A DNA stretch of 64,000 bases from assembly GCA_022844165.1 (NCBI GenBank), contig JALHMH010000009.1, positions 32,001 through 96,000 of the forward strand, read 5' to 3'. Shown here one piece after another: positions 1-64,000 of the stretch. The DNA comes from Lysobacterales bacterium (GTDB lineage: Bacteria > Pseudomonadota > Gammaproteobacteria > Xanthomonadales > SZUA-5). The notes under the pieces are model-generated. The model was not told where the DNA came from and ran no database searches. It was given only the letters and a program-made list of their open reading frames with translations. Position 1 is the stretch's first letter; each line of letters begins with the position of its first letter. The position numbers were made by a program, and so were the translations under genes.

Positions 1-1362
1 CAGGAAATCGAAGACGTGATTGGCATCGACGCCACCGACGCCATCGAGATCAGCGCCAAGACCGGGCTGAACGTGCGCAAAGTGCTCGAAGCGATCATTC
101 AGCGAATCCCGTCGCCACGAGAGAGCGACGACTCGACGCTCAAAGCCCTGATTATCGACAGCTGGTTCGACAATTATCTGGGCGTCATATCGCTGGTGCG
201 CGTGATGCAGGGCGAAATCAAAGTCGGCGACAAGATTTTGATGATGAGCACTGGCCGCACGTGGCAAGTAGAGCAAGTGGGCGTGTTTACGCCCAAGCGG
301 GTCACACGCGACAAGCTCAGCTGCGGACAAGTGGGTTTCGTGTCGGCGGCGATCAAAGAAGTCCACGGCGCGCCGGTGGGCGATACGATCACTTTCGCCA
401 AAGGCGCGGCCACCGAACCACTACCGGGGTTCCAGAAGATCAAACCGCGGGTGTTTGCGGGCCTGTTTCCGACTGAGGCCGACGACTATTCGGCGCTGCG
501 CGAGGCGTTGGAAAAACTGAAACTCAACGACTCCGCTCTTCAGTTTGAGCCGGAATCATCCGAGGCGATGGGTTTTGGTTTTCGCTGCGGCTTCCTGGGT
601 ATGCTGCACATGGAAATCGTGCAAGAACGCCTTGAACGCGAATACGATCTGGATCTGATCACCACCGCGCCTACGGTCATTTATCAGGTGTTGCTGAAGA
701 ACGACCAGGTCATCGATCTTGACAACCCGGCGAAGATGCCGGTGCCATCGGAAATGGTCGAAATCCGCGAACCGATCATCGTTGCCAACATTCTGGTACC
801 ACCCGACTATGTCGGTTCGGTGATTAAACTCTGCGAAGAGAAACGTGGCCGACAAAAGTCGATCAACTATCTGGGAACGCAAGTCCAAATCAGCTACGAG
901 ATGCCGCTGGCCGAAGTCGTGCTGGACTTTTTCGACCGGCTCAAGTCGGCATCGCGCGGCTATGCCTCTTTCGACTACCACCTCGACCGTTTCGAAGCTG
1001 GCCCGTTTGTGCGACTCGATATCTTGATCAACGGCGACCGCGTCGACGCTCTGAGCCTGATCGTGCATCGCAGCCAGGCCGACCGTCGCGGGCGTGACCT
1101 CGCCGAGCGCATGCGGGAACTTATCCCGAGGCAGATGTTCGATGTTGCGATCCAGGCGGCCGTGGGCGCGCAGATCATTGCCCGATCGACCGTCAAAGCG
1201 CTCCGCAAAAACGTGCTGGCCAAGTGTTACGGCGGCGATGTCTCGCGCAAACGCAAGCTCCTGGAAAAGCAGAAGGCTGGCAAGAAGCGCATGAAACAAG
1301 TGGGTCGGGTGGACATTCCGCAGGAAGCGTTCCTGGCGGTCTTACAAGTTGACGACAAGTAG
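1..1362 (+). CDS. lepA: Translation elongation factor 4 (LepA), 5'-truncated by the window
   Basis: [23 protein letters not shown] and C-terminal [31 protein letters not shown]; lies upstream of lepB. Confidence 0.98.
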
Positions 1363-1369
1363 GCGGGCA

Positions 1370-2194
1370 ATGGATTTTGCGCTAATTCTGGTGGTACTGA
1401 CGGGCGTGACGGGTTTCGTGTGGGCCGTCGATTCGCTGTTCTTCAGAGCGAAACGGCTTGCGTTGGTGAACCCGGCGCAGATGGGCGAAGCCGCGCTGGC
1501 CCAGGCGGGCGCTGCACCCGCCGCTCGCGACCCGGTGATTGTGGAGTATTCGAAGTCGTTCTTCCCGGTGATCCTTGCTGTACTGATGATCCGCTCATTC
1601 CTGTTTGAGCCGTTTACCATTCCATCAAGCTCGATGGTGCCAACCTTGTTGATTGGAGATTTTATTCTGGTCAACAAATACGCCTATGGTCTGCGACTGC
1701 CGGTGGCAAACACAAAGATCGTCAGTATCGGCGCGCCTGAGCGCGGCGATGTTGTCGTGTTTCGCCCGCCGCATCAGCCAAACACAAATTTCGTCAAGCG
1801 CCTCGTCGGCATGCCAGGCGATGAAGTCGCCTACTTCGACAACACGCTGTACATCAATGGCGTGGCGATCCAGAACACGCCGGTGGGCCGCTACTTTGGA
1901 GAAGGCAGCAATGATGAATCGACCGGCCAGGAGCTGCGCACGGAAGACCTGCTCGGCGTCGAACACCAGATTTTAATTGCCGGGAATCGGCTCGGCATTC
2001 AGAATTCGTGGAAAGTGCCCGACGGGCACTACTTCATGGTCGGCGATAATCGCGATAATAGCGATGACAGTCGGCGTTGGGGTTTCGTTTCGGAGAAGAG
2101 CCTGGTCGGTCGCGCCGAGTTCATTTGGATGCACTGGGATTGGAAGATCCGGGGTTTCGTTTCCTGGAGTCGTATTGGCACGAGCGTGGAGTGA
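1370..2194 (+). CDS. lepB: Signal peptidase I
   Basis: Catalytic motifs IPSSSMVPTL, FVKRLVG and GDNRDNSDDSR; ATG at 1370 chosen. Confidence 0.96.
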   Translation: MDFALILVVLTGVTGFVWAVDSLFFRAKRLALVNPAQMGEAALAQAGAAPAARDPVIVEYSKSFFPVILAVLMIRSFLFEPFTIPSSSMVPTLLIGDFILVNKYAYGLRLPVANTKIVSIGAPERGDVVVFRPPHQPNTNFVKRLVGMPGDEVAYFDNTLYINGVAIQNTPVGRYFGEGSNDESTGQELRTEDLLGVEHQILIAGNRLGIQNSWKVPDGHYFMVGDNRDNSDDSRRWGFVSEKSLVGRAEFIWMHWDWKIRGFVSWSRIGTSVE

Positions 2195-2197
2195 GCG

Positions 2198-2572
2198 ATG
2201 AATACTGGGCGCAAGCAGTTGGGCATCACCTTGATGGGATTTTTGATAGTCCTTGCCGTCGGCGGCGTGTTCGCCTTGTTCGCGGCAAAGATCATCCCGA
2301 TGTACACCGAGTTCAGCGCTGTGAAGAAGTCGATGAATACACTGGCGGGACAAGCGGGCGTCGGTAACCTGCCGCCTGACCAGGTCTGGAGCAAGCTCGA
2401 CTTTATTTTCTCGACGGCCTACGTCGATAGCGTCAAGAAGAACAATCTGCAGATCATCAAGAAGGGGAAGCCGAGAATCGTCGTCACGTACGAAGTCCGG
2501 AAACCGCTGTTCTACAATCTCGACCTCGTAGGTCGCTTTTCGCACGAAGAGCCACTTAGAGGCGGGCGCTGA
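2198..2572 (+). CDS. DUF4845-family protein with pilin-like N-terminus
   Basis: KQLGITLMGFLIVL start; usual position between lepB and rnc. Confidence 0.8.
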   Translation: MNTGRKQLGITLMGFLIVLAVGGVFALFAAKIIPMYTEFSAVKKSMNTLAGQAGVGNLPPDQVWSKLDFIFSTAYVDSVKKNNLQIIKKGKPRIVVTYEVRKPLFYNLDLVGRFSHEEPLRGGR

Positions 2573-2575
2573 CAC

Positions 2576-3259
2576 TTGTTCGTCGCCGCGCCGCGCAATC
2601 CGCTGGCCAGACATGGCGTCGAGCTGGATGGCGCCATTCTCACCCGCGCGCTGACACATCGCAGCGCGGGCCGCGATAACTATGAGCGGCTCGAGTTCCT
2701 GGGCGATGCGCTCGTCAACACCATCATCAGCATTGGTTTGTATCAGCGTTATGCGCGCGCCGCCGAAGGCGACCTGACGCGATTGCGCGCCGCGCTGATC
2801 CGCGAATCCAGTTTGGCGGAAATCGCCCGATCGCTGAATTTGTCCGATTACCTGTTGCTCGGTTCCGGCGAACTCAAGAGTGGCGGCTTTCGTCGCGACT
2901 CAATACTTGCCGACACCCTGGAAGCCTTGGTGGCAGCTGTATTCCTGCATCATGGTTGGGACGAGTGCCGCCGACTGGTCGATGCGTTGTTCGAGAGTGC
3001 TTTTGCCAAGGTCGACCCGGAAGCCGCAAAAGACTCCAAGACGCGACTACAAGAACTGCTGCAAGGTCGCGGGCTCGGCCTGCCCGAGTACCGATTGATC
3101 GACAGTCACGGCAAAGACCACGACAAGACCTTCGTGATGGCCTGCGAAGTGGTGGCGCTGGGTACTGCTGCGCAAGCCACTGGGCGCAGCCGTAAACACG
3201 CCGAACAGGCGGCTGCCGAAGCCGTGCTGACACTACTTGCCAACGGCGCCGGCGCATGA
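2576..3259 (+). CDS. rnc: Ribonuclease III
   Basis: ERLEFLGDA signature and C-terminal dsRBD (KTRLQELLQ...AEQAAA); start uncertain (TTG). Confidence 0.96.
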   Translation: MFVAAPRNPLARHGVELDGAILTRALTHRSAGRDNYERLEFLGDALVNTIISIGLYQRYARAAEGDLTRLRAALIRESSLAEIARSLNLSDYLLLGSGELKSGGFRRDSILADTLEALVAAVFLHHGWDECRRLVDALFESAFAKVDPEAAKDSKTRLQELLQGRGLGLPEYRLIDSHGKDHDKTFVMACEVVALGTAAQATGRSRKHAEQAAAEAVLTLLANGAGA

Positions 3260-4140
3260 GCTTTGTGGCGGGTCACGCGGCGCTGATCGGCCGTCCCAAT
3301 GTCGGAAAATCAAGCCTGCTGAACGTCTTTGTGGGCGCTCATTTGGGCGCGGTTTCGCCCAAGCCGCACACAACGCGGCAGCTGGTCCTGGGCGTGCGCA
3401 GTTTCCCAGACTCGCAGATTGCGTTCGTCGATACGCCGGGGCTGCAACAACGACGACCGAATGCGGTACACAAGGCGATGGACCGTGCTTTTGACCGCGG
3501 CGTCGGCAGCGTCGACCTGGTAGTGCTGGTCGTCGAAGCCGGGACCTTCAATGCCGGCGATCGCGCGGCGCTGGAGCGCGCGAAGCAAACCGAGCGGCCG
3601 ATTGCGGTGGTGGTCAACAAAGTCGACCTGATCAAAAACAAAGCCGAGTTGCTGCCGTATATCGACAAGCTTAGCCGCGAACACGACTTCGCCGCGATTT
3701 TGTTGGTGAGCGCACGCAAAGAAAGCGGTACCGAGGAGGCAGTCAGGCGCCTTGCAGCCCTGTTGCCGAGGCAGGAAGCACTGTATCCGGCCGATACGCT
3801 GACTGACCGTAGCGAGCGCTTTCTGGCAGCCGAACTGGTGCGAGAGCAACTGATGCGGCAGCTCGGCGACGAAGTGCCATATGCATGCGCGGTCGAGATC
3901 GAAGCCTTCACGATTGAAGGCGCGCTGCGTCGTATTCACGCCATCATCTGGGTCGAACGCGACGGCCAGAAGGCGATCGTCATCGGCGAGGGCGGTCAGC
4001 AATTGAAGTTCATCGGCAGCAAAGCGCGTGAAGCCATGGAACTGTTGTTCGACGGCCGCGTACATCTGGAGTTGTGGGTCAAAGTACGCGCCGATTGGAG
4101 CGACAGCGAGCGAGCGCTGAAACAATTCGGTTTTGAGTGA
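3256..4140 (+). CDS. era: GTPase Era
   Basis: GRPNVGKSSL, DTPG, NKVD and KH domain (IVIGEGGQQLK). Confidence 0.97.
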   Translation: MSFVAGHAALIGRPNVGKSSLLNVFVGAHLGAVSPKPHTTRQLVLGVRSFPDSQIAFVDTPGLQQRRPNAVHKAMDRAFDRGVGSVDLVVLVVEAGTFNAGDRAALERAKQTERPIAVVVNKVDLIKNKAELLPYIDKLSREHDFAAILLVSARKESGTEEAVRRLAALLPRQEALYPADTLTDRSERFLAAELVREQLMRQLGDEVPYACAVEIEAFTIEGALRRIHAIIWVERDGQKAIVIGEGGQQLKFIGSKAREAMELLFDGRVHLELWVKVRADWSDSERALKQFGFE

Positions 4141-4143
4141 ACC

Positions 4144-4839
4144 ATGCGCGTGGTTGCGCAAGCGCTTTTTGTACTGCATCGCCGGCCCTACTCAGAGACC
4201 AGCTTCCTGATTGAGGCTTTGACACCCGAGTTCGGTCGCCTTGGCCTCGTGGCGCGTGGTGCGCGCACCGGGCGGCGCGGCCTTTTGGCGCTATTGCAAC
4301 CGTTCCAGCCGTTGCTGGTCGATTTCGTGCATGGCCCCGAGTTGTGCCGGCTGAATGCCGCAGATGCGGCGGCAGCGAGCTATACGATGAGCGGCGAACG
4401 CTCGTTGGCGGGTCTGTACCTCAACGAGCTCCTGGTCAAGTTGCTGCCAAGGGGAGAGGCTGCACCGACACTATTCGCACGCTATGCACGTGCGCTCGAA
4501 GAGCTGTCCTCTTCGCCCGATCTGGCCTGGCAACTGCGGCGATTTGAGCGCGACGCGCTTGCCGAGCTCGGTTGGCTCATTGACCTTCGATCGGATATCG
4601 CCAGAGATCCGATCGACGCCACAGCCCACTATCGCATCGTGCCTGAGCTCGGTCTCGAACGCGACAACCATGGCTGGTCCGGCGCGGCTATCGCGGCGCT
4701 CGCGGACGATGGCTCGACCCCAAGCGCTGCGCAACTGACGCAATTGCGCGGTTTCCTGCGTGAGCTGTTGTTGCCGCATATGCAGGCGCCTATGGTGGCA
4801 TGGGGCATGGTGGCGGCACTCCGCGAGCTGGGTGGTTGA
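4144..4839 (+). CDS. recO: DNA repair protein RecO
   Basis: FVLHRRPYSETS and GLYLNELL; follows era. Confidence 0.94.
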   Translation: MRVVAQALFVLHRRPYSETSFLIEALTPEFGRLGLVARGARTGRRGLLALLQPFQPLLVDFVHGPELCRLNAADAAAASYTMSGERSLAGLYLNELLVKLLPRGEAAPTLFARYARALEELSSSPDLAWQLRRFERDALAELGWLIDLRSDIARDPIDATAHYRIVPELGLERDNHGWSGAAIAALADDGSTPSAAQLTQLRGFLRELLLPHMQAPMVAWGMVAALRELGG

Positions 4840-4953
4840 TCCGGTTGCGTGAGGCACGATAAGGGTACTTGTGCGTAGATACGCGCCTCTGTCACTTGGA
4901 ATTTCGCAATTGGCGCCTATTCTCAGTTCCTCGCCGCCAAAAGGATTGCCGTT

Positions 4954-5466
4954 ATGGCCAAAAAGAAGTCTGCACCGATCGATACTTTCGCGACGCGCAT
5001 CGACATTCCGGGCAAAGTGCGCAATGCGTTGATCAACGTGCTGAACCAGCAACTCGCCGACACGCTGGACGTCTACAGCCAAACCAAACAAGCCCATTGG
5101 AATGTCAAAGGCCGCGGGTTTTTTCAATTGCACGAGTTGTTCGACAAATTTGCGGGAGACTTGCTGGAGCACATCGACGAGATCGCAGAACGCATTACCG
5201 CGCTGGGTGGTACCGCGCTCGGGACGATTCGGCACACGGCGCAGGTCAGCCGGGTGGCGGAACTGCCTGACGTGCTCGGTCACTCGCAGCAAGCGATCTC
5301 CTTGCTCGCCGATCGATATGCGGAACTCGCCAAATCGACGCGCGATGCGATCGAAGCGTGCGATGAAATTGACGATGCGGGCAGCGAGGACTTACTCACG
5401 ACCATCTCGCGCGATCTCGACAAGAAACTGTGGTTTCTTGAGGCCCATTTGCAAGACGAGGCTTAG
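4954..5466 (+). CDS. dps: Dps DNA protection / ferritin-like protein
   Basis: KQAHWNVKG..FFQLHELFD, DEIAERI and LDKKLWFLEAH. Confidence 0.95.
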   Translation: MAKKKSAPIDTFATRIDIPGKVRNALINVLNQQLADTLDVYSQTKQAHWNVKGRGFFQLHELFDKFAGDLLEHIDEIAERITALGGTALGTIRHTAQVSRVAELPDVLGHSQQAISLLADRYAELAKSTRDAIEACDEIDDAGSEDLLTTISRDLDKKLWFLEAHLQDEA

Positions 5467-5481
5467 CCGCACGGCCCGTCG

Positions 5482-6594
5482 ATGATCGATTCTTCGTCCA
5501 ATTTCGAGAGCTCCGATTCGGGACCGCATTGGTACGGCGTGATCGCCGTGGAGCGGCAAGCGGCGACCGCCATGGAGCTGCAATTGTCCCGGCAGGCCGC
5601 CGACACATTGGTGACTGGACTCATGGCACAGGTGGCTCGACACGTCCCCGACGGGCTGGGTCTGGCCTGGAGTGCGGCACTATATGACCCGGCGCAGTTG
5701 CTAAGGCGCGGTTTCCCGGTGCACCGCGAGGTACTCGACCTCGCTCGTGCCGGGCGCGCACAGGGAGTTGCCCCGGGGCAAGCATTGACGGTCATTGCCG
5801 GCCCATCTGGTATGCCAACAGCACTCTTACAACCCGATCCAAAACTGGGCGCAGGTACGCTCCTGGTGATCCCCTGGGTCCTCTGGGGCGACGCCGCCGC
5901 CGTCGCAGCCGCCACGCAACGCCTTGAATCTGAGTTGTTTGAACAGGGTCTTGCCGATCCGGCTATCGTGCTGGCACTCGCCGAGCTTGGCGAAACCTTC
6001 GAGCATGCGCGTCTGATGTCGATTGCCGATCTGATGGCGATGATGGCCGCTCAACTCGATCAAGTCGGTTTGGCTGCCGCCTGGCAAATCCTCGAAGAGA
6101 GCCTGCTGGCACCTACGCCGAGGGAGTTCGACGTGCAATCGCGGCTGGGACAAGCCTGGCGGCTGACACCCGAACACGCAATCCTGAGCTTCGAACCGAT
6201 CTCGGCTTACGCCAATCGCGTGCCGGTAGACCACATCGAACTGATGCTCGGCGACTATCTCGAACGCGTGCACGAATTCCGTCAAACGCAGGCGCTATTG
6301 TTGGCACACGGGCTGGACGTTACGATCAATCCCGCGCCCGAAGGCGGGCTGATCGTCGACTACAAGTCCAATGGTCTGGCGCGATCTGCTGTACTGCACG
6401 AGCATCCCGGGCTGGGCGCACTGGCATTCACGTTGATCGATGATCGTCGTCACGTGCTGGCGCACTATTACCCGGTCGCTCCGGGGGCGATCGGCGACTT
6501 CCTGGCCAGTATGCGCGAGCGCGGCTTGGAACTGGTGAGGCCGGGGCGAGTCATGCTTGCCATAGACGGCACAGATCTTTGCGCCGACGCATAG
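5482..6594 (+). CDS. Hypothetical protein (370 aa)
   Basis: Long ORF with genome-typical codon use that fills the dps-leu gap; no motif recognised. Confidence 0.7.
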   Translation: MIDSSSNFESSDSGPHWYGVIAVERQAATAMELQLSRQAADTLVTGLMAQVARHVPDGLGLAWSAALYDPAQLLRRGFPVHREVLDLARAGRAQGVAPGQALTVIAGPSGMPTALLQPDPKLGAGTLLVIPWVLWGDAAAVAAATQRLESELFEQGLADPAIVLALAELGETFEHARLMSIADLMAMMAAQLDQVGLAAAWQILEESLLAPTPREFDVQSRLGQAWRLTPEHAILSFEPISAYANRVPVDHIELMLGDYLERVHEFRQTQALLLAHGLDVTINPAPEGGLIVDYKSNGLARSAVLHEHPGLGALAFTLIDDRRHVLAHYYPVAPGAIGDFLASMRERGLELVRPGRVMLAIDGTDLCADA

Positions 6595-6629
6595 TGCTGC
6601 TGCGCTACGGCCATATGCCAAATCGCCAG

Positions 6630-6659
6630 TTGACAACTCAAGCAACCTTGGTCGACACT
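6630..6659 (+). promoter_or_regulatory. Putative sigma70 promoter of the leu leader
   Basis: TTGACA (6630-6635), 18-nt spacer, GACACT (6654-6659), ending 26 nt before the leader ATG. Confidence 0.5.
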
Positions 6660-6685
6660 GCACGCATCCTCTGACGCACCGCACC

Positions 6686-6760
6686 ATGACGACTTCGATG
6701 CTCCTCGCGCTTCGACTTCTATCGCCCAATCGCGAGGTGTGTGGCTGCTGGTCGAGCTAA
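6686..6760 (+). CDS. leuL: leu operon leader peptide MTTSMLLALRLLSPNREVCGCWSS
   Basis: Five Leu codons in a 7-codon stretch (CTC CTC GCG CTT CGA CTT CTA), including the rare CTA; directly upstream of a terminator and leuA. Confidence 0.85.
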   Translation: MTTSMLLALRLLSPNREVCGCWSS

Positions 6761-6789
6761 TCGAACGGCGAAGAGGAAGCAAGAATCTC

Positions 6790-6830
6790 AAAGCCCCGCA
6801 TCTCGGTCTCCGAGGCGGGGCTTTTCTTTT
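6790..6830 (+). terminator. Attenuator terminator of the leu operon
   Basis: AAAGCCCCGC...GCGGGGCTTT stem followed by a TTTTCTTTT run, 26 nt before leuA. Confidence 0.88.
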
Positions 6831-6856
6831 GGCAATCACGGCACTGGACTTCAGCA

Positions 6857-8407
6857 ATGGCAAGCGACAACCGAGTGTATGTGTTCGATACCTCCCTGCG
6901 CGACGGCGAGCAGGCACCAGGGTTCTCGATGGACCCACGCGGCAAACGGCGGCTGGCGCATCAACTTGCCGAACTGGGTGTCGACGTGATCGAAGCCGGA
7001 TTTCCGTCGGCCAGCCCAGATGATTTTCAAGCGGTTTTTGGTATCGCCACGGAAGTCCGCGGCGCATCGATCGCGGGCCTGGCGCGTGCAACAAAAGGCG
7101 ATATCGAGGCCTGCGCGCGTGCGGTCGAAAAAGCCGAACGCCCACGCATCCACACATTCATTTCGACCAGCCCATTGCATCGATTGCATAAGCTCAACAT
7201 GGACAAAGGACAAGTGCTCGCAGCGGCCGTTGCCGCCGTCGAACTGGCGCGCCGCTATGTCGATGATGTCGAGTTCTCCGCCGAAGACGCGATTCGCACT
7301 GAGCCCGAGTATCTGGTCGAGATTTTCTCCGCCGCGATCGCTGCTGGCGCGCGAACGCTGAATGTGCCGGATACCGTGGGCTACAGCACGCCAGACGAGG
7401 TTCGCGAACTCTTCGCGCGTTTGAAACGCGAAGTGCGTGGCGCCGAAAACGTGATTTTTTCTTGCCATTGCCACAACGATCTGGGTCTGGCGGTGGCCAA
7501 CTCTCTGGCGGCGCTGGAGGGTGGCGCCCGGCAGGTCGAATGCACGGTCAATGGCATCGGTGAGCGCGCCGGCAATGCCGCACTGGAAGAGCTGGTGATG
7601 GCGCTGCGCACACGATACGAACGTTATGGCCTGGTCACGGGCATCGATACGACGAAGATCTACCCAACCTCGCGCCTGCTGCAGAACATTACCGGGCAAC
7701 AAGTGCAGCGCAACAAGGCGATCGTCGGCGACAACGCGTTTGCGCACGAATCCGGCATTCACCAGCACGGCATGCTCAAACATCGCCAAACCTACGAGAT
7801 CATGAATCCCGAAGACGTCGGCTTGAGCAAAAGCGAGTTGGTACTCGGCAAACACTCGGGCCGCCACGCGCTGAAAGATCGGCTGACGCGCATGGGCTAT
7901 CGCCTGGAAGACGCAGAAACCGACAGAGTGTTCACGGCGTTCAAGGCGCTGGCCGACAAGAAAAAGGAAATCTACGACGCCGACCTCGAGGCCATCGTTC
8001 TTGGCATCACCGGCGGTGTCACGTCGAGCTACATTTTGAAGAGCCTGTCGATCCAAAGCGCCACCGGCGAAACGCGCATGCCGACGGCGAGCGTACGCCT
8101 GGCCACACCCGATGGCCGCGAAGTCTGTGAAGCGGCCGTCGGCGATGGGCCGGTTGACGCTCTGTTCCGCGCGCTGTCGCGGGCGATCGGCGCCGAGATC
8201 ACGCTAAAGAGCTTCCACATCCGCAGCATTTCGTTCGGCAGCGACGCACAAGGTCAAGCCACCGTAGAAGCCGAATGGAACGGCCAGGAACACGTTGGCC
8301 GCGGCACCTCGACCGACATCCTCGAGGCCAGTGCGTTGGCCTATCTGGATGTGGCCAATCGCCTGCTCAAAGTGCGGGCGCGCGAAGCACTGGCGGCAGC
8401 GGCCTGA
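6857..8407 (+). CDS. leuA: 2-isopropylmalate synthase
   Basis: [36 protein letters not shown] and regulatory GDGPVDA. Confidence 0.98.
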
Positions 8408-8575
8408 ACCTTTCGCGTCGCGTCGCATGGCGGCATATGCAGACACGAAGGGAACCAGAAAAGCCGTGCGCCGCCCACAACGCCTTCGGCTTTTCGTGGA
8501 CTCGCACTTACGTGCGAATCCAGGGAACATAGGTCCCTCGTCAACTGATCGATAGAAGTGCGATTCACGGCAGAC

Positions 8576-9982
8576 ATGAACATGAAGACGCTATTCGACA
8601 AAGTCTGGCAACAACACGTTGTAGTGCCGGAAACGCAGGAAGCGCCCGCCGTGTTGTACATCGACTTGCATCTTGTCCATGAAGTCACCAGCCCCCAGGC
8701 ATTCGCCGAACTGGCCACGCGAGGCTTGAAAGTCCGATGCCCGGACCGAACCCTGGCGACACTCGATCACTCGACGCCGACGCTGCCGGCAATCGACGGC
8801 GAATTGCCTTATGTCACCGACGAGGCCAGACATCAGGTAGCGACCTTGCGCGCAAACGCCGCTACGTTCGGCATTGAGCTGCTGGATTTCGGTTCCGGCC
8901 AGCGCGGCATCGTGCACGTGGTCGGGCCCGAACAAGGCGCCACACAGCCCGGCATGACCATCGTCTGCGGCGATAGTCACACCTCGACACACGGCGCCTT
9001 TGGCGCAATTGCATTCGGTATCGGCACCAGCGAAGTCGGTTATGTACTTGCGAGCCAGTGTCTGCTGCAGCGCAAGCCGAAAACGATGGCGATCAATGTC
9101 GAAGGTACACTGCGCGCTGACGTCTGCGCCAAAGACGTGATCCTGCACATCATTCGCACGATCGGCGTCGAAGGTGGTACCGGTTATGCGATTGAATATC
9201 GTGGCAGTGCGATCCGCGGTCTCGATATGGACGGCCGCATGACGCTGTGCAATATGTCGATCGAGGCCGGTGCACGCTGCGGGATGGTGGCGCCCGATGA
9301 GGTCACGTTTGCGTATTTGAAAGATCGCCCGCGTGCCCCTAAGGGCGACGCCTGGGAGGCCGCGGTGGCGCGCTGGCGCGATCTGGCGAGCGATGCCGAT
9401 GCGCAGTTTGATCGCCAGGTTCACATCAACGCAGCTGAGATCGCGCCAACGGTGACCTGGGGCACGCACCCAGGCATGGGATTGAGTCTGAGCGAGTCGG
9501 TACCGAACGCTGATGATGCGCAACTGGCGAAAGCGCGGCGTTACATGGGCTGGGAAACTGGCGAAGCGCTCACCGGTCGGGCGGTCGATGTTGTGTTCAT
9601 CGGCAGCTGCACCAATGGCCGCTTGAGCGATCTTCGCGCAGCAGCCGATCAACTGCGGGGCCGGCACGTTCACCCGCGGGTTCGCATGTTGGTCGTACCC
9701 GGATCCGATCAGGTCAAACGCGACGCCGAAGCCGAAGGCCTGCACGACGTGTTTCGTGCTGCGGGTGCCGAGTGGCGCGAGCCCGGCTGTTCGATGTGCA
9801 TCGCGATGAACGGCGATATCGTCGAGCCAGGGCAGATCGCCGTGAGCACCAGCAATCGCAACTTCGAGGGACGCCAGGGCAAGGGCTCGCGCACGATACT
9901 CGCCAGTCCGGCGGTGGCTGCTGCGAGTGCGGTGGTCGGGGCGCTGGCAGTTCCTGCATCACCTCGACCAGAAAGACACTAG
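8576..9982 (+). CDS. leuC: 3-isopropylmalate dehydratase large subunit
   Basis: [35 protein letters not shown] and [12 protein letters not shown]; start 8576 or 8582. Confidence 0.98.
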
Positions 9983-10318
9983 CGAGGCTTCGCCTCAGAC
10001 CGCCGAGCATTGTTGGCTTCGTCCGACAGCGTACTCGCCACAACCCCGCGCTTCGCGCGCCCCCTTGACTCAAGGGGGCTGCAAAAGCCAAAGCCGCTCC
10101 TAAGAAAATTTGACTCAAATGACAAGATCCAGCTCAGTCAAGGACTCTAGCGAGGCTTCGCCTCAGACCGCCGAGCATTGTTGGCTTCGTCCGACAGCGT
10201 ACTCGCCACAACCCCGCGCTTCGCGCGCCCCCTTGACTCAAGGGGGCTGTAAAAGCCAAAGCCGCTCCTAAGAAAATTTGACTCAAATGACAAGATCCAG
10301 CTTCATCATGGACACTAG
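9979..10318. repeat. Two tandem 168-bp copies of a CTAG-bounded palindromic repeat (MITE/REP-like family A)
   Basis: 9979-10134 and 10147-10302 differ at one base; CTAG at 9979, 10147 and 10315 (period 168); internal hairpins. Confidence 0.95.
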
Positions 10319-10330
10319 TGACGATACGAA

Positions 10331-10903
10331 ATGAACCCAATCACTGAGCTTCGTGCAACCACCTTTGTGCTGCACCAGGACAACATCGATACCGACCAGA
10401 TCATTCCGGCGCGGTTCTTGACGACCACCGAGCGCACCGGCCTGGGACGGGCGGCCTTTTACGACTGGCGATTCGATGCCAGCGGTGCGGCGACCACACA
10501 TCCGTTGAACGGGGAGGCGAAATCGCACGCGATCCTGATCGCGGGGCACAATTTCGGCTGCGGCTCATCACGCGAACATGCGCCGTGGGCGCTGCTGGAC
10601 TTCGGCTTCCGTGCGGTAATCTCGAGCGAAATCGCAGACATCTTTCGCAGCAATGCGTTGAAAAATGGCCTGCTGGCCATCGTCGTCGGTGCCGAGGAGC
10701 ACGCCTACCTCATCGCCAACCCTGGAATCGAGCTGAGAATCGATCTGGAGACCATGCAGATCACCGGCCCAAATGACTGGCACACCGGTTTTGCGCTCGA
10801 TGCCTTTGCTCGCCGCTGTTTGATGATGGGCGTCGATCAACTGGGCTACTTGTTGGCACAAGACGCGGCCATCGCGGCGTTCGAGCGCAATCGGGCCGCG
10901 TGA
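10331..10903 (+). CDS. leuD: 3-isopropylmalate dehydratase small subunit
   Basis: NIDTDQIIPARFL and NFGCGSSREHAPWAL. Confidence 0.97.
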   Translation: MNPITELRATTFVLHQDNIDTDQIIPARFLTTTERTGLGRAAFYDWRFDASGAATTHPLNGEAKSHAILIAGHNFGCGSSREHAPWALLDFGFRAVISSEIADIFRSNALKNGLLAIVVGAEEHAYLIANPGIELRIDLETMQITGPNDWHTGFALDAFARRCLMMGVDQLGYLLAQDAAIAAFERNRAA

Positions 10904-11565
10904 ACGCGTTGATTTTTGCCGCTGGCAAAGGCGAGCGCATGCGGCCGCTCACGGCGACCACGCCCAAAGCACTGCTGGAGATACGCGGCAAAGCGCTGGT
11001 CGAGTTTCACATTGAGGCGCTGGTGCGCGCCGGCGTCGACCGAATCGTGATCAACACCGGCTGGCTCGGCGCGCAGTTACCCGCGCGGCTGGGTCATGGC
11101 ACGCGCTTTGGCGCCGATCTGGTCTATTCGCATGAAGGCCAGGAACCTCTGGAAACGGGCGGCGGGATGCGTCGCGCATTGGCGCTCCTCGGCGACGCGC
11201 CGTTTATCGCCACCAACGCCGACATCTATACCGATTTTGACTACGCTCGACTGGCGCCACCGCAGGGTCTCGCGCATCTGGTGTTGATCGACAATCCGCC
11301 GCACCATCCCCGCGGCGATTTTGCGTTCGATGGCAAACGCGTGCACGTATGCGGCAGCCCGCGCCTGACATTTGCCGGCATCGGCGTTTACCGGCCAGAA
11401 TTGACCGAACACTTGCCCGATGGCCGCTATCCGTTGGCGCCGATTTTGAAGGAAGCGATGGACTTTGGCATCGTCACTGGCGAGCACTTCCGCGGTGCCT
11501 GGACGGATGTCGGCACGCCGGAGCGCCTTGCACACCTTCAGCTGTCGGCCAGTTCTAACATCTGA
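10900..11565 (+). CDS. murU: MurNAc-alpha-1-phosphate uridylyltransferase-like nucleotidyltransferase
   Basis: AAGKGERMRPLT..PKALL, LETGGG, NPPHHPRGDF and WTDVGTPERL. Confidence 0.82.
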   Translation: MNALIFAAGKGERMRPLTATTPKALLEIRGKALVEFHIEALVRAGVDRIVINTGWLGAQLPARLGHGTRFGADLVYSHEGQEPLETGGGMRRALALLGDAPFIATNADIYTDFDYARLAPPQGLAHLVLIDNPPHHPRGDFAFDGKRVHVCGSPRLTFAGIGVYRPELTEHLPDGRYPLAPILKEAMDFGIVTGEHFRGAWTDVGTPERLAHLQLSASSNI

Positions 11566-11614
11566 AGCGACGGGCGGTGTAGCCTTCCGTCGCATAGGCT
11601 CAAAGGAGTGATTC

Positions 11615-14600
11615 ATGCGTACCCTGACGTTGGCGATTGCGCTTGTGTGCGCGCACGGCGCACATGCGAATGCACCGAGCGCGCTCAATTTTCCGGCCCT
11701 CGATACAGCGAAACTGGCGCAGGAAGACAGGAAGGGCGCGCAAGCGCTGCAACCCCATCGATACGCCATCATCCAGGACGCCAGCTCGGTCAAGGCGAAC
11801 GCCGATAAAACCGGCGGCGGCCAGTGGCAAACCCTGAAAGACGGCCGTCTACGCTGGACTTTGCCGATCAGCGCTGCCGATGCGGTCAGCATCGATGTCG
11901 GCTTTCGCGAATTTTTCTTGCCGCAGGGTGCGGAACTCAAGTTCCGCAGCACGGACGGACAATTCGAACATGGCCCATATACGGATGCACACAATCCGCG
12001 TGAGGGTGGGCTGTGGCTGCCAATCGTGCCCGGCGACATGGCCGTCCTCGAACTGACGATCGATGCTGCGCAGTTGCCGTATCTGAAGCTGCAACTCGAT
12101 GGCGTGGGCCACGGCTATCGGCAAATGCGCGGAGCGGGCGAAAAAGCGGGAAGCTGCAATGTCGACACGATCTGCCCACAAGGCGATCCTTGGCGCAACG
12201 AGATTTCAGCCGTCGGCGCTTACGCGTTTTCGTCCGGCGGCGGCACGCCCTCGCGCTTCGATTGCACAGGCACGTTGATCAACCAGGTCGGCAACACGCG
12301 CGATCCATTGTTCTTGACCGCCAACCATTGCCTCGATTCGCAGGCCGAAGCGGCGACGGTGGTCGTTTATTGGAATTACCAGAACAGCACCTGCCGCGCA
12401 GTGGGTAGTGTTCCGAACGGCACACAGTTGCCGGTCAGCGCCAGCTTGCCAAACCAGTCGGGCACGACGTTGCTCGCCACGTACAACATTTCTGACTTCA
12501 CCTTGCTGCGCTTGAATCAAGCGCCGCCGGCCGCCGCCAATGTCTACTGGGCTGGTTGGGATCGGCGCAATACGGCGCCGGTGAGTGCTGTCTCCATTCA
12601 CCATCCGCAAGGCCACGAAAAGCGCATCTCGTTCGAGAACGATCCGCTCAGCATCAGCGGTTATCTGATCTGCGACGCTGGTCAGGGCTGTCCGAGCGCC
12701 TCGTGGCCCAGCAGCACCAGCCATTTGCGCGTCAACCGCTGGGACGTGGGCACCACCGAACCGGGCTCGTCGGGAAGCGCATTGTTCTCCCCTGAACGGC
12801 GCATCATCGGCCAATTGCATGGTGGTTATGCGTCTTGCACCGACAACCGCCCGGACTGGTACGGACGCTTATCTGTGTCGTGGGAGGGCAACAATACAAC
12901 CGCGACGCGCTTACGCGATCATCTCGATCCCGCCGGAGCAGCGCCACAAACGCTCGACGGCGTCGGCGCTTGTACGCCGCCAACAGTCACCTTGAATGCG
13001 ACTTCGCCTGTGGCCGCCGGCACCGACGTGACCTACACGGCGACGGTCAGTGGTGGCAGCGGTCTGTTCGGCTTCGATATCGATGGCGACGGTAATGTCG
13101 ACAAAATCCAGAGCACGCCGACATTGGTTGCACGCTACAACCGCGAGCAGTCGTTCAATGCCAGCGTGCGTGTGTTTGGTACGTGTGAAGCCACTGCGCA
13201 ACGTGCCATGGTGGTGACTGCGCATCGCATCGCCCCCGCTGCAGCACTGGCAGCACCGACGCAGGTCTGCGGCGATGGCGATGCGGTCATTGAGCCGGGC
13301 GAGCGTTGGCGGCTGGCAACCGACCTGAGCAACGGTGGCCAACAGGCGACGACCGCTCAAGCAGTATCTCTGTTTTCCAAGTCTGCCACCGACGTGCTCG
13401 CCGGAGCGACTCGCGATGCCTTTGGCTATGCGGTCACAAGCAACACGCAATCTAATATTTGTGGTTACCAGTTCGTCGATATCACCGATGTTGTTCAGCC
13501 TCTGCCGCTCAGCGCTGCGGGAACCGCACCGGCGACCGACGATGGGCGCACGGCGGTATTGGATCTGACTGGCTCAGGCACCAACAACAGTTTCAGCTTT
13601 TACGGACAAACCGTCTCTCAGGTTGTCATGAGCACCAACGGCTACATCGGCACCACCGCGGCCACCACCGGTGGCGACTTTAACAACGTTTGTGGCGCGA
13701 CGCCGGACTCCGACAACAATGGGCGGCGTATGCAGGCGCTGCATGACGATCTGGTGGCCGGCAGTTTGCGTGCGGTGTCGTATCCGACGTGTCCACGGCC
13801 GTCGGAAGTGGCGCCAGCCAATCAGCGTTGCCTTGTATTCCAATGGAACAACATGGGCGTTTACACCAGTTCCACAACACCGCCCACCGGAAATTTCGAT
13901 TTCCAGGTCATCGTCTATCCGGGCACCTGGCAGATCGTCTATCAGTATCGCAATGCCGTGCCCAACGGCGGTAGCGGCGCAACGGTGGGCATCTTGAACC
14001 CTGGTCAGTCGGGCCAGCAGCTGAATTTCTCGTGCAACCAGAACGCCATAGCCGCCCAACGCGCCGTGTGTTTCTATCACCCGCAGAATTCGCCGGGTAC
14101 GGCTTCGGACTTGACCAAGATCCGCCTGGAAAATCCGGTCGTGAATCTTGGCGCAATGAACCCGGCGGCCACTCAAAGCGCGTCGACCATTTTTTCTGTC
14201 GACCCAACGGCAACGTGCGGTGCGCGCTATCGGGTGGGTTTGGCCGGGACAGCAGACGAGAACGCCGGCAACGTCGCCAATCAGGATCGCGAAATTGTGA
14301 TCGGCGCCGACGGCAATTGTCAGGTCATTCAGAGCTGTCCATCGGCTTTGGCGCCCACCGTCAACCTCAGACCGGGGGCGTACTTCAATACTCGCCGACC
14401 AGGCAACGGCGTCGTGGCGCATGTGGTTCCACGGACAAACGGCCTTCCGACATTTTTCGGCGCGTGGTTTACCGGCACGCCGACGCGTGACACCACCTGG
14501 TACGTGATTTCTGGTGAGGTGCAGGACAATCAAGTGATCGGTTCGGTCCTCCGCGCAAGGCGCAATGTGGGTGCATCGACGTTCACTGTGAACCTGGAAC

Positions 14601-15115
14601 CGGTCGGAACAGCGAGACTGCATTTCTTGGGCAGCGAACGCATTTTGTTCAACTACCAACTCACGAGCACCGGCGAAACGGGTAGCGAAATTCTGACGAA
14701 CAGCCTGCAGGGGTTGCAGTCGCCTGTTCCCAACCGCACGGGTGTCTGGTTCTTCCCGCAGGAAGACGGCTGGGGACAAACCTACGATAGTTTCCTATCC
14801 GGCGATTTCTCCCGCGAGTTCATTGCGACCTACTTCTACGACACCCAGGGCAATCCGCGCTGGGTCGTGACCGATGCCGCCAGCGGCAGCGCCGGCCCCT
14901 TGCCAACAGTGTTCTACAAAGTTCACTGCCCACGTTGTGGTTGGATCAATTTCGAGGATTCGGCAGCCAGCGCCGGCACCATCACGCGGCAATTCCTCTC
15001 GCCAACCACCGGCACTCTCAGCACGAATCTCATTTTGCCCGCGTCGACGATCACCACGGGACATGTGTGGACGCGCAACAATGTCCCGATCGTCATCCTG
15101 ACACAGCCGCAGTAG
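11615..15115 (+). CDS. Secreted lysyl-endopeptidase-family (S1) serine protease with PKD-like, nidogen-like and two C-terminal repeat domains
   Basis: Signal peptide; pro-region; GSCNVDTIC mature start like Achromobacter protease I; triad TANHC / DFTLLRL / TTEPGSSGS; FSFYGQTVSQVVMSTNGYI. Confidence 0.85.
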   Translation: MRTLTLAIALVCAHGAHANAPSALNFPALDTAKLAQEDRKGAQALQPHRYAIIQDASSVKANADKTGGGQWQTLKDGRLRWTLPISAADAVSIDVGFREFFLPQGAELKFRSTDGQFEHGPYTDAHNPREGGLWLPIVPGDMAVLELTIDAAQLPYLKLQLDGVGHGYRQMRGAGEKAGSCNVDTICPQGDPWRNEISAVGAYAFSSGGGTPSRFDCTGTLINQVGNTRDPLFLTANHCLDSQAEAATVVVYWNYQNSTCRAVGSVPNGTQLPVSASLPNQSGTTLLATYNISDFTLLRLNQAPPAAANVYWAGWDRRNTAPVSAVSIHHPQGHEKRISFENDPLSISGYLICDAGQGCPSASWPSSTSHLRVNRWDVGTTEPGSSGSALFSPERRIIGQLHGGYASCTDNRPDWYGRLSVSWEGNNTTATRLRDHLDPAGAAPQTLDGVGACTPPTVTLNATSPVAAGTDVTYTATVSGGSGLFGFDIDGDGNVDKIQSTPTLVARYNREQSFNASVRVFGTCEATAQRAMVVTAHRIAPAAALAAPTQVCGDGDAVIEPGERWRLATDLSNGGQQATTAQAVSLFSKSATDVLAGATRDAFGYAVTSNTQSNICGYQFVDITDVVQPLPLSAAGTAPATDDGRTAVLDLTGSGTNNSFSFYGQTVSQVVMSTNGYIGTTAATTGGDFNNVCGATPDSDNNGRRMQALHDDLVAGSLRAVSYPTCPRPSEVAPANQRCLVFQWNNMGVYTSSTTPPTGNFDFQVIVYPGTWQIVYQYRNAVPNGGSGATVGILNPGQSGQQLNFSCNQNAIAAQRAVCFYHPQNSPGTASDLTKIRLENPVVNLGAMNPAATQSASTIFSVDPTATCGARYRVGLAGTADENAGNVANQDREIVIGADGNCQVIQSCPSALAPTVNLRPGAYFNTRRPGNGVVAHVVPRTNGLPTFFGAWFTGTPTRDTTWYVISGEVQDNQVIGSVLRARRNVGASTFTVNLEPVGTARLHFLGSERILFNYQLTSTGETGSEILTNSLQGLQSPVPNRTGVWFFPQEDGWGQTYDSFLSGDFSREFIATYFYDTQGNPRWVVTDAASGSAGPLPTVFYKVHCPRCGWINFEDSAASAGTITRQFLSPTTGTLSTNLILPASTITTGHVWTRNNVPIVILTQPQ

Positions 15116-15230
15116 CAGACGAACGGTTCACGCCGGCACGCGCATTACGCGCGCCGGCGCAGAACTTCCGCTACGACGGCTGGTCGCAATTGAACACGAA
15201 TCCCAGCGATCGCGCACTGCCCGGCAACGA

Positions 15231-15806
15231 ATGATCACTGACCTTCTGCAGCGTTGGCGTAAGGGCGACCGTTCGGCCGAAGCCGAACTGATGAATGTGG
15301 CCTACCCGACGCTGCTCGATCTTGCGCGGGCGCAAGTGCGCCGAAACGGCGGCGTGCTGACGCTGCAGTCAACGGAGCTTGCACATGAGGCTTACGAGCG
15401 CCTCAGCGAGCAGCATGGCGTCGACTGGCAAAACCGCGAGCACTTTTTTGCAATCGCGGCGACGGTGGTTCGGCGCGTGGTCGTCGATTACTTGCGCATG
15501 CGCGGGCGGGATAAACGCGGCGGGGGTTTGCCGTTTGTGGCCCTGGACGAGATCACCGAACGCGAGCAGCCGACCATCGATGAATCGATCGACTGGATCG
15601 AAGTCGATCAGGCACTCAGCGAGTTCGAAGCCATCGATCCGGTGGCGGCACGCGTCGTCGAACTGAAGTTTTTTTCGGGCCTGACCACTGAAGAAATCGC
15701 CGCTGCCATGGATAGTTCCGTCGCAACCGTCGGGCGCCAGTGGCGGTTTGCGCGCGCCTGGCTCGGTCATCGACTCGGCGCCGATCTCGAACCCCAGAGT
15801 CCATGA
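15231..15806 (+). CDS. ECF sigma factor, TIGR02999/ECF43-like (kinase-associated)
   Basis: ITDLLQRWRKGD, LQSTELAHEAYERL, WQNREHFFAIAA, ARVVELKFFSGLT and RQWRFARAWL. Confidence 0.9.
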   Translation: MITDLLQRWRKGDRSAEAELMNVAYPTLLDLARAQVRRNGGVLTLQSTELAHEAYERLSEQHGVDWQNREHFFAIAATVVRRVVVDYLRMRGRDKRGGGLPFVALDEITEREQPTIDESIDWIEVDQALSEFEAIDPVAARVVELKFFSGLTTEEIAAAMDSSVATVGRQWRFARAWLGHRLGADLEPQSP

Positions 15807-18220
15807 GTCTTCAGGCACTGTTCGAGGCAGCGCTGGCGCTCCACCCAAATCAACGCGACGCTTACCTGGCGAAGGCGACGCCCGACCCTGCGGTGCGCGC
15901 ACAAATACTCGCAATGCTCCGCGTCGATGCGCGTCTCGATGGCATGGAAAGCGCCACGCCCGGCATCGATGTGGGCCAGTGGGCGGCGATGTTGAGCGCC
16001 ACCAAAGTCCGGCCAGGCGACATGATTGGCCCATTTCGCGTTTGTGAGCCGCTCGGGCAAGGGGGGATGGGCGTCGTGTTTCGCGCCGAGCGCGACGAGC
16101 CCAAGCAACAGGTGGCAATCAAGATCGTGCGCGGCGGCGAGCTCGATGCACTTTATCGGCAGCGCTTCGATCTGGAACGCCAGGCGCTGGCCGCGCTCGA
16201 TCACCCCTACATCGCACGGCTGATCGATGCCAACGCCCTTGCCGACGGCACACCCTACTACGTGATGGAGTATGTCTCCGGTCTTGCGCTGGACCGCTAC
16301 TGCACGGAACGGCGACTCAGCGTGCGCGACCGCGTGCGGCTCATGCTGCGCATTTGCCAGGCGGTAGCGCATGCACACCGTCATCTGATCGTGCACCGCG
16401 ATCTGAAACCCAGCAATATCCTGATTGACGCCGATGGTTTGCCCAAACTCCTGGATTTCGGAATCGCCAAACGGTTGGGCGGCGATGCGCTGGCTGACAC
16501 TGGCACGGCGCAACGGTTTTTCTCGCCGCGATATGCCGCACCCGAGCAATTTCGTGGTCACTCTGCGAGTGTCGGCACGGATATCTATGCACTCGGTGTA
16601 CTACTTTTCGAAACGCTGACCGGGCGTCTGCCCTTCGATTTCGACGGGCTAAGCCTGGGTGAGATCGATCGCCTGATCGCTACGGTCGCTGCACCGGCGC
16701 CCAGCGCCCGGGCGCATGGAAATCATATCCAGCGGGAGTTGCGTGGCGACCTGGACGGGATCGTACAAAAATGCTTGCGAAAATCGCCCGACGAGCGCTA
16801 CGAATCAGTCCCGCAATTGACCGAGGATCTGAACGCGTGGCTCGATGGATTGCCCGTGCGAGCCAGAGGCGGCCACCAATGGTATCGGCTGCGCAAGTTC
16901 ATTGCCCGCCATCGTCTCGCCGCCAGTATCGGTGCTTTTTCGTTGTTGGCCTTAGGCGCTGCTGCTGCACTGCTTTGGCAGCAGAATTTAGCGTTGCGGC
17001 AGCAACGCGATTTAGCGCAGCGCGCACTGACGATGATGCAGGACGCATTCACGGCCGCAGACCCGATGCGCGCCGCGGGCGCAGAGGTCACCGCGCGACA
17101 GATACTGGAGTCCGCGCGGCGTAAGCTGGAACCGCTGGCGGCCGAACAACCCGCATTGTTCGTGACCTTGGCGCGCACGATCGCGAGCGTCGATGTCTCG
17201 TTGGGTCGTGGCGAACAGGCCTCTGAGTTATTGGGCCAGGCACGGATGGCGGCTGCAGCCGCCGAAATCGAAGACGCCGATTCCGAACTGGCGCTGATGC
17301 ATGCGCGTGCGCTCACCATCGCAAAGCGCCTGCCGGAGGCGCAAGAGCTGCTCGACGACATCGCCACGCGTGGCCACCAGGGCGCAGCTTGGCTGTCAGC
17401 GCAGGGGCGTTTGTGGTCGCGCCGCGGCGATCATTCGCAGGCGGTTTCGATTCTGGAAAACGCAATGCAGGCCCTGTCGGCGAGGCCACCCGGCGATGAG
17501 CTGGCAACGACTACGCGCTACGCGCTGGCCGAAGCGCGCGGCGTAGCCGGCGACAACACAGGAGAACTTCGGGAAATCGACGCCATCCTGGCCTGGCAAA
17601 AGTCCAGTCTGGCAGCCGACCATCCACAGTTGATTGTGACGCGAATGCGCCGCCTGGTTGCACTCTACCTGGCCGCTCAAATGGAGACCGCAGTCGCCGA
17701 AGCACAGCTCATTCTCGAGGACGTTCGAACGATCTATGGGGAGAATGCTGCTGAAGCGGCTTCGGTTTACAACACGCTGGGCCAGGCCCTCGGTAGCCTC
17801 AAGCGTGTCGATGAGGCGCTCGATGCCTATCGTCAGGCGCACGCGATCAGCAGTCGCGCGGCAGGTCGCGACGCAACGAATACCCTGCGCATGCACTTTA
17901 ATCTGGCGCATACCCTGGCTGCGGCTGGAAGAGCCGGCGAGGCCGAGCTTGAGTATCGCGAATTACTGCAACTGGCCGAAAAGCGACGCGGCGGCGCCAA
18001 CGCAACGGTAGCGTATTACCGAATGCAGGCAGCGCTGCTTCAGTTATCGCTGAAGCGGCCTGAGGTGGCCCTGACGATACTGACGGCGGAAGACTGGCAG
18101 CTCGGCTGGGCGGAACTCGACGCCGGCAACCGCAAGCGCTACAGGCTCGCACTGCGCGACGCTTGCGGTTCGTCTCCAGACGAAATCTGCACGATCGCTT
18201 TGGCATTTGTAGCATCTTGA
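15803..18220 (+). CDS. Membrane Hanks-type Ser/Thr kinase 1 with extracytoplasmic TPR-like region
   Basis: LGQGGMGVV, VAIK, HRDLKPSN, DFG, YAAPEQ; TM segment HRLAASIGAFSLLALGAAAALLW; ATGA overlap with the ECF gene. Confidence 0.92.
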   Translation: MSLQALFEAALALHPNQRDAYLAKATPDPAVRAQILAMLRVDARLDGMESATPGIDVGQWAAMLSATKVRPGDMIGPFRVCEPLGQGGMGVVFRAERDEPKQQVAIKIVRGGELDALYRQRFDLERQALAALDHPYIARLIDANALADGTPYYVMEYVSGLALDRYCTERRLSVRDRVRLMLRICQAVAHAHRHLIVHRDLKPSNILIDADGLPKLLDFGIAKRLGGDALADTGTAQRFFSPRYAAPEQFRGHSASVGTDIYALGVLLFETLTGRLPFDFDGLSLGEIDRLIATVAAPAPSARAHGNHIQRELRGDLDGIVQKCLRKSPDERYESVPQLTEDLNAWLDGLPVRARGGHQWYRLRKFIARHRLAASIGAFSLLALGAAAALLWQQNLALRQQRDLAQRALTMMQDAFTAADPMRAAGAEVTARQILESARRKLEPLAAEQPALFVTLARTIASVDVSLGRGEQASELLGQARMAAAAAEIEDADSELALMHARALTIAKRLPEAQELLDDIATRGHQGAAWLSAQGRLWSRRGDHSQAVSILENAMQALSARPPGDELATTTRYALAEARGVAGDNTGELREIDAILAWQKSSLAADHPQLIVTRMRRLVALYLAAQMETAVAEAQLILEDVRTIYGENAAEAASVYNTLGQALGSLKRVDEALDAYRQAHAISSRAAGRDATNTLRMHFNLAHTLAAAGRAGEAELEYRELLQLAEKRRGGANATVAYYRMQAALLQLSLKRPEVALTILTAEDWQLGWAELDAGNRKRYRLALRDACGSSPDEICTIALAFVAS

Positions 18221-18375
18221 TCGAGTTCCGCAGGTTTTGACGCGTAGATCTAAAACTTGGCGACGCCATCGGTCCCCACCGTCGCGTTTTCGTTACCGCT
18301 CGGAGACTCGATGGCGTCATTCATCAGGCCAGGCTCGACACGACACTGCACCGAACTCAAAACAGGATTCCAACC

Positions 18376-18834
18376 ATGTTCCGAATACTCAGCCTGACGC
18401 TGTGCCTCTCGATCGGTACGATCGCGCATGCAGAACTAGAGCCGGACCCCGACACCTGCGTTGTCCGCCCGACGCTTTCGTGCCCTGTTGCCCTGGAAAA
18501 AGTCCACTTCACAGAGAGCTGCCCCGACGATCCACCCACTCCGGACGGCTTCCGTTTTTATTGCGCGAAAACGGCACCTCGTGCGGAGATCGTGTGCGAG
18601 GGCGTCTACAACGTCGTTGTCTGCGAAGCCTGGCCTCAATCGCCAGAAGTGCAATACCGATACTTCTACACCGTGCTAGGCGGGATTGGCCCGGACTACA
18701 GCGTCATCGAATCCAGTCCAATGTTGTATGGAAACTGCAGCGGCAGAACCGGGCGGGTCTCAGTCACTGTCATGGCGCCAGATGGAACAAGCAGTGCCGC
18801 GCAGACGTTGTTCCCTTGCCTGAACAACCAGTAG
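18376..18834 (+). CDS. Small secreted Cys-rich hypothetical protein
   Basis: SD-like CAGGA; signal peptide ending AHA; 8 Cys in the mature part. Confidence 0.75.
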   Translation: MFRILSLTLCLSIGTIAHAELEPDPDTCVVRPTLSCPVALEKVHFTESCPDDPPTPDGFRFYCAKTAPRAEIVCEGVYNVVVCEAWPQSPEVQYRYFYTVLGGIGPDYSVIESSPMLYGNCSGRTGRVSVTVMAPDGTSSAAQTLFPCLNNQ

Positions 18835-19350
18835 AAAAAGCGCCTTGTCCACGTTCGGCGAGTTCCCTTCCTGACCCGCTCCGTGGGCCAGGAAGGGACA
18901 AGAACCTGGGGCTGCTTGCGCCAGAGTCAGAAAGAAATCGGCAATGAAATCGACCTGCTAGCGATTTAGCCGCGCACGAGCGACTCACGGCTGAAGTTGG
19001 TCGGGCGCCGCAACCCACCTCGCTGCTTTCACGAGTGCGACTTCCCCAGGCCATGGCCCGCTCCGCTGTGCTTCGCCGTTAACTGCCGCAATCGCACTCG
19101 ATCCACATCGCAATCCGACCCTTTCCTCGCGACCGCAAGAACTGTCCGGATTGGGACGGTTCGCGACCGACAAACCAGTGCAAAATGCGCGCTCGAATGA
19201 GAACGTACTCGTCCGCCTCGTTGCCAACGATTTTGGGGGCTTGCTTGGCGCAGTTTCGTACCACGCCAGAAGGTGGAGACGGTTCTCTCCGCAAGCTGCT
19301 GATCGTGCAGCAGGCATGAGAGAACTGTGCGCACTGAGAAGCCGCACTCA

Positions 19351-22260
19351 ATGAGTATTCCAGCCACTTTGCAAGAGCAACTTGCGCGCCTGATGGGATT
19401 GCCGCCGGTCGAGCGCGAGCAGGCGCTGGCGGCGATTGAAGATGCAGAAATGCGCGAAGAGCTCGCGGCGTTGATTGCGGCGCAAATCGCGTCCGAGCCC
19501 ACGACCAATGCCGGCGACCAGGGGCAAGCAGAACCGGGCCTTTCGGTGACCAGCGTCAACCCCGACCTACCGAAAAACCCAATTCCACGTTTAGACGTCC
19601 ACTCTACCGGCTTGCAGGGCAAGCGCATTGGGCCGTACACGCTGGATGCGTGGATCGGCGATGGCGGTTCGGCTTCGGTGTATCGCGCGCATCGACTGGT
19701 TGAGGGCGTACGCCAGACGGTGGCAATCAAGGTCCTGCATCGTGGCATGCAGGCGCCCGAAGCGCGCCAGCAATTCGACCGCGAGCGGCGCGTGCTCTCG
19801 GTGCTGGAGCATGCCTCGATCGCGCGCTGGATCGATGGCGGCGTGACACGCGATGGCGCGGCCTATCTGGTCTTGGAATTTGTCGATGGCCAGAGTATCA
19901 CCAGTTTCGCCAGGGCGAAAAAGCTGTCGCTGCGATCGCGCATCGGGCTGATGATCGAGGTCGCCAACGCAGTCGATGCCGCGCACCGGGCACTGATTGT
20001 GCATCGCGACTTGAAACCTGGAAACTTGCTCGTCAACGGCTCTGGGCAAATCAAACTGCTCGACTTTGGCATCGCCAAACTGCTGGAAGGCGACGGCGAG
20101 AATCAAACGCAAGTGCACATGTTCACACCAGCCTACGCCGCACCCGAACAGCGTAGCGGCGGGACCATCACGACCGCAACCGATGTTTACGCGTTGGGCG
20201 TGATTCTCGGCGAGTTGCTGATCGGCAAACGCTTCAATAGCGAGATCACCACCACGCCCTCGCTGCAAATCGATGACGAAGCTACCGAAGAAGGCACGTT
20301 GCCTGCGCCGCCCGCGCGGCTGCGACAACTGATCAAGGGCGATATCGACAACATTCTGCTCAAAGCGCTGGCCAACGATCCGAACAAGCGCTATAGCTCC
20401 GCAGCCGCGTTCGCCGACGACTTGCGCTGTGCGCTGGAGGGTCGCCCGGTCGCCGCGCATCCACCTTCGCGCAGGTATCGCGCCAGCAAGTTCATCACCC
20501 GAAACAAAATCAGCGTCGGATTAGTGACCGCGCTCAGTATCGGGATCATCGCCGCAAGCATCGTCTCGGTGCTGTTTGCGATCAGTGCCGAGCGCGCACG
20601 AGAACGAGCCGAACTGAGTTTCAGTGCGTCGGTGCACGCGGTCAACAACCTGACGCAGGATCTGGCGAAGAACCTGCGCGAGGCGCGCGGCGTTCGCGCC
20701 GAAACTGTCGCTGGCGTGCTGCAAAAGGCGCAGAAGCTGGTCAGCGACATCGAGCGCACCGATCCAGGCAACATCGCGCTGGAACACGCGCGCATTGGAA
20801 TGTTGATCGGCTTTTCCGGCACCTATCGCAGCATCGCGCGATCAAACGAGGCCGATGCTGCACTCGACGACGCCTGGTCGCGTCTGGAGGCGCTGCGAGA
20901 TCGCGGCATCGAAACGCCATTGCCGTTGAAGATCGACGCGCTGCTCGCGCGTTCGGAGGCGCACTACTACACGATGGACTGGCAGTCTTCCGCGGATGCT
21001 GCGCGTCAGGCGTCGGCGCTGAGCGCGGGTGACTCCACGCGCGCATGGCGCGCGCGCAAACAACTGGCGATCGCGTTGTTTTTCGCCAACGAGCTTAAGG
21101 CCGTGCACGCACTCCACACCTCGGAACTAGCAATTGAGCGCACGCTGGCATCGGACGACCTTGATGCCGACGGCCTGGCGCACGCGCTCGACTGCTACAC
21201 GACGATCGCATCGGCGCTCGCCTTGCTCGGTGAGCACCAAAACGCAGAGGCGTTGCGCGTTCATGCGCGTGCGGCAACACAGCAAGCGTTGCAACGCTTT
21301 CCAAATTCTCAAGACCTGCTGCTCACCGATTTGCGCTTGACCAATCTCGAAGCCAACTATTTGTTGCGGCTGGACCATATCGACGAAGGTCTGGCGTTGG
21401 CGCAAACTGGGCTGGAACTGGCGAATGAGGCGATCGTGGCGAATCCGAATTCGATGGCATTCCGTTTCGTTGCCAGATCGTTCTACAACGTTCGTGCAAG
21501 AGTGTTTCGCCAGCGCAATCAGGTTGAATCGGAACTCGCTGATCTGCGCGCAATCCGTGATTCGCACAGGGAGCTTTCCGATCGCGATTCTGGCAATAGG
21601 TTCTTGCGCGCCGAGTTGTCGTTTGCTGAGCGGCGCGTGGCGAATGCGCTGTTGTTGCGGAGCAAGGCGCAACCGGATGCCATAGTCGAGTCCGAGCGGT
21701 CAACGTTGGCAGCGCTTCAGATCGACCGCGAATTGTTGCAACCGGCCCCATCGCGTCCGTTTGCGCGGCGCTATCTTGCCGCCTCACTGGAACAACTAGG
21801 CGATCTTCGTAAGACGCAAATGCGTTTCGACGACGCCGATGCTGCTTACCAGGAGAGTTTGCAATTGCGACTCGCGCTGGCGCGAGATTTTCCGTCCGAG
21901 CCGGGTTGGCTTCGCTTGGTGGCAATCAGCTACGAGGCAATCAAGGACCTCGCAGCTAGGCGCGATGACCTTGATGGTGCGATTCGTGCACAACGCGAAG
22001 CGGTGAGCCTTTGGGAGGCGCTTCGGGCGCAATCGAAGGAGCCCAGCGATTCGCTCTCTTGGTTCGATAGCCAGTTGTTGCTGGTTGAGGCATTGCTGCT
22101 CCAGAGGAACAACCCAGCGCTAACTGCCGAGGCAGTCCAAATACTCGGACGGTTGCGCGATTACGCAAAGGAGCATGCTCAATCTCTGCAAGCAAGACCC
22201 GATCTCGTCAAAGAACTCGCTCGCCTGTATGAGCGCGCATCACCCGGAGGAACACGCTGA
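19351..22260 (+). CDS. Membrane Hanks-type Ser/Thr kinase 2 with long TPR-like C-terminus
   Basis: IGDGGSASVY, VAIK, HRDLKPGN, DFG, FTPAYAAPEQ; TM segment NKISVGLVTALSIGIIAASIVSVLFAI. Confidence 0.92.
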   Translation: MSIPATLQEQLARLMGLPPVEREQALAAIEDAEMREELAALIAAQIASEPTTNAGDQGQAEPGLSVTSVNPDLPKNPIPRLDVHSTGLQGKRIGPYTLDAWIGDGGSASVYRAHRLVEGVRQTVAIKVLHRGMQAPEARQQFDRERRVLSVLEHASIARWIDGGVTRDGAAYLVLEFVDGQSITSFARAKKLSLRSRIGLMIEVANAVDAAHRALIVHRDLKPGNLLVNGSGQIKLLDFGIAKLLEGDGENQTQVHMFTPAYAAPEQRSGGTITTATDVYALGVILGELLIGKRFNSEITTTPSLQIDDEATEEGTLPAPPARLRQLIKGDIDNILLKALANDPNKRYSSAAAFADDLRCALEGRPVAAHPPSRRYRASKFITRNKISVGLVTALSIGIIAASIVSVLFAISAERARERAELSFSASVHAVNNLTQDLAKNLREARGVRAETVAGVLQKAQKLVSDIERTDPGNIALEHARIGMLIGFSGTYRSIARSNEADAALDDAWSRLEALRDRGIETPLPLKIDALLARSEAHYYTMDWQSSADAARQASALSAGDSTRAWRARKQLAIALFFANELKAVHALHTSELAIERTLASDDLDADGLAHALDCYTTIASALALLGEHQNAEALRVHARAATQQALQRFPNSQDLLLTDLRLTNLEANYLLRLDHIDEGLALAQTGLELANEAIVANPNSMAFRFVARSFYNVRARVFRQRNQVESELADLRAIRDSHRELSDRDSGNRFLRAELSFAERRVANALLLRSKAQPDAIVESERSTLAALQIDRELLQPAPSRPFARRYLAASLEQLGDLRKTQMRFDDADAAYQESLQLRLALARDFPSEPGWLRLVAISYEAIKDLAARRDDLDGAIRAQREAVSLWEALRAQSKEPSDSLSWFDSQLLLVEALLLQRNNPALTAEAVQILGRLRDYAKEHAQSLQARPDLVKELARLYERASPGGTR

Positions 22261-23777
22261 TGTCCATTGACCGATACGCATCGTCGCTGCGTTACGCGCT
22301 GATATTGCCAGCGCTGCTGGCAAGCGCCGCCTATGCGCAAACCATCGGCCTCAACCAAACCGTGGTTGCCGAGTTCAACAACGCCGCAGAATTCCAAACG
22401 CTCTCCAATGCCGGCTGGATCTTTCGCGCGGGAAATGGCACCGGTACGCAGAGCTGCGCCACACCGGGTAACATCGACGCTTGCGGTTTCGGTTTTTTTG
22501 CTGATGGCGCGCAAGGCACGGCGCGCGGTTTGGCGGCAGGCAACACGCAGGGCCGTTGGATCATCACGCCACCTATCATTTTCGGGAGCAGCGGCAACGT
22601 CAGTATCGTTCTGCGCAAAGTGAACTCAGGGACGGGAGGCCTTGATCTTCGCGAGAGCGGTGGCGCGTCGGATACGCAAGAGATGTCCGATAACGGTATT
22701 GAGCCTGGAACAGACAAAGGCAGCGGCGCCTGTCCGGCGGGAAACAGCTTCTGCGCGCTGCGCAACTTGCGTAGCTCCGGCGACGCCACCTCCGGCGGCG
22801 AGCCGAGTTGTGCGAACTTGTTCACACCGGCCAATCCTGGTGTGGGCTTGAGCTATTGCACAGTGCAAATCAACGCGTCGGAGTTACAAAATTTCGGCAC
22901 CGGCGTGCATCGCCTCGCGATCAAGCTGCGTTCCTCGGGTTCCACCGTGGGCAGCAATGTGGACATGTTGCTGGATCGCATCGAGATCAACACTGGCAAC
23001 AACGATCAGGTACCCGCGCAGGCGTTCATCAGCCACGGCTTCACTGGCAGCAACCCTGTGCTCGGCCTGTATCGCCATCCGATTGCGGGCCACACCGCAG
23101 CCAACTTGTCCTTGGTAACGGCGCTAACGAGTAACGATTTTGCTGCGCTCGACTTCAGTCCCAACGGCAACACGCTGTACGGGATCGTCGGCTCTCCGCC
23201 GACGCTGGTGCGCGTAGATACCAACACAGGCTCGCGAACGCCGATTGGCGCAGTGACAGGGCTGCTATCCAGCAACGAGTTCATCCGTGGCTTGATGGTC
23301 GATCCACGCAGCGGCGAGAGCTATTTGATGACGCGCAGTTTCGCCGATGCGCAGTCGCGCCTGTATTTGTTCGATCTGACCAATGCCGAGGCGAACCTCC
23401 AGGCCGGCGTCAACAACGGCGGTGATTTCCGCGCCTCGGCAAGCTCCATCGACTGCGCAGGACGCCTCTACAGCGTCGACACCACCAGCCCGCCGGGCGG
23501 GCGCCTGTATCGCGTCAATCGCATCGATGGCTCCGTTACGCTGGTGGGCAACACCGGCTACACCTCCAGCCTGTTCCATGGACCTATCGACTTCGACAAT
23601 GCGAACGATCGGTTGATGGGTTGGGTGCAAGCCCAAAATGGCGCCTACGTCGGCTACGGCAGCTACAGCTTGAGCACCGGATTCTTCAGCGTGATCTCGA
23701 CCACGCCGCAACTGTCGATGGGCGCCGGCGCGATCAACAGCCGCTGCTGGGAGCGATTTGCAGATGGTTTTGAGTAG
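22260..23777 (+). CDS. Secreted protein with jelly-roll-like N-domain, beta-propeller-like C-domain and FADGFE terminus
   Basis: Signal peptide ending AYA-Q; ALDFSPNGNTLYG / LYRVNRIDGSVTLVG blade-like repeats; TGATG coupling to kinase 2. Confidence 0.85.
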   Translation: MSIDRYASSLRYALILPALLASAAYAQTIGLNQTVVAEFNNAAEFQTLSNAGWIFRAGNGTGTQSCATPGNIDACGFGFFADGAQGTARGLAAGNTQGRWIITPPIIFGSSGNVSIVLRKVNSGTGGLDLRESGGASDTQEMSDNGIEPGTDKGSGACPAGNSFCALRNLRSSGDATSGGEPSCANLFTPANPGVGLSYCTVQINASELQNFGTGVHRLAIKLRSSGSTVGSNVDMLLDRIEINTGNNDQVPAQAFISHGFTGSNPVLGLYRHPIAGHTAANLSLVTALTSNDFAALDFSPNGNTLYGIVGSPPTLVRVDTNTGSRTPIGAVTGLLSSNEFIRGLMVDPRSGESYLMTRSFADAQSRLYLFDLTNAEANLQAGVNNGGDFRASASSIDCAGRLYSVDTTSPPGGRLYRVNRIDGSVTLVGNTGYTSSLFHGPIDFDNANDRLMGWVQAQNGAYVGYGSYSLSTGFFSVISTTPQLSMGAGAINSRCWERFADGFE

Positions 23778-23885
23778 GCGCCCGGCGCGCGAGCACTGAA
23801 CCCGAGAATGACTCACGTTCTGTTGCGTGCCTGTTGAGTTACGATGAGTCTGGAGATACTTCAGGTGCCTGTCAGGAGACCGCTC

Positions 23886-24890
23886 ATGCGATGGGTTCTC
23901 GCGCTTGCCTTATTGCTAGCCAACAAAGCGCTGGCTGAGATCTACGTGACCGATGGCGTGTCCAACGGCAACCCGCCCAACCGTATCAGTGTGTGGCCCG
24001 ATACTGCCACCGGCAATCCGGCCCCCGTGCGGCGTATCGTCGGCTCGCGCACACAGATCGGCAACGGCAGCAATGGTCTGCCCGACATCATCACGATCAG
24101 CAGCCGCCAGGAAATCTTGATCACCAACAACTCGCAATTGCGCATCCAGACGTTTCAGCTCGGCGCCAACGGCGACGTATTGCCCTTGCGTGAATTGTTG
24201 CTCACTGGCCAGCCCAAAGGGTTGGCTTACATCCCGATCACTGATGAAATCGTCACCGCACCGTCGAATTTTTCTGCCATCCACTTCTATCCGCGCGCAG
24301 CCACCGGAAGCGCGCCGACCACGCGCGTGATCAGCGGCAACAACACCGGAATCGGCTCCATTCCGACCGACATCGTTTACTTGTTCGGCGTCGATCAGAT
24401 TGCGGTGTCGGACTATGTGCCGGGAGACCCAAATTTCGCCAAGCGAATTCAGGTTTTTGCACGCACCGCCTCCGGCAATACCGCGCCAGTGCGGGTGATC
24501 CAAGGTCCTGCAACACAACTTGGCGCTTGCAACGGCCGTGCCGCTGGCATCACCACCGATCACACCGGCACCGAGATCATCATCGGCTGCTTCAATCAAA
24601 TCCTGACCTTCGGCCCGGCAGCCAGTGGCGATGCTGCGCCACTGCGGCAGATTACAGGTGTGGCGACAACGCTTGTCGCCATTTCCGACGTCACCTTTCT
24701 ATTCGGTAACCAGGGCCAACCCTCAACGCTGGTCGTGACGCAGTTCAATGCCACCAACTCTGTCGCGCGCTTCGACGCCGCCGCGAGCGGCGATGTTGCG
24801 CCGCTCACGAGCCTGAATAGCCTCGCGCTGTTTCAAGCGCGCTCGGTCGCTGCCGAGGTGATCACATTGTTGCAGGATGGCTTCGAATAG
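23886..24890 (+). CDS. Secreted repeat (NHL-like propeller) protein with LLQDGFE terminus
   Basis: AGGAGA SD before ATG 23886; signal peptide; six A[ST]G..AP.R.I.G-type repeats. Confidence 0.85.
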   Translation: MRWVLALALLLANKALAEIYVTDGVSNGNPPNRISVWPDTATGNPAPVRRIVGSRTQIGNGSNGLPDIITISSRQEILITNNSQLRIQTFQLGANGDVLPLRELLLTGQPKGLAYIPITDEIVTAPSNFSAIHFYPRAATGSAPTTRVISGNNTGIGSIPTDIVYLFGVDQIAVSDYVPGDPNFAKRIQVFARTASGNTAPVRVIQGPATQLGACNGRAAGITTDHTGTEIIIGCFNQILTFGPAASGDAAPLRQITGVATTLVAISDVTFLFGNQGQPSTLVVTQFNATNSVARFDAAASGDVAPLTSLNSLALFQARSVAAEVITLLQDGFE

Positions 24891-24963
24891 CCGCTAGTGG
24901 CAGCCGACGACTGTGACGCGATCAGATCGCGCTGCAGTCGATTCGACCTGATCAGCATCGCCG

Positions 24964-25872
24964 CTATTCGGCCGGGCTGGTTCTGGGTTTCAAGGTTCTC
25001 GCAAACAGGTCCAATGTCGCCTGCCATGCTTGAGCGGCAGCTTCGGCGTGGAATCGGGGCGTGGTGTCGTTGTGGAACCCGTGCTGGGTTCCGGGCAGTT
25101 GCAGTTTGCTGTATCGAACGCCGTTGGCCTGCATGGCTGCCTCGAAGCTGGGCCAGTTGGCATTGATGCGTTCGTCGTTCGCTGCGAGCACGACCAGCAG
25201 TTCCGCCTTGATGCTCGGAACGTCCTCGATTGCGGCACCCATGCCATAAAACGGTGCGGCTGCGCGCAACGATGGCAATTGTGTTGCCAACCAGTTGACC
25301 AGACCGCCGCCCCAGCAGAACCCCACCGCGCCGAGCTGCCCGTTGCCACCTTCGACGCCGAGCAAATACTGCGCAGCCGCTAAAAAGTCGGCGCGCGACT
25401 TGGCCTGGTCGAGCGTTTGAAACTTCGCGCGCGCGTCGTCCTCATTGCCCGGGTAACCACCCAGCGGAAAGAGCGCGTCGGGCGCCAATGTAATGTACCC
25501 CTCGAGCGCAAAGCGTCGCGCGACATCCTCGATGTGCGGATTCAAACCGCGATTCTCGTGCGCCACCAAAACCAGCGGTGCTGCAGTGGTGAGCTCGGCC
25601 GGGCGGACCAAATACGCTCGCCCGCGATCATGACCTGGCGACGCGAATTCGATGAACTCGGCTATCAGTCGCGCGTCGTCCGGCGCAACTTTCTGTGCTT
25701 GCGCGAAGCGCGGCGACAGCAAGGTCAGCATCGTCGCCGCCGTCATCGCGCCGGTCGCAAATCGCCCCGCATCGCGGAGGAATGCACGCCGATCGATGAT
25801 ACCGTGCACGTACTGATCGAATAGCCGCCACACGCCGGGATGGAAATCGATGGTCGGGTCGGGTTCTGTCAT
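24964..25872 (-). CDS. Dienelactone hydrolase family protein (YghX-like)
   Basis: HENRGLNPHIEDVARR, GFCWGG nucleophile motif, HGFHND; Tat-like IDRRAFL. Confidence 0.9.
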   Translation of the reverse strand: MTEPDPTIDFHPGVWRLFDQYVHGIIDRRAFLRDAGRFATGAMTAATMLTLLSPRFAQAQKVAPDDARLIAEFIEFASPGHDRGRAYLVRPAELTTAAPLVLVAHENRGLNPHIEDVARRFALEGYITLAPDALFPLGGYPGNEDDARAKFQTLDQAKSRADFLAAAQYLLGVEGGNGQLGAVGFCWGGGLVNWLATQLPSLRAAAPFYGMGAAIEDVPSIKAELLVVLAANDERINANWPSFEAAMQANGVRYSKLQLPGTQHGFHNDTTPRFHAEAAAQAWQATLDLFARTLKPRTSPAE

Positions 25873-25959
25873 GGCGTCAACCTCTTTTGATACCGTTCAC
25901 CCAATGATCGCAGCGCAAGCGTGTTGGCGACGTTTAGCTCCGCAGCGGCGAGCAGCGGC

Positions 25960-28900
25960 TCATCCAACCAGATCCAGCCAATCGTCCGCCGTCAACCCTG
26001 CGGCGAGGCTCTGGCCGGCGTCATCAAAAATGGCTGCGCTCCACTCACGTTTGCGCGCCTGCAATTCCTGGATGTGCTGCTCGACGGTGTCGCTCGCAAT
26101 CAGACGGTAGACGAAGACCGGTTTGTCCTGGCCAATGCGATGGGCACGATCCGTCGCCTGGGCCTCAGCTGCCGGGTTCCACCACGGATCGTAGTGGATC
26201 ACCGTGTCTGCCGCAGTCAGATTCAAACCAAATCCGCCGGCCTTCAAGCTGATCAGGAACACCGCCACTTCGCCGCGCTGAAAGCGCTGTACCGGCGTGG
26301 CGCGGTCGTCGGTTTGTCCGGTGAGCTTGGTGTAACGGATTCGGTGCGCCACCAGTTCGGCTTCGATCAACGACAGCATGCTGGTGAATTGGCTGAACAC
26401 CAGAATGCGTCGTCCCGCTTGCGTCAGTTCGCTGAGCATATCGACGAGCACCTCTAGTTTTGCCGATGGTGCGCGCACCTCATGGTCCAATAGTCGCGGA
26501 TCGCAACACACCTGCCGCAAACGTGTGAGCCCCTCGAGCACGCGAATCCGACTGCGCTCCCAAAGCCCCTTGGCGATCAGGTCCTTCAATTCGGCCAGAT
26601 ACACAGCGCGCAAGCTGTCGTACAACTCGCGTTGGCGGCCTTCGAGCGTCAACGAACGCACGATCTCGGTCTTCGGCGGCAGGTCTGCTATCACCTGGTC
26701 TTTGGTTCGCCGCAACAGGAACGGGCGAATGCGGCGACGCAGCCGTTCGCGTGCGTCCACATCGCGCAATTTCTCGATGGGCTTGCGATAGAGGCGGGTA
26801 AAGTCGGTCTTGTTACCGAGTAATCCCGGCAACAGGAAATCGAACTGCGCCCAGAGTTCGCCCAAGTGGTTCTCGAGCGGCGTGCCCGTCAGGCACAAAC
26901 GCTGACGCGCGTCGAGTTTACGTGCCGCACGTGCGGCCAGTGTTGCCGGGTTCTTGACCATCTGCGACTCGTCGAGCACGACGATATGCCAGGGTTGTGA
27001 CGCGAATGCCGCACCATCGCGCGACAGCACGGGATAGGTTGTCAGTACAATGTCAGCGCCGGCAATCGACTTCAGGCGTTTACCGCGCTCGGCGCCGGCA
27101 TAAACAACAACACTCAGGCTCGGCGCAAAACGCGCGACTTCTGCGCTCCAGTTCGGTAACACGCTCTTCGGGCAGACCACCAAGGCAGGCCGATCCAGAC
27201 GCCCTTCTTCCTGCTCGCCAAGCAGATGTGCCAAGACCTGTACGGTTTTGCCCAGCCCCATGTCGTCAGCCAGGATGCCCGACAGGCCGCCCTGCCCTAG
27301 AAAGCGCATCCACGCCAGACCCTCGACCTGGTAACTGCGCAGCGTCGCGCGAAGCTCTTTCGGGACAGGCGTTGCAGGCAGACCCGAGTACCGGGCGAGA
27401 CGTTCGGCCAATAGCCGGACCGCCGGTGCGCTGGAAAAGAGCCGTTCGCCATCCGCAAGCTCGGTCTCCAGCTCGATCAACGCCGCGGCGCGCGCGCGCG
27501 GCAACACAACCGTGCGCTGATCGCTACTGCCGGCATCGCCAAGTTCCTCCAGCGTGCGCAGGATTGCCCGGAGTTTGCCGCTGGCGACCGGCAATCGTTT
27601 TTCGCCAGGCAAGCTCAACGCGATGACAGTGTCGGCCGTCGGCAGGTCGGCAAAGCGCCCCTCGCGCAAGCCGGCGCGCAGGCTCGGCAATAATTCGATC
27701 CGTTCGCCATCGACCTCAATGCCCAAGGACAGCCGCAGCTGGCCCGGCAGCTCCTCAACATCGGCGACGAACCGGTAGTCGGTATCGATGAGCTTCAGCG
27801 GGAAACGTGGCCCGTACTCGATGCGCCAACCCTCGCTGCGAAGGCGCGGCAACATCACATAACAGAACTCGTTCAGGCTCTGCGGGTCGCCATCGGGATT
27901 GATGATCCAATCCGCCCCGGTCAGGCCCGGGTGGTCGATCAACGCGTGGCGATTGGAAGTCAAGCCGAGCTGCTTCAGGCGCAGTGCGAATCCGCGCTCC
28001 TGGGTGCGATCGCGCGGCTCGACCGAAACGCGTTCGCCGTCGTAGCTGGTCATTGCCGGCGCCGGATCCGTTTCGCCAACACGCTGCGCACCGTAGGCAA
28101 ACGACAAACGCGCGAAAGCGATCAACTGAGCGCTGCGCCGGCCACGCTGTTCGATCGTTCCCGCGCTCTGGTGCAGCGACAGAATCGGCAGCGGCGTGCG
28201 CGGCTCGCTTGCGAGCGTTGGCAAGACCGGAGGCGCCGGGAAATTCGCCGGGAGTGCATCGGAGAACTGCGGCGGCCAAACCGCAGCCGCTGCCGGCAGT
28301 AGCGGCGGCAATGCCAGAAGCTCACTCGCAAGTCTGGGTGTCAGCGGCCAGTCCAAGGCGCCGATTTGCCGCGCCAGGCGATCGACATAGTGCCAGACGG
28401 TACCAATACGCACGAGGTCTGTCGCCAGGCCCGTGCGCGGATGTAGCCGTTGTGCACCGCGCGAATCGATCTCCCAGGTCCATTCCGGATTGCGGCCAGG
28501 GCCCGGCACCACCAGGAGCGCAGGTTCGCGCCAGGCGAAAGCACCTTGACCGGCGATCGTCTGAAGCACCGCCCTGGCATCTTCGGGCAAGATCCACCAG
28601 ACCTGCGATTCGAGATGCGAGCCGCGAATCGGCGCCAATCTTACCGCCAGTTGCCGCGCAGCGGGCATCGCCAGCGACTCGGGCAGATCACGCAGTATCG
28701 AAAGCGGCACCTCTTCGAAGCGCCAGCTGCTGCCGTGAGCGGTCCATCGCCCAGGACGCACTGCGAGCGCTTGCGGCGGGCCAAGTGCGGTGCCCAGAAA
28801 CCCGTAACGACCAGCCACCGGGGCGATGATCGCGCGCGCCGTCTGCGGTTCGGCCGCGATCTCTACGTGCGCGCTTTGCAGCAGGGCCGCGGCATGTTTG

Positions 28901-29148
28901 CATGCCACCTGCACCGGACAACTGCAGTGGCTTTCGATCCGCCATCGCCCGTTTCTCAATCGCGCGCGAACATGAACTCGATAGGGATGTCTGCGCCCGC
29001 CGCGAACTTCTCCCAACACCGCACGTTCGTCCTGGCCTTCGGACCATTCCAACCACAGAACACGACGCTCGCGCACGTACGCCAGACCACGCCGCAAGTC
29101 GGTCTCGGTGAAGTGCGCTGCAAGCGAATCGGTGGAGATAGACCACAT
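25960..29148 (-). CDS. SWIM zinc finger / SNF2-family helicase
   Basis: CSCPVQVACKH; LADDMGLGKT, DESQ, LTGTPLEN, SLKAGGFGLNL, QATDRAHRIGQ; start uncertain. Confidence 0.92.
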   Translation of the reverse strand: MWSISTDSLAAHFTETDLRRGLAYVRERRVLWLEWSEGQDERAVLGEVRGGRRHPYRVHVRARLRNGRWRIESHCSCPVQVACKHAAALLQSAHVEIAAEPQTARAIIAPVAGRYGFLGTALGPPQALAVRPGRWTAHGSSWRFEEVPLSILRDLPESLAMPAARQLAVRLAPIRGSHLESQVWWILPEDARAVLQTIAGQGAFAWREPALLVVPGPGRNPEWTWEIDSRGAQRLHPRTGLATDLVRIGTVWHYVDRLARQIGALDWPLTPRLASELLALPPLLPAAAAVWPPQFSDALPANFPAPPVLPTLASEPRTPLPILSLHQSAGTIEQRGRRSAQLIAFARLSFAYGAQRVGETDPAPAMTSYDGERVSVEPRDRTQERGFALRLKQLGLTSNRHALIDHPGLTGADWIINPDGDPQSLNEFCYVMLPRLRSEGWRIEYGPRFPLKLIDTDYRFVADVEELPGQLRLSLGIEVDGERIELLPSLRAGLREGRFADLPTADTVIALSLPGEKRLPVASGKLRAILRTLEELGDAGSSDQRTVVLPRARAAALIELETELADGERLFSSAPAVRLLAERLARYSGLPATPVPKELRATLRSYQVEGLAWMRFLGQGGLSGILADDMGLGKTVQVLAHLLGEQEEGRLDRPALVVCPKSVLPNWSAEVARFAPSLSVVVYAGAERGKRLKSIAGADIVLTTYPVLSRDGAAFASQPWHIVVLDESQMVKNPATLAARAARKLDARQRLCLTGTPLENHLGELWAQFDFLLPGLLGNKTDFTRLYRKPIEKLRDVDARERLRRRIRPFLLRRTKDQVIADLPPKTEIVRSLTLEGRQRELYDSLRAVYLAELKDLIAKGLWERSRIRVLEGLTRLRQVCCDPRLLDHEVRAPSAKLEVLVDMLSELTQAGRRILVFSQFTSMLSLIEAELVAHRIRYTKLTGQTDDRATPVQRFQRGEVAVFLISLKAGGFGLNLTAADTVIHYDPWWNPAAEAQATDRAHRIGQDKPVFVYRLIASDTVEQHIQELQARKREWSAAIFDDAGQSLAAGLTADDWLDLVG

Positions 29149-29373
29149 GGGGCGCAATATCGGCAGTTGGCGCGCAACGGGACGCAACAGGACAGCCTAA
29201 CAGTCCTAAGGTGCTGGTGTCAGTGAATCCGCCATGGGTTCTTGCACCAACTGAGAGCCTGTTGAATGTCAAACTTGAGGAATGCTCCGCAAACCGTTGG
29301 TTTGGCGAATGGAAAAGCGGTGTTATGCTTGAGGGGACGTCGCCCTCTGTGCGATTCGCGTGGATCGAAGACC

Positions 29374-29853
29374 ATGAAAAAAATCGCCGCCTTGCTGTTA
29401 TTGATGGTGTCGATCGTCGGCAGCGCGCAAGACCAACCGCCGGAAGGCGCGGTCTGGCAGTACTCGATTTACCCAACAGGAATCGGGACCGCTGGCTATT
29501 TTTGCGTGATCAACCGCCTGCCCGCAAACCTGGCGACGAATCAGGCCGGTTTTGCGGCGAGCGAAGGTGCGTTCTTCACCGAGTCGTCGCCTGGCCTGCC
29601 GCTGTTGCCACCCAGTGGCCTGGCGTTTCACATCCTGGACTGCCTTGTGCCGTCCTGGACCGATTTCAGATTCTGTTTTCAGGCGCCAACACCCTGGTAC
29701 ACAGGCTTTTATCCGAACCAGCGCATCGCCCAAATTAACGTTTTTATGTGCGCCAACCCACCGCCGCAAGGCTTCATGTGGGACTACTACGTGACCATGC
29801 GGCGCGAGGCCTATTTTCCGCCGCCGCTGATGTCGAACGGCTTCGAGCCGTGA
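29374..29853 (+). CDS. Small secreted hypothetical protein ending MSNGFEP
   Basis: MKKIAALLLLMVSIVGSA signal peptide; 4 Cys; abuts holC. Confidence 0.75.
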   Translation: MKKIAALLLLMVSIVGSAQDQPPEGAVWQYSIYPTGIGTAGYFCVINRLPANLATNQAGFAASEGAFFTESSPGLPLLPPSGLAFHILDCLVPSWTDFRFCFQAPTPWYTGFYPNQRIAQINVFMCANPPPQGFMWDYYVTMRREAYFPPPLMSNGFEP

Positions 29854-30276
29854 ATGCCCAAAGCTGATTTTTATCTGATCGGCAAACCGCGCTTCAGCAG
29901 CGATCCGTCGTTGCTGGTCTGCGAATTGGCGAAGCGGGCCTACGCTGCTGATCTGCCGACCTTGATTCTGGTGCGGTCGGTTGAGGACGCGGAACTGCTC
30001 GACGACAAACTCTGGGCATTCGAGGACGACGCCTTCGTGCCGCACCAGATTGCCGGCCAGGATGAGGACGATGTGACGCCGATCTTGATCGTGCCGCCCG
30101 GCGCGGTGGTCGCGTCGCGTTCGCTGATCATCAATCTGCGCGACGAATGTGCCAGCGGCGAATTCGATACCGTCAAGGAAGTCGTTCCCGCCGACCCGCG
30201 CGAGCGCGACGGCTCGCGGGAACGTTGGGCCGAATATCGACGCCGCGGATTTGACGTGCGCAAGTTCGACATGTGA
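29854..30276 (+). CDS. holC: DNA polymerase III chi subunit
   Basis: MPKADFYLI, LDDKLWAF..DAFVPH and RERWAEYRRRG. Confidence 0.93.
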   Translation: MPKADFYLIGKPRFSSDPSLLVCELAKRAYAADLPTLILVRSVEDAELLDDKLWAFEDDAFVPHQIAGQDEDDVTPILIVPPGAVVASRSLIINLRDECASGEFDTVKEVVPADPRERDGSRERWAEYRRRGFDVRKFDM

Positions 30277-30283
30277 CCGGCCG

Positions 30284-31405
30284 TCAAGCGCTCTTCTTCG
30301 CATAGGGCGAATGTGTATCGAGTTCGGCACGATACTGCCGGAGCGATTCGGCCTCGCGATCCAGCGCGTGCCGAATCGCAGTCCGAAAACCCGAGTGACG
30401 TACGTAGTGCGCCGAGCGTGTGCGCGTCGGCAGAAAGCCTCGCGCAATCTTGTGCTCACCTTGCGCGCCAGGTTCAAATCTCGTCAAGCGGTTGGCGATC
30501 AGATGTTCGATGCCCTGGTAATAACAAAGCTCGAAATGCAGGCCGGCATAGTCAGCGTCGCTGCCCCAATAACGACCATACAGTGCATTCGCGCCGCGGA
30601 TGAACACGGCCACCGCATGCAGCCGCCGCTGGCGCCATGCACCCGCGACATGCAGCGACCCGGGCAATCGTTCTCTGAGCAAGGAAAAGAAAGATCGGGT
30701 CAGCGCCGGCGTGTTGCCTTTGCGCTCGAAGGTGTCGCTGTACAGCGCGTGCATCGCATCGAGGTCAGCTTCGTCGAGTTCGATGTCTGATTTCCAGACG
30801 ATCTCGAAGCCATGCCGCTGCGCTTGCCCGCGCTCCTGGCGAATGTTCTTGCGTTTCTTGCCGTTGAGCCCATCCAGAAAATCTTGGAAATCCCGATAAC
30901 CGGGGTTATGCAGATGGAATTGCCAGTCGAATCGCGGCAGCCACGGATCGTGAGCGAGCGTGGCTGCATCTTCGAGCGTCAAAAAATTCAGGTGCGCGCT
31001 GGAGAGCTTACTACGGTCGACAAGCTGCCGAATCGCAACCGCCAATTCGCCACGCCTGGGCCCAAACAAACGCGGCCCCGTGACCGGCGAATACGGCACG
31101 GCAACGAGCAGCTTCGGATAGTAGTCAAGCCCATGACGGGCATACGCATCCGCCCACGCCCAATCGAACACGAACTCACCGTGCGAGTTGGTCTTCAGGT
31201 AGCCCGGTGCAGCCGCTACGACCGCCTTGCCTTCGCGCCATAACAACGGCATCGGCGACCACCCCAACTCGCGGCGCAAACTGCCGCTGTCTTCAAGCGC
31301 CGACAAAAAACCATGCCGCACAAACGGCTGATCGCTGCCAGCCAGCGCATCCCAGGTTTGCGCGTCGACATCGCTGATTGTGGAATGAACCAGAAGCTCG
31401 GACAT
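30284..31405 (-). CDS. DUF482 / FemAB-like GNAT-fold protein
   Basis: SHGEFVFDWAWADAY, LYGRYWG, LHFELCYYQGI and FEPGAQGEHKIARGF. Confidence 0.9.
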   Translation of the reverse strand: MSELLVHSTISDVDAQTWDALAGSDQPFVRHGFLSALEDSGSLRRELGWSPMPLLWREGKAVVAAAPGYLKTNSHGEFVFDWAWADAYARHGLDYYPKLLVAVPYSPVTGPRLFGPRRGELAVAIRQLVDRSKLSSAHLNFLTLEDAATLAHDPWLPRFDWQFHLHNPGYRDFQDFLDGLNGKKRKNIRQERGQAQRHGFEIVWKSDIELDEADLDAMHALYSDTFERKGNTPALTRSFFSLLRERLPGSLHVAGAWRQRRLHAVAVFIRGANALYGRYWGSDADYAGLHFELCYYQGIEHLIANRLTRFEPGAQGEHKIARGFLPTRTRSAHYVRHSGFRTAIRHALDREAESLRQYRAELDTHSPYAKKSA

Positions 31406-31872
31406 GCTTGAGTTAGCGATCTTGGGGGAACGGTGTCGGGCCTGCGATGGCGCTGATCGGCTTTGGTACAGCCCGATTCCCATCCCAACAAGCTAGTCTC
31501 GCTCAGAAACCGGGTTGAAAGGTCATCAATGCCTGCGCACGTTGGACGAAATCCTGGGGCCGGTGCCGACGACGAAACGCGGGCGCAAGCGCAAGGCGTA
31601 GGCGCGGCGCTGTTGAAGCTGCTTCGGCTGCACCTGAGTTGATTCTGATCGCGCCAAAGACGCTGCTAAAAAACGATGGACCGAAGCGTTTCGCTCGCGT
31701 GAACGCGGCGGCAGACAACGACGTTCTCTCGGGCCCTGTTGATCACCGTCAACACTGGGATGGCCGATTCGCGTCAACCTCTACCCAGGCTCATAGCCGT
31801 TTGCGCGACTCGCGAATCTGCGAACGCGATCAGCGCTGTGATGTGTGCCTGCTCACTATCCGGAGATTCACC

Positions 31873-32865
31873 ATGATCAAAGCCCTCGCTTTCACGCTCA
31901 GCGTGTTGCTCGCGCAAAGCGCAAGTTGCCAGGATGCACAATTCGAGCAGGCGCAGGCGCAACTGGACAGTGCGCGGCGATTGTTGGTTGCGTTGCAAAC
32001 CACCGACAAGCAGCGCAAAGAAATCACGCCCGGTTGCGTTGCGACGCCGATTGCGACTACGCCCATCGGACCGACCTCCACGTTCGAGGTTGCGACCGCT
32101 GTGTCTGGTCAGCGGGTTCGCGGCGTGCTTTGGCGCCAACCTTGCGGCGGCAGCGATGCGCAGTTCATCGTCACGTTACAACCTGTGGCCGGCACGCCCT
32201 TCGTTTGCGGTCGCGATATCGAACTCACGCTGGGCGCGCAACGCACCGACGATATCTTTCTGGACGTCAATCCGAATGATGGCGTTGCGAGCAGTTTTTG
32301 CGCCAACCTCACACAGACCACATCGTTCGTCTTGAATGAGTTCGATGCAAGCTTCCCTTGGGACGATGACGCTGCCTTCGGCTTTGTCTATGAGAGCGAT
32401 TTTGGTCCAGATGCCACTGTTGCTGTCGTGGCATACGATCCTGCTGCTTATCCTGGCGGCGGCAGCACCGCAATAGCCATCAACGGTCGACTGAGTGGAA
32501 GCTACTTCGCCGCATCGCGCAATGGCGAGGGCGTCATGGTGGAAGTTGGACGCGTCGGCGCGCGACGCGTGTTGTTCCTGGCCTGGTTCACCTACTTCCA
32601 GGGCCAGCAGCGCTACTTCGTTGGCAGCATCGATTTGGCCGCCGGCGCGACGAGCGCTGTGGTGCCGCTCGTTCTGACGGGCGGTGGACAGTTCGGCGCA
32701 GCGTTTGACCCGGCGCAAGTGACATTCACGCCCTGGGGTAGCGCGACGCTGGACTTCACATCATGCACGTCCATGCGCTTTAGCTGGGCGGAAACCGGCG
32801 GCGCGAGCGGCAGCTATAACTACCTGCGCTCGCTCGATGGACTGGATGGCGTCTCTTGTCCGTGA
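31873..32865 (+). CDS. Secreted hypothetical protein with C-terminal 'SGSYF...GEG...AWFTY' domain
   Basis: GGAGA SD; signal peptide; C-domain resembles the protease C-terminal repeats. Confidence 0.8.
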   Translation: MIKALAFTLSVLLAQSASCQDAQFEQAQAQLDSARRLLVALQTTDKQRKEITPGCVATPIATTPIGPTSTFEVATAVSGQRVRGVLWRQPCGGSDAQFIVTLQPVAGTPFVCGRDIELTLGAQRTDDIFLDVNPNDGVASSFCANLTQTTSFVLNEFDASFPWDDDAAFGFVYESDFGPDATVAVVAYDPAAYPGGGSTAIAINGRLSGSYFAASRNGEGVMVEVGRVGARRVLFLAWFTYFQGQQRYFVGSIDLAAGATSAVVPLVLTGGGQFGAAFDPAQVTFTPWGSATLDFTSCTSMRFSWAETGGASGSYNYLRSLDGLDGVSCP

Positions 32866-32907
32866 AGCCCGGCGGAGACACGGAGCATGTCGACGGGCGT
32901 GGACCGA

Positions 32908-33657
32908 TCACGGATGATCGATATCGCACCAACCTGAGAACCCCACCGCGCGACCGCCTGCGTCGAGCGTAATGTACTCGCCCTCACGCAACACCGCGAG
33001 CGAGTGCGCATCGCCGCTGGCGACGATGCTGCCGATGTCGGTGTCGGCGTTGCTGAGCGCCGCGGCAACGGGCAACGCGCCAGCGTCGATCCACGCCAGA
33101 CGGCGCTTGACGCGGCCCAGGTAGTGGGTGCGGGCGACGATTTCCTGGCCGGGGTAGCAGCCTTTTTTCAAACTGAAGGCGCTGAGGCGCTGCAGGCCAA
33201 GGGCTTGCGGCAGATGTTCGTTTTGCGCAGCGCCGGTGAGCCAGGGGATGCCGGCGTCGATGCAGGCGTTCCACCAATCGGATTCAGCGATGCCACTGCC
33301 GGCGGCGATGCGTGTGGGCACGCCCGCCAGCACGGCGTCGGGCACGCTCTGACTGGCATCGCATCCAACCTCCACCAACGCCTGCGTCACCGTGCACTTG
33401 GCGCGCAGTTTGTACATTGTCAGGCGTTTGGCGACAGCCTCTGCGTTATCGGCGGGCATCAGCCAGCGCAGCGTCGCTTCGGCCGTGCGCCGCAAATAGC
33501 CCAGACACTGCACGCGTCCGTCGACATTCAGGTAACAGGCGAACTGACCGGCGCCGATGTCGAGTGCCTGCACATCGCTCGACAGCTGGCTGTGTAAAAA
33601 ACTGCGCGCATCTGGCCCGTCGACAACGATTTCTGCAAAATTTGGCGCGATGCTCAT
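32908..33657 (-). CDS. ygfZ: Folate-binding Fe-S/tRNA-modification protein YgfZ
   Basis: GPDARSFLHSQLSSDV and KKGCYPGQEIVAR. Confidence 0.92.
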   Translation of the reverse strand: MSIAPNFAEIVVDGPDARSFLHSQLSSDVQALDIGAGQFACYLNVDGRVQCLGYLRRTAEATLRWLMPADNAEAVAKRLTMYKLRAKCTVTQALVEVGCDASQSVPDAVLAGVPTRIAAGSGIAESDWWNACIDAGIPWLTGAAQNEHLPQALGLQRLSAFSLKKGCYPGQEIVARTHYLGRVKRRLAWIDAGALPVAAALSNADTDIGSIVASGDAHSLAVLREGEYITLDAGGRAVGFSGWCDIDHP

Positions 33658-33681
33658 GTTTGTTCGGGCAGACTCTGGTGC

Positions 33682-33867
33682 ATGGACAAGAACAGCATAC
33701 CGATTAGCAGCGAACGAACAGCCGAATCGCAGCATCCCATCAGTTACGAACCGGCACCCACGCCACTGGTGAAGCCTGATCTGCCGAAGGAAATCGGCGG
33801 GCGCGACGGCCCGGAGCCGACGCGTTACGGCGATTGGGAAAAGAACGGCCGTTGTATCGATTTTTAA
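33682..33867 (+). CDS. DUF1674 (SDHAF4/Sdh8-like) protein
   Basis: PKEIGGRDGPEPTRYGDWEKNGRCIDF; upstream of sdhC. Confidence 0.92.
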   Translation: MDKNSIPISSERTAESQHPISYEPAPTPLVKPDLPKEIGGRDGPEPTRYGDWEKNGRCIDF

Positions 33868-34134
33868 CCCAACAAGCGGATCACGATTTGGCGGGCCCTG
33901 CGTCTGCGGGGCAGCTTGAAGTCGTAGGACACACCGCAGGGGCGGCGCATCCAGCTCAGCTGATGCGCATTCTGTGCGGAACTCAGGTGCTGGTATGGTT
34001 ACAGGCCTGCATTGGATGTACGGCGCCCCGAGCGGGCGCTTCGGGAGCGGCGCCCACTGAAAAGCTCGGCGCACGTTATTCAAAGGTCACCGTCGCTGGT
34101 ATTGTCCGCCGCCTGCGCGAATGTCGAGTCAAGC

Positions 34135-34509
34135 ATGAAAGCCAGACCACTCTCACCGCACCTTCAGGTCTACAAACCGCAGCTCACCAGTTTTACCTCG
34201 ATCAGCCATCGCATCAGCGGCATTGTGCTGAGCGCTGCCGCGCTGATGATTACGATGGGTCTGCTGGCGCTGTCGCATGGGCCGGCCGCGTTCGCGCGGT
34301 TTATGGCCTTTGCTGACTCGCTTTTGGGCCGGGTAATCGTGGCTGCGTTTGTGCTGGCCACGGTGTATCACTGGCTCAACGGCATCCGCCACCTGCTCTG
34401 GGACACCGGCTGGGGCCTGGACCTTAAGCGCGCATACGCCACAGGCTGGGCTGCGGTCGTCGCAACACCGATTTTCAGCGCGGCAATTTTGTACTGGCTC
34501 TGGAGCTAA
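34135..34509 (+). CDS. sdhC: Succinate dehydrogenase cytochrome b556 subunit
   Basis: RPLSPHLQVYK, SISHRISG and YHWLNGIRHLLWD. Confidence 0.96.
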   Translation: MKARPLSPHLQVYKPQLTSFTSISHRISGIVLSAAALMITMGLLALSHGPAAFARFMAFADSLLGRVIVAAFVLATVYHWLNGIRHLLWDTGWGLDLKRAYATGWAAVVATPIFSAAILYWLWS

Positions 34510-34513
34510 GGCG

Positions 34514-34903
34514 ATGGATCGATTCCAAACACCGATCAAGCGCGTTCAGGGCTTGGGTTCCTCGAAAGACGGTACCCACCACTGGTGGGTGCAGCGCACC
34601 TCGGCGATGGCGCTGGCAATCTTGACGCCGTGGTTCATCTGGCGCTGCGCGAGCACGCCGGCCGATTTCGCCAGTGTGCGCGACATGGTGGGTTTGCCGT
34701 ACAACGCGCTGCTGCTGAGCGCATTCATCGTGGCGCTGTTTTATCACGCACAGTTGGGCTTGCAAGTCGTCGTTGAGGACTACATTCACTCGCGGCCTGC
34801 GGAAGTGGCGCTGCTGCTGGCGATTAAAGTGCTCGCCTGGCTGGGCGCTGGTGCGGCTCTGTTGGCGATCTTGTTCCAGGTTTTTGTAAGGCTGAATTCA
34901 TGA
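34514..34903 (+). CDS. sdhD: Succinate dehydrogenase membrane anchor
   Basis: [16 protein letters not shown] and [13 protein letters not shown]. Confidence 0.95.
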
Positions 34904-36687
34904 GCACGGCGTATCCAATTCAACATCACAAGTACGACGTGATTGTCGTGGGCGCAGGCGGTGCCGGCCTGCGCGCCACGATGGGCATGGCCGCAAAAGG
35001 GCTGTCGACGGCGTGCCTGACCAAAGTCTTCCCGACCCGCAGCCACACGGTGGCAGCACAAGGCGGTATCAGCGCCGCGCTCGGCAATATGGGCGAGGAC
35101 GATTGGCGTTATCACTTTTACGACACCATCAAGGGCTCGGACTGGCTCGGCGATCAAGACGCCATCGAGTACATGTGCAAGGAAGCCATTCCCGCCATCG
35201 TCGAACTGGAACACTACGGCGTACCGTTTTCGCGCACTGAAGACGGCCGCATCTATCAGCGCCCCTTCGGCGGCATGACCACGCGTTACGGCGAAGGCAC
35301 CGCACAACGCACCTGCGCTGCCGCCGATCGCACCGGGCATGCGATTCTGCACGCGCTGTATCAGCAATCGCTGCGTTTCGATGCGCGCTTCTACATCGAA
35401 TACTTCGCACTCGATTTGATCATGGACGGCGGCGAATGCCGCGGCGTGCTGGCGTGGGATCTGGCGTCTGGCACATTGCACGCGTTCCACTCGCACCTGG
35501 TGGTGCTCGCGACCGGCGGTTACGGCCGCGCGTACTTGACGTGCACTTCCGCGCACACCTGCACGGGCGACGGCAATGGCATGGTGCTGCGGGCCGGTCT
35601 GCCGCTGCAAGACATGGAGTTCGTGCAGTTCCATCCCACGGGCGTGTTCGGCGCGGGCTGCCTGATCACTGAAGGCGTGCGCGGCGAAGGCGGATATCTG
35701 ACCAATGCGAAGGGCGAGCGCTTCATGGAACGCTACGCGCCGAACGCCAAAGACCTGGCGTCGCGCGATGTGGTTTCGCGGGCAATGACGATCGAAGTGC
35801 GCGAGGGTCGGGGCGTCGGCTCCGGCGCCGATCATATCCACCTGCATCTGGAACATCTCGGCCCCGAGGTGATCCACGAGCGCCTTCCTGGCATTGCCGA
35901 AACGGCGCGCATTTTTGCCGGTGTCGATGTCGCGAAAGAACCCATACCAGTGCTGCCCACCGTGCACTACAACATGGGCGGCATCCCAACCAACTATCGC
36001 GGCGAGGTGGTGCGCCCTACGCCCGGCAATCCGGACACCGTGGTGCCAGGTTTGATGGCGATCGGCGAAGCCGCGTGCGTATCGGTGCATGGCGCCAATC
36101 GCCTGGGTTCCAATTCGCTGCTGGATCTGGTGGTGTTCGGTCGCGCCGCGGCCATTCGCGCCGCAGAAGTGGTGAAACCCGGCGCCACACACAAGGAATT
36201 GCCTGTCAGCGCCTACGATGCAGCACTCAGCAACTTCGACCAGTTGCGCCACGCCAAGGGTTCGTTGCCGACGGCGGATATCCGCCTCAACATGCAGCGC
36301 GTCATGCAGAACGATGCCGCCGTGTTCCGCACCGGCGAGTCGCTGCGCGATGGCTGCCAGAAGATGAGCCGGGTCAATGCGAGTTTCGGCGACGTGCGCG
36401 TGGCCGATCGTTCGTTGATCTGGAATACCGACCTGGTTGAAACGCTGGAACTGCAGAATCTGCTGGGCTGCGCGCTGTCGACCATTTATTCGGCCGAACA
36501 TCGCCCCGAGAGTCGCGGCGCACATGCGCGCGAAGACTTCAAGGACCGCGACGACGAGAACTGGATGAAGCACACCCTCTCGTATGTCGACGCCAAGGGC
36601 AACGTCAGCTTCGACTATCGCCCGGTGCATTTGTACACGTTGACCGATGAAGTGAAAGCCGTGCCGCCGAAGGCGCGGACATATTGA
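34900..36687 (+). CDS. sdhA: Succinate dehydrogenase flavoprotein
   Basis: [22 protein letters not shown] and [11 protein letters not shown]. Confidence 0.98.
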
Positions 36688-36768
36688 TGTGCACCCTCAC
36701 CCGCCGGGACGGCAGCGGGCGTTGATTGAGCTTTGAAACAACTATTGATCCGATAAAGCGCGACTCAA

Positions 36769-37548
36769 ATGGCCAATTTCACGCTACCGAAAAACTCCAA
36801 GGTCAAGTCCGGCAAGCATCATGCTGGCAAGGGTGGCGAAAAACAGCGCCGCTTCAAGGTGTATCGCTACGATCCAGATGGCGATGAGAATCCGCGCACC
36901 GACACCTTCGATGTCGACTTGGCCAGCTGCGGACCGATGGTGCTTGACGCGTTGATCAAGATCAAGAACGAGATCGACCCTACGCTGACGTTCCGCCGCT
37001 CGTGCCGCGAGGGCATTTGTGGATCGTGCGCGATGAACATCGATGGCACGAACACGCTGGCCTGTACCAAAGCGATTTGCGACGTCAAAGGCGAGGTCAG
37101 GATTTACCCGCTGCCGCACCTGCCGGTGATCAAGGACCTGGTGCCGGATCTGACGCATTTCTACGCACAATACGCCTCGATCAAACCGTGGATTCGCGCC
37201 AGTGCGCCGCCGCCAGATCGTGAGCGCCTGCAATCGCCAGAAGACCGCAAAAAAATCGATGGCTTGTACGAGTGCATTCTGTGCGCCTGCTGCAGTACCT
37301 CGTGTCCGAGTTATTGGTGGAACGGCGATCGTTACCTCGGACCAGCAATTCTGTTGCAGGCGTATCGCTGGATTGTCGATAGCCGCGACGAAGACACCGG
37401 CGCGCGATTGGATGATTTGGAAGACCCCTTCCGCCTGTATCGCTGCCACACGATCATGAACTGCGCGAAGACCTGCCCCAAAGGCCTCAACCCAGCGAAG
37501 GCGATCGCGGAAATCAAGAAGGCAATGGTCGCTCGCCGGTCGCTTTGA
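36769..37548 (+). CDS. sdhB: Succinate dehydrogenase Fe-S subunit
   Basis: [22 protein letters not shown] and [12 protein letters not shown]. Confidence 0.98.
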
Positions 37549-37608
37549 TTTGGCACATGCGTGGGTTGACCGGTTGGTGGTTTGTGTTGTCACCAGGACG
37601 TGCGGCGC

Positions 37609-37788
37609 GTCCTTGACGGAGCCGGATCTGTTCATTTGAGTCAAATTTTCTGCGCAGCGGCTTTGGCAGTTGAAGCCCCCTTGAGTACAAGGGGGCGATT
37701 GAGCGCGCAGCGCTCAATGGGGGTTTTGGCAAGTACGGTGTCTGGCGAAGCCAACAATGCTCGGCGGTCTGAGGCGAAGCCTCGCTAG
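37609..37788 (-). repeat. Inverted, diverged copy of repeat family A
   Basis: Reverse complement matches the 9979 unit at both ends (GAAAATTTGACTCAAATGA; CTAGCGAGGCTTCGCCTCAGACCGCCGAGCATTGTTGGCTTCG). Confidence 0.9.
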
Positions 37789-37834
37789 AGCTACCACTCA
37801 GCGCATGAGACTGCTATGCTCCCGCTCCTCTTTT

Positions 37835-37909
37835 GGGCGCATAGCTCAGCGGTAGAGCACTACCTTGACATGGTAGGGGTCACAGGTTCGATCCCTGTTG
37901 CGCCCACCA
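37835..37909 (+). tRNA. tRNA-Val(GAC)
   Basis: GGGCGCA acceptor stem, D arm TAGCTCAGCGGTAGAGC, anticodon arm CTACC-TTGACAT-GGTAG, GGTTCGATCC, encoded CCA. Confidence 0.97.
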
Positions 37910-37949
37910 AAAGACAGCCAGGCAACATCGCACCAGCACGAGGTGGCAC

Positions 37950-37979
37950 ATGCGCACTACGACGATGGCAATTCACTAA
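37950..37979 (+). CDS. Putative thrS leader peptide MRTTTMAIH
   Basis: GAGGTGG SD-like element; three consecutive Thr codons ACT ACG ACG; followed by antiterminator and terminator segments. Confidence 0.75.
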
Positions 37980-38000
37980 CGTCCGAGCTTCCTCGTATTG

Positions 38001-38030
38001 CACAAAAGGCGCTCGGCGCCTTTTTTTGTG
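38001..38030 (+). terminator. Attenuator-type intrinsic terminator upstream of thrS
   Basis: AAAAGGCGC-TCG-GCGCCTTTTTTT, 22 nt before the thrS ATG. Confidence 0.85.
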
Positions 38031-38052
38031 CCCGCATTTGGAGTCAAGAAAC

Positions 38053-39984
38053 ATGATCAATGTGCAACTTCCCGATGGATCGGTGCGCTCTTTCGAGCAA
38101 GCGATCTCGGTGGGCGGCGTGGCTGCGAGCATTGGCGCGGGATTGGCCAAAGCGGCGCTCGCCGGCAAGGTCGACGGCAAGTTGGTCGACACCAGTTTTT
38201 CGATCGATCACGACGTCAAACTGGAAATCGTCACCGAAAAACACCCCGATGCACTCGACATTGTGCGCCATTCGAGCGCGCACTTGCTGGCGCAGGCGAC
38301 GCAGCGACTATTCCCTGGCGCGCAGGTGACCATCGGCCCGGTGGTCGACAATGGCTTCTACTATGATTTTGCGTACGACCGCGCGTTTACGCCCGACGAT
38401 CTGCAGAAAATTGAAGCGGAGATGGCAAAAATCGTCGCCGAGGCGCTGCCCGTCCAACGCAGCGTGATGGGCAAAGACGATGCCATTGCCTTCTTCAAGG
38501 ACAAAGGCGAGCTTTTTAAGGCCGAGATCATCGACGACATCATCCCACCGGGCGAGGAAATCTCGTTGTATGGCCAGGGCGAGTGGATCGATTTGTGTCG
38601 CGGCCCCCATGTGCCGAACACGAACAAACTCGGTGCCTTCAAACTGATGAAAGTGGCCGGCGCCTATTGGCGCGGCGATTCGAAGAACCAGCAATTGCAG
38701 CGTGTGTATGGCACCGCCTGGCTCAACAAAAAGGATCTGCAGGCCTATTTGACGCAACTGGAAGAAGCCGAGAAGCGCGACCATCGCAAACTTGGCAAAC
38801 AGCTCGATTTGTTCCACATGCAAGACGAAGCGCCGGGACTCGTGTTCTGGCATCCCAAGGGATGGGCACTTTGGCAGCAGGTGGAGCAGTACATGCGCCG
38901 CGTTTACCGCGAGAACGGTTATCAGGAGGTGCGAGGCCCGCAGATCCTGGATCGCACGCTCTGGGAAAAGTCCGGGCATTGGGAAAACTTCCAGGACAAC
39001 ATGTTCACGACCCACTCGGAAAACCGCGATTACGCGGTCAAGCCGATGAACTGTCCTGGACATGTTCAGATCTACAACCACGGGTTGCACAGCTACCGCG
39101 AACTGCCGCTGCGTTACGGCGAGTTCGGTGCCTGCCATCGCAACGAACCGTCTGGCGCACTGCACGGCATCATGCGCGTGCGCGGCTTTACCCAGGACGA
39201 CGGCCACATCTTCTGCACCGAGGATCAGATTCAGTCTGAGGTGATGGCGTTCATTGCGTTGTTGCGATGCGTTTATCGCGATTTCGGCTTCACCGAGATC
39301 TTGTACAAACTGTCCACACGCCCAGAGAAGCGGGTGGGCTCAGATGAGATTTGGGACAAAGCCGAGTTGGCGCTGAAGACTGCGCTGGAAAGCGACGGCA
39401 TCGACTACCAGTTGCAACCCGGCGAGGGTGCGTTTTATGGTCCCAAGATCGAATTCACGCTCAAAGACGCGATTGGAAGATTGTGGCAGTGCGGAACGGT
39501 TCAGGTCGATTTTTCCATGCCTTCTCGTCTGGGCGCTGAGTACGTCGCAGAAGACTCCAGCAGACGCGTTCCAGTAATGCTGCATCGGGCCATTTTGGGC
39601 TCTCTGGAGCGCTTTATCGGCATTCTGATCGAGAACCACGCGGGCGCGCTGCCGGCATGGTTGGCACCGGTGCAAGCGGTGGTCATGGGCATCACCGATG
39701 CCCAGGCTGAATACGTCTCGCAAGTGACGAAAAGCTTGTCGGATCAAGAGTTCCGGGTCACAAGCGACTTGAGGAATGAGAAGGTCGGCTATAAAATCCG
39801 CGAACACACGCTGATGAAGGTTCCTTTCCTCTTGGTCGCAGGGGAGCGCGAAAAAGAGACAGGGAGCATTTCTGTCCGCCGTAGAACCGGGGAAGATCTG
39901 GGCGTCATGCCGCTTGCGGCTTTCGTCGATTTGCTGCGTCGTGAGCTGGCTGAAAGGGCCAGTGCGGTGCCGATAACGCATTGA
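38053..39984 (+). CDS. thrS: Threonine--tRNA ligase
   Basis: TGS start [31 protein letters not shown] and [11 protein letters not shown]. Confidence 0.98.
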
Positions 39985-40013
39985 TCGGTTTAGAAAATCA
40001 AGGAGTCGCCGCC

Positions 40014-40544
40014 ATAGCTGTCTTGGAACGCCCCACCCGGAAGAACGAGGAAATTCGTGTCCCGCAAATTCGCGTGATTGGCCCCGATGGAGAACAGGTT
40101 GGGGTGCTGTCGCGCTACGATGCACTGCAAATGGCGCAGGACGCGGAATTGGACTTGGTTGAGATCGTGCCTAACGCGGACCCACCGGTCTGCCGCATCA
40201 TGGATTTTGGCAAGTACAAGTTCGAACTGCAGAAAAAGGCCAATTTGGCCAAGAAGAAGCAGAAGCAGATCGAAATCAAGGAAATGAAGTTCCGGCCGGG
40301 CACCGACGACGGCGACTACCAAGTCAAGATGCGCGCGATTCGGCGCTTCTTGGAGGAAGGCGACAAGGTCAAAATTAACTTACGCTTTCGTGGCCGCGAG
40401 TTGGCGCATATCAATATCGGCGATGCGATGCTCAACCGCATCGAAAACGAGTTGAAAGAAGATGCGGTGATCGAACAACGATCGCGCATGGAAGGTCGGG
40501 TCATGAGCATGATGCTCGCCCCGAAAAAGAAAGTGCAGGCCTGA
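40014..40544 (+). CDS. infC: Translation initiation factor IF-3, probable ATA start
   Basis: NEEIRVPQIRVIG, PPVCRIMDFGKYKF and KEMKFRP; AGGAG at 40001-40005 is 8 nt before the in-frame ATA. Confidence 0.95.
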   Translation: MAVLERPTRKNEEIRVPQIRVIGPDGEQVGVLSRYDALQMAQDAELDLVEIVPNADPPVCRIMDFGKYKFELQKKANLAKKKQKQIEIKEMKFRPGTDDGDYQVKMRAIRRFLEEGDKVKINLRFRGRELAHINIGDAMLNRIENELKEDAVIEQRSRMEGRVMSMMLAPKKKVQA

Positions 40545-40739
40545 TCGCCTGCCGCCGGCGCTTTACGGCGCCGGCTGGTGAGTGGAGTTTAGATTTCACT
40601 TACTCCCCCGATCCGCGCTCGCGTGGACGGGACCAAAAGCTCAGTGATGAGCTGCTTGTCGTCTTGGGTAAGGATCAGGAAAGCATCCGTTCGCGGATCA
40701 CCCAAGCGGCCTAAAGAGAGAGTAAAAGGACTTAACGTT

Positions 40740-40937
40740 ATGCCAAAGATGAAAACCAACCGGGCGGCGGCTAAACGCTTCCGCAAAACCGGCTCTGGCA
40801 AGTTCAAGTGCGGACACGCCTTCAAGAGCCACATCCTGACCAAGAAGTCGACCAAGCGCAAACGTAATCTGCGCGGCCCCAATCACGTGCGCAAAGAAGA
40901 CGCTGGTCGCGTCGCGCGCATGATGCCGTACGCGTAA
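40740..40937 (+). CDS. rpmI: 50S ribosomal protein L35
   Basis: [26 protein letters not shown]. Confidence 0.97.
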
Positions 40938-40948
40938 GGAGACGACAC

Positions 40949-41302
40949 ATGGCACGAGTCAAGAAGGGTGTAACGGCGCGTCGTCGCCACAAAAAACTAC
41001 TGTCGCGCGCGAAGGGCTATTACAACGCCCGTCGCAAGGTGTATCGCGTCGCCAAACAAGCGGTCACCAAGGCGCTGCAATACGCCTATATCGGCCGCAA
41101 GCGCAAAAAACGCGACTATCGCTCGCTGTGGATTGTGCGTATTAACGCGGCAGCACGTCTGTGCGGTTTGTCCTACAGCCGACTGATCAATGGCCTGTCC
41201 AAGGCTGGGATCAAGATCGATCGTAAGGTGCTCGCCGATCTGGCGGTGCATGACATGACGGCGTTTACGGCCATCGCCGAACAGGCGAAAGCGAAGCTTT
41301 AG
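40949..41302 (+). CDS. rplT: 50S ribosomal protein L20
   Basis: [16 protein letters not shown] and LWIVRINAA. Confidence 0.98.
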
Positions 41303-41367
41303 GGTGGTGATTGATGGTTCGCGGTTGCTGGATTACGTTCCAGAAACCCCGGTCCAATGTCGTAGCC

Positions 41368-41402
41368 ACAAACGGCGGGGCTTGCCCCGCCGTTTGTTTT
41401 TT
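41368..41402 (+). terminator. Intrinsic terminator after rplT
   Basis: ACAAACGGCGGGGC-TT-GCCCCGCCGTTTGT followed by a T run. Confidence 0.85.
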
Positions 41403-41482
41403 AAAGTGCGGCGCAAATCGTATTGACCGGCTTGCCCAGACGGTCAGGCGCAACGTTCGGTGCGCCGCCCCCCCTGACTTGA

Positions 41483-42502
<1,020 letters not shown>

Positions 42503-42670
42503 AGTGGCGATCGGTAGATTCTGCGACACTCTTGGCCAACACGAGCGCGCGGACGATTTCGCCGTGGGTTGAGCAGACGCTTTCCCTGCAAGCTGCGAGA
42601 TCCGGCCAGCAAAGCCCGCGTCGCTGACGCCATGTACAATGAGCGCTCCTTATGCTCAGGTAGCGCGCCA

Positions 42671-43144
42671 ATGTCTGTCGCTCACGAAGCCCTGATCCGT
42701 CGCTTCTACGATGCGTTTGCGCGCCGCGATGCCGAAGCGATGTCCGCTTGTTATCACACCGATGCGCGATTCTCAGATCCGGCATTCCCGTCGCTGAAGG
42801 GTGCCGAGATCGGCGATATGTGGCGAATGTTGTGCAGCCGCGCGCAGCAGTTCTCGCTCGAATACTCGAACGTCTCAGCAAGTGGCGATCGTGGCTCGGC
42901 GCATTGGGAGCCGCGTTATCTTTTCAGCAAGACCGGGCGCGTCGTGCATAACATCATCGATGCACAGTTTCGCTTTGCCGACGGCTTGATCATCGAACAC
43001 ACCGATATGTTCGACTTTTGGCGCTGGAGCCGACAGGCTCTCGGCCCACCCGGATGGCTGCTTGGGTGGTCTGGGTTCATGCGCAATAAAGTGCAGGCCG
43101 AAGCCGCCAAGGGTCTGCGCGCGTTCCGCGGCAAGGGCTCATGA
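42671..43144 (+). CDS. SnoaL-like / NTF2-family protein
   Basis: LIRRFYDAFARRDAEAMSACYH..F.DPAF and DGLIIEHTDMFDFWRW. Confidence 0.88.
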   Translation: MSVAHEALIRRFYDAFARRDAEAMSACYHTDARFSDPAFPSLKGAEIGDMWRMLCSRAQQFSLEYSNVSASGDRGSAHWEPRYLFSKTGRVVHNIIDAQFRFADGLIIEHTDMFDFWRWSRQALGPPGWLLGWSGFMRNKVQAEAAKGLRAFRGKGS

Positions 43145-43740
43145 GCACCTCTGGGCCTGAGGAAATTACACTGCTGATCGCGGACGCGCAGGCCGGCAGT
43201 GCGCCGGCGCAAGAGAAGCTCTATGCGCACGTCTACCGAGAGTTGCACCGTCTGGCCGAGCGCCAACTGCGTGGCGATCGCGATCACGGCGGGGCAACGT
43301 CGCTGGTCCATGAAGCCTACTTTCGTTTGTCGCGTTCACCCGGCAGCTTTAATGATCGGCAGCACTTTTTCGCCACTGCGGCGCGTGCGATGCGGCAGAT
43401 TTTGATCGACCGCGCACGCGAACGGCTCGCCGAGCGACGCGGGGGCGGTGCCCGGGTCGAGTCGCTGGACGGCCTGGCTATGGACATCGCGGTCGCCGGC
43501 GGCGATGAGGAGTTGTTGGCGCTCAATCAAGCGCTCGATCAGTTGGGTGTGCTCGACGCCCGCCTGGCACAGGTGGTCGAAATGCGCTTCTTCGGTGGCC
43601 TGGAGCTAACCGAAATTGCGCCGTTGCTGCAAGTCTCCGAACGCACGCTGAAACGCGACTGGCGTCGCGCGCGAGCGTTTTTGTACGACGCGCTGGGCGA
43701 CAAAGCGCCGATCGGCGCGGATGCCGATGCCGGCGATTGA
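43141..43740 (+). CDS. ECF sigma factor, TIGR02999/ECF43-like
   Basis: EITLLI..AQAG, ATSLVHEAYFRL, DRQHFFATAARAMRQILID, VVEMRFFGGL and KRDWRRARAFL. Confidence 0.92.
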   Translation: MSTSGPEEITLLIADAQAGSAPAQEKLYAHVYRELHRLAERQLRGDRDHGGATSLVHEAYFRLSRSPGSFNDRQHFFATAARAMRQILIDRARERLAERRGGGARVESLDGLAMDIAVAGGDEELLALNQALDQLGVLDARLAQVVEMRFFGGLELTEIAPLLQVSERTLKRDWRRARAFLYDALGDKAPIGADADAGD

Positions 43741-45052
43741 GGCCGATTGGAAGACAGTGTCCGATGCGTTCGACCGAATCGTCGAACTGCAGGATGACGA
43801 GCGACAACTGGCACTCCGCGGGCTACCCGAGAGTTTGCGCAGCCGCGTTCAGCGGCTGCTCGACGCCGATGCGCGCGAAGCCGGAATGCTCGAACAACGC
43901 GAAGAAGTTCTCGCGCCCATCGCCGCCGGTGCGACGCCCGTGCTTGGCGCGGGCTGGCGCATCGTCGAGTTGCTCGGCCGCGGCGGAATGGGCGAGGTTT
44001 GGCTCGCCGAACGTTGCCAGGGTGACGTGACGCAACGTGTTGCCGTTAAACTGCTCAAACGCGGGATGGATTCGGACGGGGTGCTGCGACGGTTCTTGCA
44101 GGAACGGCGCATTCTCGCAAAACTCGATCATCCGGCGATCGCGGGCTTGCGCGACGCTGGCATTGCCGAAGATGGTCGACCGTTTCTGGCGATGGACTAT
44201 ATCCAGGGCGAGCCGCTGATCGCCTACGCACGACGCCATAACCTGTCGCTGGCGCAACGGCTGGAGTTGCTCTCCGCGGTGGCGCGCGCTGTCGATCACG
44301 CGCACCGGCAGCTCATCGTGCATCGCGACTTAAAGCCGAGCAATGTCCTGGTCGATGATCGAGGCCAACCGCATCTACTGGACTTTGGCATCGCCAAAGT
44401 GCTTGCCGACGACCCCGACGAGATCACCCTCACCATCACCGGTGTGCGCGTGTTGTCGCCGGCGTATGCCGCACCGGAGCAGGTGCGAGGCGAAGATGTC
44501 GGCGTCGCCGCCGATGTATTTGGCCTTGGGGTGCTGATGTATCAACTATTGGTGGGCCGCCTGCCGCATCAACGCAGCGGTCGTGTCGAACGATTGGCGG
44601 ACGAAATCGCCAATGAGATTGCGCCATTGCCAAGCGCTGCGGCCGCCGCAGCCTGGTTGGCGGTACAGTCATCGCCCCTGAATGAGCGCGTGCCGTGGGC
44701 GCGAAACTTGCGCGGCGATCTCGACACCATCATGCTCAAAGCGATTCACCCTGAAGCACAGCGTCGTTATGCCTCGACAGCTGAATTGGCGGACGACATC
44801 GAACGTCACCGCCGCGGCCGTCCGATTTCCGCGCGCCCCGACAGTCGTTGGTATCGCTTCGCCAAGTTCGTTCATCGTCACCGCGTAGGCGTGCTGGCGG
44901 CCATTGCGGCAGTGCTGACGCTGATCGTGGCTATCGCGATCACGGCGGCACACCAGCAACATGCGATCGACCTGTTACGCGCCGAGAACGAGCGCTTGAA
45001 GGCAGAAATCGAAGCATTGCGGCAACCGAGGCCTAGCGCGATTCCACGATGA
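43721..45052 (+). CDS. Membrane Ser/Thr kinase 3 without a large extracytoplasmic domain
   Basis: LGRGGMGEVW, VAVK, HRDLKPSN, DFG, YAAPEQ; TM segment, then a ~33-aa coiled-coil-like tail. Confidence 0.9.
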   Translation: MPMPAIEADWKTVSDAFDRIVELQDDERQLALRGLPESLRSRVQRLLDADAREAGMLEQREEVLAPIAAGATPVLGAGWRIVELLGRGGMGEVWLAERCQGDVTQRVAVKLLKRGMDSDGVLRRFLQERRILAKLDHPAIAGLRDAGIAEDGRPFLAMDYIQGEPLIAYARRHNLSLAQRLELLSAVARAVDHAHRQLIVHRDLKPSNVLVDDRGQPHLLDFGIAKVLADDPDEITLTITGVRVLSPAYAAPEQVRGEDVGVAADVFGLGVLMYQLLVGRLPHQRSGRVERLADEIANEIAPLPSAAAAAAWLAVQSSPLNERVPWARNLRGDLDTIMLKAIHPEAQRRYASTAELADDIERHRRGRPISARPDSRWYRFAKFVHRHRVGVLAAIAAVLTLIVAIAITAAHQQHAIDLLRAENERLKAEIEALRQPRPSAIPR

Positions 45053-45917
45053 ACCTGCGGCGCGCGAGCACAGCCTCACGATGTGCGATATACGCGGTCG
45101 AAGCAAAAATGATGACGGCGCCAAGTAAGGTGTATTCATCGATTGTCTCGCCGAACAGCCACCAACCGAACGCCGCCACGACCGGAAGTTGCATAAAGTT
45201 GATTGGCTGCAAGGCTGACACGTCGCCGACCTGGTACGCACGAGTCAACGCAAGATGTCCGAGCGTGCCCAACAGCCCCGTGGCGATTAACCACCACCAT
45301 GTCTGGCCCGTCGGCCAGGTCCACACAGGTATCGCAGGCAGCAGCGAAAGTGGCGTCATGATCAATACCATGTAGATCACGATCGCGTCGGGCGCTTCGG
45401 TACGCGCCAGAAACTTGATGCTGATTGCAGCGCCAGCCGACAGCGCCGCCGAAAGCAACGCGATCATGGCAGCAAACGATATCGCTTCGACGCCCGGCCG
45501 GAGGATAACCAGCGCACCTAGAAAACCAATCACCACCGCACTCCAGCGCCGCGCGCGAACGACTTCGCCCAACACCAACACTGCACCAATGGTCACGAAC
45601 AGCGGCGTTGTATAGCTCAGCGCAATAGCGTCGGCCAGCGGCATGTGCACCACCGACCAAAAGCCAGTGAGCATCGCGCAGAGCCCAATCAGACAGCGCA
45701 AAAAGTACAGCCCCCAGCGATCGGTTCTCAGAATGCGCGAGCCGGAGCGCAACAGCAGCGGCAAGGCAAAAGCGAGTCCGAAGAAATTGCGGAAAAACAC
45801 CACTTCGAACGCGTGGATATCGGCCGCAGCGAAGCGAATCGTCACAGCCATCAAGGCAAAGCACAGCGTGCTGCCAAGCATCAGCCAACCAGCACGCCAC
45901 GCAAGTGAAGCACTCAT
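45033..45917 (-). CDS. DMT/EamA family transporter
   Basis: About 10 hydrophobic segments; VFFRN, LGEVVRARRW and GWWLFGE. Confidence 0.9.
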   Translation of the reverse strand: MSASLAWRAGWLMLGSTLCFALMAVTIRFAAADIHAFEVVFFRNFFGLAFALPLLLRSGSRILRTDRWGLYFLRCLIGLCAMLTGFWSVVHMPLADAIALSYTTPLFVTIGAVLVLGEVVRARRWSAVVIGFLGALVILRPGVEAISFAAMIALLSAALSAGAAISIKFLARTEAPDAIVIYMVLIMTPLSLLPAIPVWTWPTGQTWWWLIATGLLGTLGHLALTRAYQVGDVSALQPINFMQLPVVAAFGWWLFGETIDEYTLLGAVIIFASTAYIAHREAVLARRRFIVESR

Positions 45918-46567
45918 GCAGGCTCGATCAGCGACGGACTATTGTTCCGCACGTTGCCGACGGCATTCGACACCGCAAAAGCCCGGGTCGAAACTCCAGG
46001 GACTTTTTTCAACAGCAACTGCGCCGAAACGGAATCGCCACCCAGCCATATATCGTAGTCGTTCGTGTCGAGCATGACCGGCATGCGGTCATGAATCGCC
46101 GCCAGCGGCTCTGTGGGGGTGCAGGTCAGGATCGCAACACTCTCGAGCACCAGGCCGCTCGCATCTACGTGGTGCTCCCAAATGCCAGCGAAAGCAAACG
46201 CCACGGGTTCCGTCGGCACAATCGCAAAAGGCGTTTTCCCGGTCTCGTGCTTTTGCCATTCGTAGTATCCAGACGCCGGGACAATGCATCGCCGGTACTT
46301 CAGTGCGCCGCGGAACATCGGCTTTTGCGCTGCTGTTTCCGCCCGCGCGTTGATCGATCGCACGGCAGTGACCCGATCACGGCTCCAACTGGGTACCAGG
46401 CCCCAGCTCAGATTCGCCCATTCGCAATCGGCCCCATGGCGCCGAACGACCGGGACCGAGTTGCTCGGCGCGATGTTGTAACTCACCTGATACACCGGAT
46501 GTTTGTGGGTACGGAACTGCTCTGCGAGCAGTTCGGGCAAGGTATCCAAGAAATATCGTCCACACAT
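45914..46567 (-). CDS. SOS response-associated peptidase (SRAP, YedK/HMCES-like abasic-site protein)
   Basis: N-terminal MCGRY, YNIAPS, INARAET, GYYEW and IHDRMPV. Confidence 0.93.
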   Translation of the reverse strand: MCGRYFLDTLPELLAEQFRTHKHPVYQVSYNIAPSNSVPVVRRHGADCEWANLSWGLVPSWSRDRVTAVRSINARAETAAQKPMFRGALKYRRCIVPASGYYEWQKHETGKTPFAIVPTEPVAFAFAGIWEHHVDASGLVLESVAILTCTPTEPLAAIHDRMPVMLDTNDYDIWLGGDSVSAQLLLKKVPGVSTRAFAVSNAVGNVRNNSPSLIEPA

Positions 46568-46672
46568 GCTTCGATGCTACTGGGTTTTCGCCCGCGCTTA
46601 TGGAGGATTCGACAGTGTGACTGACTCGCGCGCCAACGTGGGAGGCAATCGCGGGAAGCCAGCGCTGAATGG

Positions 46673-47098
46673 CTAGGCGCGCCCCCAATAGCGCTCCATC
46701 GCCAGGTAAGTGTACGACGCCGACCACGCGATCAGCAGTAACCCGTTCAAGGCTTCAACGCCGGCCACCAGACGAATTGGGCCTGTCGGCGTCAGATCGC
46801 CGAACCCGAGCGACGTATAGGTCTCAGCGGAGAAGTAAAAGCAGGTGAGAAACGAAACTTGATTGGCACCCTCAAGTACACCAAGCTTCATTTCTTCCAC
46901 CATCCAATAGACGGCCCCGCCATAAACCGCGATCTCAATCGCATGCGCGAAGAACATGGCGACCATTGCGACCAGAAGTTTCATCCGGCTTGGGATGTGT
47001 AACACCGCAAGACGAGAATTCAGGAACGTGAGAACCTCGTAGTGAATCAGCGTGGTCAGCAAGACCAAGGCCAAACAGGCTGCAATGACGATCAACAC
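46673..47098 (-). CDS. Small potassium-channel-family (Ion_trans_2) protein
   Basis: Pore signature YFSAETYTSLGFGDLTP between TM helices; EALNGLLLIAWS. Confidence 0.85.
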   Translation of the reverse strand: MLIVIAACLALVLLTTLIHYEVLTFLNSRLAVLHIPSRMKLLVAMVAMFFAHAIEIAVYGGAVYWMVEEMKLGVLEGANQVSFLTCFYFSAETYTSLGFGDLTPTGPIRLVAGVEALNGLLLIAWSASYTYLAMERYWGRA

Positions 47099-47102
47099 GG
47101 GG

Positions 47103-47474
47103 CTACTTCCGGATCAACGCAACGCTATACGGATGCAGCTCGGCTGTCATCACGCCCGCACGGACGGCCGGATCGCCATCCATAAACCTACGCGCTGCAG
47201 TTTCGTCGTTGGCCTCAAAAATCACCAAGCCAAAAGTCTGGTCAAGATCCCTGACGGTGCGTCCCGCCAGGATCACCTGACCGGCCTCCGTCGCGGCTTT
47301 CAGATACTCAAAATGCGCAGAAACAGCGGCCCGGTCGGCTTCGGCCCAGAGCGACTGGTCGTGAAGTTTTGCGTCGATACGCAACACATAGATGAACTGG
47401 CGCATCTCACCCTCCGCGGCAGCCTTGGCAGATATCAAGATCAGGAATAGTGCACAGATAGTCGTTCGAATCAT
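47103..47474 (-). CDS. YciI-family protein with signal peptide
   Basis: HFEYLK, ILAGRT, GLVIFEA and DPAVRAGVMTAELHPY. Confidence 0.82.
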   Translation of the reverse strand: MIRTTICALFLILISAKAAAEGEMRQFIYVLRIDAKLHDQSLWAEADRAAVSAHFEYLKAATEAGQVILAGRTVRDLDQTFGLVIFEANDETAARRFMDGDPAVRAGVMTAELHPYSVALIRK

Positions 47475-47533
47475 GACCTTACCCCCAACCCTCTCCTGCA
47501 GTCTGGGAGGGCTTAATGTGTAGATGCCGAACG

Positions 47534-50500
47534 CTAAGCAACGAAGGCTCGCGCATTCCAGAACAGCCGCTGCCACGGCGAAACGTCACCTCCGGACGGG
47601 CACCAGCTCATTTGCAGACGGCGCACGATGCGCTCTGGGTGCGGCATCAGGATGAGCGCACGGCCGTCGGTACTGGTGAAGCCGGTGGCCCCAGCGGGCG
47701 ACCCATTGGGATTGGCCGGGAACGCTTCCGCCGGTTGATCGCCATCGACGAAACGCATGGCCATCGCGGCAAAGTTGGGTTCGCCATGCCAATCCGCGCG
47801 GCCTTCGCCATGAGAAACGACGATCGGCAATCGCGATCCGGCCATGCCCGCCAGCAGTACCGACGGCGAATCGAGTATCTCTACTTGCACCAATCGCGCC
47901 TCGTACTGCTCGGAGTGGTTGCGCAAAAACCGCGGCCAGTGTTCCGTGCCGGGAATCAACCTGGTCAGCCCGCTCAGCATCTGGCAACCATTGCATACGC
48001 CCAGCGTAAAGGTGTTGCGTCTGGCAAAAAAAGCGGCAAAGTGCCCGGCCAGCCGCGCGTGGTGCAAAATGCCCTTCGCCCAACCTTGGCCAGCGCCCAA
48101 AACGTCGCCATAAGAAAAGCCACCGCAGGCCGCGAGGCCATGCATGCCTTCCAGTGAATGTCGACCGGTTTCAAGATCGCTGACGTGGACATCGATCGCC
48201 TCAAAACCCGCCCGATCGAATGCTGCGGCCATTTCAAAATGGCCGTTGACGCCTTGTTCGCGCAGGATCGCGACTCTCGGGCGTGCACCCCGATTCACAT
48301 AGGGCGCTGAGATGTCTGCTTCCGGGTCGAAGGAGGTTTGCACGATCAGCGGCGGCGTCTGGTATTCGCATAGCCGGCCGTACTCCTGGTCGGCGGTCTC
48401 CGTTCGATCCCGCTCGCGCTGGATGCGCCAGGAGACTTCGCCCCAGGCGCCAATCAGTTCGCGCATTTCGAGATGCGATGTGCCGATCTGCAACCTCGGT
48501 TCGGACGTCACCGTGCCGAGTACCGTCACGTCCAAGCCGGCCGACTGGGCGCTGGTCACGAGCGACGCGATCGTCGTCGGTGCAGCCGCCAGCACCACCC
48601 CCAGCTCCTCGGCGAACAGTTCGCCATCGTCCGAGAGGTTGACTCGCAGGCCGGCGCGCGCCGCGAAGGCCATTTCGGTCGCGGCAATCAATGCGCCGCC
48701 ATCGCTGATGTCGTGATAGGCATGAAAGGCAGGCTTATTTGCGATCAGCCAATCGACGAGCCGTATCAACGCGACCGCTTCAACATCTGGCGCAGCGCCG
48801 CCATCGAGCGATTGGGTTTGCGCCCAAACCGACGCCCCCAGACGACGCTGGGTTGTGGTGCGAATAACCAGCAACGCATCACCAACCTGCGGTTCCGGCG
48901 TCAGCGTGCCGCGGACGTCTTCAAGGGGCGCGAACGCGCTGACAATCAACGAGATCGGCGCACAGGTCTGGCTCACACCCGACTCGGTCTGCCAGCGTGC
49001 GCGCATGCTCAGGCTGTCCTTGCCTACCGGGATCGATACGCCGAGCGCCATACAAAATTCGCTCACCGCAGCGACTGATGCATACAACGCGCTGTCCATC
49101 GCCGCATCGCCCGCTGCCGCCATCCAGTTGGCCGATAACTTGATGTCGCCCAGCCGCGACACGGGCGCCGCGAGTAGATTCAAAATCGCCTCCGCCACCG
49201 CAACACGCACGGCGGCGCGGGCGTCGAGCGCGGCGAGCGGCGTCCGCTCGCCCATCGCCATCGCCTCGCCACTATGACCAGAAAAATCGGCGAGAGTGAC
49301 AGCCACATCGGCTACTGGCGTTTGCCACGGACCCACCATTTGGTCACGATGCGACAAGCCGCCTACGGTACGATCGCCGATGGTGATCAGGAACGCCTTA
49401 CTCGCGACACTGGGAAAGCGCAGCACACCCAGCAGCGCCTCGCGGAGCGGCAAAGCCGATTCCGGCACTCTGGTCTTGCGCTCGGCGCCGTGCCCCTGCC
49501 CGTCCACAGCCGCCACGTATGCCGGTGCGACACGATGCAGCTTTGGCGCTTTCCCGAACAGCACGTCCATCGGCAGATCGACAATGGCGTCGTGACCTGA
49601 ACGGACTGCCAAATGCTCCCTGGCGCGCGCCTCGCCCACATGCGCGAATGGACACCGTTCACGTTCGCAGATGTTGCCGAACAGCGCCAAATCCGCCGGG
49701 CGAACCGCAAGCACATAGCGCTCCTGGGCCTCATTGCACCAGATCTGCATTGGGCTCATCGACGAATCGTCGTTGGGAATCCGTCGCATGTCGATTTCGC
49801 CACCAACGCCGCTGTCGTGCAACAATTCGGGCAGCGCGTTCGACAGCCCACCGGCACCGACATCGTGGATGCTGACGATCGGATTGCGCTCGCCCAAGGC
49901 GATGCAGCGATCGATGACTTCCTGGCAGCGCCTTTCGACCTCGGCGTTATCGCGTTGTACTGAGGCGAAGTCGCGCGCGCTGGCGCCTACGCCGCCCTGT
50001 TGCGAAGACGCCGCGCCACCACCGAGCCCGATCAGCATCGACGGGCCGCCAAGCACGATGAGCGCATCGCCCGCCTGCAAGTTGCGCTTTGCGACATGGC
50101 CATCGCGCACCGCGCCCAAACCTCCGGCAATCATGATCGGCTTGTCGTATGCCAGGCCCAGTTCGACGTGCTCGAAGGTGCGGAAGTAGCCACCCAGGCA
50201 AGGACGACCAAACTCGTTGTTGAATGCGGCCGCGCCGATCGGGCCCTCGGTCATGATGCGCAACGCGCTCGCCAGGTGCCCCGGCAGTGGTCGTGCGTGC
50301 TCCCACGGCTGCGGCGAATCGGGCAGACGCAGATGCGAGGTGCTAAATCCTGTCAGGCCGGCTTTAGGTTTTGCGCCGCGACCTGTGGCGCCTTCGTCGC
50401 GGATTTCGCCCCCGGCACCGGTCGCCGCGCCTGGGTATGGCGCAATCGCGGTGGGGTGATTGTGCGTTTCGACCTTGATCGCCAGATGCGAGGGCTCGCA

Positions 50501-51331
50501 TTGCGCGCGATAGCAGCCCGTCGCATCTGCCATCCAGCGACAGGCCAAATGTCCTTCAAGCACGGCAGCGTTGTCTTTATATGCGGTCAGTGTGCCCCGC
50601 GGCGAACTCGCATGCGTGTTTTTGATCAAGCCGAACAGGCTTTGCGCCTGAGTGACACCGCCGATCGTCCACGCGGCGTTGAAGATCTTGTGCCGGCAGT
50701 GTTCAGAGTTTGCCTGCGCAAACATCATCAACTCGGCATCGGTCGCAGCACGACCTATTTCCGAATAACGTGCTGCCAGATAGTCGATCTCATCCTCGCT
50801 CAAACTCAAACCCAATGTGAGATTGGCCATCAGCAACGACTCGCGGCCGGTTGCAATGTGGCGCAGCGGACCAGGTGCCTGGGCGACCCCGGCGGCGAGT
50901 TCGGTTGCGCTAGCGACGACGCTTTGCGTCATCGGATCGTGCAACATCGCCAGCACCTGATCTTGGTCGGCAAAATCCGCGGGCCAGAGCGAGAACACGA
51001 AACGCTGCACGCGCTCAATGCGCTGTACATCGAATCCGCAACGATGCGCAATGTCAGTGGCCTTCGACGACCATGGCGAACGCGTTCCGAGGCGCGGCGT
51101 GACGAATCGACAGACCGATATCGGTTCGACTGAAGCGGCGCAAGTGCCGGGCTGCGGCGCTTCGCTGCAAAGCACCGTCTGCAATCCAGCCAGATCAACG
51201 CCATCGCCCGATACGACGAACACCTCATCGACCGCTGCGATCTGCGCATGCAATGGCGCAATGCGGCGATTCAGTCGTTCGATGCGAAACGACGACAGCG
51301 CGCGAGCGCCTTCGAGCAGATGAGTGGCCAT
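47534..51331 (-). CDS. purL: Phosphoribosylformylglycinamidine synthase (large type)
   Basis: AQANSEHCRHKIFN, KVETHNHPTAI, HDVGAGG, GVCNGCQM and MPHPER. Confidence 0.98.
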   Translation of the reverse strand: MATHLLEGARALSSFRIERLNRRIAPLHAQIAAVDEVFVVSGDGVDLAGLQTVLCSEAPQPGTCAASVEPISVCRFVTPRLGTRSPWSSKATDIAHRCGFDVQRIERVQRFVFSLWPADFADQDQVLAMLHDPMTQSVVASATELAAGVAQAPGPLRHIATGRESLLMANLTLGLSLSEDEIDYLAARYSEIGRAATDAELMMFAQANSEHCRHKIFNAAWTIGGVTQAQSLFGLIKNTHASSPRGTLTAYKDNAAVLEGHLACRWMADATGCYRAQCEPSHLAIKVETHNHPTAIAPYPGAATGAGGEIRDEGATGRGAKPKAGLTGFSTSHLRLPDSPQPWEHARPLPGHLASALRIMTEGPIGAAAFNNEFGRPCLGGYFRTFEHVELGLAYDKPIMIAGGLGAVRDGHVAKRNLQAGDALIVLGGPSMLIGLGGGAASSQQGGVGASARDFASVQRDNAEVERRCQEVIDRCIALGERNPIVSIHDVGAGGLSNALPELLHDSGVGGEIDMRRIPNDDSSMSPMQIWCNEAQERYVLAVRPADLALFGNICERERCPFAHVGEARAREHLAVRSGHDAIVDLPMDVLFGKAPKLHRVAPAYVAAVDGQGHGAERKTRVPESALPLREALLGVLRFPSVASKAFLITIGDRTVGGLSHRDQMVGPWQTPVADVAVTLADFSGHSGEAMAMGERTPLAALDARAAVRVAVAEAILNLLAAPVSRLGDIKLSANWMAAAGDAAMDSALYASVAAVSEFCMALGVSIPVGKDSLSMRARWQTESGVSQTCAPISLIVSAFAPLEDVRGTLTPEPQVGDALLVIRTTTQRRLGASVWAQTQSLDGGAAPDVEAVALIRLVDWLIANKPAFHAYHDISDGGALIAATEMAFAARAGLRVNLSDDGELFAEELGVVLAAAPTTIASLVTSAQSAGLDVTVLGTVTSEPRLQIGTSHLEMRELIGAWGEVSWRIQRERDRTETADQEYGRLCEYQTPPLIVQTSFDPEADISAPYVNRGARPRVAILREQGVNGHFEMAAAFDRAGFEAIDVHVSDLETGRHSLEGMHGLAACGGFSYGDVLGAGQGWAKGILHHARLAGHFAAFFARRNTFTLGVCNGCQMLSGLTRLIPGTEHWPRFLRNHSEQYEARLVQVEILDSPSVLLAGMAGSRLPIVVSHGEGRADWHGEPNFAAMAMRFVDGDQPAEAFPANPNGSPAGATGFTSTDGRALILMPHPERIVRRLQMSWCPSGGDVSPWQRLFWNARAFVA

Positions 51332-51448
51332 AGTCAACGCGCAGAACAACGACGGCGCGGAGCATAGACGTGCTTTGCGTCTTCGCGCGACAAACGGGTA
51401 GCGCAACGTTCATCGCACGCCTGCTCGAAGGCGGCTTTGCCTGCGGCT

Positions 51449-51489
51449 GCCCACAAAAAAAGCCGCCTCGCGGCGGCTTTTTTGTGGGC
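51449..51489. terminator. Bidirectional intrinsic terminator downstream of dsbC
   Basis: GCCCACAAAAAAAGCCGCC-TCGC-GGCGGCTTTTTTGTGGGC. Confidence 0.85.
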
Positions 51490-51500
51490 GGCGCGAGCAG

Positions 51501-52241
51501 CTACCTGGCCGCGTCCGCAGCCGCTACGGCGGCCTCTGCGGCCGTCAAACGCTGCTCCAACTGATCGGGCGTCACATAACCCGGCGCAACGTTGCCATCG
51601 GGGAAAATGATCGTCGGCGTGCCGGTCACACCCATTTGCTGGCCCAACTGCCATTGCGCCTCGATCGGGTTAACGCAGGTGGCGTTGCCCGGGTCGACAC
51701 CGTTTTTTGCTTTCGTCAGCGCACCCTGTTGGTCTTTCGAACACCATGCTGCAACCGCTTTGCGGAAGCTGTCGGTGCCCGGGCCAGACCGCGGGAACAT
51801 CAAATATTCCACCTGGATGCCACGCTCGTTGTATTCCTCCATGTGCTTGTGCAGCTCGCGGCAGTAACCGCAATCGATGTCGGTGTACACGGCAACGGTG
51901 TGTTTCACCTCGCCCTTGGGCTTGAACACGATGCGCTGGCCACTGGGTGCCTTTGCCATCAAACCACGGCGCAGGTCGGCTTTGCGCAACTCGGTCAAGT
52001 CGGTGCGCTTGGCGATATCGAACAACATGCCCTGGATCAGATGCGCACCATCGTTCGTGACATAAATCACCTGCCCGCCCAGGGTGACCTCCATCAGATT
52101 CGGCACGGCGGAAGGACGGATCGCATCGATCTTGGCATTGGGATCGATCGACTTGATCGCCGCACGCACTTTGTCGTCTTGCGCAACGACCGGCCCAATG
52201 GCCACCAGAGCGACCAGCGCCACCATGCAGTAACGAAACAT
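51501..52241 (-). CDS. dsbC: Thiol:disulfide isomerase DsbC
   Basis: Signal peptide; TDIDCGYCR and GVTGTP. Confidence 0.92.
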   Translation of the reverse strand: MFRYCMVALVALVAIGPVVAQDDKVRAAIKSIDPNAKIDAIRPSAVPNLMEVTLGGQVIYVTNDGAHLIQGMLFDIAKRTDLTELRKADLRRGLMAKAPSGQRIVFKPKGEVKHTVAVYTDIDCGYCRELHKHMEEYNERGIQVEYLMFPRSGPGTDSFRKAVAAWCSKDQQGALTKAKNGVDPGNATCVNPIEAQWQLGQQMGVTGTPTIIFPDGNVAPGYVTPDQLEQRLTAAEAAVAAADAAR

Positions 52242-52325
52242 TGACTTCTCCTGACAATAAAAAAAGACGGCCTGCAGAATGCCGTTAAGAGACCACGGAG
52301 TCGGCGGCGCGAAGAAAGTTCCCGA

Positions 52326-52988
52326 TTATCCTGCGATCTCCGAGCTGCTTGCCAGTACCTGAATCAGTACCGCCGCAAAATGGCATACGCTGCCCGCCAG
52401 AACGAATGCATGCCAGACAGTGTGAGCATACGGCCAGCGCTTGCTCAAATAGAAAACCACGCCGATGGTATAGGCCAACCCACCGGCAATTAACCACCAG
52501 ACCGCCGTACGCGGCACCAACATCATCAGCGGCTGAATAGCGACGATCACCAACCAGCCCATCGCTATGTAGATCGCCGTGGACAGACCTTTGAAGCGGC
52601 CGGCAAACCGAAGCTTAAAAACGATACCGCATAGCGCAAGCGTCCAGATGATCGCCAAGAGGCTGTAGCCCCAAGGGCCTCTCAAACTGGTCAATGTGAA
52701 CGGCGTATAGGTGCCCGCGATCAACACGTAAATCATGCAGTGATCGAAGATCTTGAGGCGCTGTTTCGCAACACCATCGTGTGCCGCGTGATAGAGCGTC
52801 GAGGCCACGTACAGGAGCAGCAATGAGGTGCCATAGATCGCAGATCCCACTATCGCATACGCATCGCCAAAGACGGCAGCAAGCGTGATCAAAACAGCGG
52901 CGGCAGCCAGCGCAATTGCTGCGCCAATGCCATGGGTCAGCGCATTAAGAACTTCATCGAGGCTGCGCTGTGGCGTCACAGGGTTCAT
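52326..52988 (-). CDS. Hemolysin III / PAQR family membrane protein
   Basis: NALTHGIG, STLYH, DHCMIYVLIAGTYTPF and HTVWHAFV. Confidence 0.93.
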   Translation of the reverse strand: MNPVTPQRSLDEVLNALTHGIGAAIALAAAAVLITLAAVFGDAYAIVGSAIYGTSLLLLYVASTLYHAAHDGVAKQRLKIFDHCMIYVLIAGTYTPFTLTSLRGPWGYSLLAIIWTLALCGIVFKLRFAGRFKGLSTAIYIAMGWLVIVAIQPLMMLVPRTAVWWLIAGGLAYTIGVVFYLSKRWPYAHTVWHAFVLAGSVCHFAAVLIQVLASSSEIAG

Positions 52989-53100
52989 AGCAGGCCACAG
53001 CAAGAAATGACGCGATAGCGTGCGCGATGTCGGCTGGAGAGGTCAAGTGCAGCCCACACAGATCACGCGTATCAAGCTGTGGCCAAATTTTGGGGCGCCC

Positions 53101-53137
53101 AAAAAAGAACGGCCGGGAATCGAATTCCCGGCCGCTC
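53101..53137 (-). terminator. Terminator of the TonB-dependent receptor gene
   Basis: Minus strand GAGCGGCCGGGAAT-TCG-ATTCCCGGCCGTTC-TTTTTT. Confidence 0.85.
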
Positions 53138-53159
53138 AAACAACAATTGCTACGTCAGC

Positions 53160-56009
53160 TTAAAAACGATAGTTGAACCGGCCAAAGAACGAGCGGCCAT
53201 ACCAGTCGTACTGCGTAGCGAACGCCGGGATGTTGCCGAACCGGGTCGAACCGACACCAGCCGAAATGTTCGGCGGATCTTTGTCGAACAGGTTCTCGAC
53301 GCCAAGCAACAGATCCCAATCGGTCGAACGGTACTGCACCGAGAAGCTGTGGTACAGGCGATCTTCTGCGGTAAAGTCATACACCGGATTGGCGTTGCCG
53401 AAGTACGTCGCCGGCGGCGTGAAGAAGAAATTCTCCGTTTCGTCGACGTAGCGCATGCCCCAGGTGTAGGTGAAGTCGCCGCGCGTCAATGCGGTACGAA
53501 TGTTGCCCACCAGCTCCGGACGGGAAATGATGCCGTTCAAATCGTTGTTTTCGAAGCCGGTTGCTTCTGCGGCATCGAACAACTGCTCAAAGTCTTCCGT
53601 CGTGTAGGTGAACTGCGCATCGGCCTCGATCTTGCCGAAGCTGAAGTCCTGCTCCCAACGCACGTTCACATCATAACCACGAACAATCTGCTGGTTGATG
53701 TTGATGAACGAATCGCGGATTTCAGTGACGTTGAACGGATTGTCTGCTGTGGCCGAAGCGCGATCGAACAAGTTACAGAACGCATTCGGGAATACCGGCA
53801 GCGCATAGCAGCTGCCGACAATCGAAGCACCGCCCAACTGGTCGATCTGATCAATGACGCGGATCTTGAAGTAATCCACGGACGCGCTAAAGCCAGCGAT
53901 CTCGGGCGTGAACACGATACCGGCCGTGAACGCTTTCGAGGTCTCAGGACGCACAACACCGAAGCCACCACCGCTGACGATGGTTGCCGAGGAGCCTGCG
54001 CCTGTGTAGTTGGCGGGAATCCCAGCTGCTTCGCAGTTACGGCGAATATTCGGGTTGTTGCTGTTGCCCCAGTCGATGCATGGGTCGATAGCCAACTGTC
54101 CAACGAAGGCAGTCTGATCTCCGAGGAACAACTCATACAAGCCCGGCGCGCGGTAGGACGTACCGTTGGTCGCGCGAAGGCGAACGGACGGGATCACCTG
54201 CCAGCCCAAACCCACCTTCCAGACTTCATCGGAATCAGCCACGGTATCGTATTTGAACAAGCGCGCCGAACTGCTGAAGGTCAGCTCCTCAATGCCAGGC
54301 AGCCCTGCCAGAAGCGGAATTTCCACTTCGCCGAACAGCTCGGAGATGTAGTCCTTGCCTTCCGTGCCAGTGGCCGAACTCTGACCCCAGAGACCGCCAG
54401 TACGTTCGATGTCGCTCGGATTGTCGTCGATCGACACACGGCGGAACTCGGTGCCGAACGCGCCTGCCGCCACGCCGGCGGGCAATTCGAACAACTCGCC
54501 CGTCACGATGCCTGTTGCGACCAACTGCGTGTAGACCGTGTTGCCCGTGTGCGTGATGCCAATGGCCGATTCCAGATCATCGATCGCAGTGCCTGACAGG
54601 AAGCGCGGATCGAAGTAATTCACTGGCGAGCCGCCGCCGTTGCGGTCGACGTTCAAATCGCCGGTGCGATCTCGATCGATACTCAGTACCGTGTAATCGC
54701 CGTCCGAGCGGGTATACGTGGTATCGAAGCGCCACGACCAGCTGGTGTCGCCAAAGCCACCGCTGAAGCCGGATGCAGCGTAGTAGTAGTCGACGTCGAT
54801 GTCCTGGTTCGAGCGGAACGGCATGATCGGCTGCACACGCGCCGGCAGGCCAGCCGCCGTTCCGGTTACAACCGGGAAGAACTGGCGAAAGCGCCTGGAA
54901 CTGGTTTCGCGATTGTTGTACAGGAATTGACCTTCCCATGCGATTTCACCGAACGTGAAATCACCCGATGTGAAGAAGCTGGTGCGTTCCTGTTCGCTGA
55001 AAATGTGCGACTGGCCGAAGAAGTCGAAGTTCAACACGTCTTCGTAGAATGCCGGGCTGGTTGCCGTGGCATTCGCGTTGCGTCGCGGGCGATAGCCGGG
55101 CAGCGGCCCGACAGTCACGCCATCGGTGGACGGCACATAGCGCACGGCCCCGGCGATAACGGTATTTGCGTAGAGGTTGTTGCAACCTTCCAGCTCCGTT
55201 CCGGCTGTAATGGAACGATCGACACGATCAAAGAAACCGCCGGCCGGGTTGCCGACCAGATCGCGCGGACACTCGAAGAAATCGCGATCGCCCACTTTCA
55301 ACGGCTCTTGCTTGTAGTACTGAAATGCAGCAACAACACTGCCGTTCTCGAAGTTCCACCCGGTCGCGCCAGATACGTTGACGCGCTCGCCACCGCCGTC
55401 GATCGGCAAAGTGGTATCGACGCTCAACTCGGTGCGATCGATCGACTTGCGGGTGATCAGATTGACCACACCAGCCACTGCGTCCGAACCGTAAATGGAA
55501 CCGCCGCCGTCCTTCAGAATTTCAGCACGCTGCAAAATCACGGTGGGAATAACGTTCAGGTCGAAGGCGCCGACCTGACCACGCGTGCCAGCCGGACCGG
55601 GGCGACGCCCGTCGAGCAGCACCAATGTGCGGTTGGCGCCAAGGCCGCGCAACGACAACGTTTGCACGCCGTTGCCGCCCTCGACCACAAAGCCAGAGAA
55701 CTGATTGCTGATCTGCGTCGAACCTGCGGCAACGTTGGTTGTCTGCAGAATGGACGTCGTGTCGAGCTGGCCAGTGGTCGCGCTGGTATTCGCAGTGATG
55801 ACCTGCACCGGCGATACCGATTGGAATTCCAGGCGCTTGATCAGCGAACCGGTCACCACCACTGTTTCCATCTTTTCGGCGGTTTCGGTTGTGTTTTCGT
55901 CTTCATCGTCAGTGTCTTGCGCATACACCGGTTGCACCAGTGAGGCGGCAAGAATTGCACCCAGGGCCAGTGCCAGGGGGTGCCGAGCTGGTAAAGCTTT
56001 GATTTTCAT
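53160..56009 (-). CDS. TonB-dependent outer membrane receptor
   Basis: Signal peptide; TonB-box-like ETVVVTGS; plug LRGLGANRTLVLLDGRR, SIYGSDAVAGVVN; C-terminal GRSFFGRFNYRF. Confidence 0.95.
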   Translation of the reverse strand: MKIKALPARHPLALALGAILAASLVQPVYAQDTDDEDENTTETAEKMETVVVTGSLIKRLEFQSVSPVQVITANTSATTGQLDTTSILQTTNVAAGSTQISNQFSGFVVEGGNGVQTLSLRGLGANRTLVLLDGRRPGPAGTRGQVGAFDLNVIPTVILQRAEILKDGGGSIYGSDAVAGVVNLITRKSIDRTELSVDTTLPIDGGGERVNVSGATGWNFENGSVVAAFQYYKQEPLKVGDRDFFECPRDLVGNPAGGFFDRVDRSITAGTELEGCNNLYANTVIAGAVRYVPSTDGVTVGPLPGYRPRRNANATATSPAFYEDVLNFDFFGQSHIFSEQERTSFFTSGDFTFGEIAWEGQFLYNNRETSSRRFRQFFPVVTGTAAGLPARVQPIMPFRSNQDIDVDYYYAASGFSGGFGDTSWSWRFDTTYTRSDGDYTVLSIDRDRTGDLNVDRNGGGSPVNYFDPRFLSGTAIDDLESAIGITHTGNTVYTQLVATGIVTGELFELPAGVAAGAFGTEFRRVSIDDNPSDIERTGGLWGQSSATGTEGKDYISELFGEVEIPLLAGLPGIEELTFSSSARLFKYDTVADSDEVWKVGLGWQVIPSVRLRATNGTSYRAPGLYELFLGDQTAFVGQLAIDPCIDWGNSNNPNIRRNCEAAGIPANYTGAGSSATIVSGGGFGVVRPETSKAFTAGIVFTPEIAGFSASVDYFKIRVIDQIDQLGGASIVGSCYALPVFPNAFCNLFDRASATADNPFNVTEIRDSFININQQIVRGYDVNVRWEQDFSFGKIEADAQFTYTTEDFEQLFDAAEATGFENNDLNGIISRPELVGNIRTALTRGDFTYTWGMRYVDETENFFFTPPATYFGNANPVYDFTAEDRLYHSFSVQYRSTDWDLLLGVENLFDKDPPNISAGVGSTRFGNIPAFATQYDWYGRSFFGRFNYRF

Positions 56010-56275
56010 ATCGGAAGTCTCGCTGCTAAACGGGTATCGCCGCGTCACAGAACTCCTTTGGACGCAGGCTTAACGCAATCGTAACACGTACCCCGTGCCA
56101 TTTGGCATACAGAGGCCGGAATGAACAGATGTTAACGGACCGCACGATCAGCTGCCGAGCGGCCTTGAAGCCATCCGCCGTGTCGGGTGCGGCCACAGAA
56201 TTGACTGGCGATCTTTGAAGAGCTTCCGGCTAGAATGATCGAAGGCAGCACATCCATTCCGAAGGTCAATCCCTT

Positions 56276-57136
56276 ATGCAAACGCTCGATCAGAACTGGT
56301 TTTCTGAGGCTCACGCCGGTTCAAACTCTGCTATCTCTTTCAAGATCAAGGGCTTGCTACATTCGGAGAAAACACCGTTCCAGACGATCGACATCTACGA
56401 GACCGTCGATTGGGGCAACCTGATGGTCATCGATGGCTGCGTCATGCTGACCACGCGCGATAACTTCCTTTATCACGAGATGATGAGTCATCCGGCGCTC
56501 TACACCCATCCGCGCGCCAAGCGCGTGGTGATCATCGGCGGCGGCGATTGCGGCACACTGCGTGAGGTGTTGAAGCACGAAGAAGTCGAAGAAGCCGTGC
56601 AATGCGACATCGACGAGCGCGTTACGCGGCTGGCGGAGCAGTATTTCCCAGAATTGTGCGACAGCAACGCCGACCCCCGCGCACGCTTGATGTTCGGCGA
56701 TGGCATCAAGTACATGGCCGAGCACGAACCCGATGCGTTGGACGTCGTCATTGTCGATTCCACCGACCCTGTCGGCCCGGCCGAAGGTCTGTTCAACCGG
56801 GCCTTTTACCAAAGCTGCCTGAGAGCCCTAAAGCCGGGCGGCATTCTGGTTCAACAGAGTGAGTCGCCATTGGTGCATTTGCCGCTCATCACAGCCATGC
56901 GCACGCAGATGAAGGGGGCCGGCTTTACGCATTTGCGCACGCTGTGCTTCCCTCAGCCGTGTTACCCGTCTGGCTGGTGGAGTTGCACCATGGCGCGCAA
57001 AGGCATCGACCTCAACAGTTTCCGCGAACGCGGCGCGGCAACCAAGAAATTCGAGACGCGCTACTACAATGTCGATATCCATCGCGGCGCATTGGCCATG
57101 CCAGAGTTCATGAAAAGCGCCTTTCCGGAAGGCTGA
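56276..57136 (+). CDS. speE: Spermidine synthase
   Basis: IIGGGDCGTLREV, DIDERV and IVDSTDPVGPAEGLF. Confidence 0.96.
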   Translation: MQTLDQNWFSEAHAGSNSAISFKIKGLLHSEKTPFQTIDIYETVDWGNLMVIDGCVMLTTRDNFLYHEMMSHPALYTHPRAKRVVIIGGGDCGTLREVLKHEEVEEAVQCDIDERVTRLAEQYFPELCDSNADPRARLMFGDGIKYMAEHEPDALDVVIVDSTDPVGPAEGLFNRAFYQSCLRALKPGGILVQQSESPLVHLPLITAMRTQMKGAGFTHLRTLCFPQPCYPSGWWSCTMARKGIDLNSFRERGAATKKFETRYYNVDIHRGALAMPEFMKSAFPEG

Positions 57137-57263
57137 GAAAAGCTGGCACCTTTGCCGGCGGCGTGAACTTTGGCTGTCTGCGCTGGTCGACATTGGCTCT
57201 TTGTCCAAATGTCCGCCGCGTATGCTCCGGCGCTTTCGCCCGCGGTCCTACCTGAGGTTGTTT

Positions 57264-58127
57264 ATGCGAATACTGATCTTATTGAGCCTGGCGATGGCCG
57301 GCGTGGCCATGGCGACAGATCCAACAACCAGCCATACGCCCAACGGCGCGGGCAATGACAGGCCGCCAACCGAAGCCCACCAGGCCAATCCATCACTGCC
57401 CACGTGGGCACCTGCCGCAATGCGGGAAGCAGAAAATTCAGCGATGCCGGGAAGAGTTGTCGCCAGAGCACCGCTCATGAGCCTGTTTCTCCCGGAGAAC
57501 TGGCGTACCGACGATGTGGTCACCACTGAGGTCGGGCCGGACGAGGCAGCGTCTTTGCATGAACTGGCGCAATCCGGCCTCGTGATCGATCTGGTCGATG
57601 GCAAGAAACGCGAGCGCCTCGTGACGTTTTTTCGCGCGCCGCTCAAGACTTACCGTGAGATGAGCAATGCTGGCAAGGGTATCGGCCGCATCGTGCTCAC
57701 CGATTCGGAGTATGCGTATGTCGCCGTGCGCGGCGACAAAGGAAAGAGCCGAAGGTTCCGCCAGCTGCGGGGCGATGTTGAGGATGTTGTCGCGACATTG
57801 GCGATTTATGACGAGCGCCGCGAACAGCTCGGGCGCCCATTGCCGGCTGGCTCGCACTTCACTGGCAAACTCAGCGATGGCAGTCCACTCAGCTTGGAAC
57901 TCGCCTCCGACGGTACCTTGGCGATGACATGGGGCGGACCCAACGGGCGAACCGCAAAAGGCCATTGGTTGCAGCGCGATTCGCAAATCCTGATGCAGTT
58001 GTTCGATGTTGAGCCAAAACCGCAGGGACCTGTCTATATGCAGTTCGACGGCGACTCGCTGATTGTGACCATGTGGGACACCCTGATCTTCGGCGAGCGT
58101 GGCATACAACTCCTGCCGGCCAGGTAA
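57264..58127 (+). CDS. Exported hypothetical protein
   Basis: Signal peptide MRILILLSLAMAGVAMA; TAATG coupling to bioH. Confidence 0.7.
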   Translation: MRILILLSLAMAGVAMATDPTTSHTPNGAGNDRPPTEAHQANPSLPTWAPAAMREAENSAMPGRVVARAPLMSLFLPENWRTDDVVTTEVGPDEAASLHELAQSGLVIDLVDGKKRERLVTFFRAPLKTYREMSNAGKGIGRIVLTDSEYAYVAVRGDKGKSRRFRQLRGDVEDVVATLAIYDERREQLGRPLPAGSHFTGKLSDGSPLSLELASDGTLAMTWGGPNGRTAKGHWLQRDSQILMQLFDVEPKPQGPVYMQFDGDSLIVTMWDTLIFGERGIQLLPAR

Positions 58128-58882
58128 TGCACCTCGACATCATCGGCAGCGGCCCACCGCTGCTGTTGATTCACGGGTGGGCAATGCACGGCGGCGTTTT
58201 TGCCCCGCTGGTGGAACGCCTGAAAGCCGACTTTCAATGCTGGCTGGTCGATCTACCCGGCCATGGATTGTCAGAAGAGCGCGCAACAGTCGATCTTGAA
58301 CAGACGGCTGAACGCTTGTTGGACCTGGTACCCGCCGGAACTCACTGGTTGGGCTGGTCATTGGGCGGGCAACTGGTGCTCGACGCGGTTTCACTCGCCC
58401 CTGAGCGCATTGCGGCGGTCATCATGATCGCCAGCTCGCCGCGTTTTGTATCAGGCGACGATTGGCCTTATGCCGTAAGCGAATCGGTGTTTGCCGGATT
58501 CGCCACAGAACTGGAGAACAACTTCCAGCGGACGATTGACCGGTTCCTCGCCCTTGAGGTGCACGGCGATGATGCTGCGCGCGAAGAACTGCGTTCGTTA
58601 CGCGACTGCATCGCAACCCGGCCGCCATCGGATCCTGCGGTGTTAAGGACCGGCCTCGAATGGCTTCGGTCGCGCGACGACCGCGCGCGCGTCGCGCGTA
58701 TCCGTTGCCCAAGCCTGTGGCTGGCCGGGCTGCGGGACCGGCTGGTGCCCGCAGCAGCGATGCGCTGGGCGGCGCAGGCATGCGGCGGCGATTTCGCCGA
58801 CTGGCCCTGCGGACATGCGCCGTTTCTGTCGCATGCCGACTCAATCGCCCATGCGATTCGTGGCTTTCTCACACGCCGATGA
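58127..58882 (+). CDS. bioH: Pimeloyl-ACP methyl ester carboxylesterase
   Basis: LIHGWAMHGGVF, GWSLGG, ASSPRF and GHAPFLSH. Confidence 0.88.
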   Translation: MHLDIIGSGPPLLLIHGWAMHGGVFAPLVERLKADFQCWLVDLPGHGLSEERATVDLEQTAERLLDLVPAGTHWLGWSLGGQLVLDAVSLAPERIAAVIMIASSPRFVSGDDWPYAVSESVFAGFATELENNFQRTIDRFLALEVHGDDAAREELRSLRDCIATRPPSDPAVLRTGLEWLRSRDDRARVARIRCPSLWLAGLRDRLVPAAAMRWAAQACGGDFADWPCGHAPFLSHADSIAHAIRGFLTRR

Positions 58883-59589
58883 TCGATATTATCGCCCGCG
58901 GGGAGGGCTGGCTGGCGGTAAACAAACCCGCCGGCCTGAGCGTTCATAGCTCCAGTTACACCGGGCCGTGCACCGCAACACTTGTCGATGAAGTCAGGCG
59001 CCAACTGAACGTGAATCGTGTCCATGCTGTCCACCGGCTCGATCACGCCACCAGTGGCGTACTGTTGCTCGCCCTGGATCCACGCACCACGGCGTTTTTC
59101 ACTGAGCAGTTCGCAACACGTCGAGTGCGCAAACGCTACCTGGCTGTTGTGCGCGGCCACACAGCGACATCCTTTGTCATCGATTCAGCCCTGTCTGGTC
59201 GCGACGGGCAAGCGCCTAAAGATGCGCGCACGTCATTCGAAACCATCGGCACACTCACCCTGCCGATTGCCGTTGGGCGATACCCAGAAGCACGCTATTC
59301 ACTGCTCGAAGCGCTGCCACACACCGGTCGGCATCACCAGATCCGCCGCCATCTGAAGCACGCCTCCCATCCGATCGTCGGCGATGTGAAATATGGCAAG
59401 GGACATCACAACCGTCTGTTCCGGCAGCATTTCGGGATCCATCGACTCTTGTTGCACGCAGTAGAACTGGGCATCGCCACACCTGAAGATGAACACACAA
59501 CGTTAATTGCGCCGGTTGATGAGCTGATGCGACGCGCAATTACGCATATGACTATGTCTGTCGATCGCATAGCGGCCAAAGTCCTCTAG
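58879..59589 (+). CDS. truC: tRNA pseudouridine synthase C-like (RluA family)
   Basis: VNKPAGLSVH, VHRLDHATSG, GRYPEARYSL and TGRHHQIRRH. Confidence 0.85.
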   Translation: MIDIIARGEGWLAVNKPAGLSVHSSSYTGPCTATLVDEVRRQLNVNRVHAVHRLDHATSGVLLLALDPRTTAFFTEQFATRRVRKRYLAVVRGHTATSFVIDSALSGRDGQAPKDARTSFETIGTLTLPIAVGRYPEARYSLLEALPHTGRHHQIRRHLKHASHPIVGDVKYGKGHHNRLFRQHFGIHRLLLHAVELGIATPEDEHTTLIAPVDELMRRAITHMTMSVDRIAAKVL

Positions 59590-59745
59590 GACATTGTTGA
59601 GAAACGCACTTCCTGTGCGTTTCTCAAGTCGCGAGTCCGGCACATGTCCGGACTCGCTCTTCATGGATCAAGCACTTACGTGCTTGACCCATGTGCGAAC
59701 CATCCATGGTTCGCGCCCGCAGGCTGTTCCTCAACAGCCTGCTAG
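59586..59745. mobile_element. CTAG-bounded MITE-like element (family B) made of five hairpins
   Basis: CTAG at both ends; imperfect terminal inverted repeats TGTTGAGAAAC / GTTCCTCAACA; five consecutive stems. Confidence 0.75.
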
Positions 59746-59753
59746 TGACCGAC

Positions 59754-59850
59754 GGGGGCGATTGAGCGCGCATCGCTTAATCGGGGATGTGGCGAGTATC
59801 CTGCCGAGCAAAGCCAACAGCGCTCGGCGGTCCGAGGCGAAGCCTCTCTA
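59754..59850 (-). repeat. Partial copy of repeat family A
   Basis: GGGGGCGATTGAGCGCGCA...AAGCCAACA..GCTCGGCGGTC.GAGGCGAAGCCTC matches 37691-37788. Confidence 0.85.
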
Positions 59851-59871
59851 AACATTAGTCGGGGGTAGTTA

Positions 59872-60480
59872 GTGAACAAGCTCGTTCGTGTGACCTTGAT
59901 CCTGACGGCATTGCTGCTTGCGGCCTGCGGTTCAACCTCAAAGATGAAACCTTCGCCGAGCGGTGAATCCGGTCGCACGGCAGACAAAGCCGCGATTTCC
60001 GCGGACTTTGCGCGATTCAATAAAGTGATCGTTCGCGATTTCGAAAATGCCGTTGTGGTAACAACCAAGAATGCTGCCAAACGTGAAGTCGAACTGAGCC
60101 AGGCAACGGCCGCGGGCCGCCGCTTTGCCGACCAGATCGCGGAGGGCCTGAAGGGCAACCCAGCATTCGCCAGCGTAGAACGTACCGGGACACCGGACGC
60201 GGAAACACTGGTCATCAGCGGGAAGGTCACGAAGTACAAGCGTGGCAATGCCGCTCTGCGTCTGATGGTCGGCTTCGGCGCAGGCAGTGCGAACTTCGAT
60301 GCGCGCGTGGCATTCATCGATGGCGCAAATAACGGCGAAATCTCTACGATTACCGTGGACAAGAACAGTTGGTTCCTGGGCGGAATCCTGGCCGCGACGC
60401 AGACCGTGGATGACTTCCTCGACAGTGCGGCCAGCAAAGTCGCTGAGGAAACGGTGCGCGCCAAGGCTGGGGACAAGTAA
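59872..60480 (+). CDS. Lipoprotein (DUF4410-like)
   Basis: Lipobox LLAAC; GNAALRLMVGFGAG motif; GTG start. Confidence 0.8.
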   Translation: MNKLVRVTLILTALLLAACGSTSKMKPSPSGESGRTADKAAISADFARFNKVIVRDFENAVVVTTKNAAKREVELSQATAAGRRFADQIAEGLKGNPAFASVERTGTPDAETLVISGKVTKYKRGNAALRLMVGFGAGSANFDARVAFIDGANNGEISTITVDKNSWFLGGILAATQTVDDFLDSAASKVAEETVRAKAGDK

Positions 60481-60510
60481 TGCGAGCGCGGTCCGGCTAA
60501 ACTCTTCAGG

Positions 60511-62211
60511 ATGGCCGGCCGCATTCCAGATTCCTTCGTCGATGAACTCTTACAGCGGGTCGACATCGTCGACATCGTCAACGCGAGAGTCCCGCTCAAG
60601 CGCGCCGGTAAAGAGTACCAGGCACGTTGTCCATTCCACGACGAACGAACACCGTCGTTCACCGTCGTGCCGCAAAAACAGTTCTTTCACTGCTTCGGCT
60701 GCGGCGCGCATGGCTCGGCCATCAAGTTCGTCATGGACTACGATGGCCTGAGTTTCCCCGACGCGATCGAGACCCTGGCCGCACATGTCGGCATGCACGT
60801 TCCGCGGGACCAGACGCATCGCGACGAACAGGATTCGCTGGCTCCACTGTATGCCGTCATCGCCGAGGCCAACCAGTGGTTCAGGGCTCAGCTCGCCAAA
60901 CACCCGCGAGCGCTGAGCTACTTCGAACGTCGCGGTGTCAGCGCAGCCATGAGCGAACGCTTCGAACTGGGATATGCGCCGGATCGTTGGGATGGGCTGC
61001 TGAATGCTCTTGGACCGGTGCGACGCGACGAGATGTCCGCAGCCGGATTGCTGTCGGTGAAAGACGACGGTCATGCCTACGACAAATTTCGCGACCGCGT
61101 GATGTTCCCGATTCACGATCGCCGCGGCAGGCCGATGGCATTTGGCGGGCGAATTCTCGAACAGGGCGAGCCGAAGTATTTGAATTCGCCGGAGACCCCG
61201 TTGTTCCACAAGGGCCGCGAACTCTACGGCCTGTCTTTGGCGCGCCCGGCAGCACAGAAGTCCGGGAGGCTGGTGGTCGTAGAGGGTTACATGGATGTGG
61301 TATCGCTGGCGCAGCATGGTGTCGAGGAAGTCGTCGCCACACTTGGAACAGCGACCACCAAAGACCACGCCGAACTGCTCTATCGCAATGTTGAGGGTGT
61401 GGTGTTCTGCTTCGACGGCGATCGCGCTGGCGTGGCCGCCGCATGGCGTGCACTGGAGTCGACGCTGCCGCGTTTGAAGGATGGCCGGCAAGCGCATTTC
61501 TTGTTTCTGCCGGATGGAGAGGACCCGGACACGATCGTACGCAAGGAAGGCGCGGGTGGCTTTCGTGCGCGGCTCGATCGAGCGCAACCATTGTCGGACT
61601 ACTTGTTCGCCACACTCGAAAGCGACATCGACATGACCACGATCGATGGTCGTGCGCGACTGACCGCACGGGCGCGGCCACTGATCGACAGTATGCCCGA
61701 TGGCGCATTTCGCGACTTGATGCGCCAGGCGCTGGCAGATCGCAGTGGCGCACGACGAGTCACGGTGGCAAACGAGCCTGCGCCGGTGCGCAAACCGCGC
61801 CCGGCCGGCGCGCCGCGCACACTGGTCAGGCAGGCGCTGGCACTGCTGCTTGCCAAACCACAATTGGCGCTCGAAATCGAACTACCGAGCGGCTTCGAAC
61901 GCGTCGACAAACCGGGTAGCGAAGTGCTCCGTGAGCTGATGCAACTGACGCGCGACAGGCCGCTCGCCAGCGCCACTGAACTGATCGAGCACTTTGAAGG
62001 CAGCACCCGCGATGCCCTGATCAAACTCTCGATCTCCGAAGTGCCGGGCGATGAAACAGCATGGCGCGAGGACCTGATGAGTGCGCTGATCAAACTCATT
62101 GAGCAAAGCGACGCCGACCGGCGGCAAGCGCTCAGCGAAAAACTACGCAGCGGTGCGCTGGATGAAGCGGAGAAGGCAGAATTGCGTGTGTTGCTGGCGA
62201 GGAAGAACTGA
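60511..62211 (+). CDS. dnaG: DNA primase
   Basis: CPFHDERTPSF..HCFGCG zinc finger, KYLNSPET, VEGYMDV and FDGDRAG. Confidence 0.98.
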   Translation: MAGRIPDSFVDELLQRVDIVDIVNARVPLKRAGKEYQARCPFHDERTPSFTVVPQKQFFHCFGCGAHGSAIKFVMDYDGLSFPDAIETLAAHVGMHVPRDQTHRDEQDSLAPLYAVIAEANQWFRAQLAKHPRALSYFERRGVSAAMSERFELGYAPDRWDGLLNALGPVRRDEMSAAGLLSVKDDGHAYDKFRDRVMFPIHDRRGRPMAFGGRILEQGEPKYLNSPETPLFHKGRELYGLSLARPAAQKSGRLVVVEGYMDVVSLAQHGVEEVVATLGTATTKDHAELLYRNVEGVVFCFDGDRAGVAAAWRALESTLPRLKDGRQAHFLFLPDGEDPDTIVRKEGAGGFRARLDRAQPLSDYLFATLESDIDMTTIDGRARLTARARPLIDSMPDGAFRDLMRQALADRSGARRVTVANEPAPVRKPRPAGAPRTLVRQALALLLAKPQLALEIELPSGFERVDKPGSEVLRELMQLTRDRPLASATELIEHFEGSTRDALIKLSISEVPGDETAWREDLMSALIKLIEQSDADRRQALSEKLRSGALDEAEKAELRVLLARKN

Positions 62212-62345
62212 GAAGGAACTGAAGCGGGGACACGGGCTGCGAGTGGCGGGATAAAATGGCCCGTCGCAGATTTCCAAGGCGCACGGGGCAACGAGATTCT
62301 CACGTGCCTTGTGCCCCAACACCCCCGTGCCAGACGAGACCCACC

Positions 62346-62966
62346 ATGGCAAAACTCTACTTTTACTACTCGGCGATGAACGCCGGAAAGACCACGGTGC
62401 TACTGCAAAGCGCGCACAACTATCACGAACGCGGCATGCGCACGCTGATTTATACGCCGCGTATCGACAACCGTTACGGCGAGGGCTTGGTTCAGTCGCG
62501 GATTGGCCTGAAAGCCAGGGCGCGCGCCTTCGAGCGCAGCGAGGATTTGTTCCTGGCCACCACAGCCGATATCGACGCCAACGGTGCGCTCCATTGCGTG
62601 CTCGTCGATGAGGCGCAGTTCCTCAGCAAATCGCAGGTCTGGCAGCTCAGCGACATCGTCGATCATTTGAATGTACCGGTGCTGGCCTATGGCCTGCGCA
62701 CCGACTTCCAGGGCGAGCTGTTCGAAGGCTCGAAGTACCTGCTTGCATGGTCCGACTCGATGAGCGAGATCAAGACCATTTGCCACACCGGGCGTAAAGC
62801 AACGATGGTGGTCCGCGTTGATGAGCAGGGCCGTGCGATAACGCAGGGCGCACAAGTAGAAATCGGCGGCAACGAGCGCTACGTCTCGGTGTCGCGCGCC
62901 GAGTTCAAGCGCATTTTCGATGGTGACGGCGCGCTGCCGCTGAAACAGGGGACGTTGTTTTCGTGA
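62346..62966 (+). CDS. tdk: Thymidine kinase
   Basis: [23 protein letters not shown] and YGLRTDF. Confidence 0.96.
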
Positions 62967-63000
62967 GCTACGCCTTATCTACCTCTTGCCTCGCGAAGAT

Positions 63001-63459
63001 TCATCGGCGTTCGGACAACTCGCGTAGCATCCGAGTAATGGATTGAACTACGAGTGCCCGGAATCGATTCCCTGCGGACGTCAGGTTGTGGCGGACGTTG
63101 GCTCCAGTGTCGTCTGGATTCAATATGTCCAGCAACCCCGCCTCACTCAATTTCTGTATCCGGTGTCTAAAGATTTCTGTTGGGAGCGGGGTCTCGTAGT
63201 TAAAACCCTCATGTTCGGTAAAAGAGACCAGCAAAAAAAGTTCTAGTTCCTCATTCGTCAACGAAGAAATGTTCTGAAGTTGTTCATGGGTTAGGCGCTG
63301 ATCGCGCACCTCCTCCTCAAACTGAACTTCGACAGAGCCAGCTTTCGCACCTCGAATCCTGAGGAGCATTCTTCTCAGCGGCGATCCGAACAGGACAAAC
63401 CCTATGATTGCAACGAGTGGCCATGAGCCATGCTCGATGAATGACTGCACAATTTCCAT
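63001..63459 (-). CDS. Low-GC hypothetical membrane-anchored protein
   Basis: GGGGAA SD-like element; N-terminal TM (WPLVAIIGFVLFG); AT-richer than the flanks. Confidence 0.7.
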   Translation of the reverse strand: MEIVQSFIEHGSWPLVAIIGFVLFGSPLRRMLLRIRGAKAGSVEVQFEEEVRDQRLTHEQLQNISSLTNEELELFLLVSFTEHEGFNYETPLPTEIFRHRIQKLSEAGLLDILNPDDTGANVRHNLTSAGNRFRALVVQSITRMLRELSERR

Positions 63460-63533
63460 GTTTATTCCCCCAGTCTTTCGTAACAAGCTTAGACCAATGC
63501 GGCAATCAAGTCTCGTTGAATTGCCTTTCTAGC

Positions 63534-64000
63534 ATGCCCACTCACCGCGATCTACGTGAGCGCATTGCGCGTGCCTCTGCGCACGACTTTCCGCGCCTGT
63601 ATGCGCTGTGGAAGGCGTTGCCGCAGGACGCGTCAGAGGCCCCGCGCGTGGCGGCGCTGGTTCGGCTGCTGGAAACCTCCGAAGCGCTCGTGGCCGCGCG
63701 GGCGGCGAGTGTGCCGAAGCTGGTGATCCCCGAAGAGTTGCCGATCGCGGCGCACGCGCAGGCTCTGGTGGCGGCGATTGAAGAACATCCGGTCGTGATC
63801 GTGGCTGGCGCCACCGGTTCGGGCAAGACCACGCAGCTGCCTAAGCTCGCGCTGCTGGCAGGTCGCGGCAGGCGCGGTGTGATCGGCTGCACGCAACCGC
63901 GGCGCATTGCGGCGCGCAGCATCGCGCGGCGTGTGGCCGAAGAGACCGGCACCACGCTCGGCGACAAAGTTGGATTTGCCGTGCGCTTTCAGGACCAGGT
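63534..64000 (+). CDS. hrpA: ATP-dependent RNA helicase HrpA, 3'-truncated by the window
   Basis: Manual translation gives EELPIAAH..GATGSGKTTQLPKL..IGCTQPRRIAARS..VGFAVRF. Confidence 0.93.
   Translation, partial: MPTHRDLRERIARASAHDFPRLYALWKALPQDASEAPRVAALVRLLETSEALVAARAASVPKLVIPEELPIAAHAQALVAAIEEHPVVIVAGATGSGKTTQLPKLALLAGRGRRGVIGCTQPRRIAARSIARRVAEETGTTLGDKVGFAVRFQDQ

Follow-up and report, generated by a model that had tools for sequence, protein, structure and literature searches.

A short C-terminal GFE tail on exported proteins of Lysobacterales looks like an undescribed address label

In the source organism, a member of Lysobacterales, and in its relatives, some seventy unrelated exported proteins share a nine-residue C-terminal tail of the typical form ...D-x-L-F-A-N-G-F-E. 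Judged from sequence, the tail has the appearance of an undescribed address label that marks proteins for secretion or for the surface. On balance, we favour the reading that this GFE tail is a new sorting or surface-retention tag of a non-tripartite kind on Sec-exported proteins, and that it is read in trans by a putative envelope factor. The original prediction, drawn from three ORFs of the window (the whole 64,000-nucleotide stretch of DNA that was analysed), had proposed a short recognition peptide for secretion, surface tethering or docking, and this interpretation as a whole is partly supported. The choice among release, surface retention and the type II secretion machinery (T2SS) for exported proteins of Gram-negative bacteria is a long-standing open question, and we know of no general linear signal for it.

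All three ORFs lie on the forward strand, and re-reading of the sequence confirmed the ends that had been given for them. ORF1 (22260..23777) encodes a 505-residue exported DUF6923/DUF4394 protein that terminates in RCWERFADGFE, and its tail comprises the last nine residues, W-E-R-F-A-D-G-F-E (23748..23774). A Sec signal peptide of about 26 residues is predicted for it (22260..22337, ending ...AAYA before QT), with a basic n-region, a hydrophobic core and an A-x-A motif that were read by eye from the sequence. A GF[ED] tail followed by 0 to 3 residues is kept in 47 of 50 database homologues of ORF1 (52-100% identity). ORF2 (23886..24890, with an alternative open ATG further upstream at 23844) encodes a 334-residue exported NHL/lactonase-like β-propeller ending in EVITLLQDGFE, with the tail I-T-L-L-Q-D-G-F-E at 24861..24887; its orthologue in genome L001 (83% identity) has an identical C-terminal end. 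ORF3 (29374..29853, in a reading frame also open from 29266) encodes a 159-residue exported protein of no known family ending in PPPLMSNGFEP, and its tail, P-L-M-S-N-G-F-E-P (29824..29850), contains one extra residue. Pfam and NCBIfam scans of ORF3 gave no match, and the best score in the ESM Atlas, 0.79, was uninformative. With starts at 22260, 23886 and 29374, all three products have apparent Sec-type N-termini. Their bodies are unrelated, as had been claimed, since mutual BLASTP comparisons found no significant similarity (best E 0.10).

Genes of the source genome were called with our own crude gene caller, which gave 3,864 genes covering 90% of the 4.68-Mb genome. GFE was the commonest C-terminal tripeptide in this set (63 of 3,864 genes), followed by AAA with 24, and about one such ending is expected (0.8, from an internal frequency of 291 in 1,398,384 residues). 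The fuller tail, D-x-[LVIM]-[FL]-x-[NDS]-G-F-E plus 0 to 2 residues, was found in 69 genes. Among six-frame ORFs of at least 150 amino acids, 70 copies of the extended motif lay within two residues of the stop, as against 26 elsewhere. Signal-peptide-like N-termini, called by a crude heuristic of our own scripts, were found in 62 of the 69 tagged genes versus 1,263 of 3,783 other genes (odds ratio 17.7, p 5e-22). Both enrichments on which the original prediction depended, at C-termini and among exported proteins, were thus observed. Several of the seven tagged genes that fail the heuristic look signal-peptide-like by eye. The predicted consensus, [FLM]-x-[DN]-G-F-E, was confirmed as a core, but the conserved stretch is longer and starts from D at position -9, with L/V/I/M at -7, F/L at -6, A/R at -5, N/D/S at -4 (also H, Q and T in relatives) and an invariant G-F-E.

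The motif had been placed at or one residue from the C-terminus. It is indeed mostly terminal, but one to three extra residues as well as loop and internal copies occur. In the source genome, 56 of the 69 tails stop exactly at the E of GFE and the other 13 have one or two further residues, so that no transmembrane helix or basic tail follows, as predicted. One to three residues follow GFE at 12 of 21 sites examined in genome G033. The proteins end in Glu, or in Glu plus one to three mostly small or acidic residues. Seven regex matches in the source genome lie within the first 70 residues (three judged genuine) and 25 lie in mid-protein (about 9-10 judged genuine), and the internal copies are placed either precisely where a domain ends and a Pro/Thr linker begins or directly after a signal peptide. 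In some orthologues the motif is found in a loop, with about 18-64 residues still to follow, or at an internal site ahead of a linker, and in one S8 subclade it occupies the loop preceding the last β-strand of the final domain. These non-terminal copies fit a docking epitope and weaken models that require a free C-terminus.

The variable 0 to 3 residues after an invariant G-F-E, together with the internal copies at linkers and signal peptides, would also suit a site of processing or transpeptidation. Under this reading, an envelope peptidase would cut inside [ND]-G-F-E or just behind it, the leaving group being one to four residues long, and the protein would be trimmed or transferred to an acceptor (lipid, LPS or peptidoglycan) in a sortase-like manner without a membrane-spanning stop-transfer segment. 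According to the Haft preprint (10.1101/2023.06.07.544157), every characterised small C-terminal sorting signal is cleaved. However, no candidate enzyme was identified, cleavage at the loop copy of the S8 subclade would cut the fold, and the range of residues accepted at -4 is too loose for an Asx-specific ligase. We consider processing at the tail quite unlikely.

The 69 tagged genes form 49 unrelated BLAST sequence clusters, and 61 Pfam families were found on the 66 tagged proteins scanned, which bears out the predicted portability across diverse cargo. The cargo includes β-helix (7) and Sortilin-Vps10/BNR (6) proteins as well as FG-GAP, S8, M12, M14, endonuclease I, Calx-beta and PKD families. 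The choice-of-anchor Q domain was matched by 8 of the 66 proteins and choice-of-anchor D by one, and hits were also obtained to M36 peptidase models that are labelled rhombosortase-, T9SS- and myxosortase-dependent. Elsewhere, the choice-of-anchor domains and peptidases of this cargo carry GlyGly-CTERM, MYXO-CTERM or T9SS signals. We take these matches, together with the differing ends of distant ORF2 homologues, as evidence that the tail takes the place of an anchor signal. The Choice_anch_Q, PKD/Ig and Endonuclease_1 models stop 18, 10 and 22 residues short of the C-terminus, respectively. No NCBIfam or Pfam model exists for the tail, and the 66 proteins share only cargo domains; scans of eight 40-residue C-termini with E up to 10 recovered only cargo-domain ends, none reaching the tail. 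A literature search found no description of the GFE tail.

In the AlphaFold models of ORF1 and ORF2, the tail is predicted as coil with pLDDT of 50 or less. The last strand of the ORF1 model spans residues 487-493, and residues 499-505 are modelled at pLDDT below 50. The ORF2 model has a mean pLDDT of 89.1 and a last strand at 320-326; its final eight residues are predicted as coil, and the last four average about 50. With domain models ending 10-22 residues earlier and such low pLDDT, the tail is not the last strand of a described domain, a point in favour of the original prediction. At the DNA level, synonymous positions of the tail vary, each of the three stop codons occurs, and conservation does not extend past the stop; the tail is conserved at the protein level only. 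The invariant G-F-E on unrelated proteins combined with free synonymous change indicates strong specific selection on a disordered peptide.

The tag is present in most families of the order Lysobacterales/Xanthomonadales. In the family of the source organism, all 22 genomes contained 11-56 stop-adjacent tails, while a reversed-pattern control gave 0-1. Among 109 genomes of the order, whole genera had 11-17 motifs and sister genera of the same family had 0-3. The rest of the class was at background level, with at most two motifs per genome in 298 genomes outside the order. This all-or-none pattern between genera implies a dedicated reader. Profiling had been suggested as a way to find co-occurring machinery, and here the suggestion failed for the families chosen: none of four candidates (GspC/T2SSC, ECF sigma PF07638, a secretin-adjacent protein of unknown family and BNR/sortilin-like proteins) tracked the tag in 27-32 genomes with genus-level contrasts. 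Neighbours of tagged genes likewise included no recurring gene family in three other carrier genomes (G026, G029 and G035).

The negative results of the four profile tests and the neighbourhood analysis are what would be expected if the tail had no reader. It could be a self-sufficient physicochemical tail, either an aromatic/acidic cap against periplasmic tail-specific proteases or a means of adhesion to LPS via divalent cations, or it could be what is left, as an inherited linker, of an ancestral C-terminal module that was longer. Distant homologues of ORF2 have three types of ending, namely the GFE tail, a longer IFxDGFESGDxSxWS... tail and a transmembrane-plus-basic tail, and one protein with the longer form is named as from Thermoanaerobaculia. 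The motif is also tolerated at several protein positions. However, a partner that was lost or gained seems to be needed to account for the switch between sister genera, and the selection on G-F-E also speaks against a passive remnant or cap. We give a tail without a reader a chance as small as that of processing.

A more concrete candidate reader would be the T2SS itself, with the tail as a linear ligand, most obviously of the GspC PDZ domain, bound as a C-terminal peptide or as an N-G β-turn finger. The tail would then be the missing secretion signal for a substrate subset in the order. The cargo consists of classical T2SS-type exoenzymes, and in the source genome a GspC with a C-terminal PDZ-like domain adjoins the GspD secretin; genome G031 likewise encodes a GspC with a PDZ-like domain. 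Of 39 relatives, 34 gave GspC homologues, and the two tag-negative genomes of family f2 gave none. Secretion of Vibrio cholerae VesB requires the EpsC PDZ domain, and the signal can be grafted (PMC12369372). However, T2SSC is present in tag-negative genomes (4/4 of genus g14 and 3/3 of g295) and was not detected in the tag-positive genomes G029 or G030. Tag-negative genera retain both GspC and secretins, indicating that type II secretion as such does not need the tail. Furthermore, GspC-PDZ is widespread in Gammaproteobacteria, as opposed to the tag with its background level outside the order, and the residues after GFE and the loop positions argue against classical free-carboxylate recognition. 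A T2SS selection signal is thus an unlikely reading, if slightly less so than processing or a tail without a reader.

Upstream of ORF1, a Ser/Thr protein kinase gene (19351..22260, forward strand; Pkinase E 1.3e-40) encodes one transmembrane segment and an extracytoplasmic C-terminal region of about 550 amino acids. Its stop overlaps the start of ORF1, and the kinase gene, ORF1 and ORF2 are therefore probably transcribed together. The genome has 45 such paralogues, this kinase included; some have TPR repeats, and 16 of the 45 lie within four genes of a tagged gene, compared to a background of 13% (binomial p 1e-4; 0 of 2,000 permutations reached 16). DegS senses the C-termini of outer-membrane proteins, and by a similar principle the tail could be a ligand or feedback signal for envelope sensors, reporting export load rather than directing sorting. 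It would be sensed in the periplasm, either by the expanded Ser/Thr kinase and ECF sigma modules through their extracytoplasmic domains or by PDZ proteases. The proximity, the overlap with ORF1 and the TPR repeats favour this view, but an identical tail on about 70 proteins would give no specificity for 45 sensors. In addition, no homologue of the sensor domain of the kinase in the window was detectable in G031 and G036, both tag-rich genomes. In families f7 and f10 the number of PF07638 proteins varies independently of the tag, and the neighbours of tagged genes in G026, G029 and G035 include no recurring kinase family. We regard a sensor ligand as very improbable, and the kinase is context rather than an established part of the tag system. 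An ECF sigma factor (PF07638) and a Ser/Thr kinase with TPR repeats (15231..18220, forward strand) form another pair of regulators of the kind repeatedly seen next to tagged genes, and are also mentioned as context only.

In the preferred reading, that of a sorting or surface-retention tag, the predicted N-terminal signal peptide would carry the tagged protein to the periplasm, where the cargo would fold and the tail, as modelled, would remain disordered. A putative reader would bind the exposed F-x-[ND]-G-F-E turn and set the final place of the protein. By analogy with known systems, type-II-secreted exoenzymes and adhesins may be retained or docked at the cell surface; as a second choice, the reader may select tagged proteins for outer-membrane translocation. 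The tag would then be a functional counterpart of PEP-CTERM, GlyGly-CTERM, MYXO-CTERM or the T9SS CTD that does without their transmembrane helix, basic cluster or folded domain. For Wenzhouxiangella AB-CW3, a member of the same order, PMC7691419 describes medium without detected protease activity; its authors assume that the proteases are anchored in the outer membrane, and they note a core T2SS. This finding is circumstantial support for surface retention, provided that the strain carries the tag. More tentatively, and with rather more doubt than belief, we suggest a linear code in the style of KDEL or PTS1, in which a disordered tail of nine residues, present on about 2% of the proteome, lets a candidate dedicated receptor or enzyme decide between release of type-II-secreted enzymes and adhesins and their retention on the cell, the reader having been gained or lost as a unit, with all tags, several times in Lysobacterales.

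With about 70 proteins per genome bearing a portable tag of only nine residues, this choice becomes directly accessible to experiment. Sister genera with and without the tag provide a contrast for finding the reader by comparative genomics, and cultured carriers, which include Tahibacter, provide a place for experiments. The tag would also help to annotate exoproteins that are now listed as "hypothetical" by the hundreds in genomes and metagenome-assembled genomes of Lysobacterales, and could become a small display or secretion tag.

Among known systems, the tripartite C-terminal sorting domains (LPXTG, PEP-CTERM, GlyGly-CTERM, MYXO-CTERM and IPTL-CTERM) resemble the tag in several ways: a short signature lies close to the C-terminus, a genome has dozens of copies of it on exported proteins that are unrelated to one another, the distribution is patchy and confined to certain lineages, and the cargo families are shared, including choice-of-anchor domains and M36 peptidases. 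In the tripartite architecture, as described in the preprint cited above (10.1101/2023.06.07.544157), a hydrophobic transmembrane segment follows the motif. The tag has no such segment, the protein ending 0 to 3 residues after GFE, and no Arg/Lys cluster at the extreme C-terminus; furthermore, the four profiled families and the gene neighbourhoods yielded no matching sorting enzyme, whether intramembrane or membrane-bound. IPTL-CTERM-like tails coexist with the GFE tag in the source genome and L001. The T9SS CTD likewise lies at the C-terminus of enzymes and adhesins exported by Sec, has no transmembrane helix, and serves as both an export and a surface-attachment signal. However, it is a folded β-sandwich of about 70-100 residues in Bacteroidota, as opposed to nine residues, predicted to be disordered, in Gammaproteobacteria, and the original prediction had rightly set the two apart. 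VesB-type GspC-PDZ substrates resemble tag carriers in having transferable secretion information on a subset of T2SS cargo (PMC12369372). Tag carriers also encode GspC with a PDZ-like domain, but its presence does not follow the tag, and the VesB information lies in a folded Ig domain instead of a linear tail.

The OMP β-signal and the DegS-activating YxF-COOH are, like the tag, short aromatic-rich C-terminal peptides of exported proteins. They are read in the periplasm and have a terminal aromatic residue in the last strand of a β-barrel, whereas the last conserved residue of the tag is Glu, the tail is predicted to lie outside the fold, and the cargo is soluble and multi-domain (β-propellers, β-helices, peptidases, nucleases); a terminal-Phe BAM signal had been dismissed correctly. 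Substrates of the T1SS C-terminal secretion signal lack an N-terminal Sec signal peptide, and this candidate was rejected, the N-termini of 62 of 69 tagged proteins being signal-peptide-like by the crude heuristic. Canonical PDZ ligands have a free carboxylate whose distance from the residues that are recognised is constant; the tag gives a mixed picture here, with 56 of 69 source tails ending at E, but one to three extra residues at 12 of 21 G033 sites and the S8 loop copy. Finally, PTS1 (-SKL) and KDEL are very short, unstructured, portable C-terminal peptides read by a soluble or membrane receptor; they differ from the tag in domain of life, compartment and sequence, and the analogy is one of principle only.

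The three ORFs of the window were confirmed to end as claimed, each in or next to Gly-Phe-Glu directly before the stop codon: ORF1 (22260-23777) in RCWERFADGFE, ORF2 (23886-24890, with a further open ATG upstream at 23844) in EVITLLQDGFE and ORF3 (29374-29853) in PLMSNGFEP. As read from the sequence, each also has a putative signal peptide as claimed, a basic, then hydrophobic, then A-x-A start typical of Sec export, and the bodies are indeed unrelated, with a best BLASTP E-value of only 0.10. ORF1 belongs to DUF6923/DUF4394, and ORF2 is an NHL/lactonase-like β-propeller (mean pLDDT of the AlphaFold model, 89.1). ORF3 had no match in domain-family scans, and an ESM Atlas search with it was uninformative. 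The stop of a Ser/Thr kinase gene (19351-22260) overlaps the start of ORF1, an ECF sigma factor and a kinase are encoded at 15231-18220, and other neighbours include a dienelactone hydrolase, an SNF2 helicase, holC and a FemAB-like gene. The start of holC (DNA polymerase III chi subunit) at 29854 abuts the ORF3 stop at 29851-29853 (window 29851-29856), an unusual operon pairing for the gene of a small exported protein.

The ending was found to be common in the assembly that contains the window (G000; 4.68 Mb, 59 contigs). Among 3,864 genes from our own crude caller, covering 90% of the genome, GFE was the commonest C-terminal tripeptide (63 genes), followed by AAA (24), where 0.8 terminal GFE would be expected from 291 internal occurrences per 1,398,384 residues. 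The terminal tetrapeptides were NGFE in 38 genes, DGFE in 14 and SGFE in 7. Without gene calling, GFE plus 0 to 2 residues terminated 96 of the 44,225 stop-ended six-frame ORFs of 60 aa or more, mostly long ORFs with the fuller tail. Defining a tagged gene by a match to [LIVMFW][FLIVMW]x[NDSTG]GFE plus 0 to 2 residues gave 69 genes, 56 of which had E as the final residue. In these 56 tails, position -9 was D in 28, position -7 was L, V, I or M in all, position -6 was F in 44 and L in 11, position -5 was A in 33 and R in 8, and position -4 was N in 37, D in 12 and S in 7, before an invariant G-F-E. Among ORFs of 150 aa or longer, 70 occurrences of the motif were terminal and 26 were not, in agreement with the predicted C-terminal enrichment. 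A slightly looser pattern matched called genes 73 times at the terminus, 7 times in the first 70 residues and 25 times mid-protein; three of the 7 look genuine and directly follow signal peptides, and about 9 to 10 of the 25 look genuine and lie at domain ends preceding Pro/Thr linkers. About 4 kb downstream of pilMNOPQ (contig C39:12069-15128), two exported proteins carry degenerate GFE-like tails, DSMFVYGFEI and GLQASGFESE. LVTG ranked third among C-terminal tetrapeptides, with 10 genes (e.g. C3:14239-15580 and C15:102497-102958). These genes belong to one repeated family, ending in KGIGYARSLVTG, that probably encodes a transposase or another protein of mobile elements, and LVTG was rejected as a second tag.

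The tail is carried by exported proteins of many kinds. A signal-peptide-like N-terminus was detected in 62 of 69 tagged genes versus 1,263 of 3,783 other genes (odds ratio 17.7, p = 5e-22), which upholds the predicted enrichment among exported proteins; the high background arises because the crude heuristic tries several start codons. The 69 genes fell into 49 BLAST clusters. Domain scans of the 66 tagged proteins of at least 150 aa returned 61 Pfam families, including Beta_helix (7), Sortilin-Vps10 (6), NosD (5), DUF5122 (4), FG-GAP, Peptidase_S8 and reprolysin-like M12 (3 each), as well as M14, Endonuclease_1, Calx-beta and PKD. The NCBIfam matches of the same proteins comprised choice-of-anchor Q (8), choice-of-anchor D (1) and a PHA depolymerase model (3), and M36 peptidase models named as rhombosortase-, T9SS- or myxosortase-dependent matched one or two of them. 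The GFE tail thus fills, on the same cargo families, the slot held elsewhere by known C-terminal sorting signals.

The prediction that the tail is not the last strand of a described domain was borne out by scans of C-termini and by two AlphaFold models, and that explanation was rejected. Eight 40-residue C-termini scanned at E-values up to 10 matched cargo domains only, ending 10 to 22 residues short of the C-terminus (choice_anch_Q 18, PKD/Ig 10, Endonuclease_1 22). No model in Pfam (2025 copy) or NCBIfam 20.0 covered the tail in the 66 proteins or the eight C-termini. The last strand of the ORF2 model spans residues 320-326, and the final eight residues are coil, the last four with a mean pLDDT of ~50; the ORF1 model (mean pLDDT 74.6) places the last strand at 487-493, and its pLDDT is below 50 over residues 499-505. 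An origin of the tail in mobile DNA or repeats was also rejected, because synonymous sites vary (GGC/GGT/GGG/GGA, GAG/GAA and TTC/TTT at third codon positions), all three stop codons are used (TGA 25, TAG 17, TAA 14) and the sequence information content beyond the stop is ~0.

Among ORF1 homologues with 52 to 100% identity, 47 of 50 retained C-W-x-x-F-x-[NDS]-G-F-E plus 0 to 1 residue, and of the three without the tail, two were shorter entries (324 and 405 aa). An identical ending is present in the ORF2 orthologue (83% identity) of a named Lysobacterales MAG. The tail pattern matched 10 of 120 more remote ORF2 homologues; one had a hydrophobic-plus-basic tail and most others ended in an unrelated conserved ILVPN. 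Five of the 120 (database records P0055, P0059, P0061, P0066 and P0085), one of them named as from Thermoanaerobaculia, ended in a longer form, [IV]F-x-D-G-F-E-[SAR]-G-D-x-x-x-W-S-x4, and the Lysobacterales tail, which is shorter, may correspond to the first half of a terminal module with a wider distribution. One tagged protein is an S8 peptidase; of 120 listed homologues in its family, 29 ended in the tail, including nearly all above ~56% identity. Tahibacter proteins of this family end in IF-x-N-G-F-[EQ] plus 0 to 2 residues, one subclade has the motif ~18 to 20 residues from the end in a loop preceding the last strand, and Dokdonella proteins have it internally, followed by another C-terminal module. 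The relative G031 has both a terminal and an internal arrangement, the latter with the motif 64 residues from the end, and the S8 homologue of the tag-negative relative G028 is longer, with other C-terminal domains and no motif in the portion examined. S8 homologues P0243-P0290 (Dokdonella and others) have other conserved endings without a transmembrane helix, among them W-x-Y-x3-G-[AD]-[AP]-I-T-I-P, Y-Y-D-D-I-x-I-x-P-x-P and G-[IL]-T-P-x8-10-G-[RK]-K, which may be further undescribed terminal modules.

The DNA pattern encoding F-x-[ND]-G-F-E-stop was present in 36 of 39 relatives, with 11 to 56 hits in all 22 genomes of the same family as G000 (reversed-pattern control, 0 to 1). It was absent from G023 and G034 (both of family f2) and from G028 (f7), each 99 to 100% complete. 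Without the stop requirement, the counts were 104 in G036, 25 in G033, 5 in G028, 1 in G023 and 0 in G034. Of 21 of the 25 G033 sites examined, 16 lay 0 to 3 residues from the stop, two at 9 to 11 and three at 145 to 207, so that stop-adjacent counts underestimate the carriers. We also surveyed 109 genomes of the order, at least 90% complete, with [LF]-F-x-[ND]-G-F-E; the genome sets are samples, and related genomes are statistically non-independent. The motif occurred in all genomes of f1 (10/10), f3 (7/7), f4 (13/13), f5 (2/2), f6 (2/2) and f9 (10/10) and in part of those of f2 (1/13), f7 (8/13), f8 (9/13), f10 (12/13) and f12 (7/12). Within f7, genus g14 had 0 to 2 motifs (9 genomes), whereas g291 had 12 to 17 (3 genomes); within f10, g295 had 0 to 3 (9 genomes) and g17 had 14 to 16 (2 genomes). 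The same survey set tag-rich g285, like g291, apart from g14, and tag-rich g19, g293 and g303 apart from tag-free g289, g296, g310 and g316. Elsewhere in the class, none of 298 sampled genomes had more than two hits, near the control level. The names attached to source records put the organism in Lysobacterales/Xanthomonadales, close to Pseudomarimonas.

Machinery co-occurring with the tail had been anticipated, but none emerged from presence/absence profiling of candidate readers, i.e. partners recognising the tail, in 27 to 32 genomes grouped by order-wide tag counts. T2SSC was found in 17 of 27 genomes, including tag-negative g14 and g295, and was not detected in tag-positive G029 and G030; homologues of the G000 GspC occurred in 34 of 39 relatives. 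The secretion loci of G000 comprise a pilMNOPQ locus, a pseudopilin-secretin cluster and a separate GspC-GspD pair with a PDZ-like domain on GspC. That the tail is the signal by which the T2SS selects its substrates is unlikely in our judgement. Just downstream of a GspD-like secretin lies a ~550-aa exported protein without a Pfam family (C3:222356-224014), whose homologues adjoin secretins in G036, G031 and G028 and reach up to 10 to 11 matches in some genomes (G033, G036). It was rejected as the reader, being present in 25 of 32 genomes, g14 and g295 included. Also rejected were PF07638, present in 27 of 27 genomes with counts that separate the groups in neither f7 nor f10, and the BNR/sortilin-like NF045728, found in 23 of 32 genomes at E-values up to 1e-10, never above the curated cut-off, without separating the groups. 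Secretin counts did not separate them either. Endonuclease I was absent from both tag-negative genomes tested and hence of no use for orthologue comparison. In addition, 18 tail-containing stretches (14 to 20 kb) of G026, G029 and G035 contained no non-housekeeping family recurring in at least three genomes, in a rough search whose GC3 filter recovered 7 of 18 tagged genes. A tail that has no reader at all is, in our estimate, quite unlikely.

Recurrent neighbours of tagged genes in G000 were Ser/Thr kinases, ECF sigma factors and two-component regulators. Of 45 membrane Ser/Thr kinase paralogues identified by BLAST, 16 lay within four genes of a tagged gene (background 13%; 0 of 2,000 permutations reached 16), and 22 of 24 PF07638-type ECF sigma factors immediately adjoined one of the 45. 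This large expansion of kinases paired with sigma factors is represented in the window at 15231-18220, 19351-22260 and ~43141-45052. The sigma/kinase modules look like controllers of exoprotein genes. The association did not recur near the tails of G026, G029 and G035, and a kinase sensor domain was rejected as universal reader, since a window-kinase query had no match in five genomes, two of them tag-rich. The idea that the tail acts as a ligand for a sensor seems to us very remote.

The positional enrichment, portability over unrelated exported cargo, predicted disorder outside domains, protein-level selection, all-or-none genus pattern and anchor slot on choice-of-anchor cargo suggest that the GFE tail is a sorting tag recognised in trans by a putative reader, the best reading and one with a somewhat better than even chance of being correct. 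Within this sorting-tag reading, we favour, as an inference, surface retention of type-II-secreted proteins, because all the signals replaced on the same cargo end in surface attachment, because tag-free sister genera keep the T2SS and because the tolerance of extra residues and loop positions suits a binding epitope. A processing or transpeptidation site, with the tail as substrate, appears quite unlikely. For Wenzhouxiangella AB-CW3, a possible carrier, a published study (PMC7691419) reports medium without protease activity, and its authors assumed outer-membrane-anchored proteases.

No description of the GFE tail turned up in the literature searched. The Haft preprint (10.1101/2023.06.07.544157) makes no mention of GFE, IPTL, Xanthomonadales or Lysobacter; it describes known small C-terminal sorting domains as tripartite, with a motif, a transmembrane helix and an Arg cluster. 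Such tails occur in G000 as well, where ~15 proteins have IPTL-CTERM-like endings with [IV]P[TV][LN], followed by a hydrophobic helix and then RRR (e.g. C24-C27 g2794 and g2846; C56 g3819), and a Calx-beta protein upstream of the ORF2 orthologue in the Lysobacterales MAG (L001:2-2809) ends in VPIPTLDQRGLLALMLAVLAIGALTLRRR. A classical tripartite sorting system therefore coexists with the GFE tail. The GFE tail shares the motif feature with these domains but lacks both the transmembrane helix and the Arg cluster. Its nine disordered residues rule out a T9SS CTD, its terminal Glu and soluble cargo rule out the β-signal of outer-membrane proteins, and the signal peptides of its carriers rule out a T1SS signal. 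We thus place the GFE tail among the C-terminal protein-sorting signals as a probable new variant; should its reader prove to be of a new type, the tail may be categorically new.
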